Shown piece after piece: positions 1-62,097 of a stretch of DNA of 62,097 nt. Both the position numbers and the translations under genes were made by a program. The stretch covers positions 1-62,097 of IMG/VR virus record IMGVR_UViG_3300018041_000006. One strand, 5' to 3'. A model generated the notes under the pieces. That model did no database searches. It worked only from the letters and a program-made list of their open reading frames with translations, and was not told the DNA's origin. The DNA comes from a virus (taxonomy: Duplodnaviria > Caudoviricetes). How positions within the stretch are numbered: position 1 is the first letter of the stretch; each line of letters begins with the position of its first letter.

Positions 1-545
1 ATAACTACCATTGGATCCTTATGATCACCTTCTGAAGGCCACGTGTATTCTCCTTGACCATAGTCATGTTTAATCCACTCATCACCTTTAAGAGAAACTC
101 CTAATTTTTTAGCTTGATGACGAGCTAATACTTTTTTAGCTAGGTGAAAACACTCATGCGGTAAAACATCCATCATTGCAGCGAATAAGCTACCGCTTGC
201 TTCAGCCTCGCCTTTTAAACGATCCATAGTTATCCACAAAAACATATCAGCGCCGCCGTTCATTACGTTAGACATACCATAAAGAAATGCATCAGTAGGT
301 TTAGTATCATATGCCTCAGCCTCGGCCTTTTTTAAGCCTGTCCACTTTTCAATATCTTCCGCGATTGAGAACATACCGACTGCATCTGGGCCCAAGGCTA
401 ATAGAACCTCATCGTCTATTTTAATCTCATCGCTAATATCAAATTGCAACTTAACTACTTTAGTAACTACACCTGCATCAAGTGCTTCTGTTAGTTTAGT
501 GGTATTCTCACTAATAAATTGTTCGAATAATTCTACGTGTTTCAT
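1..545 (-). CDS. HEXXH zinc-metallopeptidase-like protein with capsid-targeting-like leader (3' end runs off the window; absent from the ORF track)
   Basis: Manual translation from ATG 545 gives MKHVELFEQFISENTTKL...LPHECFHLAKK..., with no stop before position 1. Confidence 0.7.
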   Translation of the reverse strand, partial: MKHVELFEQFISENTTKLTEALDAGVVTKVVKLQFDISDEIKIDDEVLLALGPDAVGMFSIAEDIEKWTGLKKAEAEAYDTKPTDAFLYGMSNVMNGGADMFLWITMDRLKGEAEASGSLFAAMMDVLPHECFHLAKKVLARHQAKKLGVSLKGDEWIKHDYGQGEYTWPSEGDHKDPMVV

Positions 546-612
546 AATATAATGTTTTGATTACAATGAGTGCCATGGTTTAATCCAATACTCAAAAAAA
601 ACTTTTTTAAGT

Positions 613-3288
613 TTACCAGACATAGTCCATATTTTGAATCTTTTTAATTCTATCTTTAATAGACTTTGCATAGTTCTTAACTTCTCTTTCGTAATAACTA
701 CCTTCATATCCAGCATTCTTTTCTTGTTCTGCGTTATTTGTATAGTCTACGTATCTTCTAAAGTCATCTAATAGATTTGACATTGCGTTCGAAGCATCTC
801 TTAAAGAAACACTTCTTCCTTTAGGATCTGTTCCAATAATCGGTTCACCGTATTTAGATGTTTCTTTATTAGCAATTCCATTTTTAATTTGCTCAGCAAC
901 AACATCAATGGCCTTTAAAACTTCAGCGTCTATTGGCATTTGTGCTGCTCGATTTGCAAGAATTGTGTGGTATCTGTCCTTATTTTCTTTTCTAAAATCT
1001 TTATCAGACTTGAAGGCAATTGCTCCTTTTTTAGATTGCTCTCTTTCAGTTCTTTTTGCAGATGATGAGTATCTTGCATCTAGTACGTCAAGATCTAATA
1101 CATACGCTCTGTCGGCTAATTCTGCAACTTTTGTTAGACTTGATATTCCTGAACCCCATTCATCCTGTGTACTTGATTTTGAGAATCCTATACTATCATC
1201 TCTTTTTGAAGTTGTTACTGTTGATTCACCTCGCATCCATCCCGTAGATAACCATTGATTCTTGCCATCTGTCATTGCAAGTAGTGTGTTTCCAGGAATA
1301 CTTTTTACACCATATGAATATGACTTTGCATATGGGTTTTCTTTTTCATTTGTTGTAAAGTAAAAATATACAGCTCTATTTCTTTTTTCTTTTTTAGCAG
1401 AAATTGGATCCATTTCAATAATATCAATATCTTCAATTTTATCTAGTTGAAGTTTTGACATTGAATAAAATGACTTTGCTAGATTCTTTGGCATTGATTT
1501 TGCACCTGCTAGAATAGACTGTAGCTTTGAAGACTTAAATGCTTCATTAACTGTGTTATTACTTAAAGATTGTACATATGATTTAAAAGACTCATATATG
1601 AATTTGTCCTCTTTTTTGTTTCTCTTTGATTCAAATTCTCCATTTTGAGCCATTGATAATAATGCAGTTGCTATTTTTTCAGCCTTAGCACCCTTATGTC
1701 CATAAGTTGCAACTGTTTCTCTAGCATCATCAGGTAACATGTCAGCTAATTCCCATGGATCATATTCTCCTAAAAGATCTAGTAAAATATTTTTAGCTTC
1801 TTTTTCTTCTTTACCTTCACTTACTGCTCTATCCTCTTTAATTGTTACTGGATATTTTTTACCGTCAAATTCAAATTCTTTATCTCCAGCATCTTTTGCT
1901 TTTTTAGCAGCCGCAACAAATGCTCTACCTTCTTTAATTGTTACTGGATATTTTTTACCATCAAATTCAAATTCTTTGTCTCCATCGTCTTTTGCTTTTT
2001 TAGCAGCCGCAACAAATGCTCTACCCTCTGTAGTTACTGATTCAAACTGTAAAGAATCAAGCTTAATATTCATTGAAACCATGTCCATTGGTCCTTTACC
2101 ATCTTCATAGTCTACTGTAGCCATTGATCCAGTCGGTGAAAATTCTATAATCTTAAATCTACCAGGGAATCTGATATTCTCACCATAAACGGTTTCACCT
2201 TTCTCAACAGCCTTGATAGCTTTCTTAATTTTAGGATGAATACCTTCGTTAATTGCCGATTCTTCAATATACTCAGCTAATCCATCATCACACCATCCAT
2301 AGTCACAATCACTTAGTACCTTTTCAAGGTCTTTTCTTTTACCTTGCATTGTAATTACCGGGTGACCTCCACCTGGACCATCCATCATTTTATCAGTGAT
2401 CTTAACTCTATTTTTCTTTAAGAATTTTAAGAAGTCTTTATCATCTGGATCTACTGCATCCATTTCTACACGAGCCTCACAAATCTTAGATTCGTCATAA
2501 CCATCATAGTCATCATAATAGTCTTCATCACCTCCAGTATACCATGACTGGTTTGGATCCGATGCTGCTTCTTTGGTAAAATCATGTCTTTTCCAGTTAT
2601 ATTTAGCAGTTGTTACGAGCGCTGGAAAAAGAGGTTTTTTACCTTTATCTCTTGTTTCTAGACTTCCAAATGCAATAGCAATACCGAAATCTCTTAAAGA
2701 TTTAGAAACCATTTTGATTTTTTTCGTAAGACTTTTATCTTCTAAGTCTTCTTCAGAATATCCATTCATTCTAGCAAGCAATTCATAATAGTCCATTCCT
2801 CCGAATTCTCCATAGCCTTCGTATTTACCTTCAAACCAAGAATTTCCTCTATTATCATACATCCAAACGTCAATTGTATTCTCTTTGTCAGAACCGATTT
2901 GCTCTTCAGTATCTTGTGTCATCCATGAGAATTGACCCTCTGCGATCATAAAAGATTCAGTAATTTCTTCTTCAGATTCTTCTTCATTAATATTTAATAC
3001 CGACAGCGCTCTAGACCCTATTTTTGATAGTGATACTCCATCTTCAGAAACATTAAAATATCTAGAATTCCTAGAGATCCATTTTGGGGCACTTTTTGAA
3101 AATTCAGAAACTAATTTTTCAAAATCTTCGCTTGTAATTGTTGTTGTTCCAACAGTTGACAATATTTTATTTCTTACCTTTGCTGCAAATCCAATTGTAA
3201 TTGCTGGGTGATTTTCAGTATATTGTCTTTTTACAACGATTTTCTTTGACTCGCTTAGATTGCGAGAAAATTCATTAAAATCAATCAT
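613..3288 (-). CDS. 891-aa multi-module putative internal head (poly)protein
   Basis: Leader MIDFNEF; repeated ES..[VI]xE linkers; tandem 32-aa repeat; GQFSW...YEGYGEFGG domain. Confidence 0.6.
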   Translation of the reverse strand: MIDFNEFSRNLSESKKIVVKRQYTENHPAITIGFAAKVRNKILSTVGTTTITSEDFEKLVSEFSKSAPKWISRNSRYFNVSEDGVSLSKIGSRALSVLNINEEESEEEITESFMIAEGQFSWMTQDTEEQIGSDKENTIDVWMYDNRGNSWFEGKYEGYGEFGGMDYYELLARMNGYSEEDLEDKSLTKKIKMVSKSLRDFGIAIAFGSLETRDKGKKPLFPALVTTAKYNWKRHDFTKEAASDPNQSWYTGGDEDYYDDYDGYDESKICEARVEMDAVDPDDKDFLKFLKKNRVKITDKMMDGPGGGHPVITMQGKRKDLEKVLSDCDYGWCDDGLAEYIEESAINEGIHPKIKKAIKAVEKGETVYGENIRFPGRFKIIEFSPTGSMATVDYEDGKGPMDMVSMNIKLDSLQFESVTTEGRAFVAAAKKAKDDGDKEFEFDGKKYPVTIKEGRAFVAAAKKAKDAGDKEFEFDGKKYPVTIKEDRAVSEGKEEKEAKNILLDLLGEYDPWELADMLPDDARETVATYGHKGAKAEKIATALLSMAQNGEFESKRNKKEDKFIYESFKSYVQSLSNNTVNEAFKSSKLQSILAGAKSMPKNLAKSFYSMSKLQLDKIEDIDIIEMDPISAKKEKRNRAVYFYFTTNEKENPYAKSYSYGVKSIPGNTLLAMTDGKNQWLSTGWMRGESTVTTSKRDDSIGFSKSSTQDEWGSGISSLTKVAELADRAYVLDLDVLDARYSSSAKRTEREQSKKGAIAFKSDKDFRKENKDRYHTILANRAAQMPIDAEVLKAIDVVAEQIKNGIANKETSKYGEPIIGTDPKGRSVSLRDASNAMSNLLDDFRRYVDYTNNAEQEKNAGYEGSYYEREVKNYAKSIKDRIKKIQNMDYVW
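1835..2026. repeat. Two near-identical 96-bp tandem copies encoding EGRAFVAAAKKAKDxGDKEFEFDGKKYPVTIK
   Basis: tctttaattgttactggata begins at 1835 and again at 1931. Confidence 0.95.
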
Positions 3289-3309
3289 TTTATTGCTTGT
3301 TTTATTTTT

Positions 3310-5151
3310 TTATATATTCTTTATAAATTTTTCAAATGTTAAAAACTCCGATTCATTAGTAGACACGCTGTCTTCTAATTTTGTTTTTAGCTCATTGTAC
3401 ATTCCATGAATTTGCTTAGGAGTTAATTTTTTAAATAGCTTTTCATCGTTGTCAAGCATTGCATTTCTTACTTGAGTTGCTGAAATATTTTTACCAGTTC
3501 TTGGAATCTCGAATAGACCAAAATCATCTCTGACTCCGAGATCTTCTCTATATTCTGGTTTATCTACTTGGTATGAATAAGTTTTAAGCCTATCAGTTCC
3601 AGTACCCCAAAGTACAGGTTCATAGCCGTCTGCCCTCATTGCATTAAACATGTGGTCTATACCAGCAGTTGGAAGAACATAAACTTTTTCAATAGGATAC
3701 TTTGACTTTAATTGATTAAGCATTGCAATTTGAGTTTCCTCGTCATAAGGTCTCTTAAATGCATCCTCTGGTTTTTTAGTCTTTGATTTAATTAAAAATA
3801 TAACTACTGGATAACCATTTTGTTTGTTAATAGTTTCTATTACCTTAGCATGTCCCAATGTAAATGGCTGAAAGCGACCAACAAACATATTTACTGGCTT
3901 TTTACCTTGTTTAGGGTAACTAACAGTCAGTGCTTCAGTAATAGGACTTACTTGATGTTTTAGGTTTTCGTGATTTAAAAATGTTTTAAAGCTCATGAGA
4001 TTTGATTCATTGTTTTGAAGCATTACAACTGACTCTATTTTATCAACGATCTCGTTAATTTGAGACATTAAGTCATTGTTAATAATTTCAGTTTCTTTAA
4101 GTCTTCTTTTTCTAAAAGAACCTAGCGCAATTTTATATAATTCTTCTAGCACCTGGTTAGCTACTAACTCTATTGTTTTTTCATTAGTGATAAACTTAGT
4201 GTTTAGTGAAAAACTTGGTGAGTCAGAAAATTCAGCAGACTCAAATTTAACTCCAATATATTTGGTTGCGTTTTTATCAACATATGCATTAAATAATTGA
4301 GAGATTAGTTCAATATATCTTTTGTCAGAATCATTTTCGTTTAATTCTAGGTTTTCAATATCATATGTTGTAAAATATTCAACTAAATCTAGTAGTGCTA
4401 TCTGGTATATGTCAGATGGTTTTCTGTTTTCTTTTATAAGATCTTCTCCTTGACATATCTTAAAACTCTTTACACTTTTACCTTCGAAAAAATTAATAAT
4501 AATTGAATCAATCTCACCATCTAAATCTTCATTAAGAGCAGTTGAATTTAATCCTCTATTAAATATAGAATACATTTTTCTAGAAAAGCTTAGAGACTCA
4601 AACTGTGCATCGAAATCAGTATCGCTTAAATTTAGTAATTTTGTAATCTCATCCTTTTGATAATCAGAAAGTTTTCCTTGGTGTAAAATTTGAGGTCTTT
4701 GTACTTCTAGGATGTCAGCCCACTTTTCTAAGATTTTAGGATCTCTGATTACTTTCTTTATTAAAGTAGGGTCATTAGGACTCATTACTTGTATATGTGA
4801 AAGCATCAAATTATTTTTAGGTATTCTGTCGTACTTTATATTGACTGTTTTTGAATCGGTCATATAATCAAATCCAAATCTCCAGTCTAAAGGCATTTGC
4901 TCTTTAATATGATCGGGCTGTGATTCAAAATAGGTCACTGCATTTTCATAGTACTTTACAATTGTTCTATCAACCTTATCCATTGGTGATTTATTTCCAC
5001 TCTTATGATAATTATATCCTTTATCAGTTTTTTGAACATGGAAAGAAGACGCTTGTATCTTTTCTGCAACAACGCAGGTTAGATTTAGCATTTTTTGAAA
5101 ATCATTAATATTGCTTTCGCTATAATATGTTCTTAAATTTTGTAGTGCCAT
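3310..5151 (-). CDS. Fusion of a degenerate ligase-like N-terminal domain and a C-terminal HxGH cytidylyltransferase/NMNAT-superfamily domain
   Basis: FVGRFQPFTLGH (HIGH-type motif), GTDR, ISATQVR; N-terminal VAEKIQASS resembles ligase motif I (EKxDG) without the DG. Confidence 0.75.
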   Translation of the reverse strand: MALQNLRTYYSESNINDFQKMLNLTCVVAEKIQASSFHVQKTDKGYNYHKSGNKSPMDKVDRTIVKYYENAVTYFESQPDHIKEQMPLDWRFGFDYMTDSKTVNIKYDRIPKNNLMLSHIQVMSPNDPTLIKKVIRDPKILEKWADILEVQRPQILHQGKLSDYQKDEITKLLNLSDTDFDAQFESLSFSRKMYSIFNRGLNSTALNEDLDGEIDSIIINFFEGKSVKSFKICQGEDLIKENRKPSDIYQIALLDLVEYFTTYDIENLELNENDSDKRYIELISQLFNAYVDKNATKYIGVKFESAEFSDSPSFSLNTKFITNEKTIELVANQVLEELYKIALGSFRKRRLKETEIINNDLMSQINEIVDKIESVVMLQNNESNLMSFKTFLNHENLKHQVSPITEALTVSYPKQGKKPVNMFVGRFQPFTLGHAKVIETINKQNGYPVVIFLIKSKTKKPEDAFKRPYDEETQIAMLNQLKSKYPIEKVYVLPTAGIDHMFNAMRADGYEPVLWGTGTDRLKTYSYQVDKPEYREDLGVRDDFGLFEIPRTGKNISATQVRNAMLDNDEKLFKKLTPKQIHGMYNELKTKLEDSVSTNESEFLTFEKFIKNI

Positions 5152-5159
5152 AGTTTCTT

Positions 5160-5474
5160 TTAATTAGGCCAAATCATTACAGTTCCTGCATCATGCCATT
5201 CACTATACCAACCTCTTTTATTAAGTTCTTTTTCCCACCTTTTGTCTACCCCAAATATTCTATTTTTGTGGTCCATTGAATAGTAGTCATAAATTCTTTT
5301 ACCTTTGTACTCGTCTCCATTTTCTCCAGAAATCCATATTCCACCAGGAGAGCCATTGAATTCTTCAGATTGACTTACAAAATCAAGATATTGTTCTAAC
5401 CATACCATCATTTCATCCCTATCTATAGATTTAGCTTCATTTACAAATTGTTCGAATATCATTATGTGTTTCAT
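5160..5474 (-). CDS. Small protein with capsid-targeting-like leader
   Basis: The second ATG (5474) gives MKHIMIFEQFVNEA and avoids overlap with the upstream gene. Confidence 0.75.
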   Translation of the reverse strand: MKHIMIFEQFVNEAKSIDRDEMMVWLEQYLDFVSQSEEFNGSPGGIWISGENGDEYKGKRIYDYYSMDHKNRIFGVDKRWEKELNKRGWYSEWHDAGTVMIWPN

Positions 5475-5475
5475 T

Positions 5476-6756
5476 TTACCTACCATATTTTATTATTCCT
5501 AAAAGTTGATTAAATGGAGCAAAAGTTCCAGTTAGCTTATAGGTTTTTCCTTTGTATATAAATACTAGTCCTTCGGAAGGAACTACTGATTCGATTCCTC
5601 CAATTCTTTCTAGTCTTGTGAGTTCAGTTTCTACTCTTTTAATTTGATCTATGTCTCCTCCTTTTTTAATCTTTGCAGCTTCTTCTCTAAAATGTTTATG
5701 TAATCTTTGCATTTCTTCACTTGGATTTGCTGCTACAAAATTAGAGGCATTCTTTAAAATAATAGATCCTAATTCTAAGAAAAGATCTTCAAAAGGTCTA
5801 ATGTTTTCTTTGTATTTCTTTTTAACATCTTCTTTATCAAACTTTTTAATTGCAGCAAGTTGTGTCTTATCTACTAATTTACCAATTGATCGTAGATCTA
5901 AAGTTTGCTTATCGCCATATGCCCATCTTAAAAGAAGACCTTCTTTAACATCTTGTGTTAATTCTCCAAAATATTTTTCGATTTGTTCTCTCCACCAAGC
6001 CTCATGGTATCTAGATACTTCATCAGAATCTTCAAGATTGTATTGTTTTCTTAAAGCTTCAATTTTTTTAAAAAACTTATCTTTATTCTCTTCAAAGTTA
6101 ATATCTTTTGCTAGCTTTATAATTTGTGGAGGAATAATCGTAAATGTTTTCCCAATATTTGCCTGTACTTTAGACAAAGCATCGGCAACTGCCTTTGCTG
6201 AACCCTTAACATCACCAATAATATTACCTTCACCGTCAGTCTCTTTAATGCCGTGAAATTGAATTACATCTCGGTCATACCTAATTACATTTGGATTTTT
6301 CGAGTAAATCAGCTCCATATTCATAAAGTTTTTACCATTGTTAAAAACTTCTTGATCTTTTGTTGAAAGCTTTATTAGTTGATATGCTAAATCCTCTGCT
6401 GCAAATTGAAAAGTATCTTGTACTCCTTTACTTGAGTGTCCTTCAAACTTTTCCTTAAACTCCGTAAGATTCATTGGAAATTTTAAACCTCCTTTATTTC
6501 TAGCAAATTTTACTTCACCATCTTGAATTGTAGCAAACAGATTTTGACCATCTGTCTTTTCAGTAGCTTCTTCTTCAAAATTTAATTCACCTTGCAGACC
6601 AACTTCAACTAATTTTTTAAAATCTCCAAATGTTAATGACTTATCATCAAATGGATGGCTCATATGGCCTGCAGCTCCGCCTTCTAATACAAGATCATCG
6701 CTGTTAAACCCTGATGCTTTCTCATTTAAAAATTCTTGGTATGTAAATAATTTCAT
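5476..6756 (-). CDS. Covalent nucleotidyltransferase (RNA-ligase-like) protein of the GGAAGHMxHPFD phage family
   Basis: TEKTDGQN (motif I), NMELIY (III), SEGLVF (IV), YKLTG (V); leader MKLFTYQEFLNE. Confidence 0.6.
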   Translation of the reverse strand: MKLFTYQEFLNEKASGFNSDDLVLEGGAAGHMSHPFDDKSLTFGDFKKLVEVGLQGELNFEEEATEKTDGQNLFATIQDGEVKFARNKGGLKFPMNLTEFKEKFEGHSSKGVQDTFQFAAEDLAYQLIKLSTKDQEVFNNGKNFMNMELIYSKNPNVIRYDRDVIQFHGIKETDGEGNIIGDVKGSAKAVADALSKVQANIGKTFTIIPPQIIKLAKDINFEENKDKFFKKIEALRKQYNLEDSDEVSRYHEAWWREQIEKYFGELTQDVKEGLLLRWAYGDKQTLDLRSIGKLVDKTQLAAIKKFDKEDVKKKYKENIRPFEDLFLELGSIILKNASNFVAANPSEEMQRLHKHFREEAAKIKKGGDIDQIKRVETELTRLERIGGIESVVPSEGLVFIYKGKTYKLTGTFAPFNQLLGIIKYGR

Positions 6757-6770
6757 CTTATTACTTATTA

Positions 6771-8609
6771 TTATCCTAGCGATGAGGTCAACATTCCTAC
6801 TGCTGCTCCGTAATCACCATCTGTTTTTGATAGTATACCATCAACCACTTCTTGGGCTTTACCTTCGTCAAAGTCTTCGCCAAATGCTTTTTGAAGAACT
6901 GTAAATGCATATTCTTTAAATTCTTCGTCAGACTTAATTTCTCCTTCATTTACAGTTTCAGTTGATTCGAATGCAAACTCTGAATTATTACCTTTTGAAA
7001 ACTCATCATGTTGATCTGCGGGTACAATTGCTAGCATACCAACGTCCTTTTTTCTAACTTTTAAATCTGTAATAGCTTTTTGTTTAGCTTTCCATAAAGA
7101 TTCTGCTTCAAATTCATGCTTTTTACCATTATGGAATGCATAAAATCTAGTTTCATTAGTTACAGATTCTCCTAATGCAAATAAGAAATCTCTATCTAAT
7201 TCTTCACCATATCTATCGTCAAAGATTTCTTCTAAATCTTTTACAGTAACTCTACCTTTATAATCATTTTCAATATCGTCAATTACATCCATATGATCGC
7301 TTTGTAGAATGTCTTCGCCATACGCTGAATCCCATGCGTCAATAATGTCGCTTGCTTTATATTTCTTGGCTTCATTTGTTACAGATTCTCCAGCAAATTC
7401 TTTCGCATTTTCTTTATCTTCTTTATCCACATTTTTTACTGGATATTCTTCATCTCCAACTTTAAAAGTTTTATCTCCTTTAGCGATTGCCTTTGCCCTA
7501 GCCGCACCAAATTCATTACCTTCTTTTACTCTAGATTCTAGAATTTGTAAACTATCAAATAACGTATTAAAAGTGTTAATTAATTCTTGAGCAATTTTAG
7601 TATCTCCAATTTGGTCTAAGTACAATGCTGTACCTTCTACAATTGCAAGTCCACTCCAACTAGCAGCATTAGAAATTCTACTTGATTCATTATACTCTAA
7701 TTCATCGGTAAGTTTTCTAGAAGATATGTTAACTTCAATTCCTCCTAAACTTTCAACTGGAACAACAATAGATCCTAAAGATCCTTTAATTCTTCTTGAA
7801 CAAGCTGCTGCTTCTCTATGAAAATTTGCGTCAACCATCGCTGCGTTAAAAATAACTTTTATTGCTCCTCGAAGAGCATCTCCACCATCATATTTTTTAA
7901 GATCTAAAATTGCAGGGTATCTTTTATTGAAAATATGATTATATTGAGTTGCTACTTTTTTTGCATCTCTTTTACCCGTTACAATTACTGCCTCATTTAC
8001 ACTGTATGATTCAAAAGCAGGTCTTAGATTATCATCTTCATAGGTATCTGCCATATACCATTTATTATCTCTTTCGTCGTATAGATATATGAATTCTGCC
8101 CAAGACTGTTTAGCATCTCCTATAAAAGTTCTAATTGCTCCAGCATTACCCGTTAATGGATCTTCACCGTCATTATAGTAGTTAATTGAGTTTGGGTCTG
8201 AATCAAGTCCAGAACCTGCTCCATTTTTTAAAACAGTGTAGATGTTTTTCTTTTTTGATCCACTATATCCTTTCTTTATTAAGGGTAACATGTTTTCTGG
8301 GTATCCATCGTAGTGCATATATACTGCTTCGATGTCTCCTTTTCTATCTATTTTTCCAAAAAATGATCTTGTTCCTTCTTCTACTAGTGAAAGTGATTCA
8401 TTTAAATCAGTGCCTTCTAGTCTTGAAAAGAATTCTGTTCTTTTTTCTTCTTCTAGTTCAGAAACTTTAGTTACTCCATATTCTGATAATAGATCTCTAA
8501 AACTCCTAGCCGATTCTTCTCTAACCTGATTGTTTTTAGATTCTAGCTCGGCAGCTGCCTTTTCGTTTTTAATTTTAGTGTATTCGTCAAACGATCGTAA
8601 TGTATTCAT
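6771..8609 (-). CDS. 612-aa multi-module putative internal head (poly)protein
   Basis: Leader MNTLRSFDEY; six ES..VxE linkers; YMHYDGYP domain; one copy of the EGxxF..A..K.F...YPV module. Confidence 0.6.
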   Translation of the reverse strand: MNTLRSFDEYTKIKNEKAAAELESKNNQVREESARSFRDLLSEYGVTKVSELEEEKRTEFFSRLEGTDLNESLSLVEEGTRSFFGKIDRKGDIEAVYMHYDGYPENMLPLIKKGYSGSKKKNIYTVLKNGAGSGLDSDPNSINYYNDGEDPLTGNAGAIRTFIGDAKQSWAEFIYLYDERDNKWYMADTYEDDNLRPAFESYSVNEAVIVTGKRDAKKVATQYNHIFNKRYPAILDLKKYDGGDALRGAIKVIFNAAMVDANFHREAAACSRRIKGSLGSIVVPVESLGGIEVNISSRKLTDELEYNESSRISNAASWSGLAIVEGTALYLDQIGDTKIAQELINTFNTLFDSLQILESRVKEGNEFGAARAKAIAKGDKTFKVGDEEYPVKNVDKEDKENAKEFAGESVTNEAKKYKASDIIDAWDSAYGEDILQSDHMDVIDDIENDYKGRVTVKDLEEIFDDRYGEELDRDFLFALGESVTNETRFYAFHNGKKHEFEAESLWKAKQKAITDLKVRKKDVGMLAIVPADQHDEFSKGNNSEFAFESTETVNEGEIKSDEEFKEYAFTVLQKAFGEDFDEGKAQEVVDGILSKTDGDYGAAVGMLTSSLG

Positions 8610-8646
8610 TTTTGTATAATACTTTATTTTATGATTATGTTACCTT

Positions 8647-10155
8647 TTATATATCTCCATCAAATTTAACCTTTTTGATGTCATATTTAAACTTTTGTTC
8701 TTTATAAATTTTTTGTCTAGCCTTTGAGTGCCTCATTAAATAATTATCCCAGTCCGGTGAAGTTATATCATCGACAAAATCTATAATCGTAACACTGTCT
8801 TTTGATTCATGCTGTCTAAGTCCTCTACCAATAGACTGCCTAATAATTACTTCTGATTTAAACGATTCCGTAAAGAAGATATTGTGAATCTTTTTAATTG
8901 AAATACCGGTAGAGAAGGTACCATAGCTGGCAACGATAACAACTTCATCTCCTGCTTCCATTTTCTTTTTATATTCTTCGCGTATGTCTTTATCGGTTCC
9001 ACCATCAACATAATAAATCGTTTTATCGCTCTCCTGTCTAAGCTTTTCGTATATTTTTTGGCCATGCTCAATGCGGTGGAAAAGTACAAGGGAATTGCCA
9101 CGTACTCTGGAAATAATGTTGCAAATAAAGTTAAGGCGGCCTGGTGAATTAATAATATAATTTTGTTCAAATTTAAATACGTCTTTATTTTCATATTTGT
9201 TATGTGCCATTTCGCGAAATGCCTCTTTTGCACCGTCAGGAGCATAATCCATTTCAATAACTTTTACGTTACATTTTGCAATATGTCCTTCATTCTGAAG
9301 AAAATTTGCGCTTACTTCAGTAATAAGAGGTCCGGTATATGCCATTAACGTTAGCCTATCGAGAGTTCCTGATTTTGGAATGGTTCCAGAAAGACCATAT
9401 CTATATTCTGCATTTTTACATTTTGATAAAATTGTTTTAATAGATTGAGATTTTGCTTTATGTGTCTCATCGATAATTACAGCGTCAAATTGGTCAAAAT
9501 ATTCATTTTTCTTTTTAATTAGTGATTGATATGTCCCAATTACTACATTCCGACCTGCTCTAATTGTTTGACCGCTATAAATTTGCTGTATTTTTATATT
9601 TACTTGATTTTTGTAATTATAATCCATAAAGTCTTCGCTTGCTTGTATTACAAGTGAAACGTTTGGGACAATAAATAAAATCTTTTCGGCTTTTTGTTTT
9701 TCTAGGATATATGCAACTGTTAAAAAAGAAATTAACGTCTTACCTGCAGAGGTCGCAAGCTCTGAAAGACATTTTCTAAATTTTAAAATATTAAATGCTG
9801 CTTCTATTTGGTAATCGCGAGGTGTAATCTCTGAATCTTTAAAAAAGTTTAGAACCCATTCTTCAAATCCATCCGGGGTAATTTCTTTATCAAATAGTCT
9901 AGAAATTCCATTAATTTTAAGTTCATATCCATAATCTTTACATATGTCCATAACTTCTTTCCATAATCCGGCTGGAATCCACTTATCATCTTTTACATAA
10001 GAAATATAACCATCCCACACTCCTTTTTTGACAAGTGGATTAAATCTCCACGAGTCAATTCTTTTTGTTAGTGAAATATTCAACTGTTCTAGTTCTAGTG
10101 AAGTTGCCTCATCTATCCTTAGTAGTTGATTGTTTTCGGTTAAACTGAGCTCCAT
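8647..10155 (-). CDS. uvsW: UvsW-like SF2 DNA helicase
   Basis: PRDYQ, ATSAGKT, IIDETH, GLSGT, QSIGRGLR; WDG in the N-terminal domain; adjacent to uvsY. Confidence 0.92.
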   Translation of the reverse strand: MELSLTENNQLLRIDEATSLELEQLNISLTKRIDSWRFNPLVKKGVWDGYISYVKDDKWIPAGLWKEVMDICKDYGYELKINGISRLFDKEITPDGFEEWVLNFFKDSEITPRDYQIEAAFNILKFRKCLSELATSAGKTLISFLTVAYILEKQKAEKILFIVPNVSLVIQASEDFMDYNYKNQVNIKIQQIYSGQTIRAGRNVVIGTYQSLIKKKNEYFDQFDAVIIDETHKAKSQSIKTILSKCKNAEYRYGLSGTIPKSGTLDRLTLMAYTGPLITEVSANFLQNEGHIAKCNVKVIEMDYAPDGAKEAFREMAHNKYENKDVFKFEQNYIINSPGRLNFICNIISRVRGNSLVLFHRIEHGQKIYEKLRQESDKTIYYVDGGTDKDIREEYKKKMEAGDEVVIVASYGTFSTGISIKKIHNIFFTESFKSEVIIRQSIGRGLRQHESKDSVTIIDFVDDITSPDWDNYLMRHSKARQKIYKEQKFKYDIKKVKFDGDI

Positions 10156-10182
10156 TCATGGCACAGTTTTTTTCTTTACCTA

Positions 10183-10611
10183 TTACAGATCTTTAAGTGC
10201 TAATCTGTTTCGGATGGCAAAACCCATATTATCTAGAGTTTTTACCGATTCTCTAAAAAATTCTAGTTGATTTTGAAGATGTGATAAAATAATATTATCG
10301 TCAGCTAAATCTGCTTCTAAGAATTTTTCTTTCTGTTTTTCTCCTAATTTATAATCATATTCATAATACCTAATGTAAGCTTCTCGATACCTTTCAGCTA
10401 ATTTTTTTTGCTGCTCTTTTATTTTTACATTAATATATGCTATCTGATCAATTAGTATTTGTCTATTTGAAAGAACCATCGCAATAGTATCTTCCATTCC
10501 ATTTATATACCTAAGAGACTTAGATAGATCTCCTATCTTTTTAGTCCATTCGGACCGTTGGTCACTTAATTTTTTATCAAGTGCTAGTATTTTTTCTTTA
10601 CTATTTGTCAT
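10183..10611 (-). CDS. uvsY: UvsY-like recombination mediator
   Basis: 142-aa coiled coil ending FLEAD...LDNMGFAIRN; next to uvsW as in T4. Confidence 0.75.
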   Translation of the reverse strand: MTNSKEKILALDKKLSDQRSEWTKKIGDLSKSLRYINGMEDTIAMVLSNRQILIDQIAYINVKIKEQQKKLAERYREAYIRYYEYDYKLGEKQKEKFLEADLADDNIILSHLQNQLEFFRESVKTLDNMGFAIRNRLALKDL

Positions 10612-10836
10612 TTAAAATAATGATTTATCTTTATTTCCTCCTTTTTTAATAAACTTACTTGCTTTCAGTTTTTTCTTATATTTAGGATTGTTTATTTGGA
10701 TATTTGACTCTTCATGAGAATACTCAGAAGCTCCAAATCCTAATAGCATTTTTAATCCTTTAAACCTGTCTCGGTCTTTATAGAAATCATCTAAATCATT
10801 ATCAACCATTTCAGTAATATCTTCTAAACGTACCAT
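10612..10836 (-). CDS. Hypothetical protein
   Basis: 74-aa ORF that tiles between primase and uvsY. Confidence 0.55.
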   Translation of the reverse strand: MVRLEDITEMVDNDLDDFYKDRDRFKGLKMLLGFGASEYSHEESNIQINNPKYKKKLKASKFIKKGGNKDKSLF

Positions 10837-11897
10837 AGATCTAATTGACTTGATGTAAAATACTTATCTAATTCCTTAATTGCAGGATTACTTAATTCAA
10901 AGCACTTAATGACCAAGTCATTTAAATCTTTTATATCATATGTATCTAATTTATTTTCTTTTAGAAATTTAGACCACATAAAAACAGATCTGCCTTTTTT
11001 AAGTTTTTCCATCATTTTCTTTTTACCAGTATCGTCGTTATCAAACATATACCTAACGGTTGCCATTTCATCGAACTCTTCAGTGTTGCGACCTGCTGTT
11101 GCTAACGCAATGCTATTAGTCATGAACTTGGCGTCAATTGGACCTTCAAACATAGTTACTGGACGCTGAAAGTTTACTTGCATAATACCAAATAGTGTTG
11201 ATAACTTTGTTACTTTTTCTAATTCCTCCTTTGATAGCTCTAGTTCTTTACCAAGCTCTTCATATAATTTAGGCAAATCATACGTTAAATATCTACTACC
11301 CTTGCCTTTCATTCTTCTACTTTGAGCAGACATAATCTTACCGTCTCCAGTAAAATTAAGAATCCATAAACGATTGTCTTTTGTGCTAAATAAAAACTCT
11401 TCGCTTTTTTTATGAAGCAATCTCTTTTTTAAGTAGAGCCAAATCCAATCTCCAGGTTCTATTTCTTTCGCACCAAATCCTTTTTTAAACTCATCGACTG
11501 TTATTGCTAAGTCACTTACACTTTGAAATACTGAGTGTGTTAGTGTGTCTGCCTGTGATGTTACTGATCGATTGTGTTTGATATAGTCAATTATCGTAAA
11601 TGAGTCCTCTGAATTAGGAAGTCTTACCTCGTGATCCTTTAGAAGGGTCTTAACGTCTGTGTGAGTTCCGCAGTTGTAACAATGATATTGGAGCGTGTCC
11701 CAATACATATTACCCCTCTTTTTAGTATCGTCATTATGCGAATCCCCACAATAAGGACATGCCATAGTAATTCTACCAGGCATGTCCTTTAGCATTTGCT
11801 TATTGGGGTTTGAATGTGCCGTCAGACATACGTCTTTCAGCGCTTTCATAATCTTTAATCTAAGCTCTTCAGTAAGTTGATTAGATGTCGAGGTCAT
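10824..11897 (-). CDS. gp61: T4 gp61-like DNA primase
   Basis: Zn finger CPYCGDS...HCYNCG; TOPRIM motifs FEGPIDA and FDND. Confidence 0.9.
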   Translation of the reverse strand: MTSTSNQLTEELRLKIMKALKDVCLTAHSNPNKQMLKDMPGRITMACPYCGDSHNDDTKKRGNMYWDTLQYHCYNCGTHTDVKTLLKDHEVRLPNSEDSFTIIDYIKHNRSVTSQADTLTHSVFQSVSDLAITVDEFKKGFGAKEIEPGDWIWLYLKKRLLHKKSEEFLFSTKDNRLWILNFTGDGKIMSAQSRRMKGKGSRYLTYDLPKLYEELGKELELSKEELEKVTKLSTLFGIMQVNFQRPVTMFEGPIDAKFMTNSIALATAGRNTEEFDEMATVRYMFDNDDTGKKKMMEKLKKGRSVFMWSKFLKENKLDTYDIKDLNDLVIKCFELSNPAIKELDKYFTSSQLDLWYV

Positions 11898-12786
11898 TCA
11901 AGAAAGAATCTAGATCGTCTTCATTAGAGACATCAGTTGTAGTCGTCGAACTTGATGATACCGCCTCTGCGACTTTTTCTTTCTTAGGCTCTGTCTTTTT
12001 TGGAGCTGAAGATGTTGATACTTCTGTAATTGCATCACCTGGATTCAAGTACATTTTTAGTACGCCATTTACGAAATCGCGGGTTTCTCCATCCCATGCT
12101 TTATAGTCATAAGTTGCCAAAGATGGAGCAGTTTCCAACTCTCCTTTGATTGTACCCATAACTTCTTTGCTGCGTTCTGCTTCTTCTCCGTTAATAGTGA
12201 TTGCTGAACGAGAAGAAGAGAATTTAGACTTATCATAGTTATTGTACTCTCCCTGTCGTGTAATAATCAACTCGAAGTTTTTACCTTCAAAAAGGTCGAA
12301 TACTTGAGTTGGTTCACCGAAGTCTGGCTTCAATTCAGCGTCGATCTTTTCTTTGATTTTGTAACCGAACTTAAATACTTTGTAAGTTCCTTCTAGATCT
12401 GGATTTTGTGGATCCTTAATAATTTTAATCAAAGAATAATATTGCTGGCGACGCTTAAGCTTTTCAGAAGCTTTGCGATCTACTGCGCTATCACTGTTGC
12501 GCATTTTCCAGAATACATCTGCGATTGGGCATTTTTCACCAACTGTTGATGGAGAATCTACCAATTTACCGTTACCATTAGCATCTGTTAGCCAATGTAC
12601 GTATTTTTGAATAAGAGAATTACGTGGATTCTCTGGATTTGGAACGAATCGAATAAGTGCCTTATAAGTTCCGTCTTTGCCGTCATCTGCTGTTGGTTTA
12701 TAAACCTCATTTGCTGATGAACTTGCTTGGGGCTGATGCGTTTCTACGTCTTCTACACCCAAATTAAAAATGTCAAAATCTGCCAT
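11881..12786 (-). CDS. gp32: T4 gp32-like single-stranded DNA-binding protein
   Basis: ALIRFVP, CPI, YYSLIKIIKDP, FKFGYKI, FDLFEGKNF, NYDKSKF; acidic tail DDLDSFLNDLDI. Confidence 0.9.
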   Translation of the reverse strand: MADFDIFNLGVEDVETHQPQASSSANEVYKPTADDGKDGTYKALIRFVPNPENPRNSLIQKYVHWLTDANGNGKLVDSPSTVGEKCPIADVFWKMRNSDSAVDRKASEKLKRRQQYYSLIKIIKDPQNPDLEGTYKVFKFGYKIKEKIDAELKPDFGEPTQVFDLFEGKNFELIITRQGEYNNYDKSKFSSSRSAITINGEEAERSKEVMGTIKGELETAPSLATYDYKAWDGETRDFVNGVLKMYLNPGDAITEVSTSSAPKKTEPKKEKVAEAVSSSSTTTTDVSNEDDLDSFLNDLDI

Positions 12787-12830
12787 AATACTTAAAATTT
12801 AAACCTTTAATACTGTTAATGTTTGTGTAT

Positions 12831-12859
12831 GTTATATACCTTTAAATAATAATGTTTCA
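12831..12859 (-). promoter_or_regulatory. TGAAAC-N17-TATAAC promoter upstream of gp32
   Basis: Same geometry at 12980-13008 and 53673-53701. Confidence 0.6.
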
Positions 12860-12979
12860 CTTTACAAGGACAAGACACTTATTCTTTTTTGAACTTATGC
12901 GTTCTAACATTCCCTAATTTGGGCTATTGACTTTTAGAATTTAGTGCCAGTCGATTGTTAGTATTAAACATCATCGTAT

Positions 12980-13008
12980 ATTATATATCTCTTATTTTGA
13001 TAGTTTCA
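12980..13008 (-). promoter_or_regulatory. TGAAAC-N17-TATAAT promoter overlapping an AGATATATAA late-type motif
   Basis: tgaaac tatcaaaataagagata tataat on the - strand. Confidence 0.55.
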
Positions 13009-13028
13009 CTTAAGTTTTAGAACTTTTT

Positions 13029-13058
13029 TGAAACATTTTTTCAAAGCGTGCATATAAC
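13029..13058 (+). promoter_or_regulatory. Divergent TGAAAC-N18-TATAAC promoter-like site facing the ruvC-like 3' end
   Basis: tgaaac attttttcaaagcgtgca tataac on the + strand. Confidence 0.4.
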
Positions 13059-13085
13059 TTTCAGGTCTTTGAAGGAGAGATAAGG

Positions 13086-13739
13086 TTAGCTTTCCAGGCT
13101 TCTAGAAATCATTGCTGTCAGGAAGAAAGCGTCGACTAAATCATCAAGGGGCTTTGGAATCTTTTTCCCAAACTCTTGTTGTTTTATCCAAGAATATAAA
13201 GGGCTTTTCTCTAGATTTTTATCCTCAATTCTATTTTCTAAAAAGGCTTCAAATAATTGAGACTTATTCATATTTCCTTTCCCAGCAAACTTCTTAATCG
13301 AGGTTGGAGCGATGGTCATTAGGTCTTCGGGTTTTAGAGTCTTAAGAAGCTTTAGTTTTAAGATTGCTGCTCCGGCAGCCATATCAATCATATTATTAGT
13401 TCCCATCTTTGAACCATATGATGTACCTTCAAATGCAATTATAAAAGGCTCTCCTGAAAAACTGTCTTGTAAAACTAAATTGATAATATCATCAGCCATC
13501 CTATCATATCTTTTTATTTTAGATAGCTCGACACTTGAGAATTCATGTTCTTTTGTAAAATCAGGCTGACTAACAAGAGTTAAATCTTTTAATAAAGACA
13601 TTTCCTCTTGAAGAATTTGATCTTTTTTAGTACCAGTACCTGGCTTCATATAAGAAATAAAATGATAACGCTTACTCTTATCATTATAAAGACATATTCC
13701 CGGTGAATTAAGGGAATAATCAATAGCTAAATAATTCAT
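13086..13739 (-). CDS. RuvC-like Holliday junction resolvase
   Basis: RNase H-fold motifs LAIDYSLNSPG, IAFEG, PTSIKKFA-GKGN, DDLVDA. Confidence 0.85.
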   Translation of the reverse strand: MNYLAIDYSLNSPGICLYNDKSKRYHFISYMKPGTGTKKDQILQEEMSLLKDLTLVSQPDFTKEHEFSSVELSKIKRYDRMADDIINLVLQDSFSGEPFIIAFEGTSYGSKMGTNNMIDMAAGAAILKLKLLKTLKPEDLMTIAPTSIKKFAGKGNMNKSQLFEAFLENRIEDKNLEKSPLYSWIKQQEFGKKIPKPLDDLVDAFFLTAMISRSLES

Positions 13740-14120
13740 TTACATGTTTTTTCCAAGAGCAGCGCCTAACGCAGCACCTACTAATCTTGAAGTTAAAAGG
13801 TCATAGAATACTCCTTTTTCAATACCTAAAACTTTTGCTACTAATTTACCAACTGATTTTCCAAGAGCAAATCCAGCAAGCCCTCCAAAAATAGATCCAA
13901 GTAGACCCTCATTAGTTAACTCATCATTAAATCTATTAATATCTACAATACCATCTTCATTGGTATATTCTAGCATAAATTCATCTAATGCTGCATCTAC
14001 TTTCTCCTCTAACTCTGGGCTCCATTCTTCTTGTAAACCTTCTGTTAAAATTCTTAGATCGTCTTCAGTAACTGACTGCTCTGCTAAGTATTCGTTAAAT
14101 GTTCTAATGTCCTTTCTCAT
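13740..14120 (-). CDS. Small protein with capsid-targeting-like leader and glycine-zipper hydrophobic C-terminus
   Basis: MRKDIRTFNEYLAE; LTNE|GLLGSIFGGLAGFALG...VGAALGAALG. Confidence 0.65.
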   Translation of the reverse strand: MRKDIRTFNEYLAEQSVTEDDLRILTEGLQEEWSPELEEKVDAALDEFMLEYTNEDGIVDINRFNDELTNEGLLGSIFGGLAGFALGKSVGKLVAKVLGIEKGVFYDLLTSRLVGAALGAALGKNM

Positions 14121-14130
14121 AATGTATATA

Positions 14131-14682
14131 TTAGTCTATTTCAAGTTCCAAATTTAGTTTGTTATAAAAGAATGTGATTTCAAAAGTACTAAATTCTGCT
14201 ATATTTTCACTCATATTAAGATTAAGCTCATTTATTGAGTTCATAATTGGCTTTTCAAACTTTAAATAAGCAACACTTGCACCTTCTGCATCTAATATTC
14301 TTAGAGTTAAATCTTGAGTAAACGCCTCCTTAGTACTTCTTGCATAATAATATAGTAGAGTGTCTTGAAGGATCCAATAGTTTATAAATCCATCTAATAA
14401 TTGCATTGTAACTGTAAACTGTCGCTCAACTGTGTTTTGAATAGGTACAGCTCCTCTGTGGTATCTAGTCGTACCGTCATTATCAGCCTGTGTCACTGGA
14501 TCAAATGAAATTCCAGGAACATTAATACCTTGTACTGAATAGTTAACAAAGTCTATTGGTTCTGCCATTAAGTTACCGGGTATCTTATTTAGATATTTAC
14601 GATACTTGTTAGCTACCTCTTCCGGAATAAAGTTTCTCGGAAACCTAAAATCATAGGTATTATTTCTACTATTTAAAATCAT
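14131..14682 (-). CDS. Tail-tube-fold protein (gp3 terminator/gp19-like)
   Basis: SVQGINVPGISF, LTLRILD, FEITFFYN; size and module position. Confidence 0.55.
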   Translation of the reverse strand: MILNSRNNTYDFRFPRNFIPEEVANKYRKYLNKIPGNLMAEPIDFVNYSVQGINVPGISFDPVTQADNDGTTRYHRGAVPIQNTVERQFTVTMQLLDGFINYWILQDTLLYYYARSTKEAFTQDLTLRILDAEGASVAYLKFEKPIMNSINELNLNMSENIAEFSTFEITFFYNKLNLELEID

Positions 14683-16784
14683 TATGCAATTTCAAAATTA
14701 CCTTTAAAAATCATAGTCTCTTCACTGCCATTATCTAACGCAATATAGAATGTTGTAGTTGACATAGATCTAATTTCAGAAATATTACCTTGGTCTATTC
14801 TAAACAATATTTCTCCAGAATTAATATCTATATTTTTATTAGGAACATGATTAAACCGTTTACGAACATTACCATCTACAAAATTTAAAGTAATATTTTC
14901 AACAGCATCAAAATTGATTAACTCTAAATCATCTCCTCTTTTTTTCGCGATTTTAAATTTATAGTAGGATGTAAAGGGTGCTATTGAAATAACTAAATCT
15001 TCTCCATTTACATAGTTTGGAGTATCAACATCTTCAATTGTTTCTAAGACACTAGAACCAGATTCATTAGATATTTGAACAGAATTTTGAGTAGCTACAA
15101 TATTATGTCTTTCAATAAAAGTTTTTACGTTTTTAGTTGTTCTAGGAATAGAAGCAATTATAGCATCTCTAACACTTCTGTTTTGGGATAGATTAGGTAA
15201 AGTATTAAATACTTCGGTGATAGTATTCCTTCCCGAAATCTTAACAGCTTGTAACTTTTTACCATATTTTCCAACCTTTGGATAGGTTAAACTTGCCCTC
15301 TTTACAATTTGAGTATTATCAGTTTCATTATAAATTCTCATAGTAACATCTATTGAGAAATTAACTGCGGTACTTGCATTCAGTACAACTGGTCTAAAAA
15401 TGATTGGAGTATCAAAATCTTCTACCTGTGTAAAGGTGGTGTCATATGTTTTAATTTGACTTAAGCCAATTTGTTCATATTGCTCAACGTCATACATTAC
15501 AATAATATCATCAGAACTAGTGTTAATTCTATTATTGATATATGCCTCAAATGCACTTGAACTGCCATCACGTTCTCCATAAATTCTAAAATAATCTCCA
15601 TCAGTAGCTTCTTCTACAACGGCAGTAAAGTCTTGGTACTCATCTTCTCTAGATACACTAAATTCATTTTCTTCTCCTAAATAAATATAGTCATACCCCA
15701 TTTCTGTAGATAACCTATCGATCAAGCTAAATTTTATAGTATAATTTGATGAAGGATCTAGATCAGAGCTTCCACCTGTATTATTACCATAGAAAAAATC
15801 ATTAAATTGTGGATTTTGATTAGCCAGAACAGTTGGAACTTTAATCTCTATGAATTTAGCAAATAAAGTCTCTCCTAAAATAAATGGTTTAGGATTAGAT
15901 ATTTCGTAGTTAGATTGATTTAAGTATACTAATTGTGTTAGATTATTTTGAATTCCTCCATTGCGATCTGCTAATATTTGAAATAGAAAACCTTCATAGT
16001 TTCTACTTGCAAAATTATAACCGCTTCTTAAATGAAGCCTTACAGAATCATATCTTATAAAATTAATATCATTAGATGCATTGGTCTGTGAACTTAATAA
16101 ATCACTTTCATTACCACCTAACCAACCTGAGTTATTATTAATATAATTAAATGTTTGATATTGTCCTGTTGAATCATAACCTAGAAGAGCCCATTTTGTG
16201 CTTTCTCCAGGAACTTGAACTGCATGATACCTACCTGATGAATGTCTAATATCGTTTCCAGTATCTTCATCTGGATTCGAAAACAAAGGATTCGCTTTTT
16301 CCGAAACATTAATTACACCACCTTTTAAAAGTAAAGAACTACTATCGTAATAATATTCAACAGATCCGTATGATGTTGGATTATATGTTAAAATGGTATT
16401 CCCACCAACAATAGCATATGAACTTGTTCCAATAACTCCATTTATTTTAAATAGACTAGGATCTGGAAGATAGCTTCCAGTCCCATCTCCTAAGTTAAAC
16501 TTATATGTTTTACCGACTTGTAATAATAATTTTCTAGCAGCAAAGTTTTCAATGGCTATATATCCATTGGTATATGTCACATCAAAATTAACGACTTCAC
16601 CTCCAAGCTCGTGTATTAAATGTCTCTTTGAAAAAGAATCTCCCGAAACAGTATCAAGAACCTTGATCTCACTACCATTATCATCAACCTCAATATCATA
16701 ATTCGTTGGGTTGGATTGATCGTGATAGATGAATTCTAAGAGTACATCTTCATCGATTCTAAAGTATGTTGATGATTGTGCCAT
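14682..16784 (-). CDS. Putative virion structural protein (700 aa)
   Basis: Beta-rich N/S/T composition; coupled to the tail gene. Confidence 0.5.
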   Translation of the reverse strand: MAQSSTYFRIDEDVLLEFIYHDQSNPTNYDIEVDDNGSEIKVLDTVSGDSFSKRHLIHELGGEVVNFDVTYTNGYIAIENFAARKLLLQVGKTYKFNLGDGTGSYLPDPSLFKINGVIGTSSYAIVGGNTILTYNPTSYGSVEYYYDSSSLLLKGGVINVSEKANPLFSNPDEDTGNDIRHSSGRYHAVQVPGESTKWALLGYDSTGQYQTFNYINNNSGWLGGNESDLLSSQTNASNDINFIRYDSVRLHLRSGYNFASRNYEGFLFQILADRNGGIQNNLTQLVYLNQSNYEISNPKPFILGETLFAKFIEIKVPTVLANQNPQFNDFFYGNNTGGSSDLDPSSNYTIKFSLIDRLSTEMGYDYIYLGEENEFSVSREDEYQDFTAVVEEATDGDYFRIYGERDGSSSAFEAYINNRINTSSDDIIVMYDVEQYEQIGLSQIKTYDTTFTQVEDFDTPIIFRPVVLNASTAVNFSIDVTMRIYNETDNTQIVKRASLTYPKVGKYGKKLQAVKISGRNTITEVFNTLPNLSQNRSVRDAIIASIPRTTKNVKTFIERHNIVATQNSVQISNESGSSVLETIEDVDTPNYVNGEDLVISIAPFTSYYKFKIAKKRGDDLELINFDAVENITLNFVDGNVRKRFNHVPNKNIDINSGEILFRIDQGNISEIRSMSTTTFYIALDNGSEETMIFKGNFEIA

Positions 16785-16785
16785 A

Positions 16786-17607
16786 TTAAAATCTTAACCA
16801 TTTTGGAGACCAATATAATCCAAAATTAATTGTTGGTCCTATTCCTATTGTTTTTTCGTTCGTTAAAGATACGCCATATCCGATTCCTATTCCTCCGGAC
16901 CAGCCTCCTGTATTCTCTTTTGATCTATTGTTTAGTTTATTATTTATCAAATTTATATTTTCAATAGATCCTATAGTTAATCCAGGATATGAAGTTGAAA
17001 TTTTAACTTGATCTATACCCTCTATATTTTCAATAGCCGCCCTAAGAGTTAAATTTTGATTAGCCAATAAAGAAACATTGGTTGAATTCCAGCCCTTTAG
17101 CGTTCTCATTACTGTTAAAGAACCTGAAATATTTCTAGAATTACCATTTCCAAAATCATCATTTCTTTGAAATTTAATAACTGCAGTAGAATCATTTACT
17201 TGCGTAGTGGTAGTTGCTGCAATAATGCTGTCTCTAATTTGAATTTCACTCATTAATAAACTTTTTACACCTTCTAATTCTTCATTTAGAGATAAAGCAT
17301 CTATGTAATTAGAAGTAAGATCTTTGTTTATTTTCTGCAAATCGCTTATGTCAAATTGATAACTAGATATTTGTGAAACTAAATCTCCATTCTTGTTTTT
17401 AAAATTTCTAATAGAATCATTAGCAGCTATATAATTATTTAAATTAGTTTCTGCAAGCATTTCAGTTTTTCTAAGATCTTCTTTTAAATTATCAATACGA
17501 TTGCACTGTTGCATCATAAACATAACTAAAACTCCTCCAGCAATAAAAGCAAGAGTATTTTTATCCAAAGATTTAATCCAGTTAAATATGTTAATTAATT
17601 TAAGCAT
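16786..17607 (-). CDS. Membrane-anchored coiled-coil protein with C-terminal amphipathic beta-hairpin (spanin-like candidate)
   Basis: Start 17607 (MLKL); TM LAFIAGGVLVMFMM then QQC; coiled coil; WSGGIGIGYG...INFGLYWSPKWLRF. Confidence 0.55.
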   Translation of the reverse strand: MLKLINIFNWIKSLDKNTLAFIAGGVLVMFMMQQCNRIDNLKEDLRKTEMLAETNLNNYIAANDSIRNFKNKNGDLVSQISSYQFDISDLQKINKDLTSNYIDALSLNEELEGVKSLLMSEIQIRDSIIAATTTTQVNDSTAVIKFQRNDDFGNGNSRNISGSLTVMRTLKGWNSTNVSLLANQNLTLRAAIENIEGIDQVKISTSYPGLTIGSIENINLINNKLNNRSKENTGGWSGGIGIGYGVSLTNEKTIGIGPTINFGLYWSPKWLRF

Positions 17608-17618
17608 GTATATAGTTA

Positions 17619-19547
17619 TTATAATGGGCCGCCTCCACCTATGTTTCCTCCACCTACAATGTTTATGGTTTCCCAAGAATTTGTATCGGTTGGATAAGAA
17701 AAGGTAAACTCTAGTTCTATTGGTGCATTTGTTGCAAATGCCTTTGATATATCTCCACTGTCAACAATTGTTGTTACTGTATCTGAACCTGAAGGATTTT
17801 GAGACTGGGTTGCTAACGCTATCTGAGTAGTTCCTGGTTTTATAAAACCCCATAGTTGAACATCATCATTAGTATCGTCTGCCCCATAATTTAATAGATT
17901 AGCCCTTATTGGAAACATTATTTGGCTAAATGCATTCTTTAAATTAGCAAACCTTCTTAAGTTAATTAAAAAGGGATCGTTAGCAATACTAGAATCTCCA
18001 ATTAAAGCATCATTAGATGAAACTTTATCAACCTGTGTAAAATTACTAATATGACTAGAAGTAAGAATATCAAACGATAATCTAGCCCAAACAGTCACCA
18101 TATTTCCAACTTTAGTCATTCTAAGGTTACTTGATCCCAAATCAACAATTGTGGATATTTTAGTTTGTCCAGTACTACCACTTGTAAAAATATCATTAGT
18201 AACATATGTATTAACCCCTGTAATTACATCATTTCCTTGAGTTGGATTATCAAACCAAAAAGATTGATTGCTTAAAGGAACCATCCATTTATTATCTACA
18301 TTAATAGGTATCCATTCGAAATAGTCGCCAAGTGTTCTTCTTGAAATAGTAGTATTGTTACTTAGTGCAGCTGTGATTCCAAGTTGTAGATTTCCTTGAC
18401 CGCCTGGCTTCCAAGTAATACCTGGAGATGTAGTATTTGTAGTTCCCGTTGAATTTAAATAAATTTTTTCGGAAACAACTGCCCTATCATTTAATCTAAT
18501 AACACTTGAAATAGAATCAGTTCCACCAAAAACTCCACCTATATTTACCTTTTCAACACCGCCTAATGTAATACTTGCTTCATTATTAGCAGAATTTGCA
18601 TAATCAGAATCACCCTGTATAGAAATATATGAAGTTTTTGAAGGGTTTGATAATCTATTAAAATCTACCCATGCTCCATCTCCATGATAGCCCTCATACT
18701 TGTCTTTAGATGTGTTAAATCTAATAATACCAACATCGGGAATTGGTCTTTCTGCAGTTGTACCGTTAGGAATTAGTATTCCTCCATTACCGGTAAAACT
18801 TGATAAATTTCCACCAACTGATAATTCTCCACCAACATCTAAATCTGCATTAATGGTAACATTATTATTAAAAACCGAGGTACCATTAAATATAGAATTA
18901 GGATCTATAGTTACGTCTCCTCCGGCTAAAAAGTTAACTCCATTGCTATTTGCTATTTCAATAGATTGGTATCCATTTAAAGAAATAACTTGAGACTGTA
19001 TTGACAATTTAGTTGATGTTGAACCTGTTTCTGGTTGAATAATCCAATTAGTACCTGGAGTACCGTTACCATTATAATCACTCGTAGATTCTCCTCTAAT
19101 AGTTAGATTTTCTAAATTATTTCCATAAGGTAACCATTTCTGAACATACGAAAAAACACTACTTTGTCCGATGGTTAATTGAGAGTTGACATCAATATCT
19201 CCATTATTTATACCTTCTTCATATAAAGTATCACCAATAAAGACGGCAGTTTCTTCAGCATTAGTGTCATCTTTTGGCTTAACTATAAATGCATTATGCT
19301 GTGAATGCTGCATTCTATCCCAATAGTTTATAGAAGATCCTTGATCTCCTTTAACGCCTTGATCTCCTTTAACACCTTGATCTCCTTTAATGCCAGAAGC
19401 ACCAATAGATCCAGAGTCTCCTTTAACTCCTTTAGGTCCTTCTTTACCGCCATTGGTAAGAATTTGGTCAAAGTTATAATTTACTTTTTCCCACTTAATA
19501 AAATCGGTATCACTAGGATACAATATTTCTTTAATATTGATTGGCAT
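17619..19547 (-). CDS. Tail fibre-like protein with a collagen segment
   Basis: N-terminal SD..KVNYNFD anchor motif; about 12 Gly-X-Y triplets; IPNGTTAERP..GIIRFNT..YEGY fibre motif. Confidence 0.7.
   Translation of the reverse strand: MPINIKEILYPSDTDFIKWEKVNYNFDQILTNGGKEGPKGVKGDSGSIGASGIKGDQGVKGDQGVKGDQGSSINYWDRMQHSQHNAFIVKPKDDTNAEETAVFIGDTLYEEGINNGDIDVNSQLTIGQSSVFSYVQKWLPYGNNLENLTIRGESTSDYNGNGTPGTNWIIQPETGSTSTKLSIQSQVISLNGYQSIEIANSNGVNFLAGGDVTIDPNSIFNGTSVFNNNVTINADLDVGGELSVGGNLSSFTGNGGILIPNGTTAERPIPDVGIIRFNTSKDKYEGYHGDGAWVDFNRLSNPSKTSYISIQGDSDYANSANNEASITLGGVEKVNIGGVFGGTDSISSVIRLNDRAVVSEKIYLNSTGTTNTTSPGITWKPGGQGNLQLGITAALSNNTTISRRTLGDYFEWIPINVDNKWMVPLSNQSFWFDNPTQGNDVITGVNTYVTNDIFTSGSTGQTKISTIVDLGSSNLRMTKVGNMVTVWARLSFDILTSSHISNFTQVDKVSSNDALIGDSSIANDPFLINLRRFANLKNAFSQIMFPIRANLLNYGADDTNDDVQLWGFIKPGTTQIALATQSQNPSGSDTVTTIVDSGDISKAFATNAPIELEFTFSYPTDTNSWETINIVGGGNIGGGGPL
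19337..19450. repeat. Collagen-coding 18-bp repeats (GDQGVK)
   Basis: ccttgatctcctttaa occurs three times. Confidence 0.85.
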
Positions 19548-19548
19548 T

Positions 19549-22500
19549 TTATGCTTGTATTTTTATCAAAGCTCTCAAGCTATAAGTGTAGCCTAGCTTT
19601 TTATTATATATTAGTCTAAAATTCAGTGGCTTTTGACCATGCATTCTATATGTAAAGTCAGAGTCTTTTTCATATCCATTATCAATTAAAGATAGATCTT
19701 GCGTTGATATTATTTCAGATGGAATTCCTTTTCTCTTCTTAGAAAAAATATTTATATTGTCTATAGAATATAAATTAACCATATTATTTAAAGCATATGA
19801 TAGAACGTCGTCATTTATTGTTGTTTGATCTCCTTCTGATTTTTCAGGAGATACAAACTTTTCTATCGTTTTATTTAAACCATCTTCCCCAATAATTTTA
19901 GAAACTAAATCTTCCATGTAAAAATCTACAATTATCTGAGAATCATCTTCAAAAAATACAATATCTGTTTCATTAGATCTATTTTTAACAATAAAATCTA
20001 GTTCTGATGCTGAACTGACATTCGACGTAGTAAAGCTATATATGCTATATGAAGGCTTATATTTAATAACAGTAGATCCTAAATATGATTTTTCTTCTAA
20101 CGTCTCTACAGTACCCGGTAAGTAATCTATTTCTCCACCTGCCCTAGATCTAATATAATAACCATCTTCCCATGATGATTTAAATACATTAATATCTCGC
20201 TTATCAATAGCAGTCTCACCTATTAAAGGATATTGAGGTAAATATTTACTACTTTCTGTAAGTTTAGTAACTCCAATTGTATTAATATCATTTACCTTGT
20301 GATAAAAATGATTTTTAATTAAACCCCACTCTGAATCGTGTTTCCCTTTATCAGAAATAAATCCTACGTTAAATGCAACTCCTAATCGATTATACCTATT
20401 GTAAAACGCAAGAGATTTATTAACATCGTAGTTTGTAGATAGATTAAGTTTATAGTAAGGCTCTTTTAAATTTTTAAATAAAGGATCGTATTCTCTTTGA
20501 TCTCTAATGACTTTGTTAAACGAGTAAATATCAGTAAACGTAACAACCGGAGTCAAATCAACCGTATATTTTCCATTATGTCTAATCAAGAATGGATAAT
20601 ATTTTTGTCCTTCTTCTAAAGTATATCCTATTGTTTCCTTTTTTAGCTTATAGCTCTTTGGAGTATCTGTGTCTATTTCAGAAATTATACTCGAGTTCTT
20701 TATTATTTCATTACCATCATCAATTCTAACTCTAAATTTATTAGATATTTCATTTCCAAAGGAATCGATAATAGTATATTTTATATCTTCTGATCCAGTA
20801 TTTATCTTATCAAATACATTGCTTGCAGAAAGTTGCGATAATAATATTTGGTGAGCGTTTACTCCACCACCCTCATATGTATACGATGCGTTAGACTGTG
20901 CCTGAATAGGAATTGTATATGGATTAACGACTTGAATTACTCCATTTTGATCGTAGTAGTAAGGTACCCCAGAAACTTGAATTTGATCTACACTTATAAC
21001 TTTAACAACATCTAAATAATAATAAGTTCCAAATCCATAATCTATTTTTAACCTACCATAGCTTCCATCTTCAGTAGATGCCATCTGTGTATCAAATGCA
21101 GGTAAACTTCCATCATTATGTGGAATTCCATTTAATATATATGGGAACGCTGAAGGAGACCAGTTGATAGAAGAAACCTCAATCGCACCGTCGATTCCAA
21201 CATCTGCATATCTATAGAATGGCTGACCATTTATATCGTTGTCTAAAACTATTTTATGTTGAAGTTCATATAGGTATTTTCTGTTTAAGTAATCACCGAT
21301 AAAAGAGTCTTCAATATTAAGCTGTATATAGAAAATAACATACTTGAATTTCTCGTTCTTAATAAATTCATACTGTATGCTGTTGGTATTAGATGAATTA
21401 TTTACTTTTACAATTGTACTAAACTTATAACCATTAAACTTAGAATTTTTAACAGATTCCGAATTATTTGAATTTAAGTCTTTCTTTTCTTTAAAGGTAA
21501 ACTTTAAACCTTTAAATATGGTACTTGCAAAATCATCAGTTGATCCTCCTGATATAATGGTATATTTTTTTGATAGATTAGTTTTTGTAAAGAAAACCGT
21601 GCTTAATGTAGCATTTGGATCACTAGGATCTTCAAATTCAACCGTAAGCTCTCTACCGTCATTAACCATGAATAGATCAAAATAGTCATTATCAACATCT
21701 ATAAATGTTGATCTATCTAACTCAAATCCTTCAACAAAATTAATATAACTAAAACCATCATTATGCATATCGTACGTGAAATATTCAGGCCATTGATCTA
21801 AATAAAACCACTCATGTGTAAATGCATCTCTATTTCTACCCTCAACTCTAATATCTGGAGAAAAATTAGTTCTACCGAACGCTTCATTTGTATTTAAATA
21901 ATAAGGTTCTTCTCTAACATTTAAAGTATCTTTTAATACCCACTTATTAATGTTAGGAACAACTCTCGAATTAGTTGAAAATTCTTTTAGGTAATTTTCC
22001 TTTAATCTATCATATTCTGAATATATCTTTTCAAGATTATCCTCTTTTGAATCTTCGTCCTTTAATATTGGTAAAAGATTTGAAAAATATTCTCTAGGAT
22101 TTAATCCAAAATCAGAAGATAATATTTCACTTTGATCTAGATTACCAATACTTGAATTTTCATATGGCGCATAATTAATATTTTCACGAGTTTCATAATT
22201 TAATTCCTTTAGTTCGGAATTAGAGGTATCATAAAAATCAAAATTCATGTCATATATGTCATATGCTGAAAATAAACCTAGATAGATCTTGTTTTTAACA
22301 TATGCTAAATAATCTCCAGAGACTAAATCATTCTTTGATTCTAAAATTAATTTGTAGTAATTATCTTTTAAGTCGGGATCTTCAACAATATCTAAAACTT
22401 TATTATACCTTTCTTTATATTTAGTAGGTAAGTAGTCTCCAATTTCTATTTCAGATATAACATCACTATTAACATATACTGATTTTTTTGAAGAGTGGCC

Positions 22501-25500
22501 TCCTGTAAAATAATAGGAAGTATAGTAATCTAGAACATCATTACTTAATTCTAAATTGTTATTGACGTCCATTAAATCAGATTCTAGAAATTGAGTACCA
22601 TTATTATTAGAAATCAATATTGTAGAATCCATTAATTTATATCCATCAACATTATTTAATATGAAAATATTATTGTCAATGTTGTACGCATCATAATCTG
22701 TATTATTTCTAATTATACCAGCAATTGAAAACGCAATGTCTGAAAAACTACCAAGTGCTGAAAACCTATTAGAAGTAAATCCTTTTTTAGGAATATTACC
22801 AGAATTATCGGCATAAAATATTCCTTCTAACTGATTAACATTTGTGTATATCTCTTTAGATGCGATAATACTAGAAACTGTTGTAACATTTATATTATTA
22901 TCAACTAAGCTTGTAAGTCTTTCCCTAATCACTACGCTTTCTGCTAGATCACTAGATTCTAAACTTAAACTATATCTAGCATAGAAATTTAGAGTTTGCT
23001 GAGGATAGTTTTGAGGATTAACCGGAATGTCAATCCACTTAGAATTTAATGATAACCAAGTAGAATTTGAATCTTGTCCAGAAGTAAATTCAATATAATT
23101 ACCAAATTCATCAGAAATCGATATAGTTTCGTTTCCTACATTTTTTATAATCTTAAACCTAACCGCCTCTTTTTTAACTTTACTAACTCTAATAATATCA
23201 TTACTATTTGGAGTATCAACAACTTGTAATTTAATAAAGTCTTTACCTGCTTTTTGGTTTTCAATAATAGATAATGATTTATTCTTACTGGTAATACCAA
23301 GCATCGAATTTATTTCTGAGTCAGTTGCTTTTATAGAAACATTATATCTTGAAGCGGTATACGCATTTGCAGCATCTAAATTATAGAATTTTTGATTTAA
23401 TCTGGCATATGATAATACCCCAGCATTTTGAAGTAGTTTATATTCAGGTATACAGAATGTCGGATCTTCTCCTCCTAAATATGAGTCTAATGACTTAAAT
23501 TTAATTAGTCCATTTTTTATATAAGCTATCTCTCCAGTACCTGAATCAAAATCATCTACATATAGTCCAAAATATCTATTTACAGAATAGTCTTTTGCAT
23601 CCTCATCATTAAACATAAACTCTAAGTTTACTAGATTTGCACATGCAACTTTATTTCTTCTAAATCCATCAGTTATAAAATCATTCTCATCTATTAATGG
23701 AGAATCCTTTTTAACAAAATCATCGTATATAAACTCTGGCTTATTAACAAAACCTCCTTTTAATAAATCAACCCCATTAAAAGTTGAACTTTCTCCTTCC
23801 TCCATAGTGATAGTTAATGGAGTTTCAGGGAAAAACTCATCCTGTACGTGCGATCTTAAATATTTACCAATCGATGAGGAATTACTTAAATCAAAAACTT
23901 TAACAATTTTAGAATTTCTTGTAATTTTTGTAATTCTATCTAATTTATCATCAGATAAATCCGTGAAATTAGTTTTTGGAAGAGGATCTTCTACTCTGTA
24001 GATAACAAATTTCGTTGGAAGATTATTATCTAACCAAATAGGTGCCATCATTCTATAATCTTCACTATACAGCTTAGAAGAATTAACACGAGTACCGTAA
24101 TGATAATCTTCCTCAAATTGTTTAGAATAATCATCTAAAACCGAGTAATCAGAATAATTTCTTTTAGTATCAAATGTAGAATCTATCGGAGTAGACGTAT
24201 TTCTATAATATGATGCTAAATCATAAGAAAACTTAGAACTAGGACTTAATTCATATTTTTTATATCTAGAATCGGCGAGCCCTCTATTCGCATTTATTGA
24301 ATCAAAATATATTCTATCCTCGCTATCTACTACTAACTTAACATTAGTACTGAGTTTTGGATTAGTTCTCAATAGAGGCTTAGATAAATTATCTAGCTTG
24401 TAATTTTTTTCAGCTTTTAAATTTGGCCCAGGATTTTCTGGAATGGCCTCTTCTATATATGGAAGCGTGTATTCTAATCTATTAGAATCATTACCACAAT
24501 CTAAACAAGAACTATATAAGTTCAGTGTAGATTCACTAAATATTCCTAAAGTTGTAGCATCTGAAAATTCTACTAAGTCGTAATAATTTTCTAAAAGAAC
24601 CTTTGCTTCATATTCAGTGTTAGCTATAATTCTATGAACATATTCAACACACCCACATATGTTTTTAGAAAAAACAGTCCTAGATTGACCATTTATATAA
24701 TCAATGAAATCAGATATGTAATTAGTCTCATTAATTCCATGCTTACCATCTATTAGATACAATGGATATGAATTTGCACTCTGTCCAATTGTATTGGGTC
24801 CACACTTATAAAAAGCATAATATACTTTATATCCTCCAGTGTTTAGGTCTACTGTACTATATTTAGGATCTCTTGTCACGCTTGGGCATTCTTTACCTTC
24901 CCAAATAGAACCTGAATAACTAGGAACTGAACCTCCGTTAATGTCATTCCCTATGTAATGAGATCCTGTCCAAATAAAATATTGATTAGGAGAAATGCTG
25001 CCATCTGCAGCTCCTATTACATCATAATCAATAAGCTTGTTGTAATTTGAATTTTCAGCACCAGAAGGATCTGTATATAAATAGATGTTATTTTTTACTA
25101 TGGTGAGTAGGTCCAATGGAGAACTAGACATATAGAATACTTCAACATCGATCTTAGGATAATGACAAAAACCAACAAACTCAGAAGCGCTATTACATTG
25201 AGATACTTGTATTGTTTTTTGCTGTAATACTGGATCTCCTGCAGTTGCACATGAAATAGTAGTAGGTAGCCAATTTTGTTGAAATTGATCCCAAAAGTAA
25301 CCATAATCGACTGAAGTCGAATACATCCCTGAAGTAGCAACGTTCGTCGTATGGTTATTATCATAGAAATTTTGAACGGCGTCTTCTGGAGTGCTAAAGA
25401 TGCTTATACTATTATTAACTAACTCATCTATGGTATTATAGGAAGGGCCTCCAGGGCCAGTGTAATAGTAGTATGGATTATTTAAAGGACTAGAACAAAA

Positions 25501-26454
25501 AGTACTAGAAGTCGTTGCATATAAAAGATTAATTTGAATACCTGAAGAACCTGGACATAATAGTGGTGTCCATCCTGCAGCATCAGGTTGAGTTCCAGGA
25601 TCTATTGAAGGAACTAAAACTAAATTATTTTGGCTGTAGTCTGTTTGACTACCTCCTGCCATTAACCAAACACTACTAGTTCCATTACCATTAATGTAAA
25701 ATTCAGATATAGAGTCTCCGTAAGATCCAGGGTATAAAGGTTCTAATCCAAATGTAGAATATACAGCAGGATCAGTTAAATTAGGTACATTTGCAGCGGG
25801 TGGTTCTCCAACTGGATTTGGGAAAATTAATAAATTAATAGAACCTTGAGTATGCGCATATATTATTTGTTCGATTAATGTATACGTTTCTGTTCCATCA
25901 TAATACAACCAAGCAGTTTGAATTCCGCTACAATACGATCCTTCATTTAAATCCCCAGTAAAATATACTTGGAATTTTTTAACAGAATCTGGAAGTCCTA
26001 CAACTGGGCCACCACCACTAGTTCCAGAAGTTCCACTAGTCCCAGAAGTTCCACTGGAACCATATGTACATGTTGTCGTGTTCTCCCATTTTAGTTGACT
26101 ATTAGGATCATAATCAGCAATAAAGGCGCTTCCACTGGATAAACTACCATCAAATGATATAGATGAATATACACCAGGTGAACATTCATAACCTGAATTT
26201 CCTAATAACCCCTGTAACTGATTAATATAAATACGTACTTTAAATAGGCTTAGATCTGAAATAGATGCATTATCTGAAAGTCCATGAGGATTTCCATTAA
26301 TATCAATCTGATCATACCATACGATATAGGTATCTGGTAAAGTTCCAGGGTCTGCAGGAATTCCATTGACCGCAAATAAAGTGTCATGCTGTGACGTGCA
26401 AATATTTGGGTCTGCTGTCAGCCCTGACTTATAATATACTTGAGTTTGAAACAT
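19549..26454 (-). CDS. Very large virion structural protein (2301 aa) with a Cys-studded variable N-terminus
   Basis: Uninterrupted ORF in the tail module; SGT repeat; PLLRTNPKLSTNVKL marks the start of a compositionally different C-terminal part. Confidence 0.6.
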   Translation of the reverse strand: MFQTQVYYKSGLTADPNICTSQHDTLFAVNGIPADPGTLPDTYIVWYDQIDINGNPHGLSDNASISDLSLFKVRIYINQLQGLLGNSGYECSPGVYSSISFDGSLSSGSAFIADYDPNSQLKWENTTTCTYGSSGTSGTSGTSGTSGGGPVVGLPDSVKKFQVYFTGDLNEGSYCSGIQTAWLYYDGTETYTLIEQIIYAHTQGSINLLIFPNPVGEPPAANVPNLTDPAVYSTFGLEPLYPGSYGDSISEFYINGNGTSSVWLMAGGSQTDYSQNNLVLVPSIDPGTQPDAAGWTPLLCPGSSGIQINLLYATTSSTFCSSPLNNPYYYYTGPGGPSYNTIDELVNNSISIFSTPEDAVQNFYDNNHTTNVATSGMYSTSVDYGYFWDQFQQNWLPTTISCATAGDPVLQQKTIQVSQCNSASEFVGFCHYPKIDVEVFYMSSSPLDLLTIVKNNIYLYTDPSGAENSNYNKLIDYDVIGAADGSISPNQYFIWTGSHYIGNDINGGSVPSYSGSIWEGKECPSVTRDPKYSTVDLNTGGYKVYYAFYKCGPNTIGQSANSYPLYLIDGKHGINETNYISDFIDYINGQSRTVFSKNICGCVEYVHRIIANTEYEAKVLLENYYDLVEFSDATTLGIFSESTLNLYSSCLDCGNDSNRLEYTLPYIEEAIPENPGPNLKAEKNYKLDNLSKPLLRTNPKLSTNVKLVVDSEDRIYFDSINANRGLADSRYKKYELSPSSKFSYDLASYYRNTSTPIDSTFDTKRNYSDYSVLDDYSKQFEEDYHYGTRVNSSKLYSEDYRMMAPIWLDNNLPTKFVIYRVEDPLPKTNFTDLSDDKLDRITKITRNSKIVKVFDLSNSSSIGKYLRSHVQDEFFPETPLTITMEEGESSTFNGVDLLKGGFVNKPEFIYDDFVKKDSPLIDENDFITDGFRRNKVACANLVNLEFMFNDEDAKDYSVNRYFGLYVDDFDSGTGEIAYIKNGLIKFKSLDSYLGGEDPTFCIPEYKLLQNAGVLSYARLNQKFYNLDAANAYTASRYNVSIKATDSEINSMLGITSKNKSLSIIENQKAGKDFIKLQVVDTPNSNDIIRVSKVKKEAVRFKIIKNVGNETISISDEFGNYIEFTSGQDSNSTWLSLNSKWIDIPVNPQNYPQQTLNFYARYSLSLESSDLAESVVIRERLTSLVDNNINVTTVSSIIASKEIYTNVNQLEGIFYADNSGNIPKKGFTSNRFSALGSFSDIAFSIAGIIRNNTDYDAYNIDNNIFILNNVDGYKLMDSTILISNNNGTQFLESDLMDVNNNLELSNDVLDYYTSYYFTGGHSSKKSVYVNSDVISEIEIGDYLPTKYKERYNKVLDIVEDPDLKDNYYKLILESKNDLVSGDYLAYVKNKIYLGLFSAYDIYDMNFDFYDTSNSELKELNYETRENINYAPYENSSIGNLDQSEILSSDFGLNPREYFSNLLPILKDEDSKEDNLEKIYSEYDRLKENYLKEFSTNSRVVPNINKWVLKDTLNVREEPYYLNTNEAFGRTNFSPDIRVEGRNRDAFTHEWFYLDQWPEYFTYDMHNDGFSYINFVEGFELDRSTFIDVDNDYFDLFMVNDGRELTVEFEDPSDPNATLSTVFFTKTNLSKKYTIISGGSTDDFASTIFKGLKFTFKEKKDLNSNNSESVKNSKFNGYKFSTIVKVNNSSNTNSIQYEFIKNEKFKYVIFYIQLNIEDSFIGDYLNRKYLYELQHKIVLDNDINGQPFYRYADVGIDGAIEVSSINWSPSAFPYILNGIPHNDGSLPAFDTQMASTEDGSYGRLKIDYGFGTYYYLDVVKVISVDQIQVSGVPYYYDQNGVIQVVNPYTIPIQAQSNASYTYEGGGVNAHQILLSQLSASNVFDKINTGSEDIKYTIIDSFGNEISNKFRVRIDDGNEIIKNSSIISEIDTDTPKSYKLKKETIGYTLEEGQKYYPFLIRHNGKYTVDLTPVVTFTDIYSFNKVIRDQREYDPLFKNLKEPYYKLNLSTNYDVNKSLAFYNRYNRLGVAFNVGFISDKGKHDSEWGLIKNHFYHKVNDINTIGVTKLTESSKYLPQYPLIGETAIDKRDINVFKSSWEDGYYIRSRAGGEIDYLPGTVETLEEKSYLGSTVIKYKPSYSIYSFTTSNVSSASELDFIVKNRSNETDIVFFEDDSQIIVDFYMEDLVSKIIGEDGLNKTIEKFVSPEKSEGDQTTINDDVLSYALNNMVNLYSIDNINIFSKKRKGIPSEIISTQDLSLIDNGYEKDSDFTYRMHGQKPLNFRLIYNKKLGYTYSLRALIKIQA
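26014..26061. repeat. SGTSGTSGTSG low-complexity linker (9/18-bp repeats)
   Basis: ccactagttccagaagttccactagtcccagaagttccact. Confidence 0.8.
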
Positions 26455-26518
26455 TTAATACTAGTCTATCTTTTTATAGAATATAATCCTATACTCTATA
26501 TATCAATTAAAGCTAGTA

Positions 26519-29500
26519 TTAAATCGAGAGCTGGGCAGCCTTAATAGAGTTTTTGTTAGTGCCACTAGCTTTGTATTTTGCGAACACTTCAACATCAAAA
26601 GAAAATTGTTCTCCATCTGAATCAAATATATCTAAACCTAATTTTTTAGCATATGTTAGATTTGATATATTAGTGCTCATTATACCACCAACTTTACCAG
26701 TATCTGTAGTTGCATTATTACCAGCATAATCAGTCATTCTATATTGAAAAACAATATCTATTGAGACCGAATTTGTTTCTCCAGTTTCAATATATTTTTT
26801 ACCAAACTTATTATCACCGTCAACTAATAAAGATTCTGGATTAATTGGTGCAATAAATAAATACGAACCACATGATTTACCTCCTAATAAATATTGATCG
26901 TTCGCGTCAAATGACATTTTTAATGTTCTATCATAGTTAACTCCGCCAACAGTGCCTATTAGTCCATTAGTATGTTTATATCCTAGCTGAATTAATCCGT
27001 TATTTGCATCAGATTCTAAAGTAGCGGTTACTGGCATTGTACCTACCACCCCAGCACTAATTTGATTTTGTAAGATTGATTGTACTTCAGCGCCAGTTAA
27101 CCCGGCAGGGTCGACTGCAGATGATTGATAAGAGTTGTAAATATTAACTAAATCAGGGTGATCCTTGTGTAAATATATACCACCATCATAATTTGATGAT
27201 GTTACATTTGTTAGGTTTGTAACATTAACTAGGTTTTCTGAAAATGCTCCGGAAACATCATATGTCAAAGAGTTAGAATCATATGTTCCAAATGTTCCAT
27301 TCCATATAAAATCAGATCCTGATCCATTTCCTGTAGCACTAGGAAGAGAAGTTACGTCATATGACATTAAATATTCATAATCGGCAATTGAAGACGTTGT
27401 TGGAGAAATAGCAGGAATATCTAAATATAATTTATTTTCATTAGAAATATCCATAAATCTAGAGTATATAAACTGACCTCTTCTTTGTGCAGATTGATAA
27501 GGCGCACTAAAGTTATATTCTACAGAATTAGTACCGAAAGTGAGCGATAATGCGTCACCTGATATATTTTGATACTGTATTGGAACCATATCGTATTTCG
27601 CTTCGGTAGTATAATATGTGTCATTTACAACTTTTTCAGGTATTTCAAAATTAGGATCTGGATCTATACCAAACCCATATGAAATTGCATTAGATGCTGA
27701 CGCTGAAGATCTAAAAGATGGTAGACTTCTATCTCCTATAATCCTTGCAATTAGCTCTAACTGAGATGCATTTGTATTTTCTAATAAAAGTTTAAATGTC
27801 TTAGTAACAATATGCCCTTTTTTAACAGTTAAGTCTGCAGTTTCATCAGCATAATATCCAGCAAATACTTTATTATTAGTATTTCTTTTTATATTAATAA
27901 CAGTACCCTCTTCATTTACTAGTTTTACAGAAAGTTCACCTTTAATTCCGGAAATAGTCTCTTGAAGAGATTTAACTTCATTTTGTAAATCTGTAAGTTT
28001 ATCAAAAAGAGAAATTGGAGTTTGTTCCGGTGATAAAAATCCAGAAGCAATTGAAGTTGCATTATGTGAAAAATACTTTTCATTAGCAATAAATGAATCA
28101 TCTATGTGGCTATATACTCCTTTTGATTCTAATTCATCATTAATCCTAACAACAGCAGATTCTGTTTCATTTTCACTAACAAGTGTTGATATGTTAGTAG
28201 TATCTAATTCTCCTTCCGGAAACTCTATTCTAACAACATCGCTCCAGTCGCTAGTTATTGGATTAGATGGAAAACCAGCCTCTGAGACCGACTTAACTCT
28301 AATATCTACAACCTCACCCTTTTGGATTGGAATATCTAGCTGGTTAAAATTAATTTCTTGACCATCTTCAACCGATCCTTCAGCCCAATAAAATTTACCA
28401 GTAGTCTCATCTTTTAGTCTTTGTCTAACACCAGTCTTAACTTCATTCCAATTAGAAAATACTCCAGTTTTTTCAGTTTCATTTGACTTAAATGGAATTT
28501 GAGCAATTTCAGAAGACTTACCACTAGTTGATAAATATCTGTACTGCACAATAAACTGAACAATATTTTGAGGTATTGTTTCAGCTGCTAATTTAGGTTC
28601 TGGAATTGACCAAAATCCTCTAATTCTAAATTTAGGTTCAATCTTAGTGACATTAGCATCACTTGAAATTGACTTAATCTGATTTACTATAGAGCTATAA
28701 AGTTTTGTTTCAGCAGCTCTACTTTCAATTAGAGATCTTAATTCATTTCTGTCTCTGTCTCTTTCGATTAGAGAAGAATATTTTCTAGTAGAAACCTTAG
28801 ATCTCTTCTTAACAATAGTGTCATCTAATTTTTTAACAGCCTCTTCAACATTAATCTTATCAGAAGTTAATTTTTTAACTTTATTAATAGCATCGTTTTC
28901 AGTTAAATGCTTGTTTATTTGAACAACTTGAAAGTTAGTTGCTTCTAATGTTGGAGAATCTGGAGTTTTTCCAAGAGTAGCCGGTGGAATTGCATCTTCT
29001 TTAAGTGCTTTAATAAATTGACCGAAGTCGGCAACCTCTTCTTTATAATAATCAGCAAGACTTTTTACTTGACCACTTTCTAAAGTTGTGGTTAAATCAT
29101 TACTATATATTGATACTCCAGGAGACCAATTTTCTGCTAAAATGTTTGAATCAGGATCAATTGCTTTAAAGAAAACAACCATGCTTTCATTAAATCCAAG
29201 ATTGATTTCAATTTCAACCGCAATATTATTAGCTTTATAAATTCTAAGAGAATCTGCTCCTATTTTTATAGGTTCATATCCTTGAATTAATTCTAATTCA
29301 ACCTGTCTAGTTGAACTATCAATATTCTTTACTCTGTATTTTGTACTGTTTTTTCCACTATTAACCGCAACCTCATCTCCAACTTTTAAAACTTCGGTAT
29401 CTTTTAATTCCTTCTCAGAATCAGTATATGTTAATTTATCTAGAGTGTATACTTTAATATTCCTTTGAATAGAATTACCTCCAGAAACTACCGTTTTCTG

Positions 29501-30160
29501 TATATTATCAATAGAAGTTACATCGAATGTTCCATAATATTGAGTGTTTCTATATGGAAGGTCTCTAACTTCCTCATCATTATAGAATGGTATATTATTT
29601 GCAGCTAAGCCTGAAATAACTTCAGAATAAATTAATCCCTCTTTATCTTTTAATTCAGTATCAAAATATTCTTTAGCATAATCAAACGTTGTTTCAATGA
29701 TAAGCCTCTTAATTAAAACTCTTTCAGTATCTGAACCGACTTGAGAACTTACATCAAATTTTGTAGTAAGGAGAGGTGTTAAAAAATCTTCGAAAAAATA
29801 ATTTGATTTTATCCCAAACTCTGAAGGCTTATTAACTGAAGTTATATCATTTGCAGGGCTCTTTAAATTCCCAGTATATATTCTTTGGTATGTTCCGTCT
29901 GCTAATTTAATTTTTGAAGTTCCATCTGTTAAGTCTGTTAACGCTTTTAGATTAGTATCTAATCTTTCAAGCTCACGTTGCATATATCCAAATGCTGGAA
30001 CATAAACAGTTTTCGTGCCATCTCCCGTCAAAAGTTCCAAAGGTATACTTTTCTTATCGGTGGTTACTGCCTCATTAATTCTCTCAAATGTCTTAAGAGA
30101 ATTTACATTAATTTCAAGCAATTGCTTGATAACTGTTGAGATTGAATTGTTTGTGTTCAT
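26519..30160 (-). CDS. Large structural protein (1213 aa) with coiled coil and FN3-like segment
   Basis: FWSIP...VQYRY...IRVKSVSEAG pattern; tail/baseplate context. Confidence 0.55.
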   Translation of the reverse strand: MNTNNSISTVIKQLLEINVNSLKTFERINEAVTTDKKSIPLELLTGDGTKTVYVPAFGYMQRELERLDTNLKALTDLTDGTSKIKLADGTYQRIYTGNLKSPANDITSVNKPSEFGIKSNYFFEDFLTPLLTTKFDVSSQVGSDTERVLIKRLIIETTFDYAKEYFDTELKDKEGLIYSEVISGLAANNIPFYNDEEVRDLPYRNTQYYGTFDVTSIDNIQKTVVSGGNSIQRNIKVYTLDKLTYTDSEKELKDTEVLKVGDEVAVNSGKNSTKYRVKNIDSSTRQVELELIQGYEPIKIGADSLRIYKANNIAVEIEINLGFNESMVVFFKAIDPDSNILAENWSPGVSIYSNDLTTTLESGQVKSLADYYKEEVADFGQFIKALKEDAIPPATLGKTPDSPTLEATNFQVVQINKHLTENDAINKVKKLTSDKINVEEAVKKLDDTIVKKRSKVSTRKYSSLIERDRDRNELRSLIESRAAETKLYSSIVNQIKSISSDANVTKIEPKFRIRGFWSIPEPKLAAETIPQNIVQFIVQYRYLSTSGKSSEIAQIPFKSNETEKTGVFSNWNEVKTGVRQRLKDETTGKFYWAEGSVEDGQEINFNQLDIPIQKGEVVDIRVKSVSEAGFPSNPITSDWSDVVRIEFPEGELDTTNISTLVSENETESAVVRINDELESKGVYSHIDDSFIANEKYFSHNATSIASGFLSPEQTPISLFDKLTDLQNEVKSLQETISGIKGELSVKLVNEEGTVINIKRNTNNKVFAGYYADETADLTVKKGHIVTKTFKLLLENTNASQLELIARIIGDRSLPSFRSSASASNAISYGFGIDPDPNFEIPEKVVNDTYYTTEAKYDMVPIQYQNISGDALSLTFGTNSVEYNFSAPYQSAQRRGQFIYSRFMDISNENKLYLDIPAISPTTSSIADYEYLMSYDVTSLPSATGNGSGSDFIWNGTFGTYDSNSLTYDVSGAFSENLVNVTNLTNVTSSNYDGGIYLHKDHPDLVNIYNSYQSSAVDPAGLTGAEVQSILQNQISAGVVGTMPVTATLESDANNGLIQLGYKHTNGLIGTVGGVNYDRTLKMSFDANDQYLLGGKSCGSYLFIAPINPESLLVDGDNKFGKKYIETGETNSVSIDIVFQYRMTDYAGNNATTDTGKVGGIMSTNISNLTYAKKLGLDIFDSDGEQFSFDVEVFAKYKASGTNKNSIKAAQLSI

Positions 30161-30162
30161 GT

Positions 30163-32109
30163 TTACCTAATAATATCTACTTCAAATTGATACGTTACTG
30201 GATCAATACAAATTACTTCAATATATGGTTTATTCGTGATTAAATCTGCTGGAGAAATATCGGCTATTAGCTTATCAAAGTCTCCAGATTTTCTAGTTCT
30301 AATCTTAATGTTATTACCATCCATATTGATAGTTTCAAATGTAATTCTAACAACCTGGCCCTCTTTCCATTGAGTGGTTGAATCATCAATGTATATATTT
30401 AAATCATCATTCGCAGTACCGGTAGAAAACTTATTAATAAAGCTAATTCTATTTGTAAAAGGTTTAAGTTTACACCATATACCATACTGACTTAAGCCAC
30501 TACCATTTATCTGAATATCAAATAATTGATTTGTAGTTATAGAACCAGAAACAGATTTAGAAGCTATATCCCATTTAAATAATCCTAAATTTTCATATCC
30601 TTTAGTAGTGTTGTTTACTTTAATTTTATTTGGAACAGACTTATCAACCGAAGTCCCAGCTCCATCAAATATAACATTTGTATTATATTGTAACTCAACT
30701 GGAATTGTTCCATCAATTAAAGAATTTAATTTATCGTGTGCCTTTGTGATTAGCTTTAATAAAGCATCAGAATCTTTTAATTGAGCTGATGTATTTTGAA
30801 AATCTTGTTCCAGTTCAGTAACTCTAATATCTAAATCCTCTGCAGTTTCTGTTGCTAAAACAAGTTGTTCTATTTGGTTTAACCTTGTCTCTAAATCTCC
30901 ATATCTATCATTTGCTCTAATAAGCAACTCTGCGGCATTCTCTAATAATGTCGTAGTGTCCATGAATAGATCCATAGAGAACGTAGTAAAATCATTAATA
31001 TTAGTTTCTACCCCTACGTTATCAAGTGACGTGTTAAACTTTAAATTTAATTTTAGTGAAAACGCATTTCCATTTAAACCAGTTACTTCGTTTGGCTTAT
31101 ACTTAATTTGTTCATTAATTCTTGCTCCACCGCCACCAATGCTCTTAATATCATCAAGTATTAAAATACCGTATAAATTGGTAGATCTATTTGCAGGAAC
31201 CGAAGAACTATATAAGTCATAATAAACAAGTACTGCATTAAATTTAAAATCACTTCCTTTTTTATTATAGTCGTTAAAATTCTTAACTTTACTATCACTT
31301 GTTATTCCATAATATGATTGAGGATTCCAATCGATACCTACTGAATTGGTACCATTCGTGTTTATATCGTAAAAAGGCCCTAATGCCTGATCATAACTAT
31401 CAACTATTGGCGAAAGATTTAGATTAGGATCTGGGTGTGTTTGATTATCTCTACCTTCAATCCAGTCCGGGTCAGCATATAATTGGTTTGCCGTTGTATT
31501 ATAATTCGATGGCTCAAATAATACAGTCGGTGTAGTTCCTGCAGATGACGGAACATTAATATAAACTTCATGATAAGCGTTCCCTTTATATGCTATATCA
31601 TTTTCAGCATCAATAGATCCTAAATATTTAACTACTCTGTCGTATACCTGACCGGTTTGAGTTGAATTAGAATCTTCTGTGTAATTGCCATTGTTTGATT
31701 CTGTTGAGTCTGCTGATTTAAATCTAACAGCACCAACTTCACTCATCATTTTAAAAAACAGCTTTTCAGCATCTGATTTTAATAAAATAGGATCAAAATC
31801 ATCATCTTGTAGAATAATTTCCTCAGCGTTTAATGCATAATTTTGAAATGTTAACGCAAAATCAACATTTGCACCATTTCCAGAAGGAACATAGTTACTT
31901 CCTGAAGATTCTAATAAATTACTATAATCAATAGTATTAGAACCTAAACTAGATGTTGTAAAATCTGGCAAATCTAATAAAGCATATCTACTAAACTCAA
32001 ATTTAAGATCTGCATTATTAAAAGCACGTGTAATATCTCTTGCAGCTGAGGCAAAAGCATACATTGTACCTCCTTGAGGTTGTGGTATTCTAACTAATGG
32101 AGTCGCCAT
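30163..32109 (-). CDS. Putative baseplate/tail structural protein (648 aa)
   Basis: Context; FNAVLVYYD..NLYGIL motif; central coiled coil. Confidence 0.5.
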   Translation of the reverse strand: MATPLVRIPQPQGGTMYAFASAARDITRAFNNADLKFEFSRYALLDLPDFTTSSLGSNTIDYSNLLESSGSNYVPSGNGANVDFALTFQNYALNAEEIILQDDDFDPILLKSDAEKLFFKMMSEVGAVRFKSADSTESNNGNYTEDSNSTQTGQVYDRVVKYLGSIDAENDIAYKGNAYHEVYINVPSSAGTTPTVLFEPSNYNTTANQLYADPDWIEGRDNQTHPDPNLNLSPIVDSYDQALGPFYDINTNGTNSVGIDWNPQSYYGITSDSKVKNFNDYNKKGSDFKFNAVLVYYDLYSSSVPANRSTNLYGILILDDIKSIGGGGARINEQIKYKPNEVTGLNGNAFSLKLNLKFNTSLDNVGVETNINDFTTFSMDLFMDTTTLLENAAELLIRANDRYGDLETRLNQIEQLVLATETAEDLDIRVTELEQDFQNTSAQLKDSDALLKLITKAHDKLNSLIDGTIPVELQYNTNVIFDGAGTSVDKSVPNKIKVNNTTKGYENLGLFKWDIASKSVSGSITTNQLFDIQINGSGLSQYGIWCKLKPFTNRISFINKFSTGTANDDLNIYIDDSTTQWKEGQVVRITFETINMDGNNIKIRTRKSGDFDKLIADISPADLITNKPYIEVICIDPVTYQFEVDIIR

Positions 32110-32127
32110 TTATTTTACTTATTTTAT

Positions 32128-32718
32128 TTATGCAATTGTTGCGTTGTGTGAACTAATCACGTACCATGTATTATTAGCGCTGAAAAATCTTAAAGTTACA
32201 GATGAATTTAAATCATCTAAACTAATTGAAGTTGCTCCAATATTAACATTGTTTTGTCCTCCCACACTAATTGAGCTTCCAGAAGTACTGATAACAGTTA
32301 CTTCTTGACCTTCTTCTCCAGTAGGTAAGTCAAATGATACTCCACTGAAATAAGTCGACCCTGCCATTTCGGTAGGTGCAGTTGATGTAGAACCATTTCC
32401 TGAGCCAGGTGCTCCAATCATTCCTGATTTTTGAATTTTGCTCTGTAAATCAACATCTCCTCCAAAATCAGCGGCAACGCTAAATACAGCAGACGTAGAA
32501 TCTACTGATAAAATTGGAAGTGTTGAAGATCCATTCAAATAAGTTAAGTTAATAGAAGACGCCGAAATACTATCAACCCCAGAGATCGTACTTGTAGTTG
32601 GATCTATAAGAGATGTAATATCAGCAACTTCATCATTAATAGCCGTAAAGTTAGCGTTAATTGTTAACCTAGAAGATGATAATGAATCTGTTCCTAGAAT
32701 TTCTGTAATGTTTGCCAT
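32128..32718 (-). CDS. Short fibre/baseplate-attached protein
   Basis: N-terminal TDSLSSSRLTINANF resembles the 17619..19547 anchor; fibre-like C-terminus LPTG..GQEVTVI..W. Confidence 0.55.
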   Translation of the reverse strand: MANITEILGTDSLSSSRLTINANFTAINDEVADITSLIDPTTSTISGVDSISASSINLTYLNGSSTLPILSVDSTSAVFSVAADFGGDVDLQSKIQKSGMIGAPGSGNGSTSTAPTEMAGSTYFSGVSFDLPTGEEGQEVTVISTSGSSISVGGQNNVNIGATSISLDDLNSSVTLRFFSANNTWYVISSHNATIA

Positions 32719-32729
32719 CGTTTAATTTT

Positions 32730-35465
32730 TTAGTTTACTTTTAGTATATTTTTGTGAGCGGTGTTAATATTCCCATTAGTATCCTCAACTTCTAATGAAA
32801 TTGTGTATTCTCCAGGGTTCTTAAAGAGATATGTTAACACCATATCACCATAATATATATCACTATTATCTGGATATGTATTATTGGTTATTGTCCATTT
32901 TCTTAATTTCATCCCCGGCATCTTTGAATATTCAGGACAAAATGTAACGTGGGTCGATCTATTAATAGATCTCCAATCAGTAAATATGTCTATCTCGTCA
33001 AATGTAGGATTGTATGTTACTTGGTGAACCTCTCCAATTATGTTGCCATTTGTAATTGAAACCGAATCATATTCATAGGTTCTCGAATCCTGTTTACCAA
33101 CTGCTAGTATATATGCAACCGAATCAACTATACCATCTGGTTGTCCATTTTCTTGACCAACTAAATTATAAATAAATTTATTAATAATATTATCTGATGA
33201 GTTATTTAATTCGTCAACTATTAATTGCCACCCCGCGATATCAGATAGAGATGTTGGTGTTGGTGATTGAATAGTTATAGATCCTGATTCTAATTGATTT
33301 GTTGTTGGATTAATATGGTCTATTGTAAGTACTGAACTATTTTGAATATCTTCAATTATAAAAGAAGCTGCTAAATCAGCACCAATTCTAGTAGAATTCC
33401 ACCAAACATCAGTTGTCCAATTCCAAGAAAAATCACAATTATTCCAAAAGTACGGACCGCTTGTTTCTGAATACCCAGTATCAGAATAGAGATCTAAGTA
33501 TCTGACAACTGTAGAAAAGTTTTCATTAACTTCTTCGCTCGATTCATGTGGATAATTTGCTCGATTTAGTCCAATATACCAACTTCCTATAGATTCATCA
33601 ATTTTATTAGGATTATGTAGTGGCAAATCCCAATATCCACCTACACTATTCCAATTAATCTTTTGTCTATCACTCCATGTGTTTTTTCGTAAAGTTTTAT
33701 AAAATCCATAAAACTCTACTTCTTTCTGATCAACAAAAACCATTTCTCTTTTTAGATCTCTAGACATATGTCCAAAAAGATCGTATGTTCTCATTTCAAT
33801 ATCATAATTTCCTGAGTATGGTAAAAATATTGGAAAAACAATAAAGTCTTCTATTGGTCCTCTAAAAGAGTGAGACCAATTAGGTCCATTAATAATCCAT
33901 TCTATTTCATAAATCCATCTTTTCCACCAATCATTCCAAGTTACTAATAGATTAGGATTAGGATCTACAGCATCATTCCAATTAAATTCAGCAGAATCCC
34001 ATGTATAATCAAAGGTATCTTTACCGTCTAAAATTATAGGACATCCTACTGGAATATCTTCATTAAAAGTTTCAAGACTATTATCATGATAATCTTCATA
34101 AAACAAAGTTATTGCGTTTCTTAAATTTTCTAATTGAATTGAAGAAAGATTGCCATAATCTTTAAATTCTGTATTTAGTAAAGTTTGATAATCTTGATAC
34201 CCAGATCCTGTAGTATCGTTAGGATCAAAAACTTTTTTAAGAATAAGTGAAATATCTTCAATAAAAGTTTTTCTATTTCGTGGAAATTGTTTATATTTAA
34301 TATCGATACCCTCTGTAAAGAATGCGATTGCGTTTTGATTATTCCAGATATTTAAATTTTTCTGCGCAAAGAAATCGCCTTCACCAACAATATCTACTAT
34401 TTTAGCATTTAGAGGAAGATACTCTCTTTGGAGTTTAGACTTTAGGCCGTAGAGTTTAATTAAAACTTCTTCGGGCGTAAAATCAAATACTTCATCTACT
34501 GTTGGAATATCCCAAACATCAACTCCTCCATTAGGAACATTTATTTTATATACTAAACTAAACCTGCTAGTCTTTTTAAGATTACTAGAAGGTATTTCAA
34601 ATGGAAGGCTCTTGCGAACAGCTTCTCCATACTTGCTTGAGTTAGGAACAGGTATTGCTTGTAATTTACCAAATGAGCTGCTTCCTGTATTTATATTTAA
34701 CCAATACTCTTTTAACGTGATATTGTTATATCCAAAGAAATCAATTGCATTGAGAATTGCCTTATAAGTTCCTATAAATGGTTGAATATTTGAAAGTTCT
34801 AAAAGTAATTCTCTTCTTTTTTGATTCATGAGAATATAATCGGGAGACATTTCAGTAATGTCATGTTCTTTAAATAGAATAAAGTCTCCCTCATCTAGAG
34901 TTGCTCCTAAATTTTGAAGTAATAATCTAAGTCTTTCATCTTCACCCACAACTTCGCCGTACACAAAAATCTTAGCGATTAATGTTTTATTAGATCCATC
35001 GATAGAGTATACTAGAAGTGTTCTTTGGTGCCTTCCTTCAATCTGAGAACTTAGCGCTATATTAACTTGAATTGCTTCGTTGTCAAGACTGTTTAATACT
35101 TTAACACCTCCATTTATTGAAGAAATAGTAGAATTATCTAAAACATTTATGCTATAATAATCTTTTACATCGATTTTAGTTAAACCACCTTCTATTTTAG
35201 CACCATAAATAATTATATCACTCGAGTCATAATTATCTTCTTTCCACTCAAATGAAATACTAGATGTACCGGTTTCAGAAACAGGTTTATTTAAATATGT
35301 TCCTCCATTATATTCTACCTCTTCTAAAAAGAAAAGGTTAATAGATTCATATAAGCCAGTTGAAACCTCTTCTAAGTATACCGAAGTTTCAAATACTCCC
35401 TCAGAATTAATAGTAGTATCTAATATACTAGAAGTTCCATTAAATATTTTTAAGTTAGAATACAT
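32730..35465 (-). CDS. Baseplate wedge-like protein (gp7-like position) with C-terminal PKD/Ig-like domain
   Basis: IGTYKAILNAIDFFGY (tail-protein-I/gp7-like); FKNPGEYTISLEVEDTNGN. Confidence 0.55.
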   Translation of the reverse strand: MYSNLKIFNGTSSILDTTINSEGVFETSVYLEEVSTGLYESINLFFLEEVEYNGGTYLNKPVSETGTSSISFEWKEDNYDSSDIIIYGAKIEGGLTKIDVKDYYSINVLDNSTISSINGGVKVLNSLDNEAIQVNIALSSQIEGRHQRTLLVYSIDGSNKTLIAKIFVYGEVVGEDERLRLLLQNLGATLDEGDFILFKEHDITEMSPDYILMNQKRRELLLELSNIQPFIGTYKAILNAIDFFGYNNITLKEYWLNINTGSSSFGKLQAIPVPNSSKYGEAVRKSLPFEIPSSNLKKTSRFSLVYKINVPNGGVDVWDIPTVDEVFDFTPEEVLIKLYGLKSKLQREYLPLNAKIVDIVGEGDFFAQKNLNIWNNQNAIAFFTEGIDIKYKQFPRNRKTFIEDISLILKKVFDPNDTTGSGYQDYQTLLNTEFKDYGNLSSIQLENLRNAITLFYEDYHDNSLETFNEDIPVGCPIILDGKDTFDYTWDSAEFNWNDAVDPNPNLLVTWNDWWKRWIYEIEWIINGPNWSHSFRGPIEDFIVFPIFLPYSGNYDIEMRTYDLFGHMSRDLKREMVFVDQKEVEFYGFYKTLRKNTWSDRQKINWNSVGGYWDLPLHNPNKIDESIGSWYIGLNRANYPHESSEEVNENFSTVVRYLDLYSDTGYSETSGPYFWNNCDFSWNWTTDVWWNSTRIGADLAASFIIEDIQNSSVLTIDHINPTTNQLESGSITIQSPTPTSLSDIAGWQLIVDELNNSSDNIINKFIYNLVGQENGQPDGIVDSVAYILAVGKQDSRTYEYDSVSITNGNIIGEVHQVTYNPTFDEIDIFTDWRSINRSTHVTFCPEYSKMPGMKLRKWTITNNTYPDNSDIYYGDMVLTYLFKNPGEYTISLEVEDTNGNINTAHKNILKVN

Positions 35466-35737
35466 TATCTAATATTTATGTCATCTTTTTTAACGGTAAA
35501 GTTTTTCCACTGTTGTAATTGTTTAACCGACCTTATAAGGTTCATTAAATAATCATTTAAAAATCCAATAAACTCTCGCATTGTTTGATTTCTTTGTATA
35601 TGCGAAGACAGATTTCTTTGCATCAGTTGATCCGAATAATTAAAACCAAGATTTAATCGATTATCCTTTCTAGTCTTAGCACCTTCATATAAATTAGAAA
35701 GTTTGTATTTTAATAAGTCTTTAAATAACGATTCCAT
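35465..35737 (-). CDS. Small baseplate-associated protein
   Basis: Translationally coupled on both sides (TAATG overlaps). Confidence 0.6.
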   Translation of the reverse strand: MESLFKDLLKYKLSNLYEGAKTRKDNRLNLGFNYSDQLMQRNLSSHIQRNQTMREFIGFLNDYLMNLIRSVKQLQQWKNFTVKKDDINIR

Positions 35738-37566
35738 TATAGTGATTTTCTATTTCCAGCTTGAGTTCTTGTATAAATAGTTCTAGGAACTGGTACATCA
35801 TCAAATGTAACAGAAAGACTTGCTTCTTCATTTATAGAAGGAACATCTTTAATTTCGTCTCCATCTCTATCTAACCAGCCTCCTCTAAATACTGCAACTT
35901 CTTCTTTATCCATAATAATATCTCCCCATTGATCTAAACCTGCGATATCCGATGGTATAGAGTCTCCCGGTCCAATTTGAATCTTTTCAACCTCATTAAT
36001 TTTCTTAAAGAAGATATACTTTTGTTTACCATTGCCAATATCTTCTAGAACAACAGGCTCTTGCGCTGCAATTGTAGTTGTTATCGATTCATAATATCCA
36101 ATCCTTCTAGCAGTTTCTTCAGTTTCAGATCTAAATTGAACATTAACAGAATCTACGCCATCAACTTCTTCTAGAATATAGATAATATCACTCTTAGGAA
36201 GTTTATCTCTTCGAGTAACATTTAATAAGTAGTTAGAAACTGCAGATCGGATGTCATTAAAAATATCTTCTTTGCTAAAACCTTCAAAATATCTAACAGA
36301 AATATCCATTGTATATTTTCTAACTTTAGGTTTAACAAATTTAACCTCAGTAGTAACCATCATTTGTCCACTTTCCTGTAACACATCGGTCATTTTATCA
36401 TATTCTGACTGATCAAAAAACATCTCCTGCTCAGGCATAGAAAAATAATCTTGGTTTTTTGATAGTTTTTTTCTAATATCAGGAACTGCAAATATGTAAA
36501 TAACATTGTCATCATCTATGTAGCCATCATCGCTAGTATTGTATGCGTCTATATATGAAAATAAACCATATCTAGATAAAAAGTATTCATAATTATCAGG
36601 AGTTGCTAACACGAATGATTTAGATGAAAGCGGTGCTATTATTTTTGTAAATTCTGTAGATTCTGGCTCAGCTCCCATTTTAGGAGAAGAAGTTATTTCT
36701 ACTGTTAATAGTTCATTTAAATCAAAGAAGTTACCAGAACCATCTCTGCCTTCATCTATCCATTTAATAGTAAGGTCTTCAGCATCTTCTAAATTACCTT
36801 CAGCACCTTGATGTATTATATACTCAATTTCAATAGTTGATCCTAGTTGAGGAATCATTCCAAAATTGTTAGTACCAAAATAAACATCTAATCCTCCAGA
36901 TATTCCTGTTTTTACAATAAATCCTTTATCTCCAGCATTCATTTCATAGACAGAATTAAATTTTGTCCACTGTTCTCCATTTACTGAAACTTTAATTAAA
37001 TTATGATCAGTTTTACCAGAAACTTGAACATTATATGTTTGAAAAGATTCTCCAGTACCTGTTAGTGTTTGAGTTTCTGCCTTTCCTTGAACGATAACAC
37101 CCTTAATTGCCTGTACTTGAGATTTTGAAATTCTAAACGAATCTTTAGAAGTTCTTAACATATAAGACAATCCATTTGCATCAAATTTAAGTTCAGCATT
37201 TGCTGGAATTGTAATACCATCTCCAGCTATTTTAGTAAATTCACCAGATTGCATATTTAATCTAATTGAAATCTCACCAGTTGCTGCAAACCCTCTAGTA
37301 GGATCATGTCCAGCAAGTCTAGCTAAACCATAAATAGATTCTGGCTGTTGGGCAGTATATATGTTTTGCTCAACTGTAGAATCTTCAATATAGAACATTA
37401 TTAATTCCGAAAGTTCAGATAATACTCTTAGTATTTGAGCAAATGGTGAAGCATTAGAGAACAGCGTATTAGATCTCTTATACACTCTAGCAATATATGT
37501 TCTGGTATCATCATATATTTGACCAGCTACTGCTCTCGTCTTTGTTAAAAACTTTAATTCAGCCAT
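35737..37566 (-). CDS. gp6: Baseplate wedge protein gp6/baseplate-J family
   Basis: AQQPESIYGLARLAGH, VYFGTNNFGMIP, GAEGN, GAEPES, TPDNY; follows gp25. Confidence 0.85.
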   Translation of the reverse strand: MAELKFLTKTRAVAGQIYDDTRTYIARVYKRSNTLFSNASPFAQILRVLSELSELIMFYIEDSTVEQNIYTAQQPESIYGLARLAGHDPTRGFAATGEISIRLNMQSGEFTKIAGDGITIPANAELKFDANGLSYMLRTSKDSFRISKSQVQAIKGVIVQGKAETQTLTGTGESFQTYNVQVSGKTDHNLIKVSVNGEQWTKFNSVYEMNAGDKGFIVKTGISGGLDVYFGTNNFGMIPQLGSTIEIEYIIHQGAEGNLEDAEDLTIKWIDEGRDGSGNFFDLNELLTVEITSSPKMGAEPESTEFTKIIAPLSSKSFVLATPDNYEYFLSRYGLFSYIDAYNTSDDGYIDDDNVIYIFAVPDIRKKLSKNQDYFSMPEQEMFFDQSEYDKMTDVLQESGQMMVTTEVKFVKPKVRKYTMDISVRYFEGFSKEDIFNDIRSAVSNYLLNVTRRDKLPKSDIIYILEEVDGVDSVNVQFRSETEETARRIGYYESITTTIAAQEPVVLEDIGNGKQKYIFFKKINEVEKIQIGPGDSIPSDIAGLDQWGDIIMDKEEVAVFRGGWLDRDGDEIKDVPSINEEASLSVTFDDVPVPRTIYTRTQAGNRKSL

Positions 37567-37583
37567 TTAATTTTTTTAATTTT

Positions 37584-37940
37584 TTAAGTAGTTGCAACAG
37601 TGACCATATATTGACTATCAATGGTTATGTCTATATATGCCTCATCTCTAACCTGCCCTCTAACAAAAGAAACTTTAGCATCAACTTTATATTTAGTTGC
37701 TAAAGGGCAATATGTAGAAATTTGCTTATCAATCTCATTTTTTATAGCAAATTCGTTTGCATTTAATTCATATATCATATCATTTAAACTGCATCCAAAA
37801 TCAACATCCCCAAGAACCTCTCCCTTATTCGTAAATAAGATAGTTTCTATTTGAGCAATCAATTGATTAACCTCATTTTTTATATGAGGTTCCCTAGGAT
37901 TAAAATTAGGATCGCCGAGTGTTTTGATATACAGTTCCAT
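37584..37940 (-). CDS. gp25: Baseplate gp25 / sheath initiator
   Basis: ILFTNKGEVLGDVDFGCSL. Confidence 0.88.
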   Translation of the reverse strand: MELYIKTLGDPNFNPREPHIKNEVNQLIAQIETILFTNKGEVLGDVDFGCSLNDMIYELNANEFAIKNEIDKQISTYCPLATKYKVDAKVSFVRGQVRDEAYIDITIDSQYMVTVATT

Positions 37941-37956
37941 ATTCTATTTATTATAA

Positions 37957-38799
37957 TTAGCTGTGGAACATCCAGTCAACGCCTTCATCTCCTTTTATTT
38001 CTTCTTTAATTTCAGCTAGCTCTTCGTCTCCCATTGATTTAATAGCATCATAATCAAAGTCAACATTTCCAGGTAGTGCGAATTTAAATATTCCAAGCTT
38101 AGCGCCCAATGATTGTTTTACTCGAGCACTGACATATCTAAAAAATATTTCATCATTAAACAATGCACAATCTTCGATAGTCTCATACACCTGTAGAACA
38201 ACATCACCCTTAGGAGTGTCACCCATAAATTTAATTTCACCGTTCAATTGTGAATATGCAAATGAGATTGGATTCTCTAGAATTTGTCTAGATAAATCCA
38301 TTAGCGACCTATTAACAACATAGTATTGAAGCTGCTCAGCAAACTCAGCAGGTCCTGAACCTTCATATGCATTTTTAAATAACATTCTATCTAGAGTAAA
38401 GTCTCCTTCTGCACTAAATCTAAAATCTAAACTAGATCCCGCATTCTGCCAACCACTACTTAAATCCCAAAGTCCAAATATAGAAAATACTTCACCAGCT
38501 CCTGAGCTATCAGCACCTGGGAGATGTAAAGCCCTGTGCGATTTAAAATATTCACTTTCAAAAACTTCATGCGGAACATGATAAAAGTTCTCTTGAACAG
38601 AATATTCATAGTTTTTATAGAACCACTTTTTAGCCCTATTAATAATGTTAACAATTTCGCGGGTTGGTAAATTTACAGGCACCATACATGCTCCTGTAAT
38701 TTCATCGCCTAGTTCATCTAGAAACGAATTTAAACAATCATTTCCAAAATCCCTAGGAGTACTAGCACTACCAACACTACCACTTCTAATTTCTCCCAT
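37957..38799 (-). CDS. gp13: Neck protein gp13-like
   Basis: C-terminal YVSARVKQSLGAKLGIFKFALPGNVDFDYDAI...EELAEIKEEI matches the gp13 pattern. Confidence 0.78.
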   Translation of the reverse strand: MGEIRSGSVGSASTPRDFGNDCLNSFLDELGDEITGACMVPVNLPTREIVNIINRAKKWFYKNYEYSVQENFYHVPHEVFESEYFKSHRALHLPGADSSGAGEVFSIFGLWDLSSGWQNAGSSLDFRFSAEGDFTLDRMLFKNAYEGSGPAEFAEQLQYYVVNRSLMDLSRQILENPISFAYSQLNGEIKFMGDTPKGDVVLQVYETIEDCALFNDEIFFRYVSARVKQSLGAKLGIFKFALPGNVDFDYDAIKSMGDEELAEIKEEIKGDEGVDWMFHS

Positions 38800-38800
38800 T

Positions 38801-40114
38801 TTAAGATTTTATTTTTTTACTTACGACAATTTCCGCATCTTCAAATCTTGCGTAATCATCAATCATTCCTTCTCTAAAAATACCGCCAATCATTCTTCCT
38901 TTAAATACGCCATCAGTACCAAATATGTAGCAATTTTTTGCAGTGCAACTACCATGAAAATATGATGACTTTATTTTAGAATTAGAAATTTCAGTACTTT
39001 GGTATAAATTACATTTTTCTAATGTTGATTTATCTACCTTACAATTATGAAAATCAGATTGAAATACATTACCATCTACTATACAATCTACTAAATCTAC
39101 ATCTTTAAGCTCGTAACACACTGGAAATTCGCCATCTTTAATCTGAAGTCTTGATATATCTGAATCATAATTAATAATACCCTTTGTTAAACCTCCCAAA
39201 GATATAATATCGACAATTCTATTTTTAATTCTACCCCACTGCATTTCAATAATAGCATCTATTTCTTGTAGATCAACCATTATATGAATATCTGGAAAAT
39301 ACTTCTTAATATTTTTATGACTTGCTAATATGCTTCGATATGGTAAATTCTTATTTAGAATCTTTTTTAATTCTAATCTATTTTCTTCTGTAAAATTAAA
39401 GTCTGAACATGACTTCCAAATTTGAACAATAAATCTCTCAAGAAGATATAAAATATCTTCTTGTCTATGTTCGTAGTCTTTTCCTCCAATATATCTAAAC
39501 TCAAGATAATTTTTTACTTTCTTATCAAAGTTTATTCCATAATATTTAGTATTTGGAAAATTAAAATTATTATGGGAAATTTGAGAGCTATCAAAATAAA
39601 ATGATTCATTTTTTGGCATAATCCACTTAATAGATTTGGCATATATAGAATCTTTTCTATTAGGAAAGAATTTGTATACTTGATCTTCATTAAAATCAAG
39701 AATAAATTTTAAAGTATTCATTCTTGAAATCATATTTTTATCTTCCAATGAGTGTTTTTGGAATGATAAATTTAAATGGATTGATGATCTTTCTGTAGTA
39801 TATCCATTTTCTCTAATCCATGCTAGCATTTTAATTATTATAATTCTAGCGTTTCGATATGGTACTGCTCCAGTGACTAACTCAATTAGACCTTTACCCC
39901 CGCTCATGTCGGGCTCTATTTTAAATGTTTTTTCGTCTGGCTGAAAGTCAGAGTGAGCCTTGGTCTCAATACGAATATCACGACCTAAAAGAACCTTGAG
40001 CATATCTCTGGTCTCTTCTAGATCGTGATTTGAGTAGAATTCAAACTCAACGCCTATTTGAGAAGCATTGAGTATTGAATTTCTATCTGAATTTTTATTT
40101 AATGTTTGCATCAA
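38801..40114 (-). CDS. Amidoligase_2-like (COOH-NH2 ligase) enzyme with C-terminal beta-helix-like repeats
   Basis: IGVEFEF, EPDMS, ELVT, SIHLNLS, KYYGIN, LEFRYIGG; C-terminal pentapeptide-like repeats. Confidence 0.72.
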   Translation of the reverse strand: MMQTLNKNSDRNSILNASQIGVEFEFYSNHDLEETRDMLKVLLGRDIRIETKAHSDFQPDEKTFKIEPDMSGGKGLIELVTGAVPYRNARIIIIKMLAWIRENGYTTERSSIHLNLSFQKHSLEDKNMISRMNTLKFILDFNEDQVYKFFPNRKDSIYAKSIKWIMPKNESFYFDSSQISHNNFNFPNTKYYGINFDKKVKNYLEFRYIGGKDYEHRQEDILYLLERFIVQIWKSCSDFNFTEENRLELKKILNKNLPYRSILASHKNIKKYFPDIHIMVDLQEIDAIIEMQWGRIKNRIVDIISLGGLTKGIINYDSDISRLQIKDGEFPVCYELKDVDLVDCIVDGNVFQSDFHNCKVDKSTLEKCNLYQSTEISNSKIKSSYFHGSCTAKNCYIFGTDGVFKGRMIGGIFREGMIDDYARFEDAEIVVSKKIKS

Positions 40115-40164
40115 CTAATATGATATTATACTCTATTGTATATATCATAAGTAGTTGAGTGAAC

Positions 40165-41448
40165 TTATTCAGGAAGTTTTAAGAAGATCTTTTGAGAATC
40201 TTTATCGACTCTACTTATTTGTACAGTTATGGAATCTCCCGAGTTATAAAGATCTATGATACCATCTGGCAATTCACTAACGTGTAATAATCCAACCAAA
40301 CCTTCTTCTACGGTTATAAAAATACCATAATCTTTTTTAGTTTTTACTTTGGCTTCTACAACACATGGAATTTTAAATCTTTTTTCTATATCTTTCCAGG
40401 GATTGTTAATCGTCTCGGCCTTTTGGCTTAAAGTAATCTTAGAATTACTAATAATATCTTTTACCCAAAATTCTACAGAATCTCCTGGTTTAATTTGTCT
40501 AGATTTAAAGTTCTTTAAAGTTTCTTCATCTAAATCATTTATATGGATCATTCCAGTTAAACAATTATTAAATTCAACAAATACACCATATTTAGCAGTT
40601 CCAGTAACAGATCCAGTTTGCTTATTTTCAATATCAGCTTTAAGATTATCTATTTCTGTAGGAATCATCGCCTGTAGGTATTTTCTATGAGAAACTACAA
40701 TTGTTCCACGTTCATTTGAAAAACTAACAGGAACAACATATAATTCTTCGCCGATAATTGACTCAAAATCATGTAATTTATTAATTCCGGCAAGAGAACC
40801 TGGCATAAAACATTCAACTCCCTGGATATTAACAATATAACCTCCATTTTCAATCATATGTGAAACTTTACCAACCCATGCAGTATCTGCGGTATCAATG
40901 CCAGCCTGAAGATCTATGAATACTTTTTGCTTCATTCCTCCAGAAATAGAACCAATAACCATCGAATTAACTCCTGTATTTCCAGGATCAGTGATTAATA
41001 CTGCAACTTCATCACCTGGCTTATAATCTTCTAAAACCGATCCAGGTTCTTTTGAAAGCTTTACGTAAACCATTTCTCGATAACTGACATCAACAGTCAT
41101 CCAATGTTCACTCACACCATATATTTTTCCATCAACAATGTCTCCTAAATTAATAATTGTTCTTAGGTTAATTGAATCTTCGTGCGCTGAATAGGTATCA
41201 TATAGCTGTTGAGCATATGGTTCTCTTGAAAAAACTTTATCTCTTCCGTTAGTTTTAATGTGTGGATTTGGCGTGCGAGTCCTGGTAATACATGTTGCTT
41301 CATATGCCTCCCAGTCAAAATCTCCTTCAGGAGTTAGCCAATTTTCTTCTTCAGTCTTTTGTTCGATTACGTTAGAAGTAGACTTTTCTTCTAATACTAA
41401 GGATCCCTTATCTAAGGTAGTAATCCTTTTACGTTGTTGTTCTGACAT
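40165..41448 (-). CDS. rpsA: Ribosomal protein S1 homologue (4 S1 domains)
   Basis: GGYIVNIQGVECFMPGS, IVVSHR, YGVFVEF..GMIHINDL, YGIFI..GLLHVSEL; N-terminal DFDWEAYE. Confidence 0.85.
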   Translation of the reverse strand: MSEQQRKRITTLDKGSLVLEEKSTSNVIEQKTEEENWLTPEGDFDWEAYEATCITRTRTPNPHIKTNGRDKVFSREPYAQQLYDTYSAHEDSINLRTIINLGDIVDGKIYGVSEHWMTVDVSYREMVYVKLSKEPGSVLEDYKPGDEVAVLITDPGNTGVNSMVIGSISGGMKQKVFIDLQAGIDTADTAWVGKVSHMIENGGYIVNIQGVECFMPGSLAGINKLHDFESIIGEELYVVPVSFSNERGTIVVSHRKYLQAMIPTEIDNLKADIENKQTGSVTGTAKYGVFVEFNNCLTGMIHINDLDEETLKNFKSRQIKPGDSVEFWVKDIISNSKITLSQKAETINNPWKDIEKRFKIPCVVEAKVKTKKDYGIFITVEEGLVGLLHVSELPDGIIDLYNSGDSITVQISRVDKDSQKIFLKLPE

Positions 41449-41478
41449 TTATTTTTTAGATTAAAGTGTAATACAATA

Positions 41479-41488
41479 TTATATATCT
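41479..41488 (-). promoter_or_regulatory. Late-type promoter motif (G/A)ATATATA, representative copy upstream of rpsA
   Basis: Same motif upstream of gene starts at 8647, 14124, 26496, 40138, 48859, 54287, 58065, 60763 and 61065. Confidence 0.65.
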
Positions 41489-41489
41489 A

Positions 41490-42203
41490 TTAAACCGTGA
41501 TTCCTTTCCAAGGTATTACGGTTGGTATTAAAACAGGTGGAGCAGGCACAAGACCTACATAAATTCCACTTATTGTTTCTAAGTGATTTTGAAAACCTTC
41601 TACTAAATCATTTAACATTTTAGAAAGAGCAGTGTTAAAATCTTGTTCATTATCATATTTAGAAAATGCATTTTTAAATCCACGTGCAACAGGAACTGGG
41701 TTTCCTGGGAAAAGAACAAGAGTTCCTGGGGCCGGAGTTGTTATTGGTGGAATTGTTGGAATTGGTAAAAAAGATCCAGGAGTAAGAGTAGTTGACCAAT
41801 AAAGAACAACTGCTGCACCAATTGGCAACATTAAAGGAATTGATGGCTTAATTCCAGTAGAATGCATAGTCTTAAGAACCCCTAATATCGCAGTTGCTAT
41901 TCCTTGTTTTGCTGTTTCCATTGCAGCATTGTATACTGCTGGATTAATAGGTCTAATTGTACCTAAATGTTCTTGTCTTGCAGTAGAGATTGCTAAATGA
42001 TATTCTTCAGCTATTTTATTAGCTGTTTTTTTCATTTCAGAATCAATATCTAAAACCTCAACGGTTTGTGTTGGGTCATTAGGGTCCGGTTCCGGAATTA
42101 GTAATGGAGACGGCATATCTTCTGCTGGAATAACACCAGACGCTGTTCCGTTAGTTCCTTGAAAATACAAATTCATATTAATTTTAAAAGAATCGAATGC
42201 CAT
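41490..42203 (-). CDS. Proline-rich hypothetical protein downstream of the spike gene
   Basis: 237-aa ORF coupled to 42203..42997. Confidence 0.55.
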   Translation of the reverse strand: MAFDSFKINMNLYFQGTNGTASGVIPAEDMPSPLLIPEPDPNDPTQTVEVLDIDSEMKKTANKIAEEYHLAISTARQEHLGTIRPINPAVYNAAMETAKQGIATAILGVLKTMHSTGIKPSIPLMLPIGAAVVLYWSTTLTPGSFLPIPTIPPITTPAPGTLVLFPGNPVPVARGFKNAFSKYDNEQDFNTALSKMLNDLVEGFQNHLETISGIYVGLVPAPPVLIPTVIPWKGITV

Positions 42204-42997
42204 TATAGAATAGAGTTAACGGTTAATTCTTGATTATAGTCATCAAGTTCATTAAAATACGTCTTAATTGTAGTTTTTCCAGATCCTTCAATTACCTCAT
42301 ATTTAGATACTTCTCCTGAATCAACTCTTTGATCTAGACCCTCAATAAGAGTAAATAAAATAGAATCTCTAGCATGTTTATCGCTTGGTAAATCACCGGA
42401 CTTTTCAATATTATATGTAATATTTCCTTCAGTAGCAGTTCCAATAACTTGATTTCCATGCATTAGCACGTCTTCTTCAAAATATTCACCAACAATAATC
42501 TTACCATTTACACTCATTTTAAAAGATTTTATGTAGTCTTCACACTTTTCTTTAATAAGCTTAGGTCTAATTATTATATTAGACCCTGAAGAAGTAATAG
42601 GTCTTTTACTACCCTCTTTATTAAAACTTGCTAGCTCATCATACAATTTTTTGCTGCCTTTAAATAATCCAATTGAAGATAGTACTATTATGTTATTAAA
42701 TTCTTCAGAAATATGCTCGTATATAAAATTTTTAGCAGATTTTTTAGATGTAAAAATAGGATCTATAGTTGAACATGCACTGACTACGTTTCCACTAGAT
42801 AGAGCATTTTTTAAGTTTTCTTTAGCTCCAGAGTTTTCTATCTCTCCAATAAAATTAAAAGTTTTATCATTTGATGTTTTTAAACTTCTTGCAATCAAAT
42901 CCTCACATGCCAAAATAATATTTTCGGCAACAGTGCTATGTGACGATGTTACAATATAACTTTCTTCGTAGGTTTCAATAAGTTTATCAAATGTCAT
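42203..42997 (-). CDS. Hypothetical protein
   Basis: 264-aa ORF in the operon. Confidence 0.55.
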   Translation of the reverse strand: MTFDKLIETYEESYIVTSSHSTVAENIILACEDLIARSLKTSNDKTFNFIGEIENSGAKENLKNALSSGNVVSACSTIDPIFTSKKSAKNFIYEHISEEFNNIIVLSSIGLFKGSKKLYDELASFNKEGSKRPITSSGSNIIIRPKLIKEKCEDYIKSFKMSVNGKIIVGEYFEEDVLMHGNQVIGTATEGNITYNIEKSGDLPSDKHARDSILFTLIEGLDQRVDSGEVSKYEVIEGSGKTTIKTYFNELDDYNQELTVNSIL

Positions 42998-43003
42998 TTT
43001 TTA

Positions 43004-43702
43004 CTATTTTTGCTGAATAAAACCAGGTCCTGTATTATTATTTATCTGTGTTTGTAGGTTAAGCATCGCTCCTAATTGAGGCGGAAGCGGAGGACCGGAA
43101 GGTCCAACTCCAGTTGGATGTGTGTGTCCATTAAACTGCGATATGATTTCAGATAAAAGATCAGCAAGAGTTTGGCCTTTAACTGCAGGCTCTGTCGTGT
43201 CTGTCCCAGACGTTGCAATATAGATTTTATCAGAGTTAATAAATATTTCTCCATCCGTAGAAAATCTAATCATAGGGGCATCTGTTTGGGACTCTCCAGT
43301 GGTCATAACTAAACCATCTTCTGGGGAATAATATAATCTAACCCCTCTTTCTTCGTCATACACGAGTGACACTACGTTTTCTGGGTTAGCACTGTTTTGT
43401 AAAACTTCCGATTTAAGTGCTTCATTTTGATTAACCTGAAACCAATATTCAGGGTGATAAACGTCTCCATTATCAAATCTAACAGCAACAATGTCTCCAA
43501 TTCTTGGAACAAAATGCTTTCCAGAAGTATCTCGATTCATAGGACTTGCCCATGGAATAACTTCATTTGGAAGTAAATCAAATTTACCAAACACTTTTAC
43601 TCTACACCTTCCGTTAAGTAATGGATCCACGTTGTCTACTACTTCGCCAATCCAATGAGTATCTCTAATATTGTCTTTATATAACTCTGTAGTTGTTGAC
43701 AT
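43004..43702 (-). CDS. gp5: Baseplate central spike (gp5 OB-fold/gpV-like), no lysozyme domain
   Basis: WIGEVVDNVDPLLNGRCRVKVFG, PRIGDIVAVRF; apex HTH (HxH) motif. Confidence 0.85.
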   Translation of the reverse strand: MSTTTELYKDNIRDTHWIGEVVDNVDPLLNGRCRVKVFGKFDLLPNEVIPWASPMNRDTSGKHFVPRIGDIVAVRFDNGDVYHPEYWFQVNQNEALKSEVLQNSANPENVVSLVYDEERGVRLYYSPEDGLVMTTGESQTDAPMIRFSTDGEIFINSDKIYIATSGTDTTEPAVKGQTLADLLSEIISQFNGHTHPTGVGPSGPPLPPQLGAMLNLQTQINNNTGPGFIQQK

Positions 43703-44958
43703 TATTTATGTGCATTTTCGTTAAGAGGCCCTTCACTATCCGGTGCAGTTCTATCATAAACACTAATTTTTCCAAGGGAATCATTATCTGTTGGCGTAGT
43801 ATCATAGACATTTGAACTTTCTAAAGTTTCATTATCAACAATATTAGATCCTGAATACACGTTTTCATAATTTAGAGGAGGCTTTTGACCTGGAACTGAA
43901 TCATACGCATTAGCATTAATCGGTTGCTCATTTTTAAGAGGTACTGGGTCGTATACTTCTCCGAGTCCTATTGAAGGTCCACTAGAATTATTTCCATTTC
44001 CAACAGCACTTCCTACTAGGTTAGCAATACCATTAATAGACCCCGTGCTTACTGCATCCTGAATTGAAGATGCCAAATTTAATCCATGTACATTTCCTAA
44101 AAGAGCTCGCGCTATAACATTATCAACTGTCCTATCAATAGCACCACTAACAACCTGTCCCGCTTTTTCTTTAGCAACGTCACCTATCATTTGGCCTAAA
44201 GTTCTGTCATCTTTAATGGCATTATTTGCATACTCTCCTGTATATGAAGCATTTTCAAAAAATATTTTAATTTTTGGAGCAGCTGGCTCAGATGGGCTCC
44301 TAGAAAGATCAGCAAAAATGCTATCAGTTGAGTCTGGATCAAATTGACAATATCCTAATTCTACTTTAAAAAATGGTCTAACATTTTTAACGCTATTATC
44401 TTTTCCAAAAACGTCTAAGTTTTCATTACCTGTTAATTGTGCGGCTCCATTTGAAAATCTTTGAGCAGATGATACCGCAAAATCTCTTACTTCAGAAACC
44501 CAAACCCACATTCTAAAACGCCTAATGTTTTTTGGTAAAACTTCAACCCATCTATCAAAATCAAAGGCTGCTCTTTTATATAAATCTATCATCCCAGAAG
44601 TAGTTAGCTCTACAGTCTCTAAACAACTTATTTCAAGTGCTGGATCACCTGCTCCCCAATAAGGTTCTGCAAGTTTTCCATATTTTCGGGTAGCATCTAA
44701 ACCAGAAACACTTTGCCAAAACCAAGGAAGCTCACTATTTACTCTTTTTAAAATTTTGATAAAATTTTCAAGCGATGTCGCTCTTTCTTCATCTTGTATA
44801 ACATTTCTAAGATAATTAAGAGCCTCTCCATTAAAAAGAGGAGATTCTTCAGAATAGTAATCAAACATAAAAAAGAACGACAAGTATGTAGGATCTTCCG
44901 CCATATTACTATAGCGATACCCTTTTCTAAAATCATTTATGGATTTAAAATCTTGCAT
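43702..44958 (-). CDS. Tail-tube-fold baseplate protein (gp48/gp54-like)
   Basis: WFWQSVSGLD...LEISCLE; hub-gene context. Confidence 0.4.
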   Translation of the reverse strand: MQDFKSINDFRKGYRYSNMAEDPTYLSFFFMFDYYSEESPLFNGEALNYLRNVIQDEERATSLENFIKILKRVNSELPWFWQSVSGLDATRKYGKLAEPYWGAGDPALEISCLETVELTTSGMIDLYKRAAFDFDRWVEVLPKNIRRFRMWVWVSEVRDFAVSSAQRFSNGAAQLTGNENLDVFGKDNSVKNVRPFFKVELGYCQFDPDSTDSIFADLSRSPSEPAAPKIKIFFENASYTGEYANNAIKDDRTLGQMIGDVAKEKAGQVVSGAIDRTVDNVIARALLGNVHGLNLASSIQDAVSTGSINGIANLVGSAVGNGNNSSGPSIGLGEVYDPVPLKNEQPINANAYDSVPGQKPPLNYENVYSGSNIVDNETLESSNVYDTTPTDNDSLGKISVYDRTAPDSEGPLNENAHK

Positions 44959-44966
44959 ATTCTAAT

Positions 44967-46481
44967 TTATGTATTTATTGAATTTACTGCAGACATTCTT
45001 GCCGGCCATTCCCTTCTAATTAATGTAACTTCTTGATAAAAGTTACTTCTTTTCATTCTATATACAATATCAATTGATTCTATTAAATAGTAACCAGAAA
45101 GAAATTGGTCTAGCATTTGATCTGGTTCTTTTTCGTCACTTTTTGGAATATCTACACTAGAATCTGTAAATCCTTTATCTTTTTTTGCTTCTTCTAGATT
45201 TTGGGCACCTTTAATTGCTCTTGAATCCGTGTGATATAGAAGTACTGGTATTTTTTGAAATCTATAAAGAGATGGGTTAAAAGATTCTAAAGTTATTTTT
45301 AGCTTTAATTTTTGAGTTTCATCAATATTTCTAATATTATGTAGCTGTGAAAATATATGATTCTGGTGGACATTTCCTAAACCTTCTGTGCCAACGTCTT
45401 GTCTTCCCATATATTTATGTTTAATTAAGCTAGAATATTCTTCAGATTCTCTATTTCCTTTTAAAGGTTCTTCAATATCTTTTAAATTTTCTGCATTAGC
45501 ACTAAGTGCTTCAACTGTAAATTCATCTAATCTTTCATCTGGAGACTCTGCATTGTCATCATAAATTTGAACATCTCTAAAATGACCATGTGCTTCTACT
45601 ACGATGTTTGATTTATTTTCAATTTCATACTTAGCAATATATTGATTAGTTGGTTTTAACTGTACATTATTTGTTAAAATAAGTTTTGTTTCAGTTGAAT
45701 CAATACTTTCATCAGTATGGTTTTCTTCTGCCATGCTAGTATTTAAAGAAGTCATATTGTCTTGAAGTTCATCTAATGAAAGATTTTTAGAATTTAAAAT
45801 TCTGTTTACATCTATAAAATTTAAATAATAATACGGATCTACGAAGTGGGTTTGAAAAGAATCATCAGAAACATACGATGACTTTACAATATTTCCTATA
45901 AAATCAACATAATTAATATATGCCTGTATTCTAACTTGAGGATCGGTTGTCTCGGTTATATTTGAAGCTAATCCTAATCCTAATTCTTCAGAAACTTTTT
46001 TAATATGTTCTATTGATGTATTTTCTTCTAAAAACTGACAATTTTCAGAAAATATCCTAGGAATTTTTACCCTTCCACTTATTGAAATCTTTTTAGGATC
46101 TCCTTCTTTTTTAGGAACTGCTGCTATATTTAAAACTTCAAAATCCATGTGAATGGATTTAAAAGTACTCTCGTTTTTTGAATTTATAAAAACTGTAAAA
46201 TTATCGCCGTCTCTAGGAAAAGCATCAACGGCAAATACATTTTTAGTATCTACTATAGTAACGTCACATGTTGGTAAAAATCCGCTATTAGATAATTCAA
46301 ATTGAAGAATATCGGTTTTTTCAAACTTATAATTATTCATAAATATTACAGGTTGGTCAATACCGAATGTCTTTGAAACTTTATCAGTCTCACCATTACC
46401 TTCTTCAAATGAAGGAGTTTCAATCTTTTTAGGTTGAATAGAAGGCTCAATTAGAGCTAATATGTTGTTATCTAATTCCAT
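44967..46481 (-). CDS. Baseplate hub protein (gp27-like)
   Basis: FLPTCDVTIVD...FPRDGD; C-terminal FLSGYYLIESI...QEVTLIRREW; lies between gp53 and gp5. Confidence 0.65.
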   Translation of the reverse strand: MELDNNILALIEPSIQPKKIETPSFEEGNGETDKVSKTFGIDQPVIFMNNYKFEKTDILQFELSNSGFLPTCDVTIVDTKNVFAVDAFPRDGDNFTVFINSKNESTFKSIHMDFEVLNIAAVPKKEGDPKKISISGRVKIPRIFSENCQFLEENTSIEHIKKVSEELGLGLASNITETTDPQVRIQAYINYVDFIGNIVKSSYVSDDSFQTHFVDPYYYLNFIDVNRILNSKNLSLDELQDNMTSLNTSMAEENHTDESIDSTETKLILTNNVQLKPTNQYIAKYEIENKSNIVVEAHGHFRDVQIYDDNAESPDERLDEFTVEALSANAENLKDIEEPLKGNRESEEYSSLIKHKYMGRQDVGTEGLGNVHQNHIFSQLHNIRNIDETQKLKLKITLESFNPSLYRFQKIPVLLYHTDSRAIKGAQNLEEAKKDKGFTDSSVDIPKSDEKEPDQMLDQFLSGYYLIESIDIVYRMKRSNFYQEVTLIRREWPARMSAVNSINT

Positions 46482-46488
46482 TTTAACC

Positions 46489-47046
46489 TTATGATCGATT
46501 AATGTTTGACTTTATGTTTGACTTAGATTCTTTAAGTATTTCATCTACAACTGAATCACTCTGAGCCTGTACACCAAATGTAATTTTTCCAGCATTAATT
46601 TTATAAGTCTTTTTTCCAACTGGAAGGACGTTTGGCGGTAATAAGTTTTCTTTATTATATTTCTTTTGAAGAGTTTTAATCCTATTTTGATCCTTTTTAC
46701 TTAATCTTTTAGTATCGATAAATTGTTGCTTTACAATGTTCTCTTCAACTTGCTTAGGTCTTTCATATTTTGCAAGAGGTATTTCTCTAATTGGAACAAT
46801 AATTTTCTCGCCTTCCTTTATTGAAAATGGGTCTGAAATATTATTGTACTTAAGTATAATATCTAATGCAGTTGGATCACCATAGTGTTTTGCGGCTATA
46901 AGATCTGGCCTTGCCTGTTCGTAATCATTAACAACATGTTCCGCTTCAATAATAGCGTTATCTTTATCGCTAAATAATATAGTAGGAACTGAAAGAATTA
47001 ATTTAGTTCCATCTGTAATTTTGTCAAGTATTGTCTTTAAATTCAT
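46489..47046 (-). CDS. gp53: Baseplate wedge gp53-like (LysM-like) protein
   Basis: RPDLIAAKHYGD...ILKYNNISDPFSIKEG. Confidence 0.8.
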   Translation of the reverse strand: MNLKTILDKITDGTKLILSVPTILFSDKDNAIIEAEHVVNDYEQARPDLIAAKHYGDPTALDIILKYNNISDPFSIKEGEKIIVPIREIPLAKYERPKQVEENIVKQQFIDTKRLSKKDQNRIKTLQKKYNKENLLPPNVLPVGKKTYKINAGKITFGVQAQSDSVVDEILKESKSNIKSNINRS

Positions 47047-47061
47047 GTAACTAAAATTATA

Positions 47062-48840
47062 TTAACCAGCGTTCATATCAGAAGATCTACGATACATTGC
47101 GTCTGACATAACCTTTCTTCCATATGGATCTGTAATTTTTGAATCCGGAGCCTGTGGTCCGTTTTCAGGTTGAATATACATTCTTCCTCTACCAGCGTTA
47201 AACATGCTTTCAATTTCACCCTTATCTCTAGGTCTTCCAGGTTTAAGAGTTATTGTAACTTTTAGCTTACTTGGAAAATCTTCATACCCTAAAGGTCCAT
47301 CAAATTCAAATTTTGCATCTTGTAGTGCCAAATTTCCAATGACCATCATTGGTGCAAGAGGATTTCCGACAGTTAAGTGCCATTGTCCAGTAGGATCTCC
47401 ACTAACAAATGCAGCAGCAATTTGAGACCCTTGTGGTCCATTAAATAACTTCATCAATCCTCCTCCAATAACATTATCTAATATTTTAGAATTACCAAAT
47501 CCTTTACTAATATCTTCCCATCCACCAGACATTGCTCCCATGAATTGGTCCTTTAAACTACCTAAAAATCCACCGTAATCTCCATTTTTAAGCTTTTGAT
47601 AATCTCCAAATCCTTTTTTACCAGTAGATCCACTTCCAGTGTATCTGGTTGCCCCTCCCCAGAAAGGTGCTGTATTATATGTTAGGGCTAAAATATTAGC
47701 CATAGTGTCCATAAATGCAGCCTTAGGTGATGTATTGCCATAGCCTCTAATATCATAATGGAATGTTAGGGTAAAATCTTGTTCAAAGATTAAACCTTGA
47801 TCTCGAGAAAGAACATTTTTTATAATATTGTATGGTCCAAAAACTTTATTCGGGTAAGTTTCTTTTGTAGGGTCATATCCAGCTCCCCTGCTTTGAATCA
47901 TTGCTGATTCTTCAGCACTTCTACCCGATAGACCACCTTGAATTGCAGAAAGAAGAGGGCTACCGTCAATTGCAGCACCTAAAGCCCCTCGATTTCCTTT
48001 AGAAGATTGTATTTCTTGTAGTTGTGATTCTACATCTTTCCACTTGAATCCAACTTTAAATTGAACAATAGATTTTAATTCATTACCAAGATGTGGTGAA
48101 AGCCAAGTTACTGCTCTTGCCAAATCAGGTTGGTGAGCATCAATTGCCTTTCCTGTATTATCAAAGGTCCTAGGACTAATTATGTCATCTGGGGTTGCGT
48201 ATGGAAACCTTCGTAAAGTTAGCAGATAGTTATTACTAATTGCTCCATAATGTTCACACTGTATAAAATCAGTTAAGTCATAATCATATCCTAAACTAGA
48301 TGAAGACTTTTTTACCTCTTCTACAATGTTCCTAGCAGTTGGATTAATAATTGGGTTAACAGCACCGTTTATTGTAGGTGGACCATATAGAGATTTTGAC
48401 ATCTCTTCTTTATTAGAGGTTGTTTCAATCCCGCTTTTTCCTCTAATGTTATTAGTCTTAAATAAATTCCATCTATTAAATTTTGAATTAACTGCCTGTC
48501 CAGGGTCGACCGTATCTCCTGCATCTTCTGTTTTTCCAGTACTGCCTGACCCAGAAGTCTCGACATTAACTTGATACTTTCTAGCTTGTTGTTCAGTTTG
48601 ACCTCCATAAAATCCTTTAGAATCAGCATTAATGTCCTGCAGAATAGTTCTTCCCGACGGCGTTGCCTCTCCGTTTTCTTCTACTGGATTATCTTTAGCC
48701 CCTTCGATTATATTTGAGGATGTAAATTCTCTGCCGCTTAAAACCTCTCTGTATAAGTATAGATCTCCATTTTTGCCGACATATTGTAGGGCTGAAGAAC
48801 TACCAGGAATAGCGTCTGTAATAGCAGTAATTATTGACAT
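47062..48840 (-). CDS. Putative baseplate/tail-tube initiation protein
   Basis: C-terminal tube-fold-like WHLTVGNP...FPSKLKVTITLK; first gene of the baseplate cluster. Confidence 0.45.
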   Translation of the reverse strand: MSIITAITDAIPGSSSALQYVGKNGDLYLYREVLSGREFTSSNIIEGAKDNPVEENGEATPSGRTILQDINADSKGFYGGQTEQQARKYQVNVETSGSGSTGKTEDAGDTVDPGQAVNSKFNRWNLFKTNNIRGKSGIETTSNKEEMSKSLYGPPTINGAVNPIINPTARNIVEEVKKSSSSLGYDYDLTDFIQCEHYGAISNNYLLTLRRFPYATPDDIISPRTFDNTGKAIDAHQPDLARAVTWLSPHLGNELKSIVQFKVGFKWKDVESQLQEIQSSKGNRGALGAAIDGSPLLSAIQGGLSGRSAEESAMIQSRGAGYDPTKETYPNKVFGPYNIIKNVLSRDQGLIFEQDFTLTFHYDIRGYGNTSPKAAFMDTMANILALTYNTAPFWGGATRYTGSGSTGKKGFGDYQKLKNGDYGGFLGSLKDQFMGAMSGGWEDISKGFGNSKILDNVIGGGLMKLFNGPQGSQIAAAFVSGDPTGQWHLTVGNPLAPMMVIGNLALQDAKFEFDGPLGYEDFPSKLKVTITLKPGRPRDKGEIESMFNAGRGRMYIQPENGPQAPDSKITDPYGRKVMSDAMYRRSSDMNAG

Positions 48841-48882
48841 ATATTGGGATATTTTTATTTATATATCCCAGTTAATATATTA

Positions 48883-49488
48883 CTACTTCCACTCGCCCAT
48901 ATCCATTTCTCTAGAAGTTGGATTATAGAACATATTTTCTAACCATTCCTCGCTATCTGGCATTCTTTCCCCTAAAAACTTTTTAAGATGTGTTATAAAT
49001 TCACCCTTCGAATTAAATGAATATTCACCATTAGACGCTCGATATGGCTGTCGAGTAGACATCTCATAAATATCTTTTATTTTCTGTTCTATCAGAAAAG
49101 TTTGTAAATTATTAAATAATTCTTGCTGTTGGTCTAAAGTCTTTGTGCAAAATATAGAATCTACAATAATAGTGTATTTTTTCCAATTAGGACCATCAAA
49201 TAAATTTTGAATTAGGTCATCAGAATTTTTGTAGTTTACACGCTTTGCATTAATGCGAGTTTCTTTACCTTCAAAATCTCTTATAAATCTACCCCCAAAA
49301 AGATTTTGCTTTAAAAAGTAAATATTATCATAAAACTTTTTAATTCTAATCTGATACTGTGGATTGAGATCGTCAAACTTAACGTCATAAATCATACCTC
49401 GAACTGGTATGAGGATATTTGGTTGTTGTGTTGTTGAAATTAAAGCTTGTACGTATTCACCTTTTGAAAAAATTTTATGCTTAATCAT
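48883..49488 (-). CDS. Hypothetical protein (SH3/KOW-like N-terminus)
   Basis: FSKGEYV...GMIYDV...YQIR. Confidence 0.55.
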   Translation of the reverse strand: MIKHKIFSKGEYVQALISTTQQPNILIPVRGMIYDVKFDDLNPQYQIRIKKFYDNIYFLKQNLFGGRFIRDFEGKETRINAKRVNYKNSDDLIQNLFDGPNWKKYTIIVDSIFCTKTLDQQQELFNNLQTFLIEQKIKDIYEMSTRQPYRASNGEYSFNSKGEFITHLKKFLGERMPDSEEWLENMFYNPTSREMDMGEWK

Positions 49489-49879
49489 TATCTATAAATT
49501 TAACAGCATCAAATTTACTAAGAACTCCTTTTTTTGGATAGTCACATCTGTCGATTATAACTAGATCTACAAAATTATTTTCGAATAAATTATCAATAAA
49601 AGATCTAAAATTATCTACAGTATCCTTATCTAAATTCTTAAATAAAAAGGCAACATTTACGCGTGGTTTACCTTCAAATTTAGTTTCAATATTCTTAAAT
49701 AGTTTTTGTATATAAAGAGATATTAAAACATCAGATGGTTCGTTATCATCTGGATCGCTTTTAAGCAGGCGTGTAAATATCTCATTATGAGAAATTACCA
49801 AATCATATGAATTTGATCTGACATGTCTATCAAATTCAGATTTAGTTTTACACCATATGCCTGCTACTTTTAATGTCAT
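49481..49879 (-). CDS. Hypothetical protein
   Basis: 132-aa ORF overlapping its neighbours. Confidence 0.55.
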   Translation of the reverse strand: MTLKVAGIWCKTKSEFDRHVRSNSYDLVISHNEIFTRLLKSDPDDNEPSDVLISLYIQKLFKNIETKFEGKPRVNVAFLFKNLDKDTVDNFRSFIDNLFENNFVDLVIIDRCDYPKKGVLSKFDAVKFIDND

Positions 49880-50202
49880 TTTTTAATAACTCCTTCTAAA
49901 GAATTAATTTCTTTTTGAAGGGTTTCTATTCTTTTTTTAATGTCGTCTTCGTTATGTAGGGATATATCACCCCATTGCTTAATAACGGAAACTCGATACT
50001 TATCAAGTTTAGTACCTGACTCAATTCCTAGATCTAACATAACATCTGTTAAAAAATCAACAATTGAATCTTTTGAAGTTTGATCTCTATCAAAGTCATA
50101 TACTTTTCTAGCGACAAATTCTTCGCCGGCGCCGTTAACGGAGTCGTCATATACAACTTTAACGACTCCGTTATCTGCCGGTTCTATAGTGATAGAAACC
50201 AT
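49876..50202 (-). CDS. Hypothetical protein
   Basis: 108-aa ORF, ITIEPADNG start. Confidence 0.55.
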   Translation of the reverse strand: MVSITIEPADNGVVKVVYDDSVNGAGEEFVARKVYDFDRDQTSKDSIVDFLTDVMLDLGIESGTKLDKYRVSVIKQWGDISLHNEDDIKKRIETLQKEINSLEGVIKK

Positions 50203-50622
50203 TTATCCTCTAGATTTTTTTAATTCACTAGCGTTTCTCATTAAAGATCTAGCTTTTTTCTTATCTTCTCGATATGTTTCTTTATCTTTAACAGTCAAGA
50301 GAGCCCATGCTTCTTCAAGAAGTTTAATTTCTTCAGCATTATAACCAATATTAGACCAGGTTTGCTTTACAGACTCTAGCTTTGCTTCTAGGATTTCTGC
50401 ATTTCTAGATTCTAAAATATCCATGTGCTGTTCGTGTAGCTTTCTTCCATTTTCCATGTTTTGTCTACGCAAATTTGTTCTTACTTCTCCAAGAAATGGA
50501 AGTTTCGAAATAACTTGAAGTACTCCTCTTTGTTTAAGCATGTATCGTCTTTGACGTCTAGTCAAAAGCATTACTTCATTTTGCTGCTCTGTAGCTTCTT
50601 TACTCATTTGTTCTTTACTCAT
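50203..50622 (-). CDS. Hypothetical basic helical protein
   Basis: TRRQRR motif. Confidence 0.55.
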   Translation of the reverse strand: MSKEQMSKEATEQQNEVMLLTRRQRRYMLKQRGVLQVISKLPFLGEVRTNLRRQNMENGRKLHEQHMDILESRNAEILEAKLESVKQTWSNIGYNAEEIKLLEEAWALLTVKDKETYREDKKKARSLMRNASELKKSRG

Positions 50623-51241
50623 TTGTATAATAATTAGAAATAAAAGATTGAATTTGTTCTCTTAATTGTTCTTGTAGGTTATTTATCTGATTTTCTACCA
50701 GCATCCCGATTTGTTCATTAAGATCTTTAGGCTCTAAATCCATCTGATCTTGTAACATTTCATATACTGTTTTAGATGGAATATTGACTTTAACTGGCAT
50801 TTCTGCTTTGTTTTTTCTACTCATCTTCGACAACATTTCCATCATTACGTTAACCTCTTCTTTAACCTCTTCTTTTGGTAAATTTACAGGTTCTGTCGTA
50901 TTAGTTACTGCTGTATTAGTGTTATCTTCAACGGGACCTGTTTTAGGAGAAGTTAATCCTATAGAATTTCCAAAAGAAGATGCATGGTGTTTTGCATCGT
51001 TTTCATCGACGGCTTCAATTAAATATTCATTAACAAGAGAAGAATTAATTCGAGTACCATCTGTAAAATATAGCCATTTTCCACCTGGTTGATCCGGTGA
51101 AACCTTTACAATTTTACCAGCAGATTCACTTTTAGACCATACATAAATTTTTTCTGAAATTTCAGTATCGCTATTCATAATATTTTTTAATTTTGTTAAT
51201 AATTTAATTGTTCTTTCAATTAATTGAGTTATCCTTTTCAT
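50615..51241 (-). CDS. Hypothetical protein (true start may be the downstream Met, MNSD)
   Basis: 208-aa ORF. Confidence 0.55.
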   Translation of the reverse strand: MKRITQLIERTIKLLTKLKNIMNSDTEISEKIYVWSKSESAGKIVKVSPDQPGGKWLYFTDGTRINSSLVNEYLIEAVDENDAKHHASSFGNSIGLTSPKTGPVEDNTNTAVTNTTEPVNLPKEEVKEEVNVMMEMLSKMSRKNKAEMPVKVNIPSKTVYEMLQDQMDLEPKDLNEQIGMLVENQINNLQEQLREQIQSFISNYYTNE

Positions 51242-51413
51242 ACTCTTTAGACATGAACTGTTTTATAAACTCAAAAGATTCAGTAGAACCTATTACAGCA
51301 TCCGATTTAGAATATCTAGATACCCAATGTTTTATAAACTCTTCGTTACCAACTTTTAAAAGATGGTTTTTTAGTTGGTCTATTTCCGGTAATATAATTT
51401 TGTTAAATCCCAT
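51216..51413 (-). CDS. Hypothetical protein
   Basis: Starts immediately after the helicase stop. Confidence 0.55.
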   Translation of the reverse strand: MGFNKIILPEIDQLKNHLLKVGNEEFIKHWVSRYSKSDAVIGSTESFEFIKQFMSKEYEKDNSIN

Positions 51414-53159
51414 TTATTTTATAGTTTTAATACGTTCTAAAAATGATGGTGGAAAAAGCTCCGATTTATTTATCAAAGAAAGAAAGCAAGCATCTAGAAT
51501 ATAAGTAATAGCCCAGTCTTCTTCATTTCTAACACTTCTCCCAACACCTTGCATAATAGTTATGCCAGTTTTCCAATCATACCAATTTGGCATTGTATTC
51601 ATTTTTGCTTTAATTAATGGATCTCCAATATTAGGATATGGTACTTTAAAAAATACTTGAAATCGGCTAATATCGTCTTTTAGGTCTAATCCCTCAAGCA
51701 ATGACGGTCCCATGAAAATTGCATCTTCTTTTTGTTTAAACAGATTCAAAAGATCATTTTTTTCTTTTGAATTTTCATAATCCATTAAACGAAATGCGTG
51801 CTTACTATTTTGTTTAATATACCTTGTAAACTCATAAGATCCTGTATGAATAATACCGCGCTGTCCTTTATGCTTTTCTATTATTTTATCTAATAATTTT
51901 ATTACTTTAGGCAAACTTGTTTCCTTTTCACGGCGGGAAAGCTTATGCTTATTAATAAACACAACTGGTGATTTATCATAATTAAAGGCATTATCAAGTC
52001 TAATAAATTTAGCACCTTTAATCCCCATAACCTTTGCAAATTCTCTAGGCCCTCCAATAGTAGCACTCATAAAAACCTTAAACCCTGCCTGTTCGTGTAA
52101 ATACTTTTGAATCATTATAGATTCTTCAGTACACATAAATTTTACTTCTTCGCTATCTTGATTCCACACCATAGATTCAACACCAACTTCAGAAATTAGT
52201 TTAGTATAATCGTCAATTTTACAATGAATATCTTTAATCCTATCAAATCTCCCGAACGCTGTTTTCCAGGTAGGTGTTAATTGCTTTTCAGTAGTTTGAC
52301 CAAAAATACGCTTAGTCATTTGTTCAGCAGGAGCCTTAACTGCGTTAAATTGAACTAATATTTTTTGTAGTTCTTTTAGTTTAGAAAACAAAACATTTCT
52401 ATCTTGAACCCGGATTAAATCACCAATTAAATCATTAACATATGCCTTGCTAATATTTGGAGAAGGAAGGCCCTGCTTAATTAAAAACTTAGATTGGTTA
52501 TTTAAAAGGTCGGGAAGGAAATTATCTATACGAGGAGAAAAATGATTCTGTACAATATCATCTATTTTATGGGCCTCATCAAAGAACGTAAAATCTCTCT
52601 TCTTAAATGGAATCGGCCGCTCAGCTTCTTCCATTTTAGGAGCTACATAATTTCTCTGTAGTAGCCAAAATGCATAGTTTAATATTGTAACTGGGGAATC
52701 AATTGCTCTAAGCCTAAGTTGAATATAATCACAAGTCTTAGAACAGTCTAATTTTGCAAGTGCCTGATCGTATCCCATATTTTTCATACGGCATTCGCCT
52801 AATGAAAATTTAAGACCATTTACATGACAATCGTAATTATCAATACCTTTGATTGAAGGCCATCTTAGTTTTAATCTATAAATATCAGATTCATATTGAT
52901 CTTGTAGAGAAAGATCAGATGTAATTAGGTATCCTCGCTTTCCCATCTCTTTTAAGATCCAAGAACACCACATAGCGATAATGGATTTACCAGTACCTGT
53001 AGGTGCATCAATCACCACAGTTTGATTCGAATCCTCGATGTATGATTCAATAATGGCTTCTATTGTTTCCCTCTGACCCCTTCTAAATGTAAACCCAGTG
53101 CCAAATACTTCTTTCTCTAGACCTTCGTCAATAATTTCTTTTAGTGGCCGTTCCAACAT
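51414..53159 (-). CDS. DinG/XPD-family helicase with Fe-S cysteines
   Basis: RRGQ, APTGTGKS, KGIDNYDC..C..C..C, DEAH, MSAT, EGLDL, KVPYP, QGVGRSVR. Confidence 0.9.
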   Translation of the reverse strand: MLERPLKEIIDEGLEKEVFGTGFTFRRGQRETIEAIIESYIEDSNQTVVIDAPTGTGKSIIAMWCSWILKEMGKRGYLITSDLSLQDQYESDIYRLKLRWPSIKGIDNYDCHVNGLKFSLGECRMKNMGYDQALAKLDCSKTCDYIQLRLRAIDSPVTILNYAFWLLQRNYVAPKMEEAERPIPFKKRDFTFFDEAHKIDDIVQNHFSPRIDNFLPDLLNNQSKFLIKQGLPSPNISKAYVNDLIGDLIRVQDRNVLFSKLKELQKILVQFNAVKAPAEQMTKRIFGQTTEKQLTPTWKTAFGRFDRIKDIHCKIDDYTKLISEVGVESMVWNQDSEEVKFMCTEESIMIQKYLHEQAGFKVFMSATIGGPREFAKVMGIKGAKFIRLDNAFNYDKSPVVFINKHKLSRREKETSLPKVIKLLDKIIEKHKGQRGIIHTGSYEFTRYIKQNSKHAFRLMDYENSKEKNDLLNLFKQKEDAIFMGPSLLEGLDLKDDISRFQVFFKVPYPNIGDPLIKAKMNTMPNWYDWKTGITIMQGVGRSVRNEEDWAITYILDACFLSLINKSELFPPSFLERIKTIK

Positions 53160-53647
53160 ATCACTTGCTCTACTTTAATATTAGCTTTTTGTAAAAGTTC
53201 AACACCACTCATGTCTCGGTAATCTTCAGAGTAGTACACTCGATTAATACCTGCCTGAATGATCAGTTTAGCACAGTCAAAGCAAGGTGCAGTTGTTGTA
53301 TATAAATCAGCGCCATCGGATGTCATAGTAGACTTAGCTAATTTAGTAATAGCATTCGACTCGGCATGTAAAACTTCTTGTTTTGTAACTCTTTTTGAAC
53401 AGCATCCATTATCACACTCATATCCTTTATCCATCAATGTAATTGCATGGTCAGGATTATCATAGTACCTGATTTGATCCTCTTCGCATGTGTTATCAAA
53501 TCCTCTTGGAGTTCCATTATAACCAAATGAAACTAGCTGTTCGTCCTTAACAATAACGCAGCCTACCTTTCTGCGATTAGCATAAGATAGTTTCGCAAAT
53601 TGATATGCGGTTTGCATGTAAATTTTTTCAATAGGTATTCTAGGCAT
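53141..53647 (-). CDS. dCMP deaminase
   Basis: KVGCVIV, GYNGTP, HAESNA, PCFDC. Confidence 0.93.
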   Translation of the reverse strand: MPRIPIEKIYMQTAYQFAKLSYANRRKVGCVIVKDEQLVSFGYNGTPRGFDNTCEEDQIRYYDNPDHAITLMDKGYECDNGCCSKRVTKQEVLHAESNAITKLAKSTMTSDGADLYTTTAPCFDCAKLIIQAGINRVYYSEDYRDMSGVELLQKANIKVEQVICWNGH

Positions 53648-53651
53648 GCTT

Positions 53652-53691
53652 CAAAAAATAAGGTCTGCAAATATTATATGCAGACCTTATT
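53652..53691 (-). terminator. Intrinsic terminator hairpin with a -10 box in its loop
   Basis: 13-bp stem aataaggtctgca/tgcagaccttatt, followed by a U-tract on the - strand. Confidence 0.7.
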
Positions 53692-53714
53692 AAAAGTTTA
53701 TATTAAGTAATTAA

Positions 53715-54257
53715 TTACTCTTCTCCTACTGTATCTTCTGGACTTCTTCCAGCTGCCCATGCTTCTTTAGCCTCATCAATCTTCTTGCAGTAAGCCTCTT
53801 TAAGACTTTCACAAGCAGCTTCAAATGCTTCTAGAGTCATTTCTTCTCCTTTGACTTCAGAATGAGCATCTTCATTAGCCTTAGTAGCTAGAGCAGCAAC
53901 TAGAGCTGCATTTTCTTTCATGTATGATTCTAAAGTGTGATCTTCATAGTCGTCATTGTGGTATCCAACTGCTTCGGTTTTACAGCTTTCTCCATAAATT
54001 TCAGAAAGCATTTCTGAAACAGTTTTAGTTTCTTCAACTTCTTCAGTTTCTTCAACTTCTTCGTCAGATTCTTCAACTTCTTCAGTTTCTTCAGTTTCTT
54101 CGTCAGATTCTTCAGCTACTTCAATGTCTTCAGGAGTTTCTTCAACTTCATCCTCAAGATCTTCAACCTCGCCTCTATCTACGATGTCTTGTTCGATTTC
54201 TTCAGAACGGTCCGCTTCTTGGACGTATTGTTCAAATGATAAGATTTTCTTTGCCAT
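53715..54257 (-). CDS. Highly acidic protein with capsid-targeting-like leader (prohead core/internal protein candidate)
   Basis: MAKKILSFEQYVQE; EE[TSV] repeats. Confidence 0.65.
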   Translation of the reverse strand: MAKKILSFEQYVQEADRSEEIEQDIVDRGEVEDLEDEVEETPEDIEVAEESDEETEETEEVEESDEEVEETEEVEETKTVSEMLSEIYGESCKTEAVGYHNDDYEDHTLESYMKENAALVAALATKANEDAHSEVKGEEMTLEAFEAACESLKEAYCKKIDEAKEAWAAGRSPEDTVGEE

Positions 54258-54298
54258 TTTATTTAGTTTTGTTTTTTTCTTACGTATTATATATCTAC

Positions 54299-54604
54299 TT
54301 AATCTAATAATATTTTTAGTGTTAGTTCCGTAGTTCCTTTTATAATTCTATGGATAACTCCTTCAGGAATAAAAATACTGCAGTTTTTTTCTAGTTTAAC
54401 TGGAAACTCGTTATCAAATTGAAACTTCCAATCACTTTCATTAAGAGCTATTACAGTCCTATCTTCATTATCCCAATGCCATTTATATAAATGCTCTGGA
54501 TAGCTAGGATCAAAATGTCTAATAATATAACCATCGTAACGCTCTTCGGTGAAAGGTTTGCGTTGGTCATTTATCATATCAATCATTTCTTCATATGTTA
54601 CCAT
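54299..54604 (-). CDS. Cupin-fold small protein
   Basis: WHWD...IFIPEGVIHRIIKG; start 54604 is coupled to the upstream stop. Confidence 0.65.
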   Translation of the reverse strand: MVTYEEMIDMINDQRKPFTEERYDGYIIRHFDPSYPEHLYKWHWDNEDRTVIALNESDWKFQFDNEFPVKLEKNCSIFIPEGVIHRIIKGTTELTLKILLD

Positions 54605-55137
54605 GGTTGATCTGATTTTAAACCTAGTTGTTTTCCAAATAGAGTTGGACCATAACATGCCCAAAATCCTGTTTTAGAAGGATCCATTTTCTTTTGTAGA
54701 TCGCATTGATGGCGGGCCCAAAAGCTTGCTGCCCTACCAGGATCATCGTTCTTAATTGTTAAGTTAGGATCTCCCCATTCAATTTTAGTCGCAAGTATAT
54801 TACCCTCTTTATCAGTCCTACCGCTGTTATGGTATACTATAAATTTTTTACTACCTCCTTTTTCAGGGGAATCAAGTTTTACTTTAATTGTATTTCCTCC
54901 TCTAGGTTTATAGATAGCAGGCTTTCCAACCTCTAAGTTTTTTGCCATCCAGCCTGAAGGACCTTTAAGAATTACATTACCCTTATCCCAATATTCTTTA
55001 ACTTCTTCAAAAAGCTCGGCATACTTTTCACTACCAAGTCTAAAAAATGAATTAGTTAAATCTAAACCTTCATCAATATGCGCTTTTAGTTCTGGTGAAA
55101 CGTTTTCCCAATCTTCAAATGTCTTTATAAACTTCAT
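54598..55137 (-). CDS. Protein with leader and a viral SFxARHxC...FWAC domain
   Basis: MKFIKTFEDW; KKFIVY..WGDP..SFWARHQCD..GFWAC. Confidence 0.65.
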   Translation of the reverse strand: MKFIKTFEDWENVSPELKAHIDEGLDLTNSFFRLGSEKYAELFEEVKEYWDKGNVILKGPSGWMAKNLEVGKPAIYKPRGGNTIKVKLDSPEKGGSKKFIVYHNSGRTDKEGNILATKIEWGDPNLTIKNDDPGRAASFWARHQCDLQKKMDPSKTGFWACYGPTLFGKQLGLKSDQPW

Positions 55138-55140
55138 ATC

Positions 55141-55428
55141 TTACTTTTCTAAAAGGTCTTTTCGATCTAGTTGTTTATAAACCTCTTTACGTGTTTTTTC
55201 CATCTTTTCAGCATATTCTGGATCTTCGTTCCTGTTAAATACAACCTGTTGTGTTAATGAACCACTGATTGCTTTTAAATCTTTTTTACGGGTTTTAATT
55301 AACCATGCTGCCAAATCTTTAGGTGAAAGGTCTCTAAATCTTCCTTCAGCATCTGGAAAATCTGAATCTTGCCATTTTGGAGAATTTTCAGACACGAATT
55401 GTTCAAAGTATCCAATAAATTTCATCAT
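55141..55428 (-). CDS. Small protein with capsid-targeting-like leader
   Basis: MMKFIGYFEQFVSE; ATGA overlap. Confidence 0.7.
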   Translation of the reverse strand: MMKFIGYFEQFVSENSPKWQDSDFPDAEGRFRDLSPKDLAAWLIKTRKKDLKAISGSLTQQVVFNRNEDPEYAEKMEKTRKEVYKQLDRKDLLEK

Positions 55429-56369
55429 GACGGTCTGTTTTTATCTTTAGCATAAGGCTGAGAATTATCTTGTATCCATCTCTTGCCTAGCGGATTTTGA
55501 ACGGGTGTTCTTAAATGTCTATTGATTTGTTTTTCAATTTCATTAAAAAGATCTTGATTGTCATATGATGAGTTATCAACAATTAGCAACCTATCTGCAC
55601 CAAAAAGTTTTTGAAATTTACCTAAGTTATATTGAACATCATTCCACATTTTTTCAACAATGGCATCAGGTAGTTTGCGTGCTCTATTTCTATTTCTTTC
55701 AAGAGCAACTTCAAGCGATGTATTTACGAATATCATGTACGTATCGTATCCTAAGTCTTGATACAATTTTCTTTTAGACTCAATTTTTTCAAAATCTTTA
55801 CCAGTACCGTCAATAACTTGGCCTAATCTACCACTTATGTAATTAGATTGCATCTTTCTAGTAACCTCCTTAGCTTTATTCCTAACCTTCATGACCTCTG
55901 CCCATACTTCAGTATCTTTAGCGTATTGCGCTAGTTTACCAGCATCATATCCAGCATCTTTAAGTTTCTTTTCAAAAGCATTGTCGTTATTAACTAATTT
56001 TAAACCAGTTGCATAAGAAACTGAAGAGAGTGCTTTTTTAGGAAAATCAAATAATTCTGTAGCAACGTAAGATTTTCCAGAGCCAGGGCCTCCTGCCATA
56101 AAAAAAGCTTTAAGTATTCCTGGATCATTTACGCCTTCATTAATTTCAGACTCTGATATAGCTCCTTTCTGATTAAACATAGATCTATTTACAGTTATGA
56201 CCCCAGAATCATCTTGTAGTTTTATAACATATTCATCTACATCAACTACTGTGTATTCTTGACCATAGTATAGTACTTTAGTATCAAGCTTAATCGCTTT
56301 AAAATCGTCCTTGCTTATTTTTTCTCCGTATTTCTTTACAAAGTCTTCAAATAGCTTAATATATTTCAT
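55425..56369 (-). CDS. P-loop kinase (zeta-toxin/AAA_33/PNK-like) with leader and an SH3-like N-terminal module
   Basis: AGGPGSGKS, VIDGTG, MIFVNTSLEVALERNRNR; leader MKYIKLFEDF; linker ISESEINE|G. Confidence 0.8.
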   Translation of the reverse strand: MKYIKLFEDFVKKYGEKISKDDFKAIKLDTKVLYYGQEYTVVDVDEYVIKLQDDSGVITVNRSMFNQKGAISESEINEGVNDPGILKAFFMAGGPGSGKSYVATELFDFPKKALSSVSYATGLKLVNNDNAFEKKLKDAGYDAGKLAQYAKDTEVWAEVMKVRNKAKEVTRKMQSNYISGRLGQVIDGTGKDFEKIESKRKLYQDLGYDTYMIFVNTSLEVALERNRNRARKLPDAIVEKMWNDVQYNLGKFQKLFGADRLLIVDNSSYDNQDLFNEIEKQINRHLRTPVQNPLGKRWIQDNSQPYAKDKNRPS

Positions 56370-56388
56370 AGTTAAATATCTTTATTGT

Positions 56389-56700
56389 TTAATTAAAAAA
56401 GTGTCGATCCCAGTCTCTAAGTAGATTCTTAGCCCTTCCTCCATTGAAAACCTTGTTAAGAAGATACTGTACCTCTTTTCTTAATAATTTAGCTTGATCT
56501 TCAGTTGACCATTCTGCTTTAATTCTTGTCTCACGATCCGGATCTAGAATTACCTTAATTCCAGCCTTCTCAAGCTCTTCTCTTCTTTCGTCAGTAAAAT
56601 GCTTTTCAATAGAACCATAATAATCGGGTAAATATGCCGACCCGCTCGGTTTATGTTTCTTTTCGTTGACGAATTTTTCGAACAGTTTTATGTGTTTCAT
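56389..56700 (-). CDS. Small protein with capsid-targeting-like leader
   Basis: MKHIKLFEKFVNE. Confidence 0.7.
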   Translation of the reverse strand: MKHIKLFEKFVNEKKHKPSGSAYLPDYYGSIEKHFTDERREELEKAGIKVILDPDRETRIKAEWSTEDQAKLLRKEVQYLLNKVFNGGRAKNLLRDWDRHFFN

Positions 56701-57341
56701 TATGCTCTTTTAATATTTTCTGCCGGAATTGTTTCATATGAAACTGCTGATCTGGCTTCTTTTGGCATCAAAGGATCTTCCCATAAATTTAAACCCTTCG
56801 TGTCAATCTCTAAAACAACAGGATCCTGTATATCAAATAAATCTTGAACCATCTTAACTCCTTTTTTAGATCCTACAACAAATGCAGCGTTGTATGTTTG
56901 TTCAGTGTTTGAGTCTCCGACCGAAGAACCAAATTGATCTGAATGAGCAGATGCATTTCTAGGCTCTAGTCCATTAGTTAAAATAGATTCAACATTTGCC
57001 GATGCTGCAACATGATACGCCTTTCTTAATTTAGAAGGATATACTGTAAATATAAAACTAATGCCGTTCCCCATATAATACCCTACGCTCGTCTTCACTG
57101 CCATCATATCTCCATCTTTAGCAATCTTTTTAATTGAATTGATTGCCTTTTGCATCTTTGGAGGTATAACCTTAGTTTGATTAGGTAAATCTATACTTAA
57201 CGTAGTACCTGATCCGCTAACTTCATAGCCTTCTCCTTCTAAAAACTTTCTAACTTTTTCTTGTGTTGAAATAGGATCTGCAGCCTCGCTTACATTCTGC
57301 ATCGAATCCCATTCTTCAAATAATTTTACATGTTTATTCAT
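56700..57341 (-). CDS. Protein with leader and C-terminal ADP-ribosyltransferase (Tpt1/KptA NAD-lobe-like) domain
   Basis: AYHVA..NVESILTNGLEPR...PVVLEIDT...ETIPAENI. Confidence 0.6.
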   Translation of the reverse strand: MNKHVKLFEEWDSMQNVSEAADPISTQEKVRKFLEGEGYEVSGSGTTLSIDLPNQTKVIPPKMQKAINSIKKIAKDGDMMAVKTSVGYYMGNGISFIFTVYPSKLRKAYHVAASANVESILTNGLEPRNASAHSDQFGSSVGDSNTEQTYNAAFVVGSKKGVKMVQDLFDIQDPVVLEIDTKGLNLWEDPLMPKEARSAVSYETIPAENIKRA

Positions 57342-57345
57342 GATA

Positions 57346-57353
57346 TATTTATA
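57346..57353 (-). promoter_or_regulatory. Exact T4 late promoter sequence TATAAATA
   Basis: agaTATAAATAtatcATG upstream of 56700..57341. Confidence 0.45.
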
Positions 57354-57356
57354 TCT

Positions 57357-58061
57357 TTAAAATTTAGGTATACCTCCTATTTTTGTCGCCCTTCTTCTCC
57401 AAACGTCCATTACTTCCTTTCTTGTTTTAGGAGTTAAATATTTTTGGGTGTCTAAATAATTGTTAACAGCGTCGATCATTTCGATTTTTCTCTTTTTTGC
57501 CTCATATCTAAGACCTTGTAGATTTGCGTCTACTTCTTTTGGTAAGATTAAGTAGTGATATTTTGGTAAAAAATCTAGTTCAATTAACTTTCTTAATTCT
57601 GTATCATCTTCCTGTGGCTTTCCCTTTCGGTAATTACCAACACTAACGCCATCTTGGGTTATATGTTCTATTTCATGTCTCATAACATCTGCAAGATGCA
57701 TGTATGTATTTGACCATTCTCCTGGAAGCCATTTTGGGTTAATTGCAAAATCAATTATAATATAAGGAGTCTGATCTTCCCACTCATCTTCTTTTTCATC
57801 ATAGACTTCGTCTCTACCATCAGCACCAGTACTATTAAGTATTTCAAATCCATTTCCTTTAAAGTATATACTTGCTTCTAAGTCAAATTCTATTCCCCTG
57901 TCAGTATCCTCAATCTGATCGATATATGTTGATTCTTTTTTACCAGAATTAAAATCGTTAACCCATTTTGTAAATACTTTTCGCACTAAGGATCCTGAAA
58001 GAGTATCCCAACTCTTTCTACCCTCATTTAAAAAAAGGTCTATTGATTTAATGTGCTTCAT
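57357..58061 (-). CDS. HEXXH zinc-metallopeptidase-like protein with leader
   Basis: RHEIEHITQ, downstream KEVDA; MKHIKSIDLFLNE. Confidence 0.7.
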   Translation of the reverse strand: MKHIKSIDLFLNEGRKSWDTLSGSLVRKVFTKWVNDFNSGKKESTYIDQIEDTDRGIEFDLEASIYFKGNGFEILNSTGADGRDEVYDEKEDEWEDQTPYIIIDFAINPKWLPGEWSNTYMHLADVMRHEIEHITQDGVSVGNYRKGKPQEDDTELRKLIELDFLPKYHYLILPKEVDANLQGLRYEAKKRKIEMIDAVNNYLDTQKYLTPKTRKEVMDVWRRRATKIGGIPKF

Positions 58062-58075
58062 ATTCTATATATTAT

Positions 58076-58105
58076 AAAAAAAAGGGGATCGTTTCCGATC
58101 CCCTT
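58076..58105 (-). terminator. Intrinsic terminator with GAAA tetraloop
   Basis: aaggggatcg-gaaa-cgatcccc-T8 on the - strand. Confidence 0.9.
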
Positions 58106-58127
58106 CAACCTAAAAATAAAGTAACTT

Positions 58128-58367
58128 TTAGCTATTTATGCTTTCATTACTTTTTTCATCAACTTTCTCAGTGAAAGTTTTATTTAGAGATTCTAGACAG
58201 CCTTCAGCATCTGCAATTTGCTGAATCAATTTATCCATCTCTTCAATAATCTGAGGGTGTTCTCCAATACCCACAGAATTTGAGATGTAAACCTCTAGTG
58301 CTGCTATCGCCTCTAATCGTCTAGCGCTATATCTTGCCTTTAACGCCTCTACCTTAAGATTTGCCAT
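58128..58367 (-). CDS. Small helical phage protein (VGIGEH motif)
   Basis: NSVGIGEHPQI. Confidence 0.65.
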   Translation of the reverse strand: MANLKVEALKARYSARRLEAIAALEVYISNSVGIGEHPQIIEEMDKLIQQIADAEGCLESLNKTFTEKVDEKSNESINS

Positions 58368-58568
58368 TTAATTATTTCTTTCTTTTAGTTGATTAATAAT
58401 TTCTTGAAGTCCTCCAAAAGTGATTGCAGCTCCGGCAAACATCCAAAACTCTGGGGTTGTAATTTTAAAAAATGCAACAATCCAAAAAATTAAAGATTGG
58501 AATCCTAGTTGATTGTTACCAAGAGTCTTAAAAGCTCCTGTAAAAAAGTTACCTATTTTCTGTAGCAT
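58368..58568 (-). CDS. Small membrane protein
   Basis: Start MLQK at 58568; two hydrophobic segments. Confidence 0.55.
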   Translation of the reverse strand: MLQKIGNFFTGAFKTLGNNQLGFQSLIFWIVAFFKITTPEFWMFAGAAITFGGLQEIINQLKERNN

Positions 58569-58587
58569 ATTACTTATAATTTGTATC

Positions 58588-62097: not shown

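Follow-up and report, generated by a model that had tools for sequence, protein, structure and literature searches.

In tRNA repair by phage T4, a P-loop kinase, Pnkp, works in concert with an enzyme of the RNA-ligase fold, Rnl1, and Trl1 likewise couples a ligase domain (6n67, 9r3w) with a P-loop polynucleotide kinase. Related ligases include the nick-sealing, Rnl5-type enzyme NgrRnl (PDB 5cot) and T4 Rnl2 (gp24.1, RnlB; PDB 2hvq, 2hvr, 1s68) of the Rnl2-REL1 family. We take E99, E204, K225 and K227 to be the residues that T4 Rnl2 requires in its motifs III, IV and V. In ligases, the polynucleotide steps of the reaction depend on the residues of motifs IV and V. Archaeal and NadM-type NMN adenylyltransferases (NMNATs; 1f9a, 1ej2, 2qjo) and the phage NadM/NadR-like salvage enzymes transfer nucleotidyl groups by means of a HIGH-superfamily domain with the signatures GRFQPFxxGH and ISxTxxR. 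Finally, internal proteins of T4 carry a 10-residue N-terminal capsid-targeting sequence (CTS) that is processed (PMC9026906, section 2.6). Here we describe two phage proteins, p426 and p613, with features of all these systems. They may represent a conserved and phage-specific module, here in its split form, that moves nucleotidyl groups to nucleic-acid ends, likeliest for the repair of broken RNA, a reading that we hold to be about evenly poised between right and wrong.

Results

The analysed window, a 62,097-nt stretch of DNA from an uncultured large marine phage, contains the neighbouring genes for p426 (426 aa; 5476..6756) and p613 (613 aa; 3310..5151), both on the minus strand; the ORF list agrees exactly with the coordinates of an earlier note on this DNA. 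The pair is flanked by replication genes (uvsW, primase-like, gp32-like; ORF list, Pfam and PHROG). Between the two genes lies a small tagged ORF, p108 (5160..5486, minus strand), which probably starts at an internal MKHIMIFEQFVNE and did not match any family in Pfam or PHROG. Across 80 related loci, tblastn matched p108 almost in full (query 2-107) in two (L008, L073), with the match lying between the homologues of p426 and p613. Two more loci (L006, L007) had a short N-terminal match in the same intergenic place, and one (L058) had a match at another place. The 62-kb window has no tRNA genes, and no healing enzyme for 2',3'-cyclic-phosphate or 3'-phosphate ends was found among 16 window ORFs and 16 proteins of relatives by general-purpose Pfam scans; both observations count against a role in RNA repair.

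The translation of p426 contains the KxDG motif I of the covalent nucleotidyltransferase superfamily as EKTDG (residues 66-70) with K67 as candidate nucleophile, motif III as NMELIY with E148, motif IV as SEGLVF (residues 394-399, with E395-G396) and a motif V region with K404 and K407, the latter being the conserved motif V lysine. In an alignment of 18 sequences, whose members are 36-86% identical to the window p426, residues E66, K67, D69, G70, R86, E148, H168, E395, G396 and K407 are invariant. Among the best 150 representatives of 50%-identity clusters, K67, D69, G70, R86 and E148 are retained in 148 apiece, E395 in 149, and G396 and K407 in all; the two exceptions at K67, D69 and G70 are gaps and no substitutions. 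Motifs EKTDG/EL/EGLV/K, formerly described as intact, are so throughout, and their conservation in these alignments is more than chance would produce. Residues 22-36 read VLEGGAAGHMSHPFD and comprise a His-rich segment, LEGGAAGHMSHPFD (residues 23-36; 6649..6690, minus strand), which opens the p426 domain and is conserved as well (G27 in 144, H31 in 145, H34 in 144 and P35 in 135 of the 150 best cluster representatives).

Sequence methods did not assign a ligase family to p426 or to the N-terminal domain of p613. For p426, there was no match in Pfam (E ≤ 0.1, bar two chance-level matches), PHROG, NCBIfam or the PDB sequences, and the models of the named RNA ligase families (RNA_ligase PF09414, RNA_lig_T4_1 PF09511; Rnl1, Rnl2, Rnl3, Rnl5) did not match either. 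The Pfam family DUF6267 (PF19782), an annotation carried by 23-24% of the members of Atlas clusters resembling p426, was also rejected: none of the 18 aligned p426-family members matches the model, and a six-frame search of the window, three relatives and LR756500.1 yielded nothing at E ≤ 1, with the control genomes equally blank.

The AF2 model of p426 (pLDDT 82.9) most closely resembles ATP-dependent RNA ligases, which top the list in Foldseek, VIA and a VIA-wide scan alike. The best Foldseek E-value is only 5.4e-3, and the VIA Z of 9.4-9.8 to NgrRnl (about 182 residues) is moderate on a scale on which unmatched models typically get 7-8. In the unfiltered VIA-wide scan of 48,161 PDB chains, polynucleotide ligases or chains annotated as ligases take all of ranks 1-13 (rank 10 being 3qwu, whose annotation as a 'putative' DNA ligase is unverified). 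RNA ligases lead this list, with NgrRnl at Z 9.4, REL1 at 8.8, Trl1 at 8.5, Rnl2 at 8.4 and Rnl1 at 7.9; over both VIA searches, the ligase domain of Trl1 reaches Z 8.5-9.1. The matches span model residues 28-426, yet only a core of about 180-200 residues aligns. Within this core, the motifs follow in canonical order on strands of the model (E148 on 143-150, E395-G396 on 396-401, K407 on 404-408). A stretch of about 175 residues that is helical throughout (216-390; 5587..6111, minus strand; model helices 221-385) is inserted between motifs IIIa and IV, and nothing specific was matched for it. On the basis of the model, p426 is best placed, as a stand-alone protein, in an unnamed family of covalent nucleotidyltransferases whose fold is that of RNA ligases.

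The fold searches also retrieved DNA ligases (ASFV ligase, Z 7.2; Pmar-Lig, Z 6.9). Together with the replication genes nearby and the capsid-targeting-like tag of p426 described below, they would fit a function on DNA ends, with injected p426 sealing nicks or joining the ends of incoming phage DNA, or adenylylating DNA 5' ends together with the HIGH domain of p613. We regard this as quite improbable, as RNA ligases rank above DNA ligases in every fold search and the p426 model lacks an OB domain after motif V. In addition, three of five larger relatives encode a canonical ATP-dependent DNA ligase (PF01068) elsewhere, and p426 therefore appears distinct from the replicative DNA ligase.

The N-terminal domain of p613 (residues 1-238; 4438..5151, minus strand) was delimited by VIA, Foldseek and a family alignment. 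It superposes on the nucleotidyltransferase domain of T4 Rnl2 (VIA Z 12.8, rmsd 3.4 Å, 188 aligned residues, model 1-235 on chain 6-229; Foldseek E 4.8e-8), which bears out the ligase fold previously suspected for it; at the sequence level, neither hhalign nor Pfam detected any similarity to Rnl2. Its motifs are AEKIQASS (residues 29-36), FGFD, IDSIII (214-219) and KSFKI (228-232). EKIQA stands for KxxG, with the Lys retained and the Gly replaced by Ala, and DSIII stands for EGxxxK. By eye, VVAEKIQASSF is similar to VAREKIHGTNF of T4 Rnl2, and FGFD, DSIIIN and KSFK may correspond to its FGEF, EGYVLK and KCK. K31 of motif I is invariant in 17 marine sequences, and the L083 subclade has EKIQG; the position is occupied by N in LR756500.1 and by D or N in four megaphage homologues of the family alignment. 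The label 'degenerate' used for this domain is therefore only partly apt: the lysine is replaced by N or D in LR756500.1 and five megaphage homologues, but is invariant in the marine clade. Judging from the aligned residues, the active site would be partly eroded in the window and clearly dead in distant relatives. Stand-alone forms of the domain are about 420 aa long and end within the region that corresponds to residues 239-411 of p613, a helical region and low-confidence linker (3919..4437, minus strand; model secondary structure and pLDDT). The linker contains a tag-like MSFKTFLNHE just ahead of the HxGH domain.

This C-terminal domain of p613 (residues 412-602; 3346..3918, minus strand) belongs to the HIGH superfamily of nucleotidyltransferases. 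Residues 422-562 pass CTP_transf_like (PF01467; 35.5 bits, cut-off 21, E 1.3e-8), TIGR00125 of NCBIfam is passed as well (40.3, cut-off 27.7), and both superfamily motifs, (H/T)xGH and ISxTxxR, are present in GRFQPFTLGH (residues 425-434) and ISATQVR (555-561). The HxGH domain postulated earlier is thus found, but the first His is a Thr (TLGH, 431-434). Phosphopantetheine adenylyltransferases (PPAT) show the same Thr variant. VIA placed the domain near cytidylyltransferases, NMNAT and PPAT (Z 9-10.7), and its nearest relatives are archaeal or NadM-type NMN adenylyltransferases (PDB matches 2qjo, 1f9a). Assignment as an NMNAT equivalog was rejected, as all curated cut-offs were missed (TIGR01527, 34.9 bits vs 181.2; NF002243, 35.7 vs 127; NadM NF0037xx, 26.5 vs 409). 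By these scores, the domain appears NMNAT-like without being a recognised NMNAT.

p426 is encoded directly upstream of p613 in all 80 related viral loci, which form one lineage of conserved gene order and hence are not independent. The same order occurs in LR756500.1, a distant 462-kb phage with homologues 33-34% identical; the co-occurrence asked of the two genes was thus found. In most other members of the family, p426 and HxGH domains are fused: the HIGH domain resides in the same polypeptide as the p426 domain in 113 of the 150 representatives. The jackhmmer search behind this count may drift on a small set, and its sole control is the motif count, with the G(R)FQP...H signature present in 104 of the 113 fusions (GRFQPFHKGH exactly in 25). 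Pfam confirmed CTP_transf_like in 7 of 16 scanned proteins from relatives, including WWT39297.1 of Microcystis phage Mel-JY01. Of the 80 loci, 15 were inspected, and in nine of these, which belong to a sister clade, a gene of its own (about 200 aa) encodes the HIGH domain. This gene directly follows the p426 gene in eight of the nine, with a 4-nt overlap at the p426 stop codon in two; the ligase-like N-domain is encoded on its own downstream. Because of this fusion, fission and adjacency, we infer that the p426 and HIGH domains work together. The pairing of p426 with the N-domain of p613 is less strict. Five megaphage records have an N-domain homologue but no p426 match (tblastn, E ≤ 1e-5), and two phage records have a p426-HxGH fusion without the N-domain.

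The p426 family appears to be virus-only, as far as its occurrence in sequence collections indicates. Atlas clusters resembling p426 are 100% viral, and a survey of 185,579 species genomes yielded only nine loci, whose contigs all measure 1-23 kb and of which eight are labelled MAG. In the long relative P0365, the p426 domain is combined with Tox-ART-HYD1 (E 3.1e-5, equal to the cut-off), and weak, sub-threshold matches to ParB_N and metallopeptidases occur among the long relatives. Polyvalent phage proteins are known to be injected (PMC5512222), and the module could be pictured as an injected effector comparable to their domains, which would attach AMP to a host protein or disturb host signalling by producing a dinucleotide or dinucleoside polyphosphate. 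Such a non-polynucleotide target is very unlikely in our view: the full ligase motif set is conserved, including the residues of motifs IV and V, and the polyvalent domains, as described in PMC5512222, include no RNA ligase and no HIGH domain.

The window further encodes a tagged P-loop kinase of AAA_33 / Zeta_toxin type (314 aa; 55425..56369, minus strand; Pfam and PHROG), with a weak PHROG match annotated as polynucleotide kinase (E 2.7e-6). It is 44% and 42% identical to the N-terminal domains of P0247 and P0281 (E 5e-60 and 5e-57) and, by this similarity, appears orthologous to the kinase domain that is fused with HxGH and p426 domains in other phages. All three occur in one protein in 6 of the 150 representatives, and in the window the kinase gene is 49 kb away from the p426/p613 pair; this rarity and distance count against RNA repair. 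Neither Pfam nor PHROG gave a match of the kinase to the NadR-type family, which is presumably AAA_28.

Kinase and HIGH domain together might also serve an NAD+ economy. In that case, the HIGH domain would be a true NMNAT. Together with the kinase, whose substrate would be nicotinamide riboside as it is in NadR, it would rebuild NAD+ against NAD-depleting host defences; the ligase-fold domains would use NAD+ as AMP donor, with NMN being recycled, or be only loosely associated. We know of no NAD-dependent RNA ligase. GRFQPF(H/T)xGH is the archaeal/NadM NMNAT signature, its GRFQPFHKGH version is exact in the 25 fusions mentioned, and NMNAT or NadM entries make up all of the top matches in the PDB and NCBIfam. 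A NAPRTase/Nampt-like gene is present in one of five relatives, which has no other HIGH-family gene; this gene and the NMNAT-like signature point to NAD metabolism and count against RNA repair. Fusions of kinase and HIGH domains for NAD salvage are described in jumbo phages (PMC7824862, section 3.4.8). Nevertheless, we consider the NAD+ economy doubtful. The score against the NMNAT equivalog is far below its cut-off, NAPRTase was not found in the other four relatives (records 52-76% complete), and the kinase matches AAA_33, Zeta_toxin and polynucleotide kinase instead of the NadR type. Moreover, a fully conserved ligase active site fused to HIGH in 113 of 150 representatives would be left unexplained.

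The start of p426, MKLFTYQEFLNE, is close to MKTYQEFIAE, the start of T4 IPIII and IPII. The N-terminal tag MKLFTYQEFLNEK (6718..6756, minus strand) resembles the 10-residue CTS of T4 internal proteins, including the (I/L)xE end, here L-x-E, and has low pLDDT in the AF2 model. Of the 58 window ORFs, 7 show a CTS-like pattern in their first 20 residues, compared to 0.025 expected. No tag is found upstream of the p426 domain in fused relatives. A Peptidase_S77 (gp21-type) protease domain is encoded by four of four larger relatives and not in the 62-kb window. Because of its T4-like tag, our analysis suggests that p426, at least, is packaged into the capsid for injection. The strict pattern is absent from the N-terminus of p613, and joint packaging is therefore not indicated. 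Of the delivery from the virion that the earlier note had proposed for both proteins, the part concerning p426 is retained, with the tag as its sole basis. As the tag is common to at least seven window ORFs, it could serve a purpose other than packaging.

Discussion

Most likely, the locus provides a kit for RNA break repair or adenylyl transfer, which is possibly carried in the capsid. For RNA repair, we propose the following sequence of events. The target would be broken RNA, e.g. tRNA cut by host defence nucleases, whose 5'-OH ends would be phosphorylated by the PNK-like kinase. p426, modelled as an active-looking lysine-AMP enzyme of the ligase superfamily that is nearest in shape to ATP-dependent RNA ligases, may then seal the kinase-treated ends. 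The adenylyl group would come from the HIGH domain or be transferred by it, and the Rnl2-like domain of p613 may bind the substrate or assist as a partner in step 3; the earlier note had pictured this domain as a putative partner or scaffold. In some phages, the kinase is joined to p426 and HIGH directly; its orthologue in the window is encoded by a separate gene.

To our knowledge, no HIGH-family transferase has a role in RNA repair, which counts against this proposal. A two-enzyme ligation pathway is also conceivable, although we think it improbable that things work in this way. Here, the HIGH domain would put AMP from ATP onto a polynucleotide 5'-phosphate, i.e. catalyse the reaction of an NMNAT with a polynucleotide in the place of NMN and with A(5')pp(5')N-RNA as product, or would make a private NAD-like AMP donor; the ligase folds would then finish the reaction, all within a capsid-loaded kit. 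If true, Lys-less Rnl2-like homologues would still be useful, as the final step alone is needed, and the HIGH-ligase fusions across phages would be accounted for. By way of the T4-like tag, the kit would enter the capsid and, once injected, would oppose RNA-cutting defences of the host in the first minute.

The p426/p613 set recurs across many uncultured phages, often fused into one protein, and both of its RNA-ligase-shaped parts are very divergent. The decapeptide of p426 follows the CTS of T4 IPII and IPIII, with packaging and cleavage being predicted for p426. With the NMNATs, NadM and NadR, p613 shares the GRFQPFxxGH and ISxTxxR signatures; in contrast, it scores far under the curated cut-offs, and its HIGH domain is combined with ligase-fold domains and not with Nudix or NadR-type kinase domains. 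Compared to T4 Rnl2, the N-domain of p613 has Ala for the motif I Gly and DS for the motif IV EG, the Lys is lost in distant homologues, and a C-terminal HIGH nucleotidyltransferase is present on p613 but not on Rnl2. p426 has motifs I, III, IIIa, IV and V in the same order and on the same strands as NgrRnl and Trl1. It differs from both in the long helical insertion between motifs IIIa and IV, in the apparent lack of an Rnl5-type N-terminal domain and in its regular partner, which is a HIGH nucleotidyltransferase and not a cyclic phosphodiesterase; we also know of no counterpart in the Rnl5 and Trl1 families to its conserved N-terminal GGAxGHMxHPF segment. In contrast to T4 Pnkp and Rnl1, no phosphatase or healing domain was found here, and the kinase is fused in just a few representatives. 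The logic is nevertheless the same, a phage P-loop kinase together with an enzyme of the RNA-ligase fold, to which the phages described here add a HIGH domain that has no T4 counterpart.

p426 belongs to an apparently viral family with a ligase signature

The earlier note had described the product of 5476-6756 on the minus strand (p426, 426 aa) as an active ligase-like nucleotidyltransferase and that of 3310-5151 on the same strand (p613, 613 aa) as a degenerate ligase domain fused to an HxGH nucleotidyltransferase. Translation of the ORFs confirmed every motif quoted there, position included. p426 had no match in Pfam, PHROGs or NCBIfam, and searches of the PDB sequences with p426 itself and with the family profile were equally negative; the profile returned chance matches alone, such as ribosomal protein eS6. 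After clustering at 90%, 2,381 of 7,442 candidate proteins were assigned to the p426 family at E <= 1e-3. Clustering at 50% identity left 1,865 representatives, 530 of which score below 1e-30. In the best 150 of these representatives, K67, D69, G70, R86 and E148 are each present in 148, E395 in 149, and G396 and K407 in all 150, and the histidines of the N-terminal GHMxHPF motif occur in 145 and 144, respectively. Conservation at this level points to strong constraint on the ligase signature.

Among 185,579 prokaryote species (one genome each), the family was found at nine loci on contigs of 1-23 kb, eight of them labelled MAG. Look-alike clusters in the Atlas were 100% viral, and the family appears to be restricted to viruses. 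The Pfam model DUF6267, present on 23-24% of the members of the Atlas clusters, matched neither p426 nor its relatives. A related HxGH domain (E 2.3e-15) was observed in gp189 of Synechococcus phage ACG-2014f_Syn7803C7 (NC_047712.1, 132682-140633), which is annotated as 'cytidyltransferase'. Our own HMMs detected neither a p426-like domain nor one like the p613 N-terminus in gp185, gp189 and gp190 of this phage, and no link of the p426 system to cultured cyanophages was found among the ACG-2014f proteins checked.

In an AlphaFold model of p426 from an 18-sequence alignment (pLDDT 82.9, pTM 0.79), the motifs lie on strands and follow the canonical order I, III, IIIa, IV, V; about 175 residues, all helical, are inserted between IIIa and IV. 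The best PDB matches in Foldseek were weak and were all RNA ligases (best E 5.4e-3). VIA-align on the Foldseek matches gave Z scores of 9.8 for NgrRnl (182 aligned residues), 9.1 for Trl1-LIG, 8.8 for REL1, 8.7 for T4 Rnl1 and 8.4 for T4 Rnl2, and at most 7.3 for DNA ligases. When 48,161 chains were scanned without filtering, ranks 1-13 were taken by polynucleotide ligases or chains annotated as ligases, with RNA ligases at the top. We regard the predicted ligase fold and active site of p426 as established and a preference for RNA as a lead. Of the other possible substrates, a target other than polynucleotides ranks last among the functional readings. A role at DNA ends ranks third, and against it stands the separate ATP-dependent DNA ligase encoded by three of five relatives of the window phage. 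The presence of this ligase (PF01068) also led us to reject p426 as the DNA ligase of the phage itself; an NAD-dependent LigA was found in none of the five.

p613 combines an Rnl2-like and an NMNAT-like domain

Residues ~412-602 of p613 form a nucleotidyltransferase domain of the HIGH superfamily (PF01467, E 1.3e-8; hereafter HIGH domain), which also scores above the cut-off of TIGR00125. Its best PDB sequence matches are to NadM and to archaeal NMNAT; in these alignments, GRFQPFTLGH pairs with GRFQPFHKGH and ISATQVR with SSTAIR/SGTEVR. As it lies far below the NMNAT equivalog cut-offs, the domain is better termed NMNAT-like than a recognised NMNAT. This signature favors an NAD-centred role of the system, which we rank second, as does the occurrence of an NAPRTase gene in one of the five relatives. 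The gene in question (G003, 134398-135177; a 527-aa NAPRTase/Nampt-like ORF, E 9.7e-34) resides in a genome where the p613 homologue is the sole HIGH-family gene.

In the model of p613 (pLDDT 73), residues 1-235 match the nucleotidyltransferase domain of T4 Rnl2 (Foldseek E 4.8e-8). VIA-align to Rnl2 residues 6-229 gave Z 12.8 with an rmsd of 3.4 A over 188 aligned residues, followed by NgrRnl, Trl1-LIG, REL1 and Rnl1 at Z 10.7-11.9. The proposed ligase fold of this N-domain was thus borne out, and the match is clearer than that of p426. The domain had also been called degenerate, which holds in part. Aligned by eye, VVAEKIQASSF of p613 lies over VAREKIHGTNF of Rnl2, which positions K31 at the place of K35, the Rnl2 nucleophile. 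All 17 marine sequences aligned have K31, and the N-domain of one subclade (L083) has EKIQG, a complete KxxG. In favor of degeneracy, the EG of motif IV is DS in p613 of the window, and the lysine is lost in distant relatives, being replaced by N in the homologue from LR756500.1, a distant phage, and by D or N in four aligned megaphage homologues. In LR756500.1 and the megaphage homologues, Q also replaces the acidic residue of FGF(D/E)Y, a segment resembling motif III. By these residues, the N-domain of the distant relatives would clearly be inactive as a classic ligase. The active site in the window is best described as partly eroded. The four megaphages (LR756501.1, LR756502.1, LR756504.1 and LR745206.1; 630-735 kb) carry the N-domain as stand-alone ORFs of ~440-450 aa, situated at ~3.9-5.3 kb of each compared locus, with E(D/N)(I/V)QGSK for EKIQA and the motif I lysine lost.

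Neither BLASTP (best E 0.086) nor hhalign of the family alignments matched p613 to p426, so the two ligase-fold domains are not detectable paralogues. The sole hhalign match between the p613 family and T4 Rnl2 was spurious and located in the C-domain, and HMMs of the p613 N-domain found no copy in the 150 p426 representatives (best E 0.008, noise).

p426 and the HIGH domain as the putative stable pair

The expected co-occurrence of the two genes was found: a p426 homologue lies directly upstream of a p613 homologue in every one of the 80 related viral loci, which share the whole gene order and therefore count as one lineage, and the two genes are adjacent in unchanged order in the 462-kb LR756500.1 (33-34% identity). 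A sister clade has the N-domain as a protein of its own (~420-437 aa), and in 9/9 such loci the HIGH domain is encoded upstream of the N-domain by its own gene (~200 aa). This gene follows p426 in eight of the nine, with a 4-nt overlap with the p426 stop in two. The nine loci come from 15 of the 80 that were examined (six at ~80% identity, the 100% one, L126, L134, L148 and five of the ~48% group). A narrow HMM detected the HIGH domain in 33 of the 150 p426 representatives and an iterated search in 113, arranged as HIGH-then-p426 in 103, as p426-then-HIGH in four and together with a kinase in six; the G(R)FQP...H signature is present in 104 of the 113. Pfam CTP_transf_like was confirmed in 7 of 16 proteins scanned, including a 639-aa HxGH-p426 fusion from Microcystis phage Mel-JY01 (WWT39297.1), the sole cultured carrier found, and a 915-aa ORF of LR756508.1.

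The window itself encodes a P-loop kinase (55425-56369, minus strand), 49 kb from p426, which matches AAA_33, Zeta_toxin and, weakly, a PHROG annotated as polynucleotide kinase. With 42-44% identity to the kinase domains of two family members, P0247 and P0281 (E 5e-57 to 5e-60), it is orthologous to the kinase in HIGH/p426 fusions. Taken together, adjacency, fission, fusion and the kinase argue for p426 and the HIGH domain as the stable pair, with the Rnl2-like domain and the kinase as frequent extras. The N-domain can evidently occur without p426: tblastn (E <= 1e-5) gave no p426 match in five megaphage records with the N-domain, and no p426-like ORF was located within 4 kb of it in the four examined.

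Such a PNK-like partner, the proximity of the p426 fold to RNA ligases and the logic of phage counter-defence (PMC7824862, section 3.4.9) all favor repair of RNA breaks or adenylyl transfer, which we rank first. RNA-break repair is weakened by the lack of a healing phosphoesterase in Pfam scans of 16 window ORFs and 16 proteins of relatives, and it leaves the need for a HIGH domain unexplained; the system owes its interest to the same two points.

Gene neighborhood

The window is a 62-kb fragment from an IMG/VR virus record with a CheckV completeness of 20%; its relatives extend to 212 kb (76% complete), indicating a large phage. The 58 non-nested window ORFs of 60 aa or more are all on the minus strand. 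The pair is flanked by a UvsW-type helicase (8647-10155) and a 612-aa protein (6771-8609) on the p426 side and by an 891-aa protein (613-3288) on the p613 side. Other recognisable products are a UvdE UV endonuclease (58588-59502, E 2.3e-61), a dCMP deaminase (53141-53647), a DNA helicase (51414-53159, phrog_2488) and a phrog_850 protein annotated as 'RNA-binding protein' (61072-62085). A tRNA scan found no tRNA genes in the window. Between p426 and p613 lies a tagged 108-aa ORF of unassigned function (5160-5486). As tblastn in the 80 related loci gave a near-full match at the same position in only two, a short N-terminal match in two more and a match elsewhere in one, this ORF looks like a recent insertion. 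In T4 (NC_000866, 108636-114440), the Rnl2 gene rnlB is ~3 kb from uvsW, and in the window the ligase-like genes adjoin the uvsW homologue, which may reflect an ancestral gene order or be coincidental.

An N-terminal tag resembling that of T4 internal proteins

T4 IPIII and IPII start with MKTYQEFIAE, and the first ten residues of T4 internal proteins are a capsid-targeting sequence removed by the head protease (PMC9026906, section 2.6). p426 begins MKLFTYQEFLNE, and the tagged window ORFs open with a similar sequence of the form MK(H)IKLFEQFVxE. Among the 58 ORFs, 7 show the pattern [FY]x[EDQ][FY][ILV]x[ED] in their first 20 residues (shuffled mean 0.025, maximum 1), namely 3-545, 5160-5486, 5476-6756, 13740-14120, 53715-54257, 55141-55428 and 60219-60758. 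A looser pattern raises this to ~13, adding 54598-55137, the kinase gene 55425-56369, 56389-56700, 56700-57341, 57357-58061 and 6771-8609, all on the minus strand. Tagged genes cluster at both window ends. Synonymous sites in the tag codons vary, which places the signal at the protein level. The tag precedes the p426 domain in only 2 of 140 fused relatives, which marks it as a separate N-terminal module.

A Peptidase_S77 domain (gp21-type prohead protease) was detected in four of four larger relatives (G001-G004); there it is within unusually long ORFs of 662-831 aa. gp189 of ACG-2014f has a similar N-terminal tag, SFLTFLTE. Delivery from the virion had been proposed for both proteins. For p426, the T4-like tag lends real but indirect support to packaging in the capsid; p613 shows relaxed look-alikes alone, at internal or C-terminal positions, and for this protein packaging is not indicated.

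Some long relatives join the p426 domain to an ADP-ribosyltransferase domain, with weak ParB and metallopeptidase matches. These combinations resemble injected polyvalent proteins (PMC5512222); the available part of that source does not mention a p426-type ligase or HIGH domain.

Comparison with known systems

The first reading is partly supported, and the underlying observation is confirmed with regard to motifs, folds and linkage. RNA ligases play a central part when phages evade host defences that cut tRNA, and they serve as workhorse reagents. To our knowledge, no described RNA-repair system uses an NMNAT-like transferase, and a literature search found no published description of such a pairing with an RNA ligase. 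The available text of two Aravind-group surveys (PMC7824862, PMC5512222) contains none either; their supplements may list one. The p426 module would represent a ligation chemistry of a new kind, a connection of NAD metabolism with nucleic-acid repair, or a new injected counter-defence kit. Judged by its genes, the regular partner of p426 is an NMNAT-like transferase, which is unusual for RNA-ligase-type systems, and among these the module appears to be new.

What the first reader, a model, noticed from the sequence alone, without database searches (positions are those of the whole stretch)
6771..8609. Second polyprotein with the same linker grammar
Seen: LNESLSLVEEG, AFESYSVNEA, ILESRVKEG, AGESVTNEA, LGESVTNET and AFESTETVNEG delimit modules of about 45-160 aa. 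The exact ESVTNE recurs twice. The same grammar appears in the kinase (ISESEINEG), the 126-aa protein (LTNEG) and the NTase fusion (ITEA).
Basis: partly seen in the sequence, partly recalled or inferred. Interest (0 to 1): 0.75.

Follow-up and report, generated by a model that had tools for sequence, protein, structure and literature searches.

The report
Phage head-cargo polyprotein with protease-site linkers
A 612-residue protein of an uncultured T4-like giant marine phage is a string of seven small modules joined by a conserved peptide that fits the cutting rule of the phage's head-maturation protease, so it is probably loaded into the capsid and cut into separate proteins, though no cut has been measured.

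Summary
ORF 6771..8609 (minus strand, 612 aa) has six linkers of the form E-S-x(0-3)-[V/T]-x-E followed by A, G or T. Their last Glu residues are 78, 206, 363, 413, 486 and 555. Residue shuffles give 0.13 such linkers (0 of 20,000 reach six).

The linkers fall on or beside the low-confidence stretches between folded domains of an AlphaFold model. They are conserved in homologues at the protein level, not the DNA level. They bound modules that other phages swap, duplicate or encode alone behind a T4-like N-terminal capsid-targeting tag.

All five long related contigs encode a T4 gp21-family prohead protease and a gp23-type capsid protein. gp21 cuts after L/I-x-E (PMC9026906).

Best reading (about 0.6): a capsid-targeted precursor cut into seven proteins in the prohead. 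Cleavage, packaging and module functions are untested.

The motif is enriched in two multi-module ORFs only, not in tagged proteins generally.

This scan has reported the same kind of protein many times on other DNA. My four searches on this theme found no paper describing it. I class it as a new variant of a known kind.

The parts
6771..8609 (-). Whole ORF, 612 aa plus stop: the candidate capsid-targeted polyprotein
8562..8609 (-). Leader, residues 1-16 (MNTLRSFDEYTKIKNE). It has an aromatic i/i+3 pair like the T4 capsid targeting sequence. Cutting at E16 is doubtful because I sits at P4, not P3.
   Evidence: L4, F7 and F10 are at least 90% conserved in 50 sequences
8376..8561 (-). Module M1, residues 17-78: helical leader domain found in 120 of 120 listed homologues. 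May be part of a long propeptide.
   Evidence: weak phrog_5053 match
8376..8399 (-). Linker 1, ESLSLVEE then G (residues 71-78)
   Evidence: E71, E78, G79, T80 and R81 invariant in 50 of 50 aligned sequences; pLDDT below 50 at 68-78
7992..8375 (-). Module M2, residues 79-206: PHROG_1987 domain, which stands alone in other phages
   Evidence: phrog_1987 E = 1.6e-14, module residues 1-116 on profile positions 2-122 of 128; tblastn hits in 4 Streptococcus phage records, residues 79-195; BFVD fold match to an uncharacterized 162-aa Campylobacter phage protein
7992..8012 (-). Linker 2, ESYSVNE then A (residues 200-206)
   Evidence: P197, A198, F199 and E200 invariant; N205 and E206 at least 90%; pLDDT below 50 at 203-206
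7521..7991 (-). Module M3, residues 207-363: conserved helical and beta domain of unknown function, present in 120 of 120 listed homologues
   Evidence: no Pfam, PHROG or PDB match
7521..7538 (-). Linker 3, ESRVKE then G (residues 358-363)
   Evidence: pLDDT below 50 at 353-357, just before the linker
7371..7520 (-). Module M4, residues 364-413: 50-aa helix plus hairpin mini-domain, present in 0 to 3 copies in homologues
7371..7388 (-). Linker 4, ESVTNE then A (residues 408-413)
   Evidence: pLDDT below 50 at 409-416
7152..7370 (-). Module M5, residues 414-486: rare cassette, found in 2 of 120 listed homologues including the query
   Evidence: In locus L037 the same module starts at the same residue, directly behind an in-frame tag that keeps its Met.
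7152..7169 (-). Linker 5, ESVTNE then T (residues 481-486)
   Evidence: pLDDT below 50 at 468-484
6945..7151 (-). Module M6, residues 487-555: rare cassette, found in the query only among the 120 listed. Also present in P0121 and L037 with the same boundaries.
6945..6968 (-). Linker 6, ESTETVNE then G (residues 548-555)
   Evidence: E555 invariant; A556 and E557 at least 90%; pLDDT below 50 at 541-554
6774..6944 (-). Module M7, residues 556-612: three-helix C-terminal module. It is the best conserved piece (69-91% identity) and occurs once per related genome.
   Evidence: a stand-alone tagged form is P0156
8648..8655 (-). GATATATA motif 39 nt upstream of the start codon. It is shared with structural genes and other tagged genes and is a possible promoter element.

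Best explanation
The ORF encodes a precursor ('polyprotein') of internal head cargo in an uncultured T4-like giant marine phage.

Inferred mechanism:
1. The N-terminal leader carries an aromatic pair like the T4 capsid targeting sequence, perhaps working together with the helical module M1. It takes the whole chain into the scaffolding core of the prohead.
2. The gp21-family prohead protease then cuts after the last Glu of each of six conserved linkers (consensus E-S-V-V/I-N/T-E, then A or G).
3. This frees up to seven small folded proteins (62, 128, 157, 50, 73, 69 and 57 aa) that stay in the head with the DNA and probably enter the host with it.

Shown here:
- the motifs and their non-random placement;
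- the modular fold;
- protein-level conservation of the linkers;
- swapping of modules at the linkers;
- the same module starts occurring behind N-terminal tags;
- a T4-type protease and capsid protein in syntenic relatives.

Inferred only: targeting, cleavage, retention in the head, injection, and what the modules do.
For: 1. Motif statistics: 6 linkers against 0.13 expected. Nine of the 10 matches to the generic rule [VILT]xE[AGST] lie in linkers.

2. Structure: AlphaFold2 with 50 aligned sequences gives mean pLDDT 75 and pTM 0.35. The stretches below pLDDT 50 are 68-78, 203-206, 353-357, 409-416, 468-484 and 541-554. They overlap or directly abut all six linkers. Folded blocks of pLDDT 80-94 lie between them in M2, M3 and M7; M1 and M4-M6 reach only about 60-80.

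3. Conservation: E71, E78, E200 and E555 are invariant and E206 is at least 90% conserved in 50 sequences that are 40-69% identical overall. All 148 distinct contexts before the M7 core in 240 proteins have the Glu in register, 142 of them as [VILT]xE[AGS].

4. Level of selection: codon usage inside 106 linkers of 25 ORFs equals that in the rest of the ORFs (Ser TCA 50%, TCT 29%; Val GTT 50%, GTA 46%). Selection therefore acts on the peptide, not the DNA.

5. Interchange with N-terminal tags at the same residue:
- P0156 is a tag ending ...LNE followed by AEIK..., that is M7 alone.
- P0152 is a tag, a small module, ESVVNE, then M7.
- In the L037 ORF, M5-M6 follow an in-frame MANFEEF...VSE tag, and M5 starts at AKKY as it does here.

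6. The tags are T4-like. T4 IPIII and IPII begin MKTYQEFIAE then A, and IPI begins MKTFKEF...ITE then A. Window proteins begin MKLFTYQEFLNE, MKHIKLFEKFVNE and similar. Passages of PMC9026906 state that gp21 cuts after L/I-X-E, that CTS residues 4 and 7 serve targeting, and that residues 8 and 10 serve processing.

7. Relatives: 5 of 5 long related contigs have a Peptidase_S77 match above Pfam's cut-off and a Gp23 match. Six related loci keep the same gene order around the ORF, with the neighbouring helicase 72-92% identical.

8. M2 matches PHROG_1987 from profile position 2. A cut after E78 would therefore give that family's usual N-terminus.
Against: - No cleavage, packaging or expression data exist for this phage or any relative. 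No cultured relative was found: 4 Streptococcus hits to M2 only among 50,697 phage records.
- The contig itself has no protease or capsid gene, so the protease is inferred from relatives.
- The ORF's own leader lacks a clean [VIL]-x-E site. In IKNE the Ile is at P4, and homologues show no conserved site there.
- In two linkers (ESVTNE) P3 is Thr, not L/I/V.
- The conserved E-S at P6-P5 is not part of any described gp21 rule and is unexplained.
- In the best studied giant phage, all identified protease cuts other than self-cleavage remove N-terminal propeptides (PMC10052503 passages). Release of several folded domains from one chain therefore has no experimental precedent that I found.
- The motif regex and the junction logo were anchored on the motif itself.
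Confidence: 0.6

Rival explanations
1. The protein is a multi-domain head or cytoplasmic protein that works as one chain. The E-S-V-x-N-E-A peptide is a conserved inter-domain linker or helix cap and is not cut, or only the leader is removed.
For: No cut has been observed. In SPN3US all identified cuts other than self-cleavage remove N-terminal propeptides. M1 and M7 are kept at the two ends of nearly all homologues (M7 in 119 of 120), as if the chain had a fixed polarity. The E-S pair has no role in the known gp21 rule.
Against: A passive linker would not need an invariant Glu with V/I two residues before it and A/G after it. It would also not be interchangeable with the end of an N-terminal T4-like tag at the same module start. 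Nine of the 10 protease-rule matches are confined to linkers.
Confidence: 0.25
2. The linkers are decayed remains of N-terminal tags left by in-frame fusion of formerly separate tagged genes, with no present function.
For: L037 shows an in-frame tag that still has its Met inside a longer frame. The window has arrays of separate tagged genes at 53.7-60.8 kb. Linker 2 (AFESYSVNEA) still resembles F-E-x-[FY]-x-V-N-E-A.
Against: Relics should decay. Instead, the Glu residues are invariant across homologues of 40-69% identity, while synonymous codons vary freely. Fusion as the origin is compatible with the best explanation; only the 'no function' part is a rival.
Confidence: 0.1
3. The linker is a DNA-level recombination signal that promotes cassette exchange, and the peptide is incidental.
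For: There are 53 distinct segment orders among 120 homologues in a crude regex split. Cassettes are inserted, lost or duplicated exactly at linkers. The two ESVTNE copies share 20 of 21 bases.
Against: Codon choice in 106 linkers is as varied as elsewhere in the same ORFs, so no DNA word is conserved.
Confidence: 0.05

Closest known systems
Phage T4 internal proteins IPI, IPII, IPIII and Alt: capsid targeting sequence plus gp21 processing
   Same: A short N-terminal tag with aromatic residues three apart, followed by [L/I/V]-x-E then A (T4 tags read; window tags). The protease is of the same Pfam family in relatives. The cargo is diverse and fast-evolving (PMC9026906 and PMC3012670 passages).
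   Different: In T4 each cargo protein is a separate gene with one tag and one cut. Here seven modules share one reading frame, with six internal sites and an extra conserved E-S. The leader of this ORF has no clean site of its own.
T4 prohead core and scaffold proteins gp22, gp67 and gp68, cut at many sites by gp21
   Same: The same protease makes several cuts within one chain (PMC9026906 and PMC5694885 passages).
   Different: Those fragments are short peptides that mostly leave the head. Here the pieces are predicted folded domains of 50-157 aa. The gene sits next to uvsW, not in the head gene block.
Ejection and inner-body proteins of giant phages phiKZ, 201phi2-1 and SPN3US, cut at S/A-x-E by a gp21 homologue
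   Same: A giant phage with many head proteins processed after Glu at a three-residue motif, with long propeptides holding several sites.
   Different: The reported cuts remove N-terminal propeptides. A chain of unrelated, swappable cargo modules is not described in the passages I read.
Polyvalent proteins of phages and conjugative elements (Iyer et al. 2017, PMC5512222)
   Same: Many domains in one polypeptide that are predicted to be packaged and delivered with the DNA, possibly released by proteolysis (abstract and passages).
   Different: Those carry known conflict domains and often their own metallopeptidase for self-processing. This ORF has no Pfam domain at all and would be cut in trans by the head protease.

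Membership tests
T4-type CTS-bearing, gp21-processed internal head protein | N-terminal tag of about 10-20 residues with aromatic residues at i and i+3, followed by L/I-x-E | tested here: inconclusive
   The ORF starts MNTLRSFDEYTKIKNE. The aromatic pair is present (F7, Y10), but the next Glu sites have I at P4. Homologues keep L-x-S-F-E-D-F but no fixed site after it. At least 11 other window proteins show the full tag: 12 were classed as tagged by regex, including this ORF.
T4-type CTS-bearing, gp21-processed internal head protein | The phage encodes a gp21-family (Peptidase_S77) prohead protease and a gp23-type capsid | tested here: met
   Not present in the window, which is a fragment 20% complete. 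Present in 5 of 5 long syntenic relatives above Pfam's cut-offs.
T4-type CTS-bearing, gp21-processed internal head protein | Cut after Glu at L/I-x-E | not testable with these tools
   Sequence fit only. P3 is V in 4 linkers and T in 2. P1 is Glu in all six. P1' is A or G in 5 and T in 1.
T4-type CTS-bearing, gp21-processed internal head protein | Physically present in the mature head | not testable with these tools
   No proteome and no cultured relative.
Polyvalent proteins (Iyer et al. 2017) | Two or more recognisable conflict-related domains, often with an MPTase peptidase | tested here: not met
   Pfam finds no family for the whole ORF at E <= 0.01. For the seven modules at E <= 1 it finds nothing but one weak DUF7108_C match below its cut-off.
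PHROG_1987 (module M2 only) | Full-length match to the 128-position profile | tested here: met
   E = 1.6e-14, module residues 1-116 on profile positions 2-122. The family's function is unknown.

The most novel reading that the evidence does not exclude
The gene is a single-copy, hypervariable 'cargo slot' next to uvsW. A conserved leader (tag plus M1) and a conserved C-terminal three-helix module (M7) bracket a changing set of small cargo modules. Each module is flanked by a head-protease site, so that modules can be swapped in or out as units and are released as separate injected proteins. This would be a plug-in delivery platform for host-takeover or anti-defence factors, analogous to polymorphic effector loci.
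Probability: 0.35. Interest if true: 0.8.

Novelty: new variant of a known kind. Interest (0 to 1): 0.6.

Why it matters
T4's capsid targeting sequence and gp21 processing are textbook, but they are known for single small proteins.

If one tagged chain is cut into many folded proteins, giant marine phages would load and inject a much larger and more quickly reshuffled set of proteins than genome annotation suggests. The unit of function would then be the module rather than the ORF.

It would also give a simple sequence rule for finding virion-delivered proteins in metagenomes. The family is large, with 1,112 hits at E <= 0.001 among 8,000 candidates scored.

The gene changes much faster than its neighbours. 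It is 42-63% identical with altered module content, while the adjacent helicase is 83-92% identical in the same loci. That pattern fits a role in conflict with the host.

Tried and rejected
- Fold searches for module function gave nothing usable. The full-length model had no PDB match at E <= 0.001, nor did the M2+M3 model. BFVD gave only uncharacterized phage proteins for M2. The ESM Atlas gave viral hypothetical clusters below score 0.9.
- Pfam on the seven modules found nothing above cut-off.
- The T4 late-promoter word TATAAATA is not enriched: 11 against 15.3 expected.
- BLASTP of the seven modules against the window's 58 proteins gave only self-hits at E <= 0.01. I therefore could not confirm another first-reader note that M4 has a diverged copy in the 891-aa ORF.
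- The protease frames of relatives are not tagged polyproteins. They start with the protease domain and continue into a long acidic tail.
- The clustering of linker-delimited segments is crude. Junctions the regex misses merge families, so the 31 families and 53 orders are rough figures only.
- The moraphage paper (PMC12619734: abstract, plus passages from one term search) may describe this lineage, but I could not link the contig to it. A term search found no 'polyprotein' in it.
- Literature searches: 'capsid targeting sequence' plus 'polyprotein' returned one paper, a T4 head review. Searches found no description of tagged multi-cargo polyproteins.
- Complex prediction, sequencing-run searches and the representative-protein search were not used.
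Full report
**Context**

The window is one IMG/VR virus contig of 62,097 bases. It is linear and CheckV rates it 20% complete, which would put the whole genome at roughly 300 kb. G+C is about 32%. Every gene in my non-overlapping set lies on the minus strand.

The contig carries T4-like genes: a UvsW helicase and a baseplate wedge protein. It has no capsid or protease gene. Megablast of bases 1-25,000 found no close relative in 50,697 phage records. The nearest UvsW in that collection is in an uncultured 462-kb phage record, at 56% identity.

**The observation**

ORF 6771..8609 (minus strand, 612 aa) contains all six quoted strings. With the regex ES-x(0-3)-[VIT]-x-E-[AGTSKN], the last Glu of each string falls at residues 78, 206, 363, 413, 486 and 555. 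After a 16-residue leader, the pieces are 62, 128, 157, 50, 73, 69 and 57 aa.

- Shuffling the protein's residues 20,000 times gives a mean of 0.13 hits and never more than 3.
- In the window's 58 proteins (20,181 residues) the regex hits 17 times: 6 here, 5 in the 891-aa ORF 613..3288, and 6 elsewhere.
- The regex was written after seeing the motifs, so I also used the T4-type rule [VILT]-x-E-[AGST], fixed in advance. It matches 10 times in the ORF. Nine matches lie in the six linkers. Three of those are at the first Glu, before Ser. One match (E325) lies in a confidently folded helix.

The 12 tagged proteins carry 13 hits in 2,993 residues, against 4 in 15,738 residues for the 46 untagged proteins (Fisher p = 5e-8). 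But 11 of the 13 are in the two large ORFs. Without those two the difference is not significant (2 in 1,540, p = 0.09). One of the four 'untagged' hits is in the kinase 55425..56369, whose tag my regex missed.

**Structure**

AlphaFold2 on an alignment of the query with 49 homologues (picked from the 120 listed) gives mean pLDDT 75 and pTM 0.35. The stretches of pLDDT below 50 are 1-4, 68-78, 203-206, 353-357, 409-416, 434-437, 468-484 and 541-554.

Six of these eight overlap or directly abut the six linkers. M2, M3 and M7 between them reach pLDDT 80-94; M1 and M4-M6 reach about 60-80. This is a beads-on-a-string picture with no fixed arrangement between domains.

**Homologues**

The family is large: 1,112 proteins at E <= 0.001 among the 8,000 candidates scored, of which 120 were listed. 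BLAST of the seven modules against those 120 shows:

- M1, M2 and M3 in all 120;
- M7 at or near the C-terminus in 119 (absent from P0021), with three copies in some;
- M4 in zero to three copies;
- M5 in 2 and M6 in 1, counting the query;
- unrelated inserts of 60-170 aa between M2 and M3, or between M3/M4 and M7.

In the 50-sequence alignment E71, E78, G79, T80, R81, P197, A198, F199, E200 and E555 are invariant. N205, E206, A556 and E557 are at least 90% conserved, while overall identity to the query is 40-69%.

The junctions of foreign cassettes carry the same peptide, for example ESVVTE then A, ESVVNE then A, and ESVTNE then A. A logo of 324 distinct junctions, anchored by the regex, reads: P6 E 55%, P5 S 54%, P4 V 33%, P3 V 60% or I 22%, P2 N 47% or T 25%, P1' A 63% or G 21%.

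I also anchored on the M7 core instead of on the motif. All 148 distinct upstream contexts then have the Glu in register. Of these, 142 fit [VILT]xE[AGS], 2 fit xxE[AGS], and 4 are VNE followed by K or T, or differ only at the residue just before the M7 core.

**Peptide or DNA**

In 25 ORFs with 106 linkers, codon choice within linkers equals that in the rest of the ORFs for Glu, Ser, Val, Asn, Thr and Ile. The conserved object is therefore the peptide, which argues against a recombination word in the DNA.

**Link to N-terminal tags**

At least 11 other window proteins begin with MKHIKLFEQFVNE-like tags. I read the T4 tags directly from the T4 record. IPIII and IPII begin MKTYQEFIAE followed by A. 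IPI begins MKTFKEFTSTTTPVSTITE followed by A. The window's 426-aa protein begins MKLFTYQEFLNE.

Passages of PMC9026906 state the following:
- gp21 cuts after L/I-X-E.
- The first ten residues of IPIII suffice for head targeting.
- Residues 4 and 7 matter for targeting, and residues 8 and 10 for processing.
- Asp at position 10 blocks processing.

The spacing aromatic, x, x, aromatic, [VIL], x, E is the same in T4 and in this window.

The same module starts are found behind such tags elsewhere:
- P0156 (73 aa) is a tag ending in LNE followed at once by AEIK..., that is M7 alone.
- P0152 is a tag, a small module, ESVVNE, then M7.
- P0121 is leader-M1, then EVNE, M6, then M7.
- In locus L037, M5-M6 follow an in-frame MANFEEFINGLNSQQVSE tag, and M5 begins at AKKY exactly as it does here after ESVTNE.

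An internal linker and the end of an N-terminal tag are thus interchangeable at the same residue. A shared cleavage site explains that most simply. It also points to in-frame fusion of tagged genes as the origin.

**The protease**

All five long related contigs (126-212 kb, 43-76% complete) have:
- one Peptidase_S77 match above Pfam's cut-off, inside frames of 633-831 aa;
- one Gp23 match, 2-3 kb from the protease match;
- exactly one copy of M7.

These contigs are true relatives. In six loci the order is 301-aa gene, 357-aa gene, 142-aa gene, UvsW, this ORF, 426-aa gene, 613-aa nucleotidyltransferase gene, 891-aa ORF. UvsW is 72-92% identical, while this ORF is 42-63% identical with changed module content. 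In L031 only M7 aligned at the E <= 1e-8 used. The gene is therefore a fast-changing slot in a conserved neighbourhood.

**What the modules do**

This is unknown.
- M2 is a full-length PHROG_1987 domain starting at profile position 2. It occurs as a stand-alone gene between the terminase and portal genes of Streptococcus prophages and resembles uncharacterized 150-aa proteins of T4-like phages in BFVD.
- Nothing was found for the other modules.
- Short homologues consist of leader-M1 plus one or two copies of M7. The two ends may therefore be the constant part and the middle the cargo.

**Expression hint (weak)**

GATATATA occurs 11 times, always on the coding strand (6.7 expected; 4 of 100 shuffles reach 11). 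Seven copies lie wholly in intergenic DNA, which is 2.6% of the window, 6-196 nt upstream of starts. Those genes include the 2,301-aa and 592-aa structural-looking genes and two tagged genes. One copy lies 39 nt upstream of this ORF. It suggests shared regulation with structural genes but shows nothing on timing.

**Weighing**

I put about 0.6 on a capsid-targeted precursor cut at the six linkers. That is 0.25 for an uncut multi-domain protein, 0.1 for functionless fusion relics, and 0.05 for a DNA-level signal.

Points against the main reading:
- There are no experimental data at all.
- The protease is known only from relatives.
- The ORF's own leader lacks a clean site, so the first cut may be at E78, giving a 78-residue propeptide.
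- Thr sits at P3 in two linkers.
- The E-S pair is unexplained.
- In SPN3US, passages of PMC10052503 state that all identified cuts other than self-cleavage remove N-terminal propeptides.

**Comparison and novelty**

The mechanism is that of the T4 CTS and gp21. The new feature is several unrelated folded cargo modules in one frame, separated by conserved sites and exchanged as cassettes.

The polyvalent proteins of Iyer et al. 2017 (PMC5512222: abstract and passages) are the nearest concept. They differ in their domains and in processing themselves.

Four literature searches found no description of this arrangement.

The same kind of protein has been reported repeatedly by this scan on other genomes. 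Those are AI notes and not independent evidence.

Noticed in passing
window 8648-8655, 26497-26504, 40139-40146, 41480-41487, 48860-48867, 54288-54295, 60764-60771 and 4 more: GATATATA occurs 11 times, always on the coding (minus) strand. Seven copies lie wholly in the 2.6% of the window that is intergenic, 6-196 nt upstream of gene starts, before both structural-looking and tagged genes. It is a candidate promoter element.
   Followed up: partly
L044-L048; L050 1-1136; L051 1-1141: In relatives the Peptidase_S77 domain sits at the start of a 633-831 aa frame. The rest of the frame is a very acidic Glu-rich tail ending just before the gp23-like gene. This may be a protease-scaffold fusion.
   Followed up: partly
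L051 1246-2706; L050 1240-2661: The gp23-like capsid protein of relatives starts MANLINESEIRGTWAPIIEEATGINESEK, with three x-x-E sites in the first 27 residues. They are candidate propeptide cuts of the same protease.
   Followed up: no
L037 7644-8774: A 376-aa frame in which a complete tag that still has its Met (MANFEEF...VSE) lies in frame after a Lys run, in front of modules M5-M6. This is either a recent in-frame fusion of two genes or an internal start.
   Followed up: no
P0199 (249 aa): An SPFH/Band 7 domain protein (PF01145, precomputed) carries module M7 at its C-terminus after ...AVTE, then AEVK. So M7 also travels onto proteins of other kinds.
   Followed up: no
window 5476-6756 (minus): A 426-aa protein starts MKLFTYQEFLNE, the closest match in the window to the T4 IPIII tag. 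It contains EKTDGQN, which from memory resembles the Lys-x-Asp-Gly motif of ligases and capping enzymes. Pfam and PHROGs find nothing.
   Followed up: no
window 55425-56369 (minus): A tagged 314-aa protein with an AAA_33/Zeta-toxin-like P-loop kinase domain from residue 90. The linker ISESEINE then G at residues 72-79 lies just before that domain, so residues 1-79 could be a removable propeptide.
   Followed up: partly
window 6771-8609 compared with L026, L006, L008, L028, L031, L001: The ORF sits in a conserved slot between uvsW and the 426-aa gene. It is far more diverged (42-63% identity, with changed modules) than its neighbours (helicase 72-92%).
   Followed up: yes
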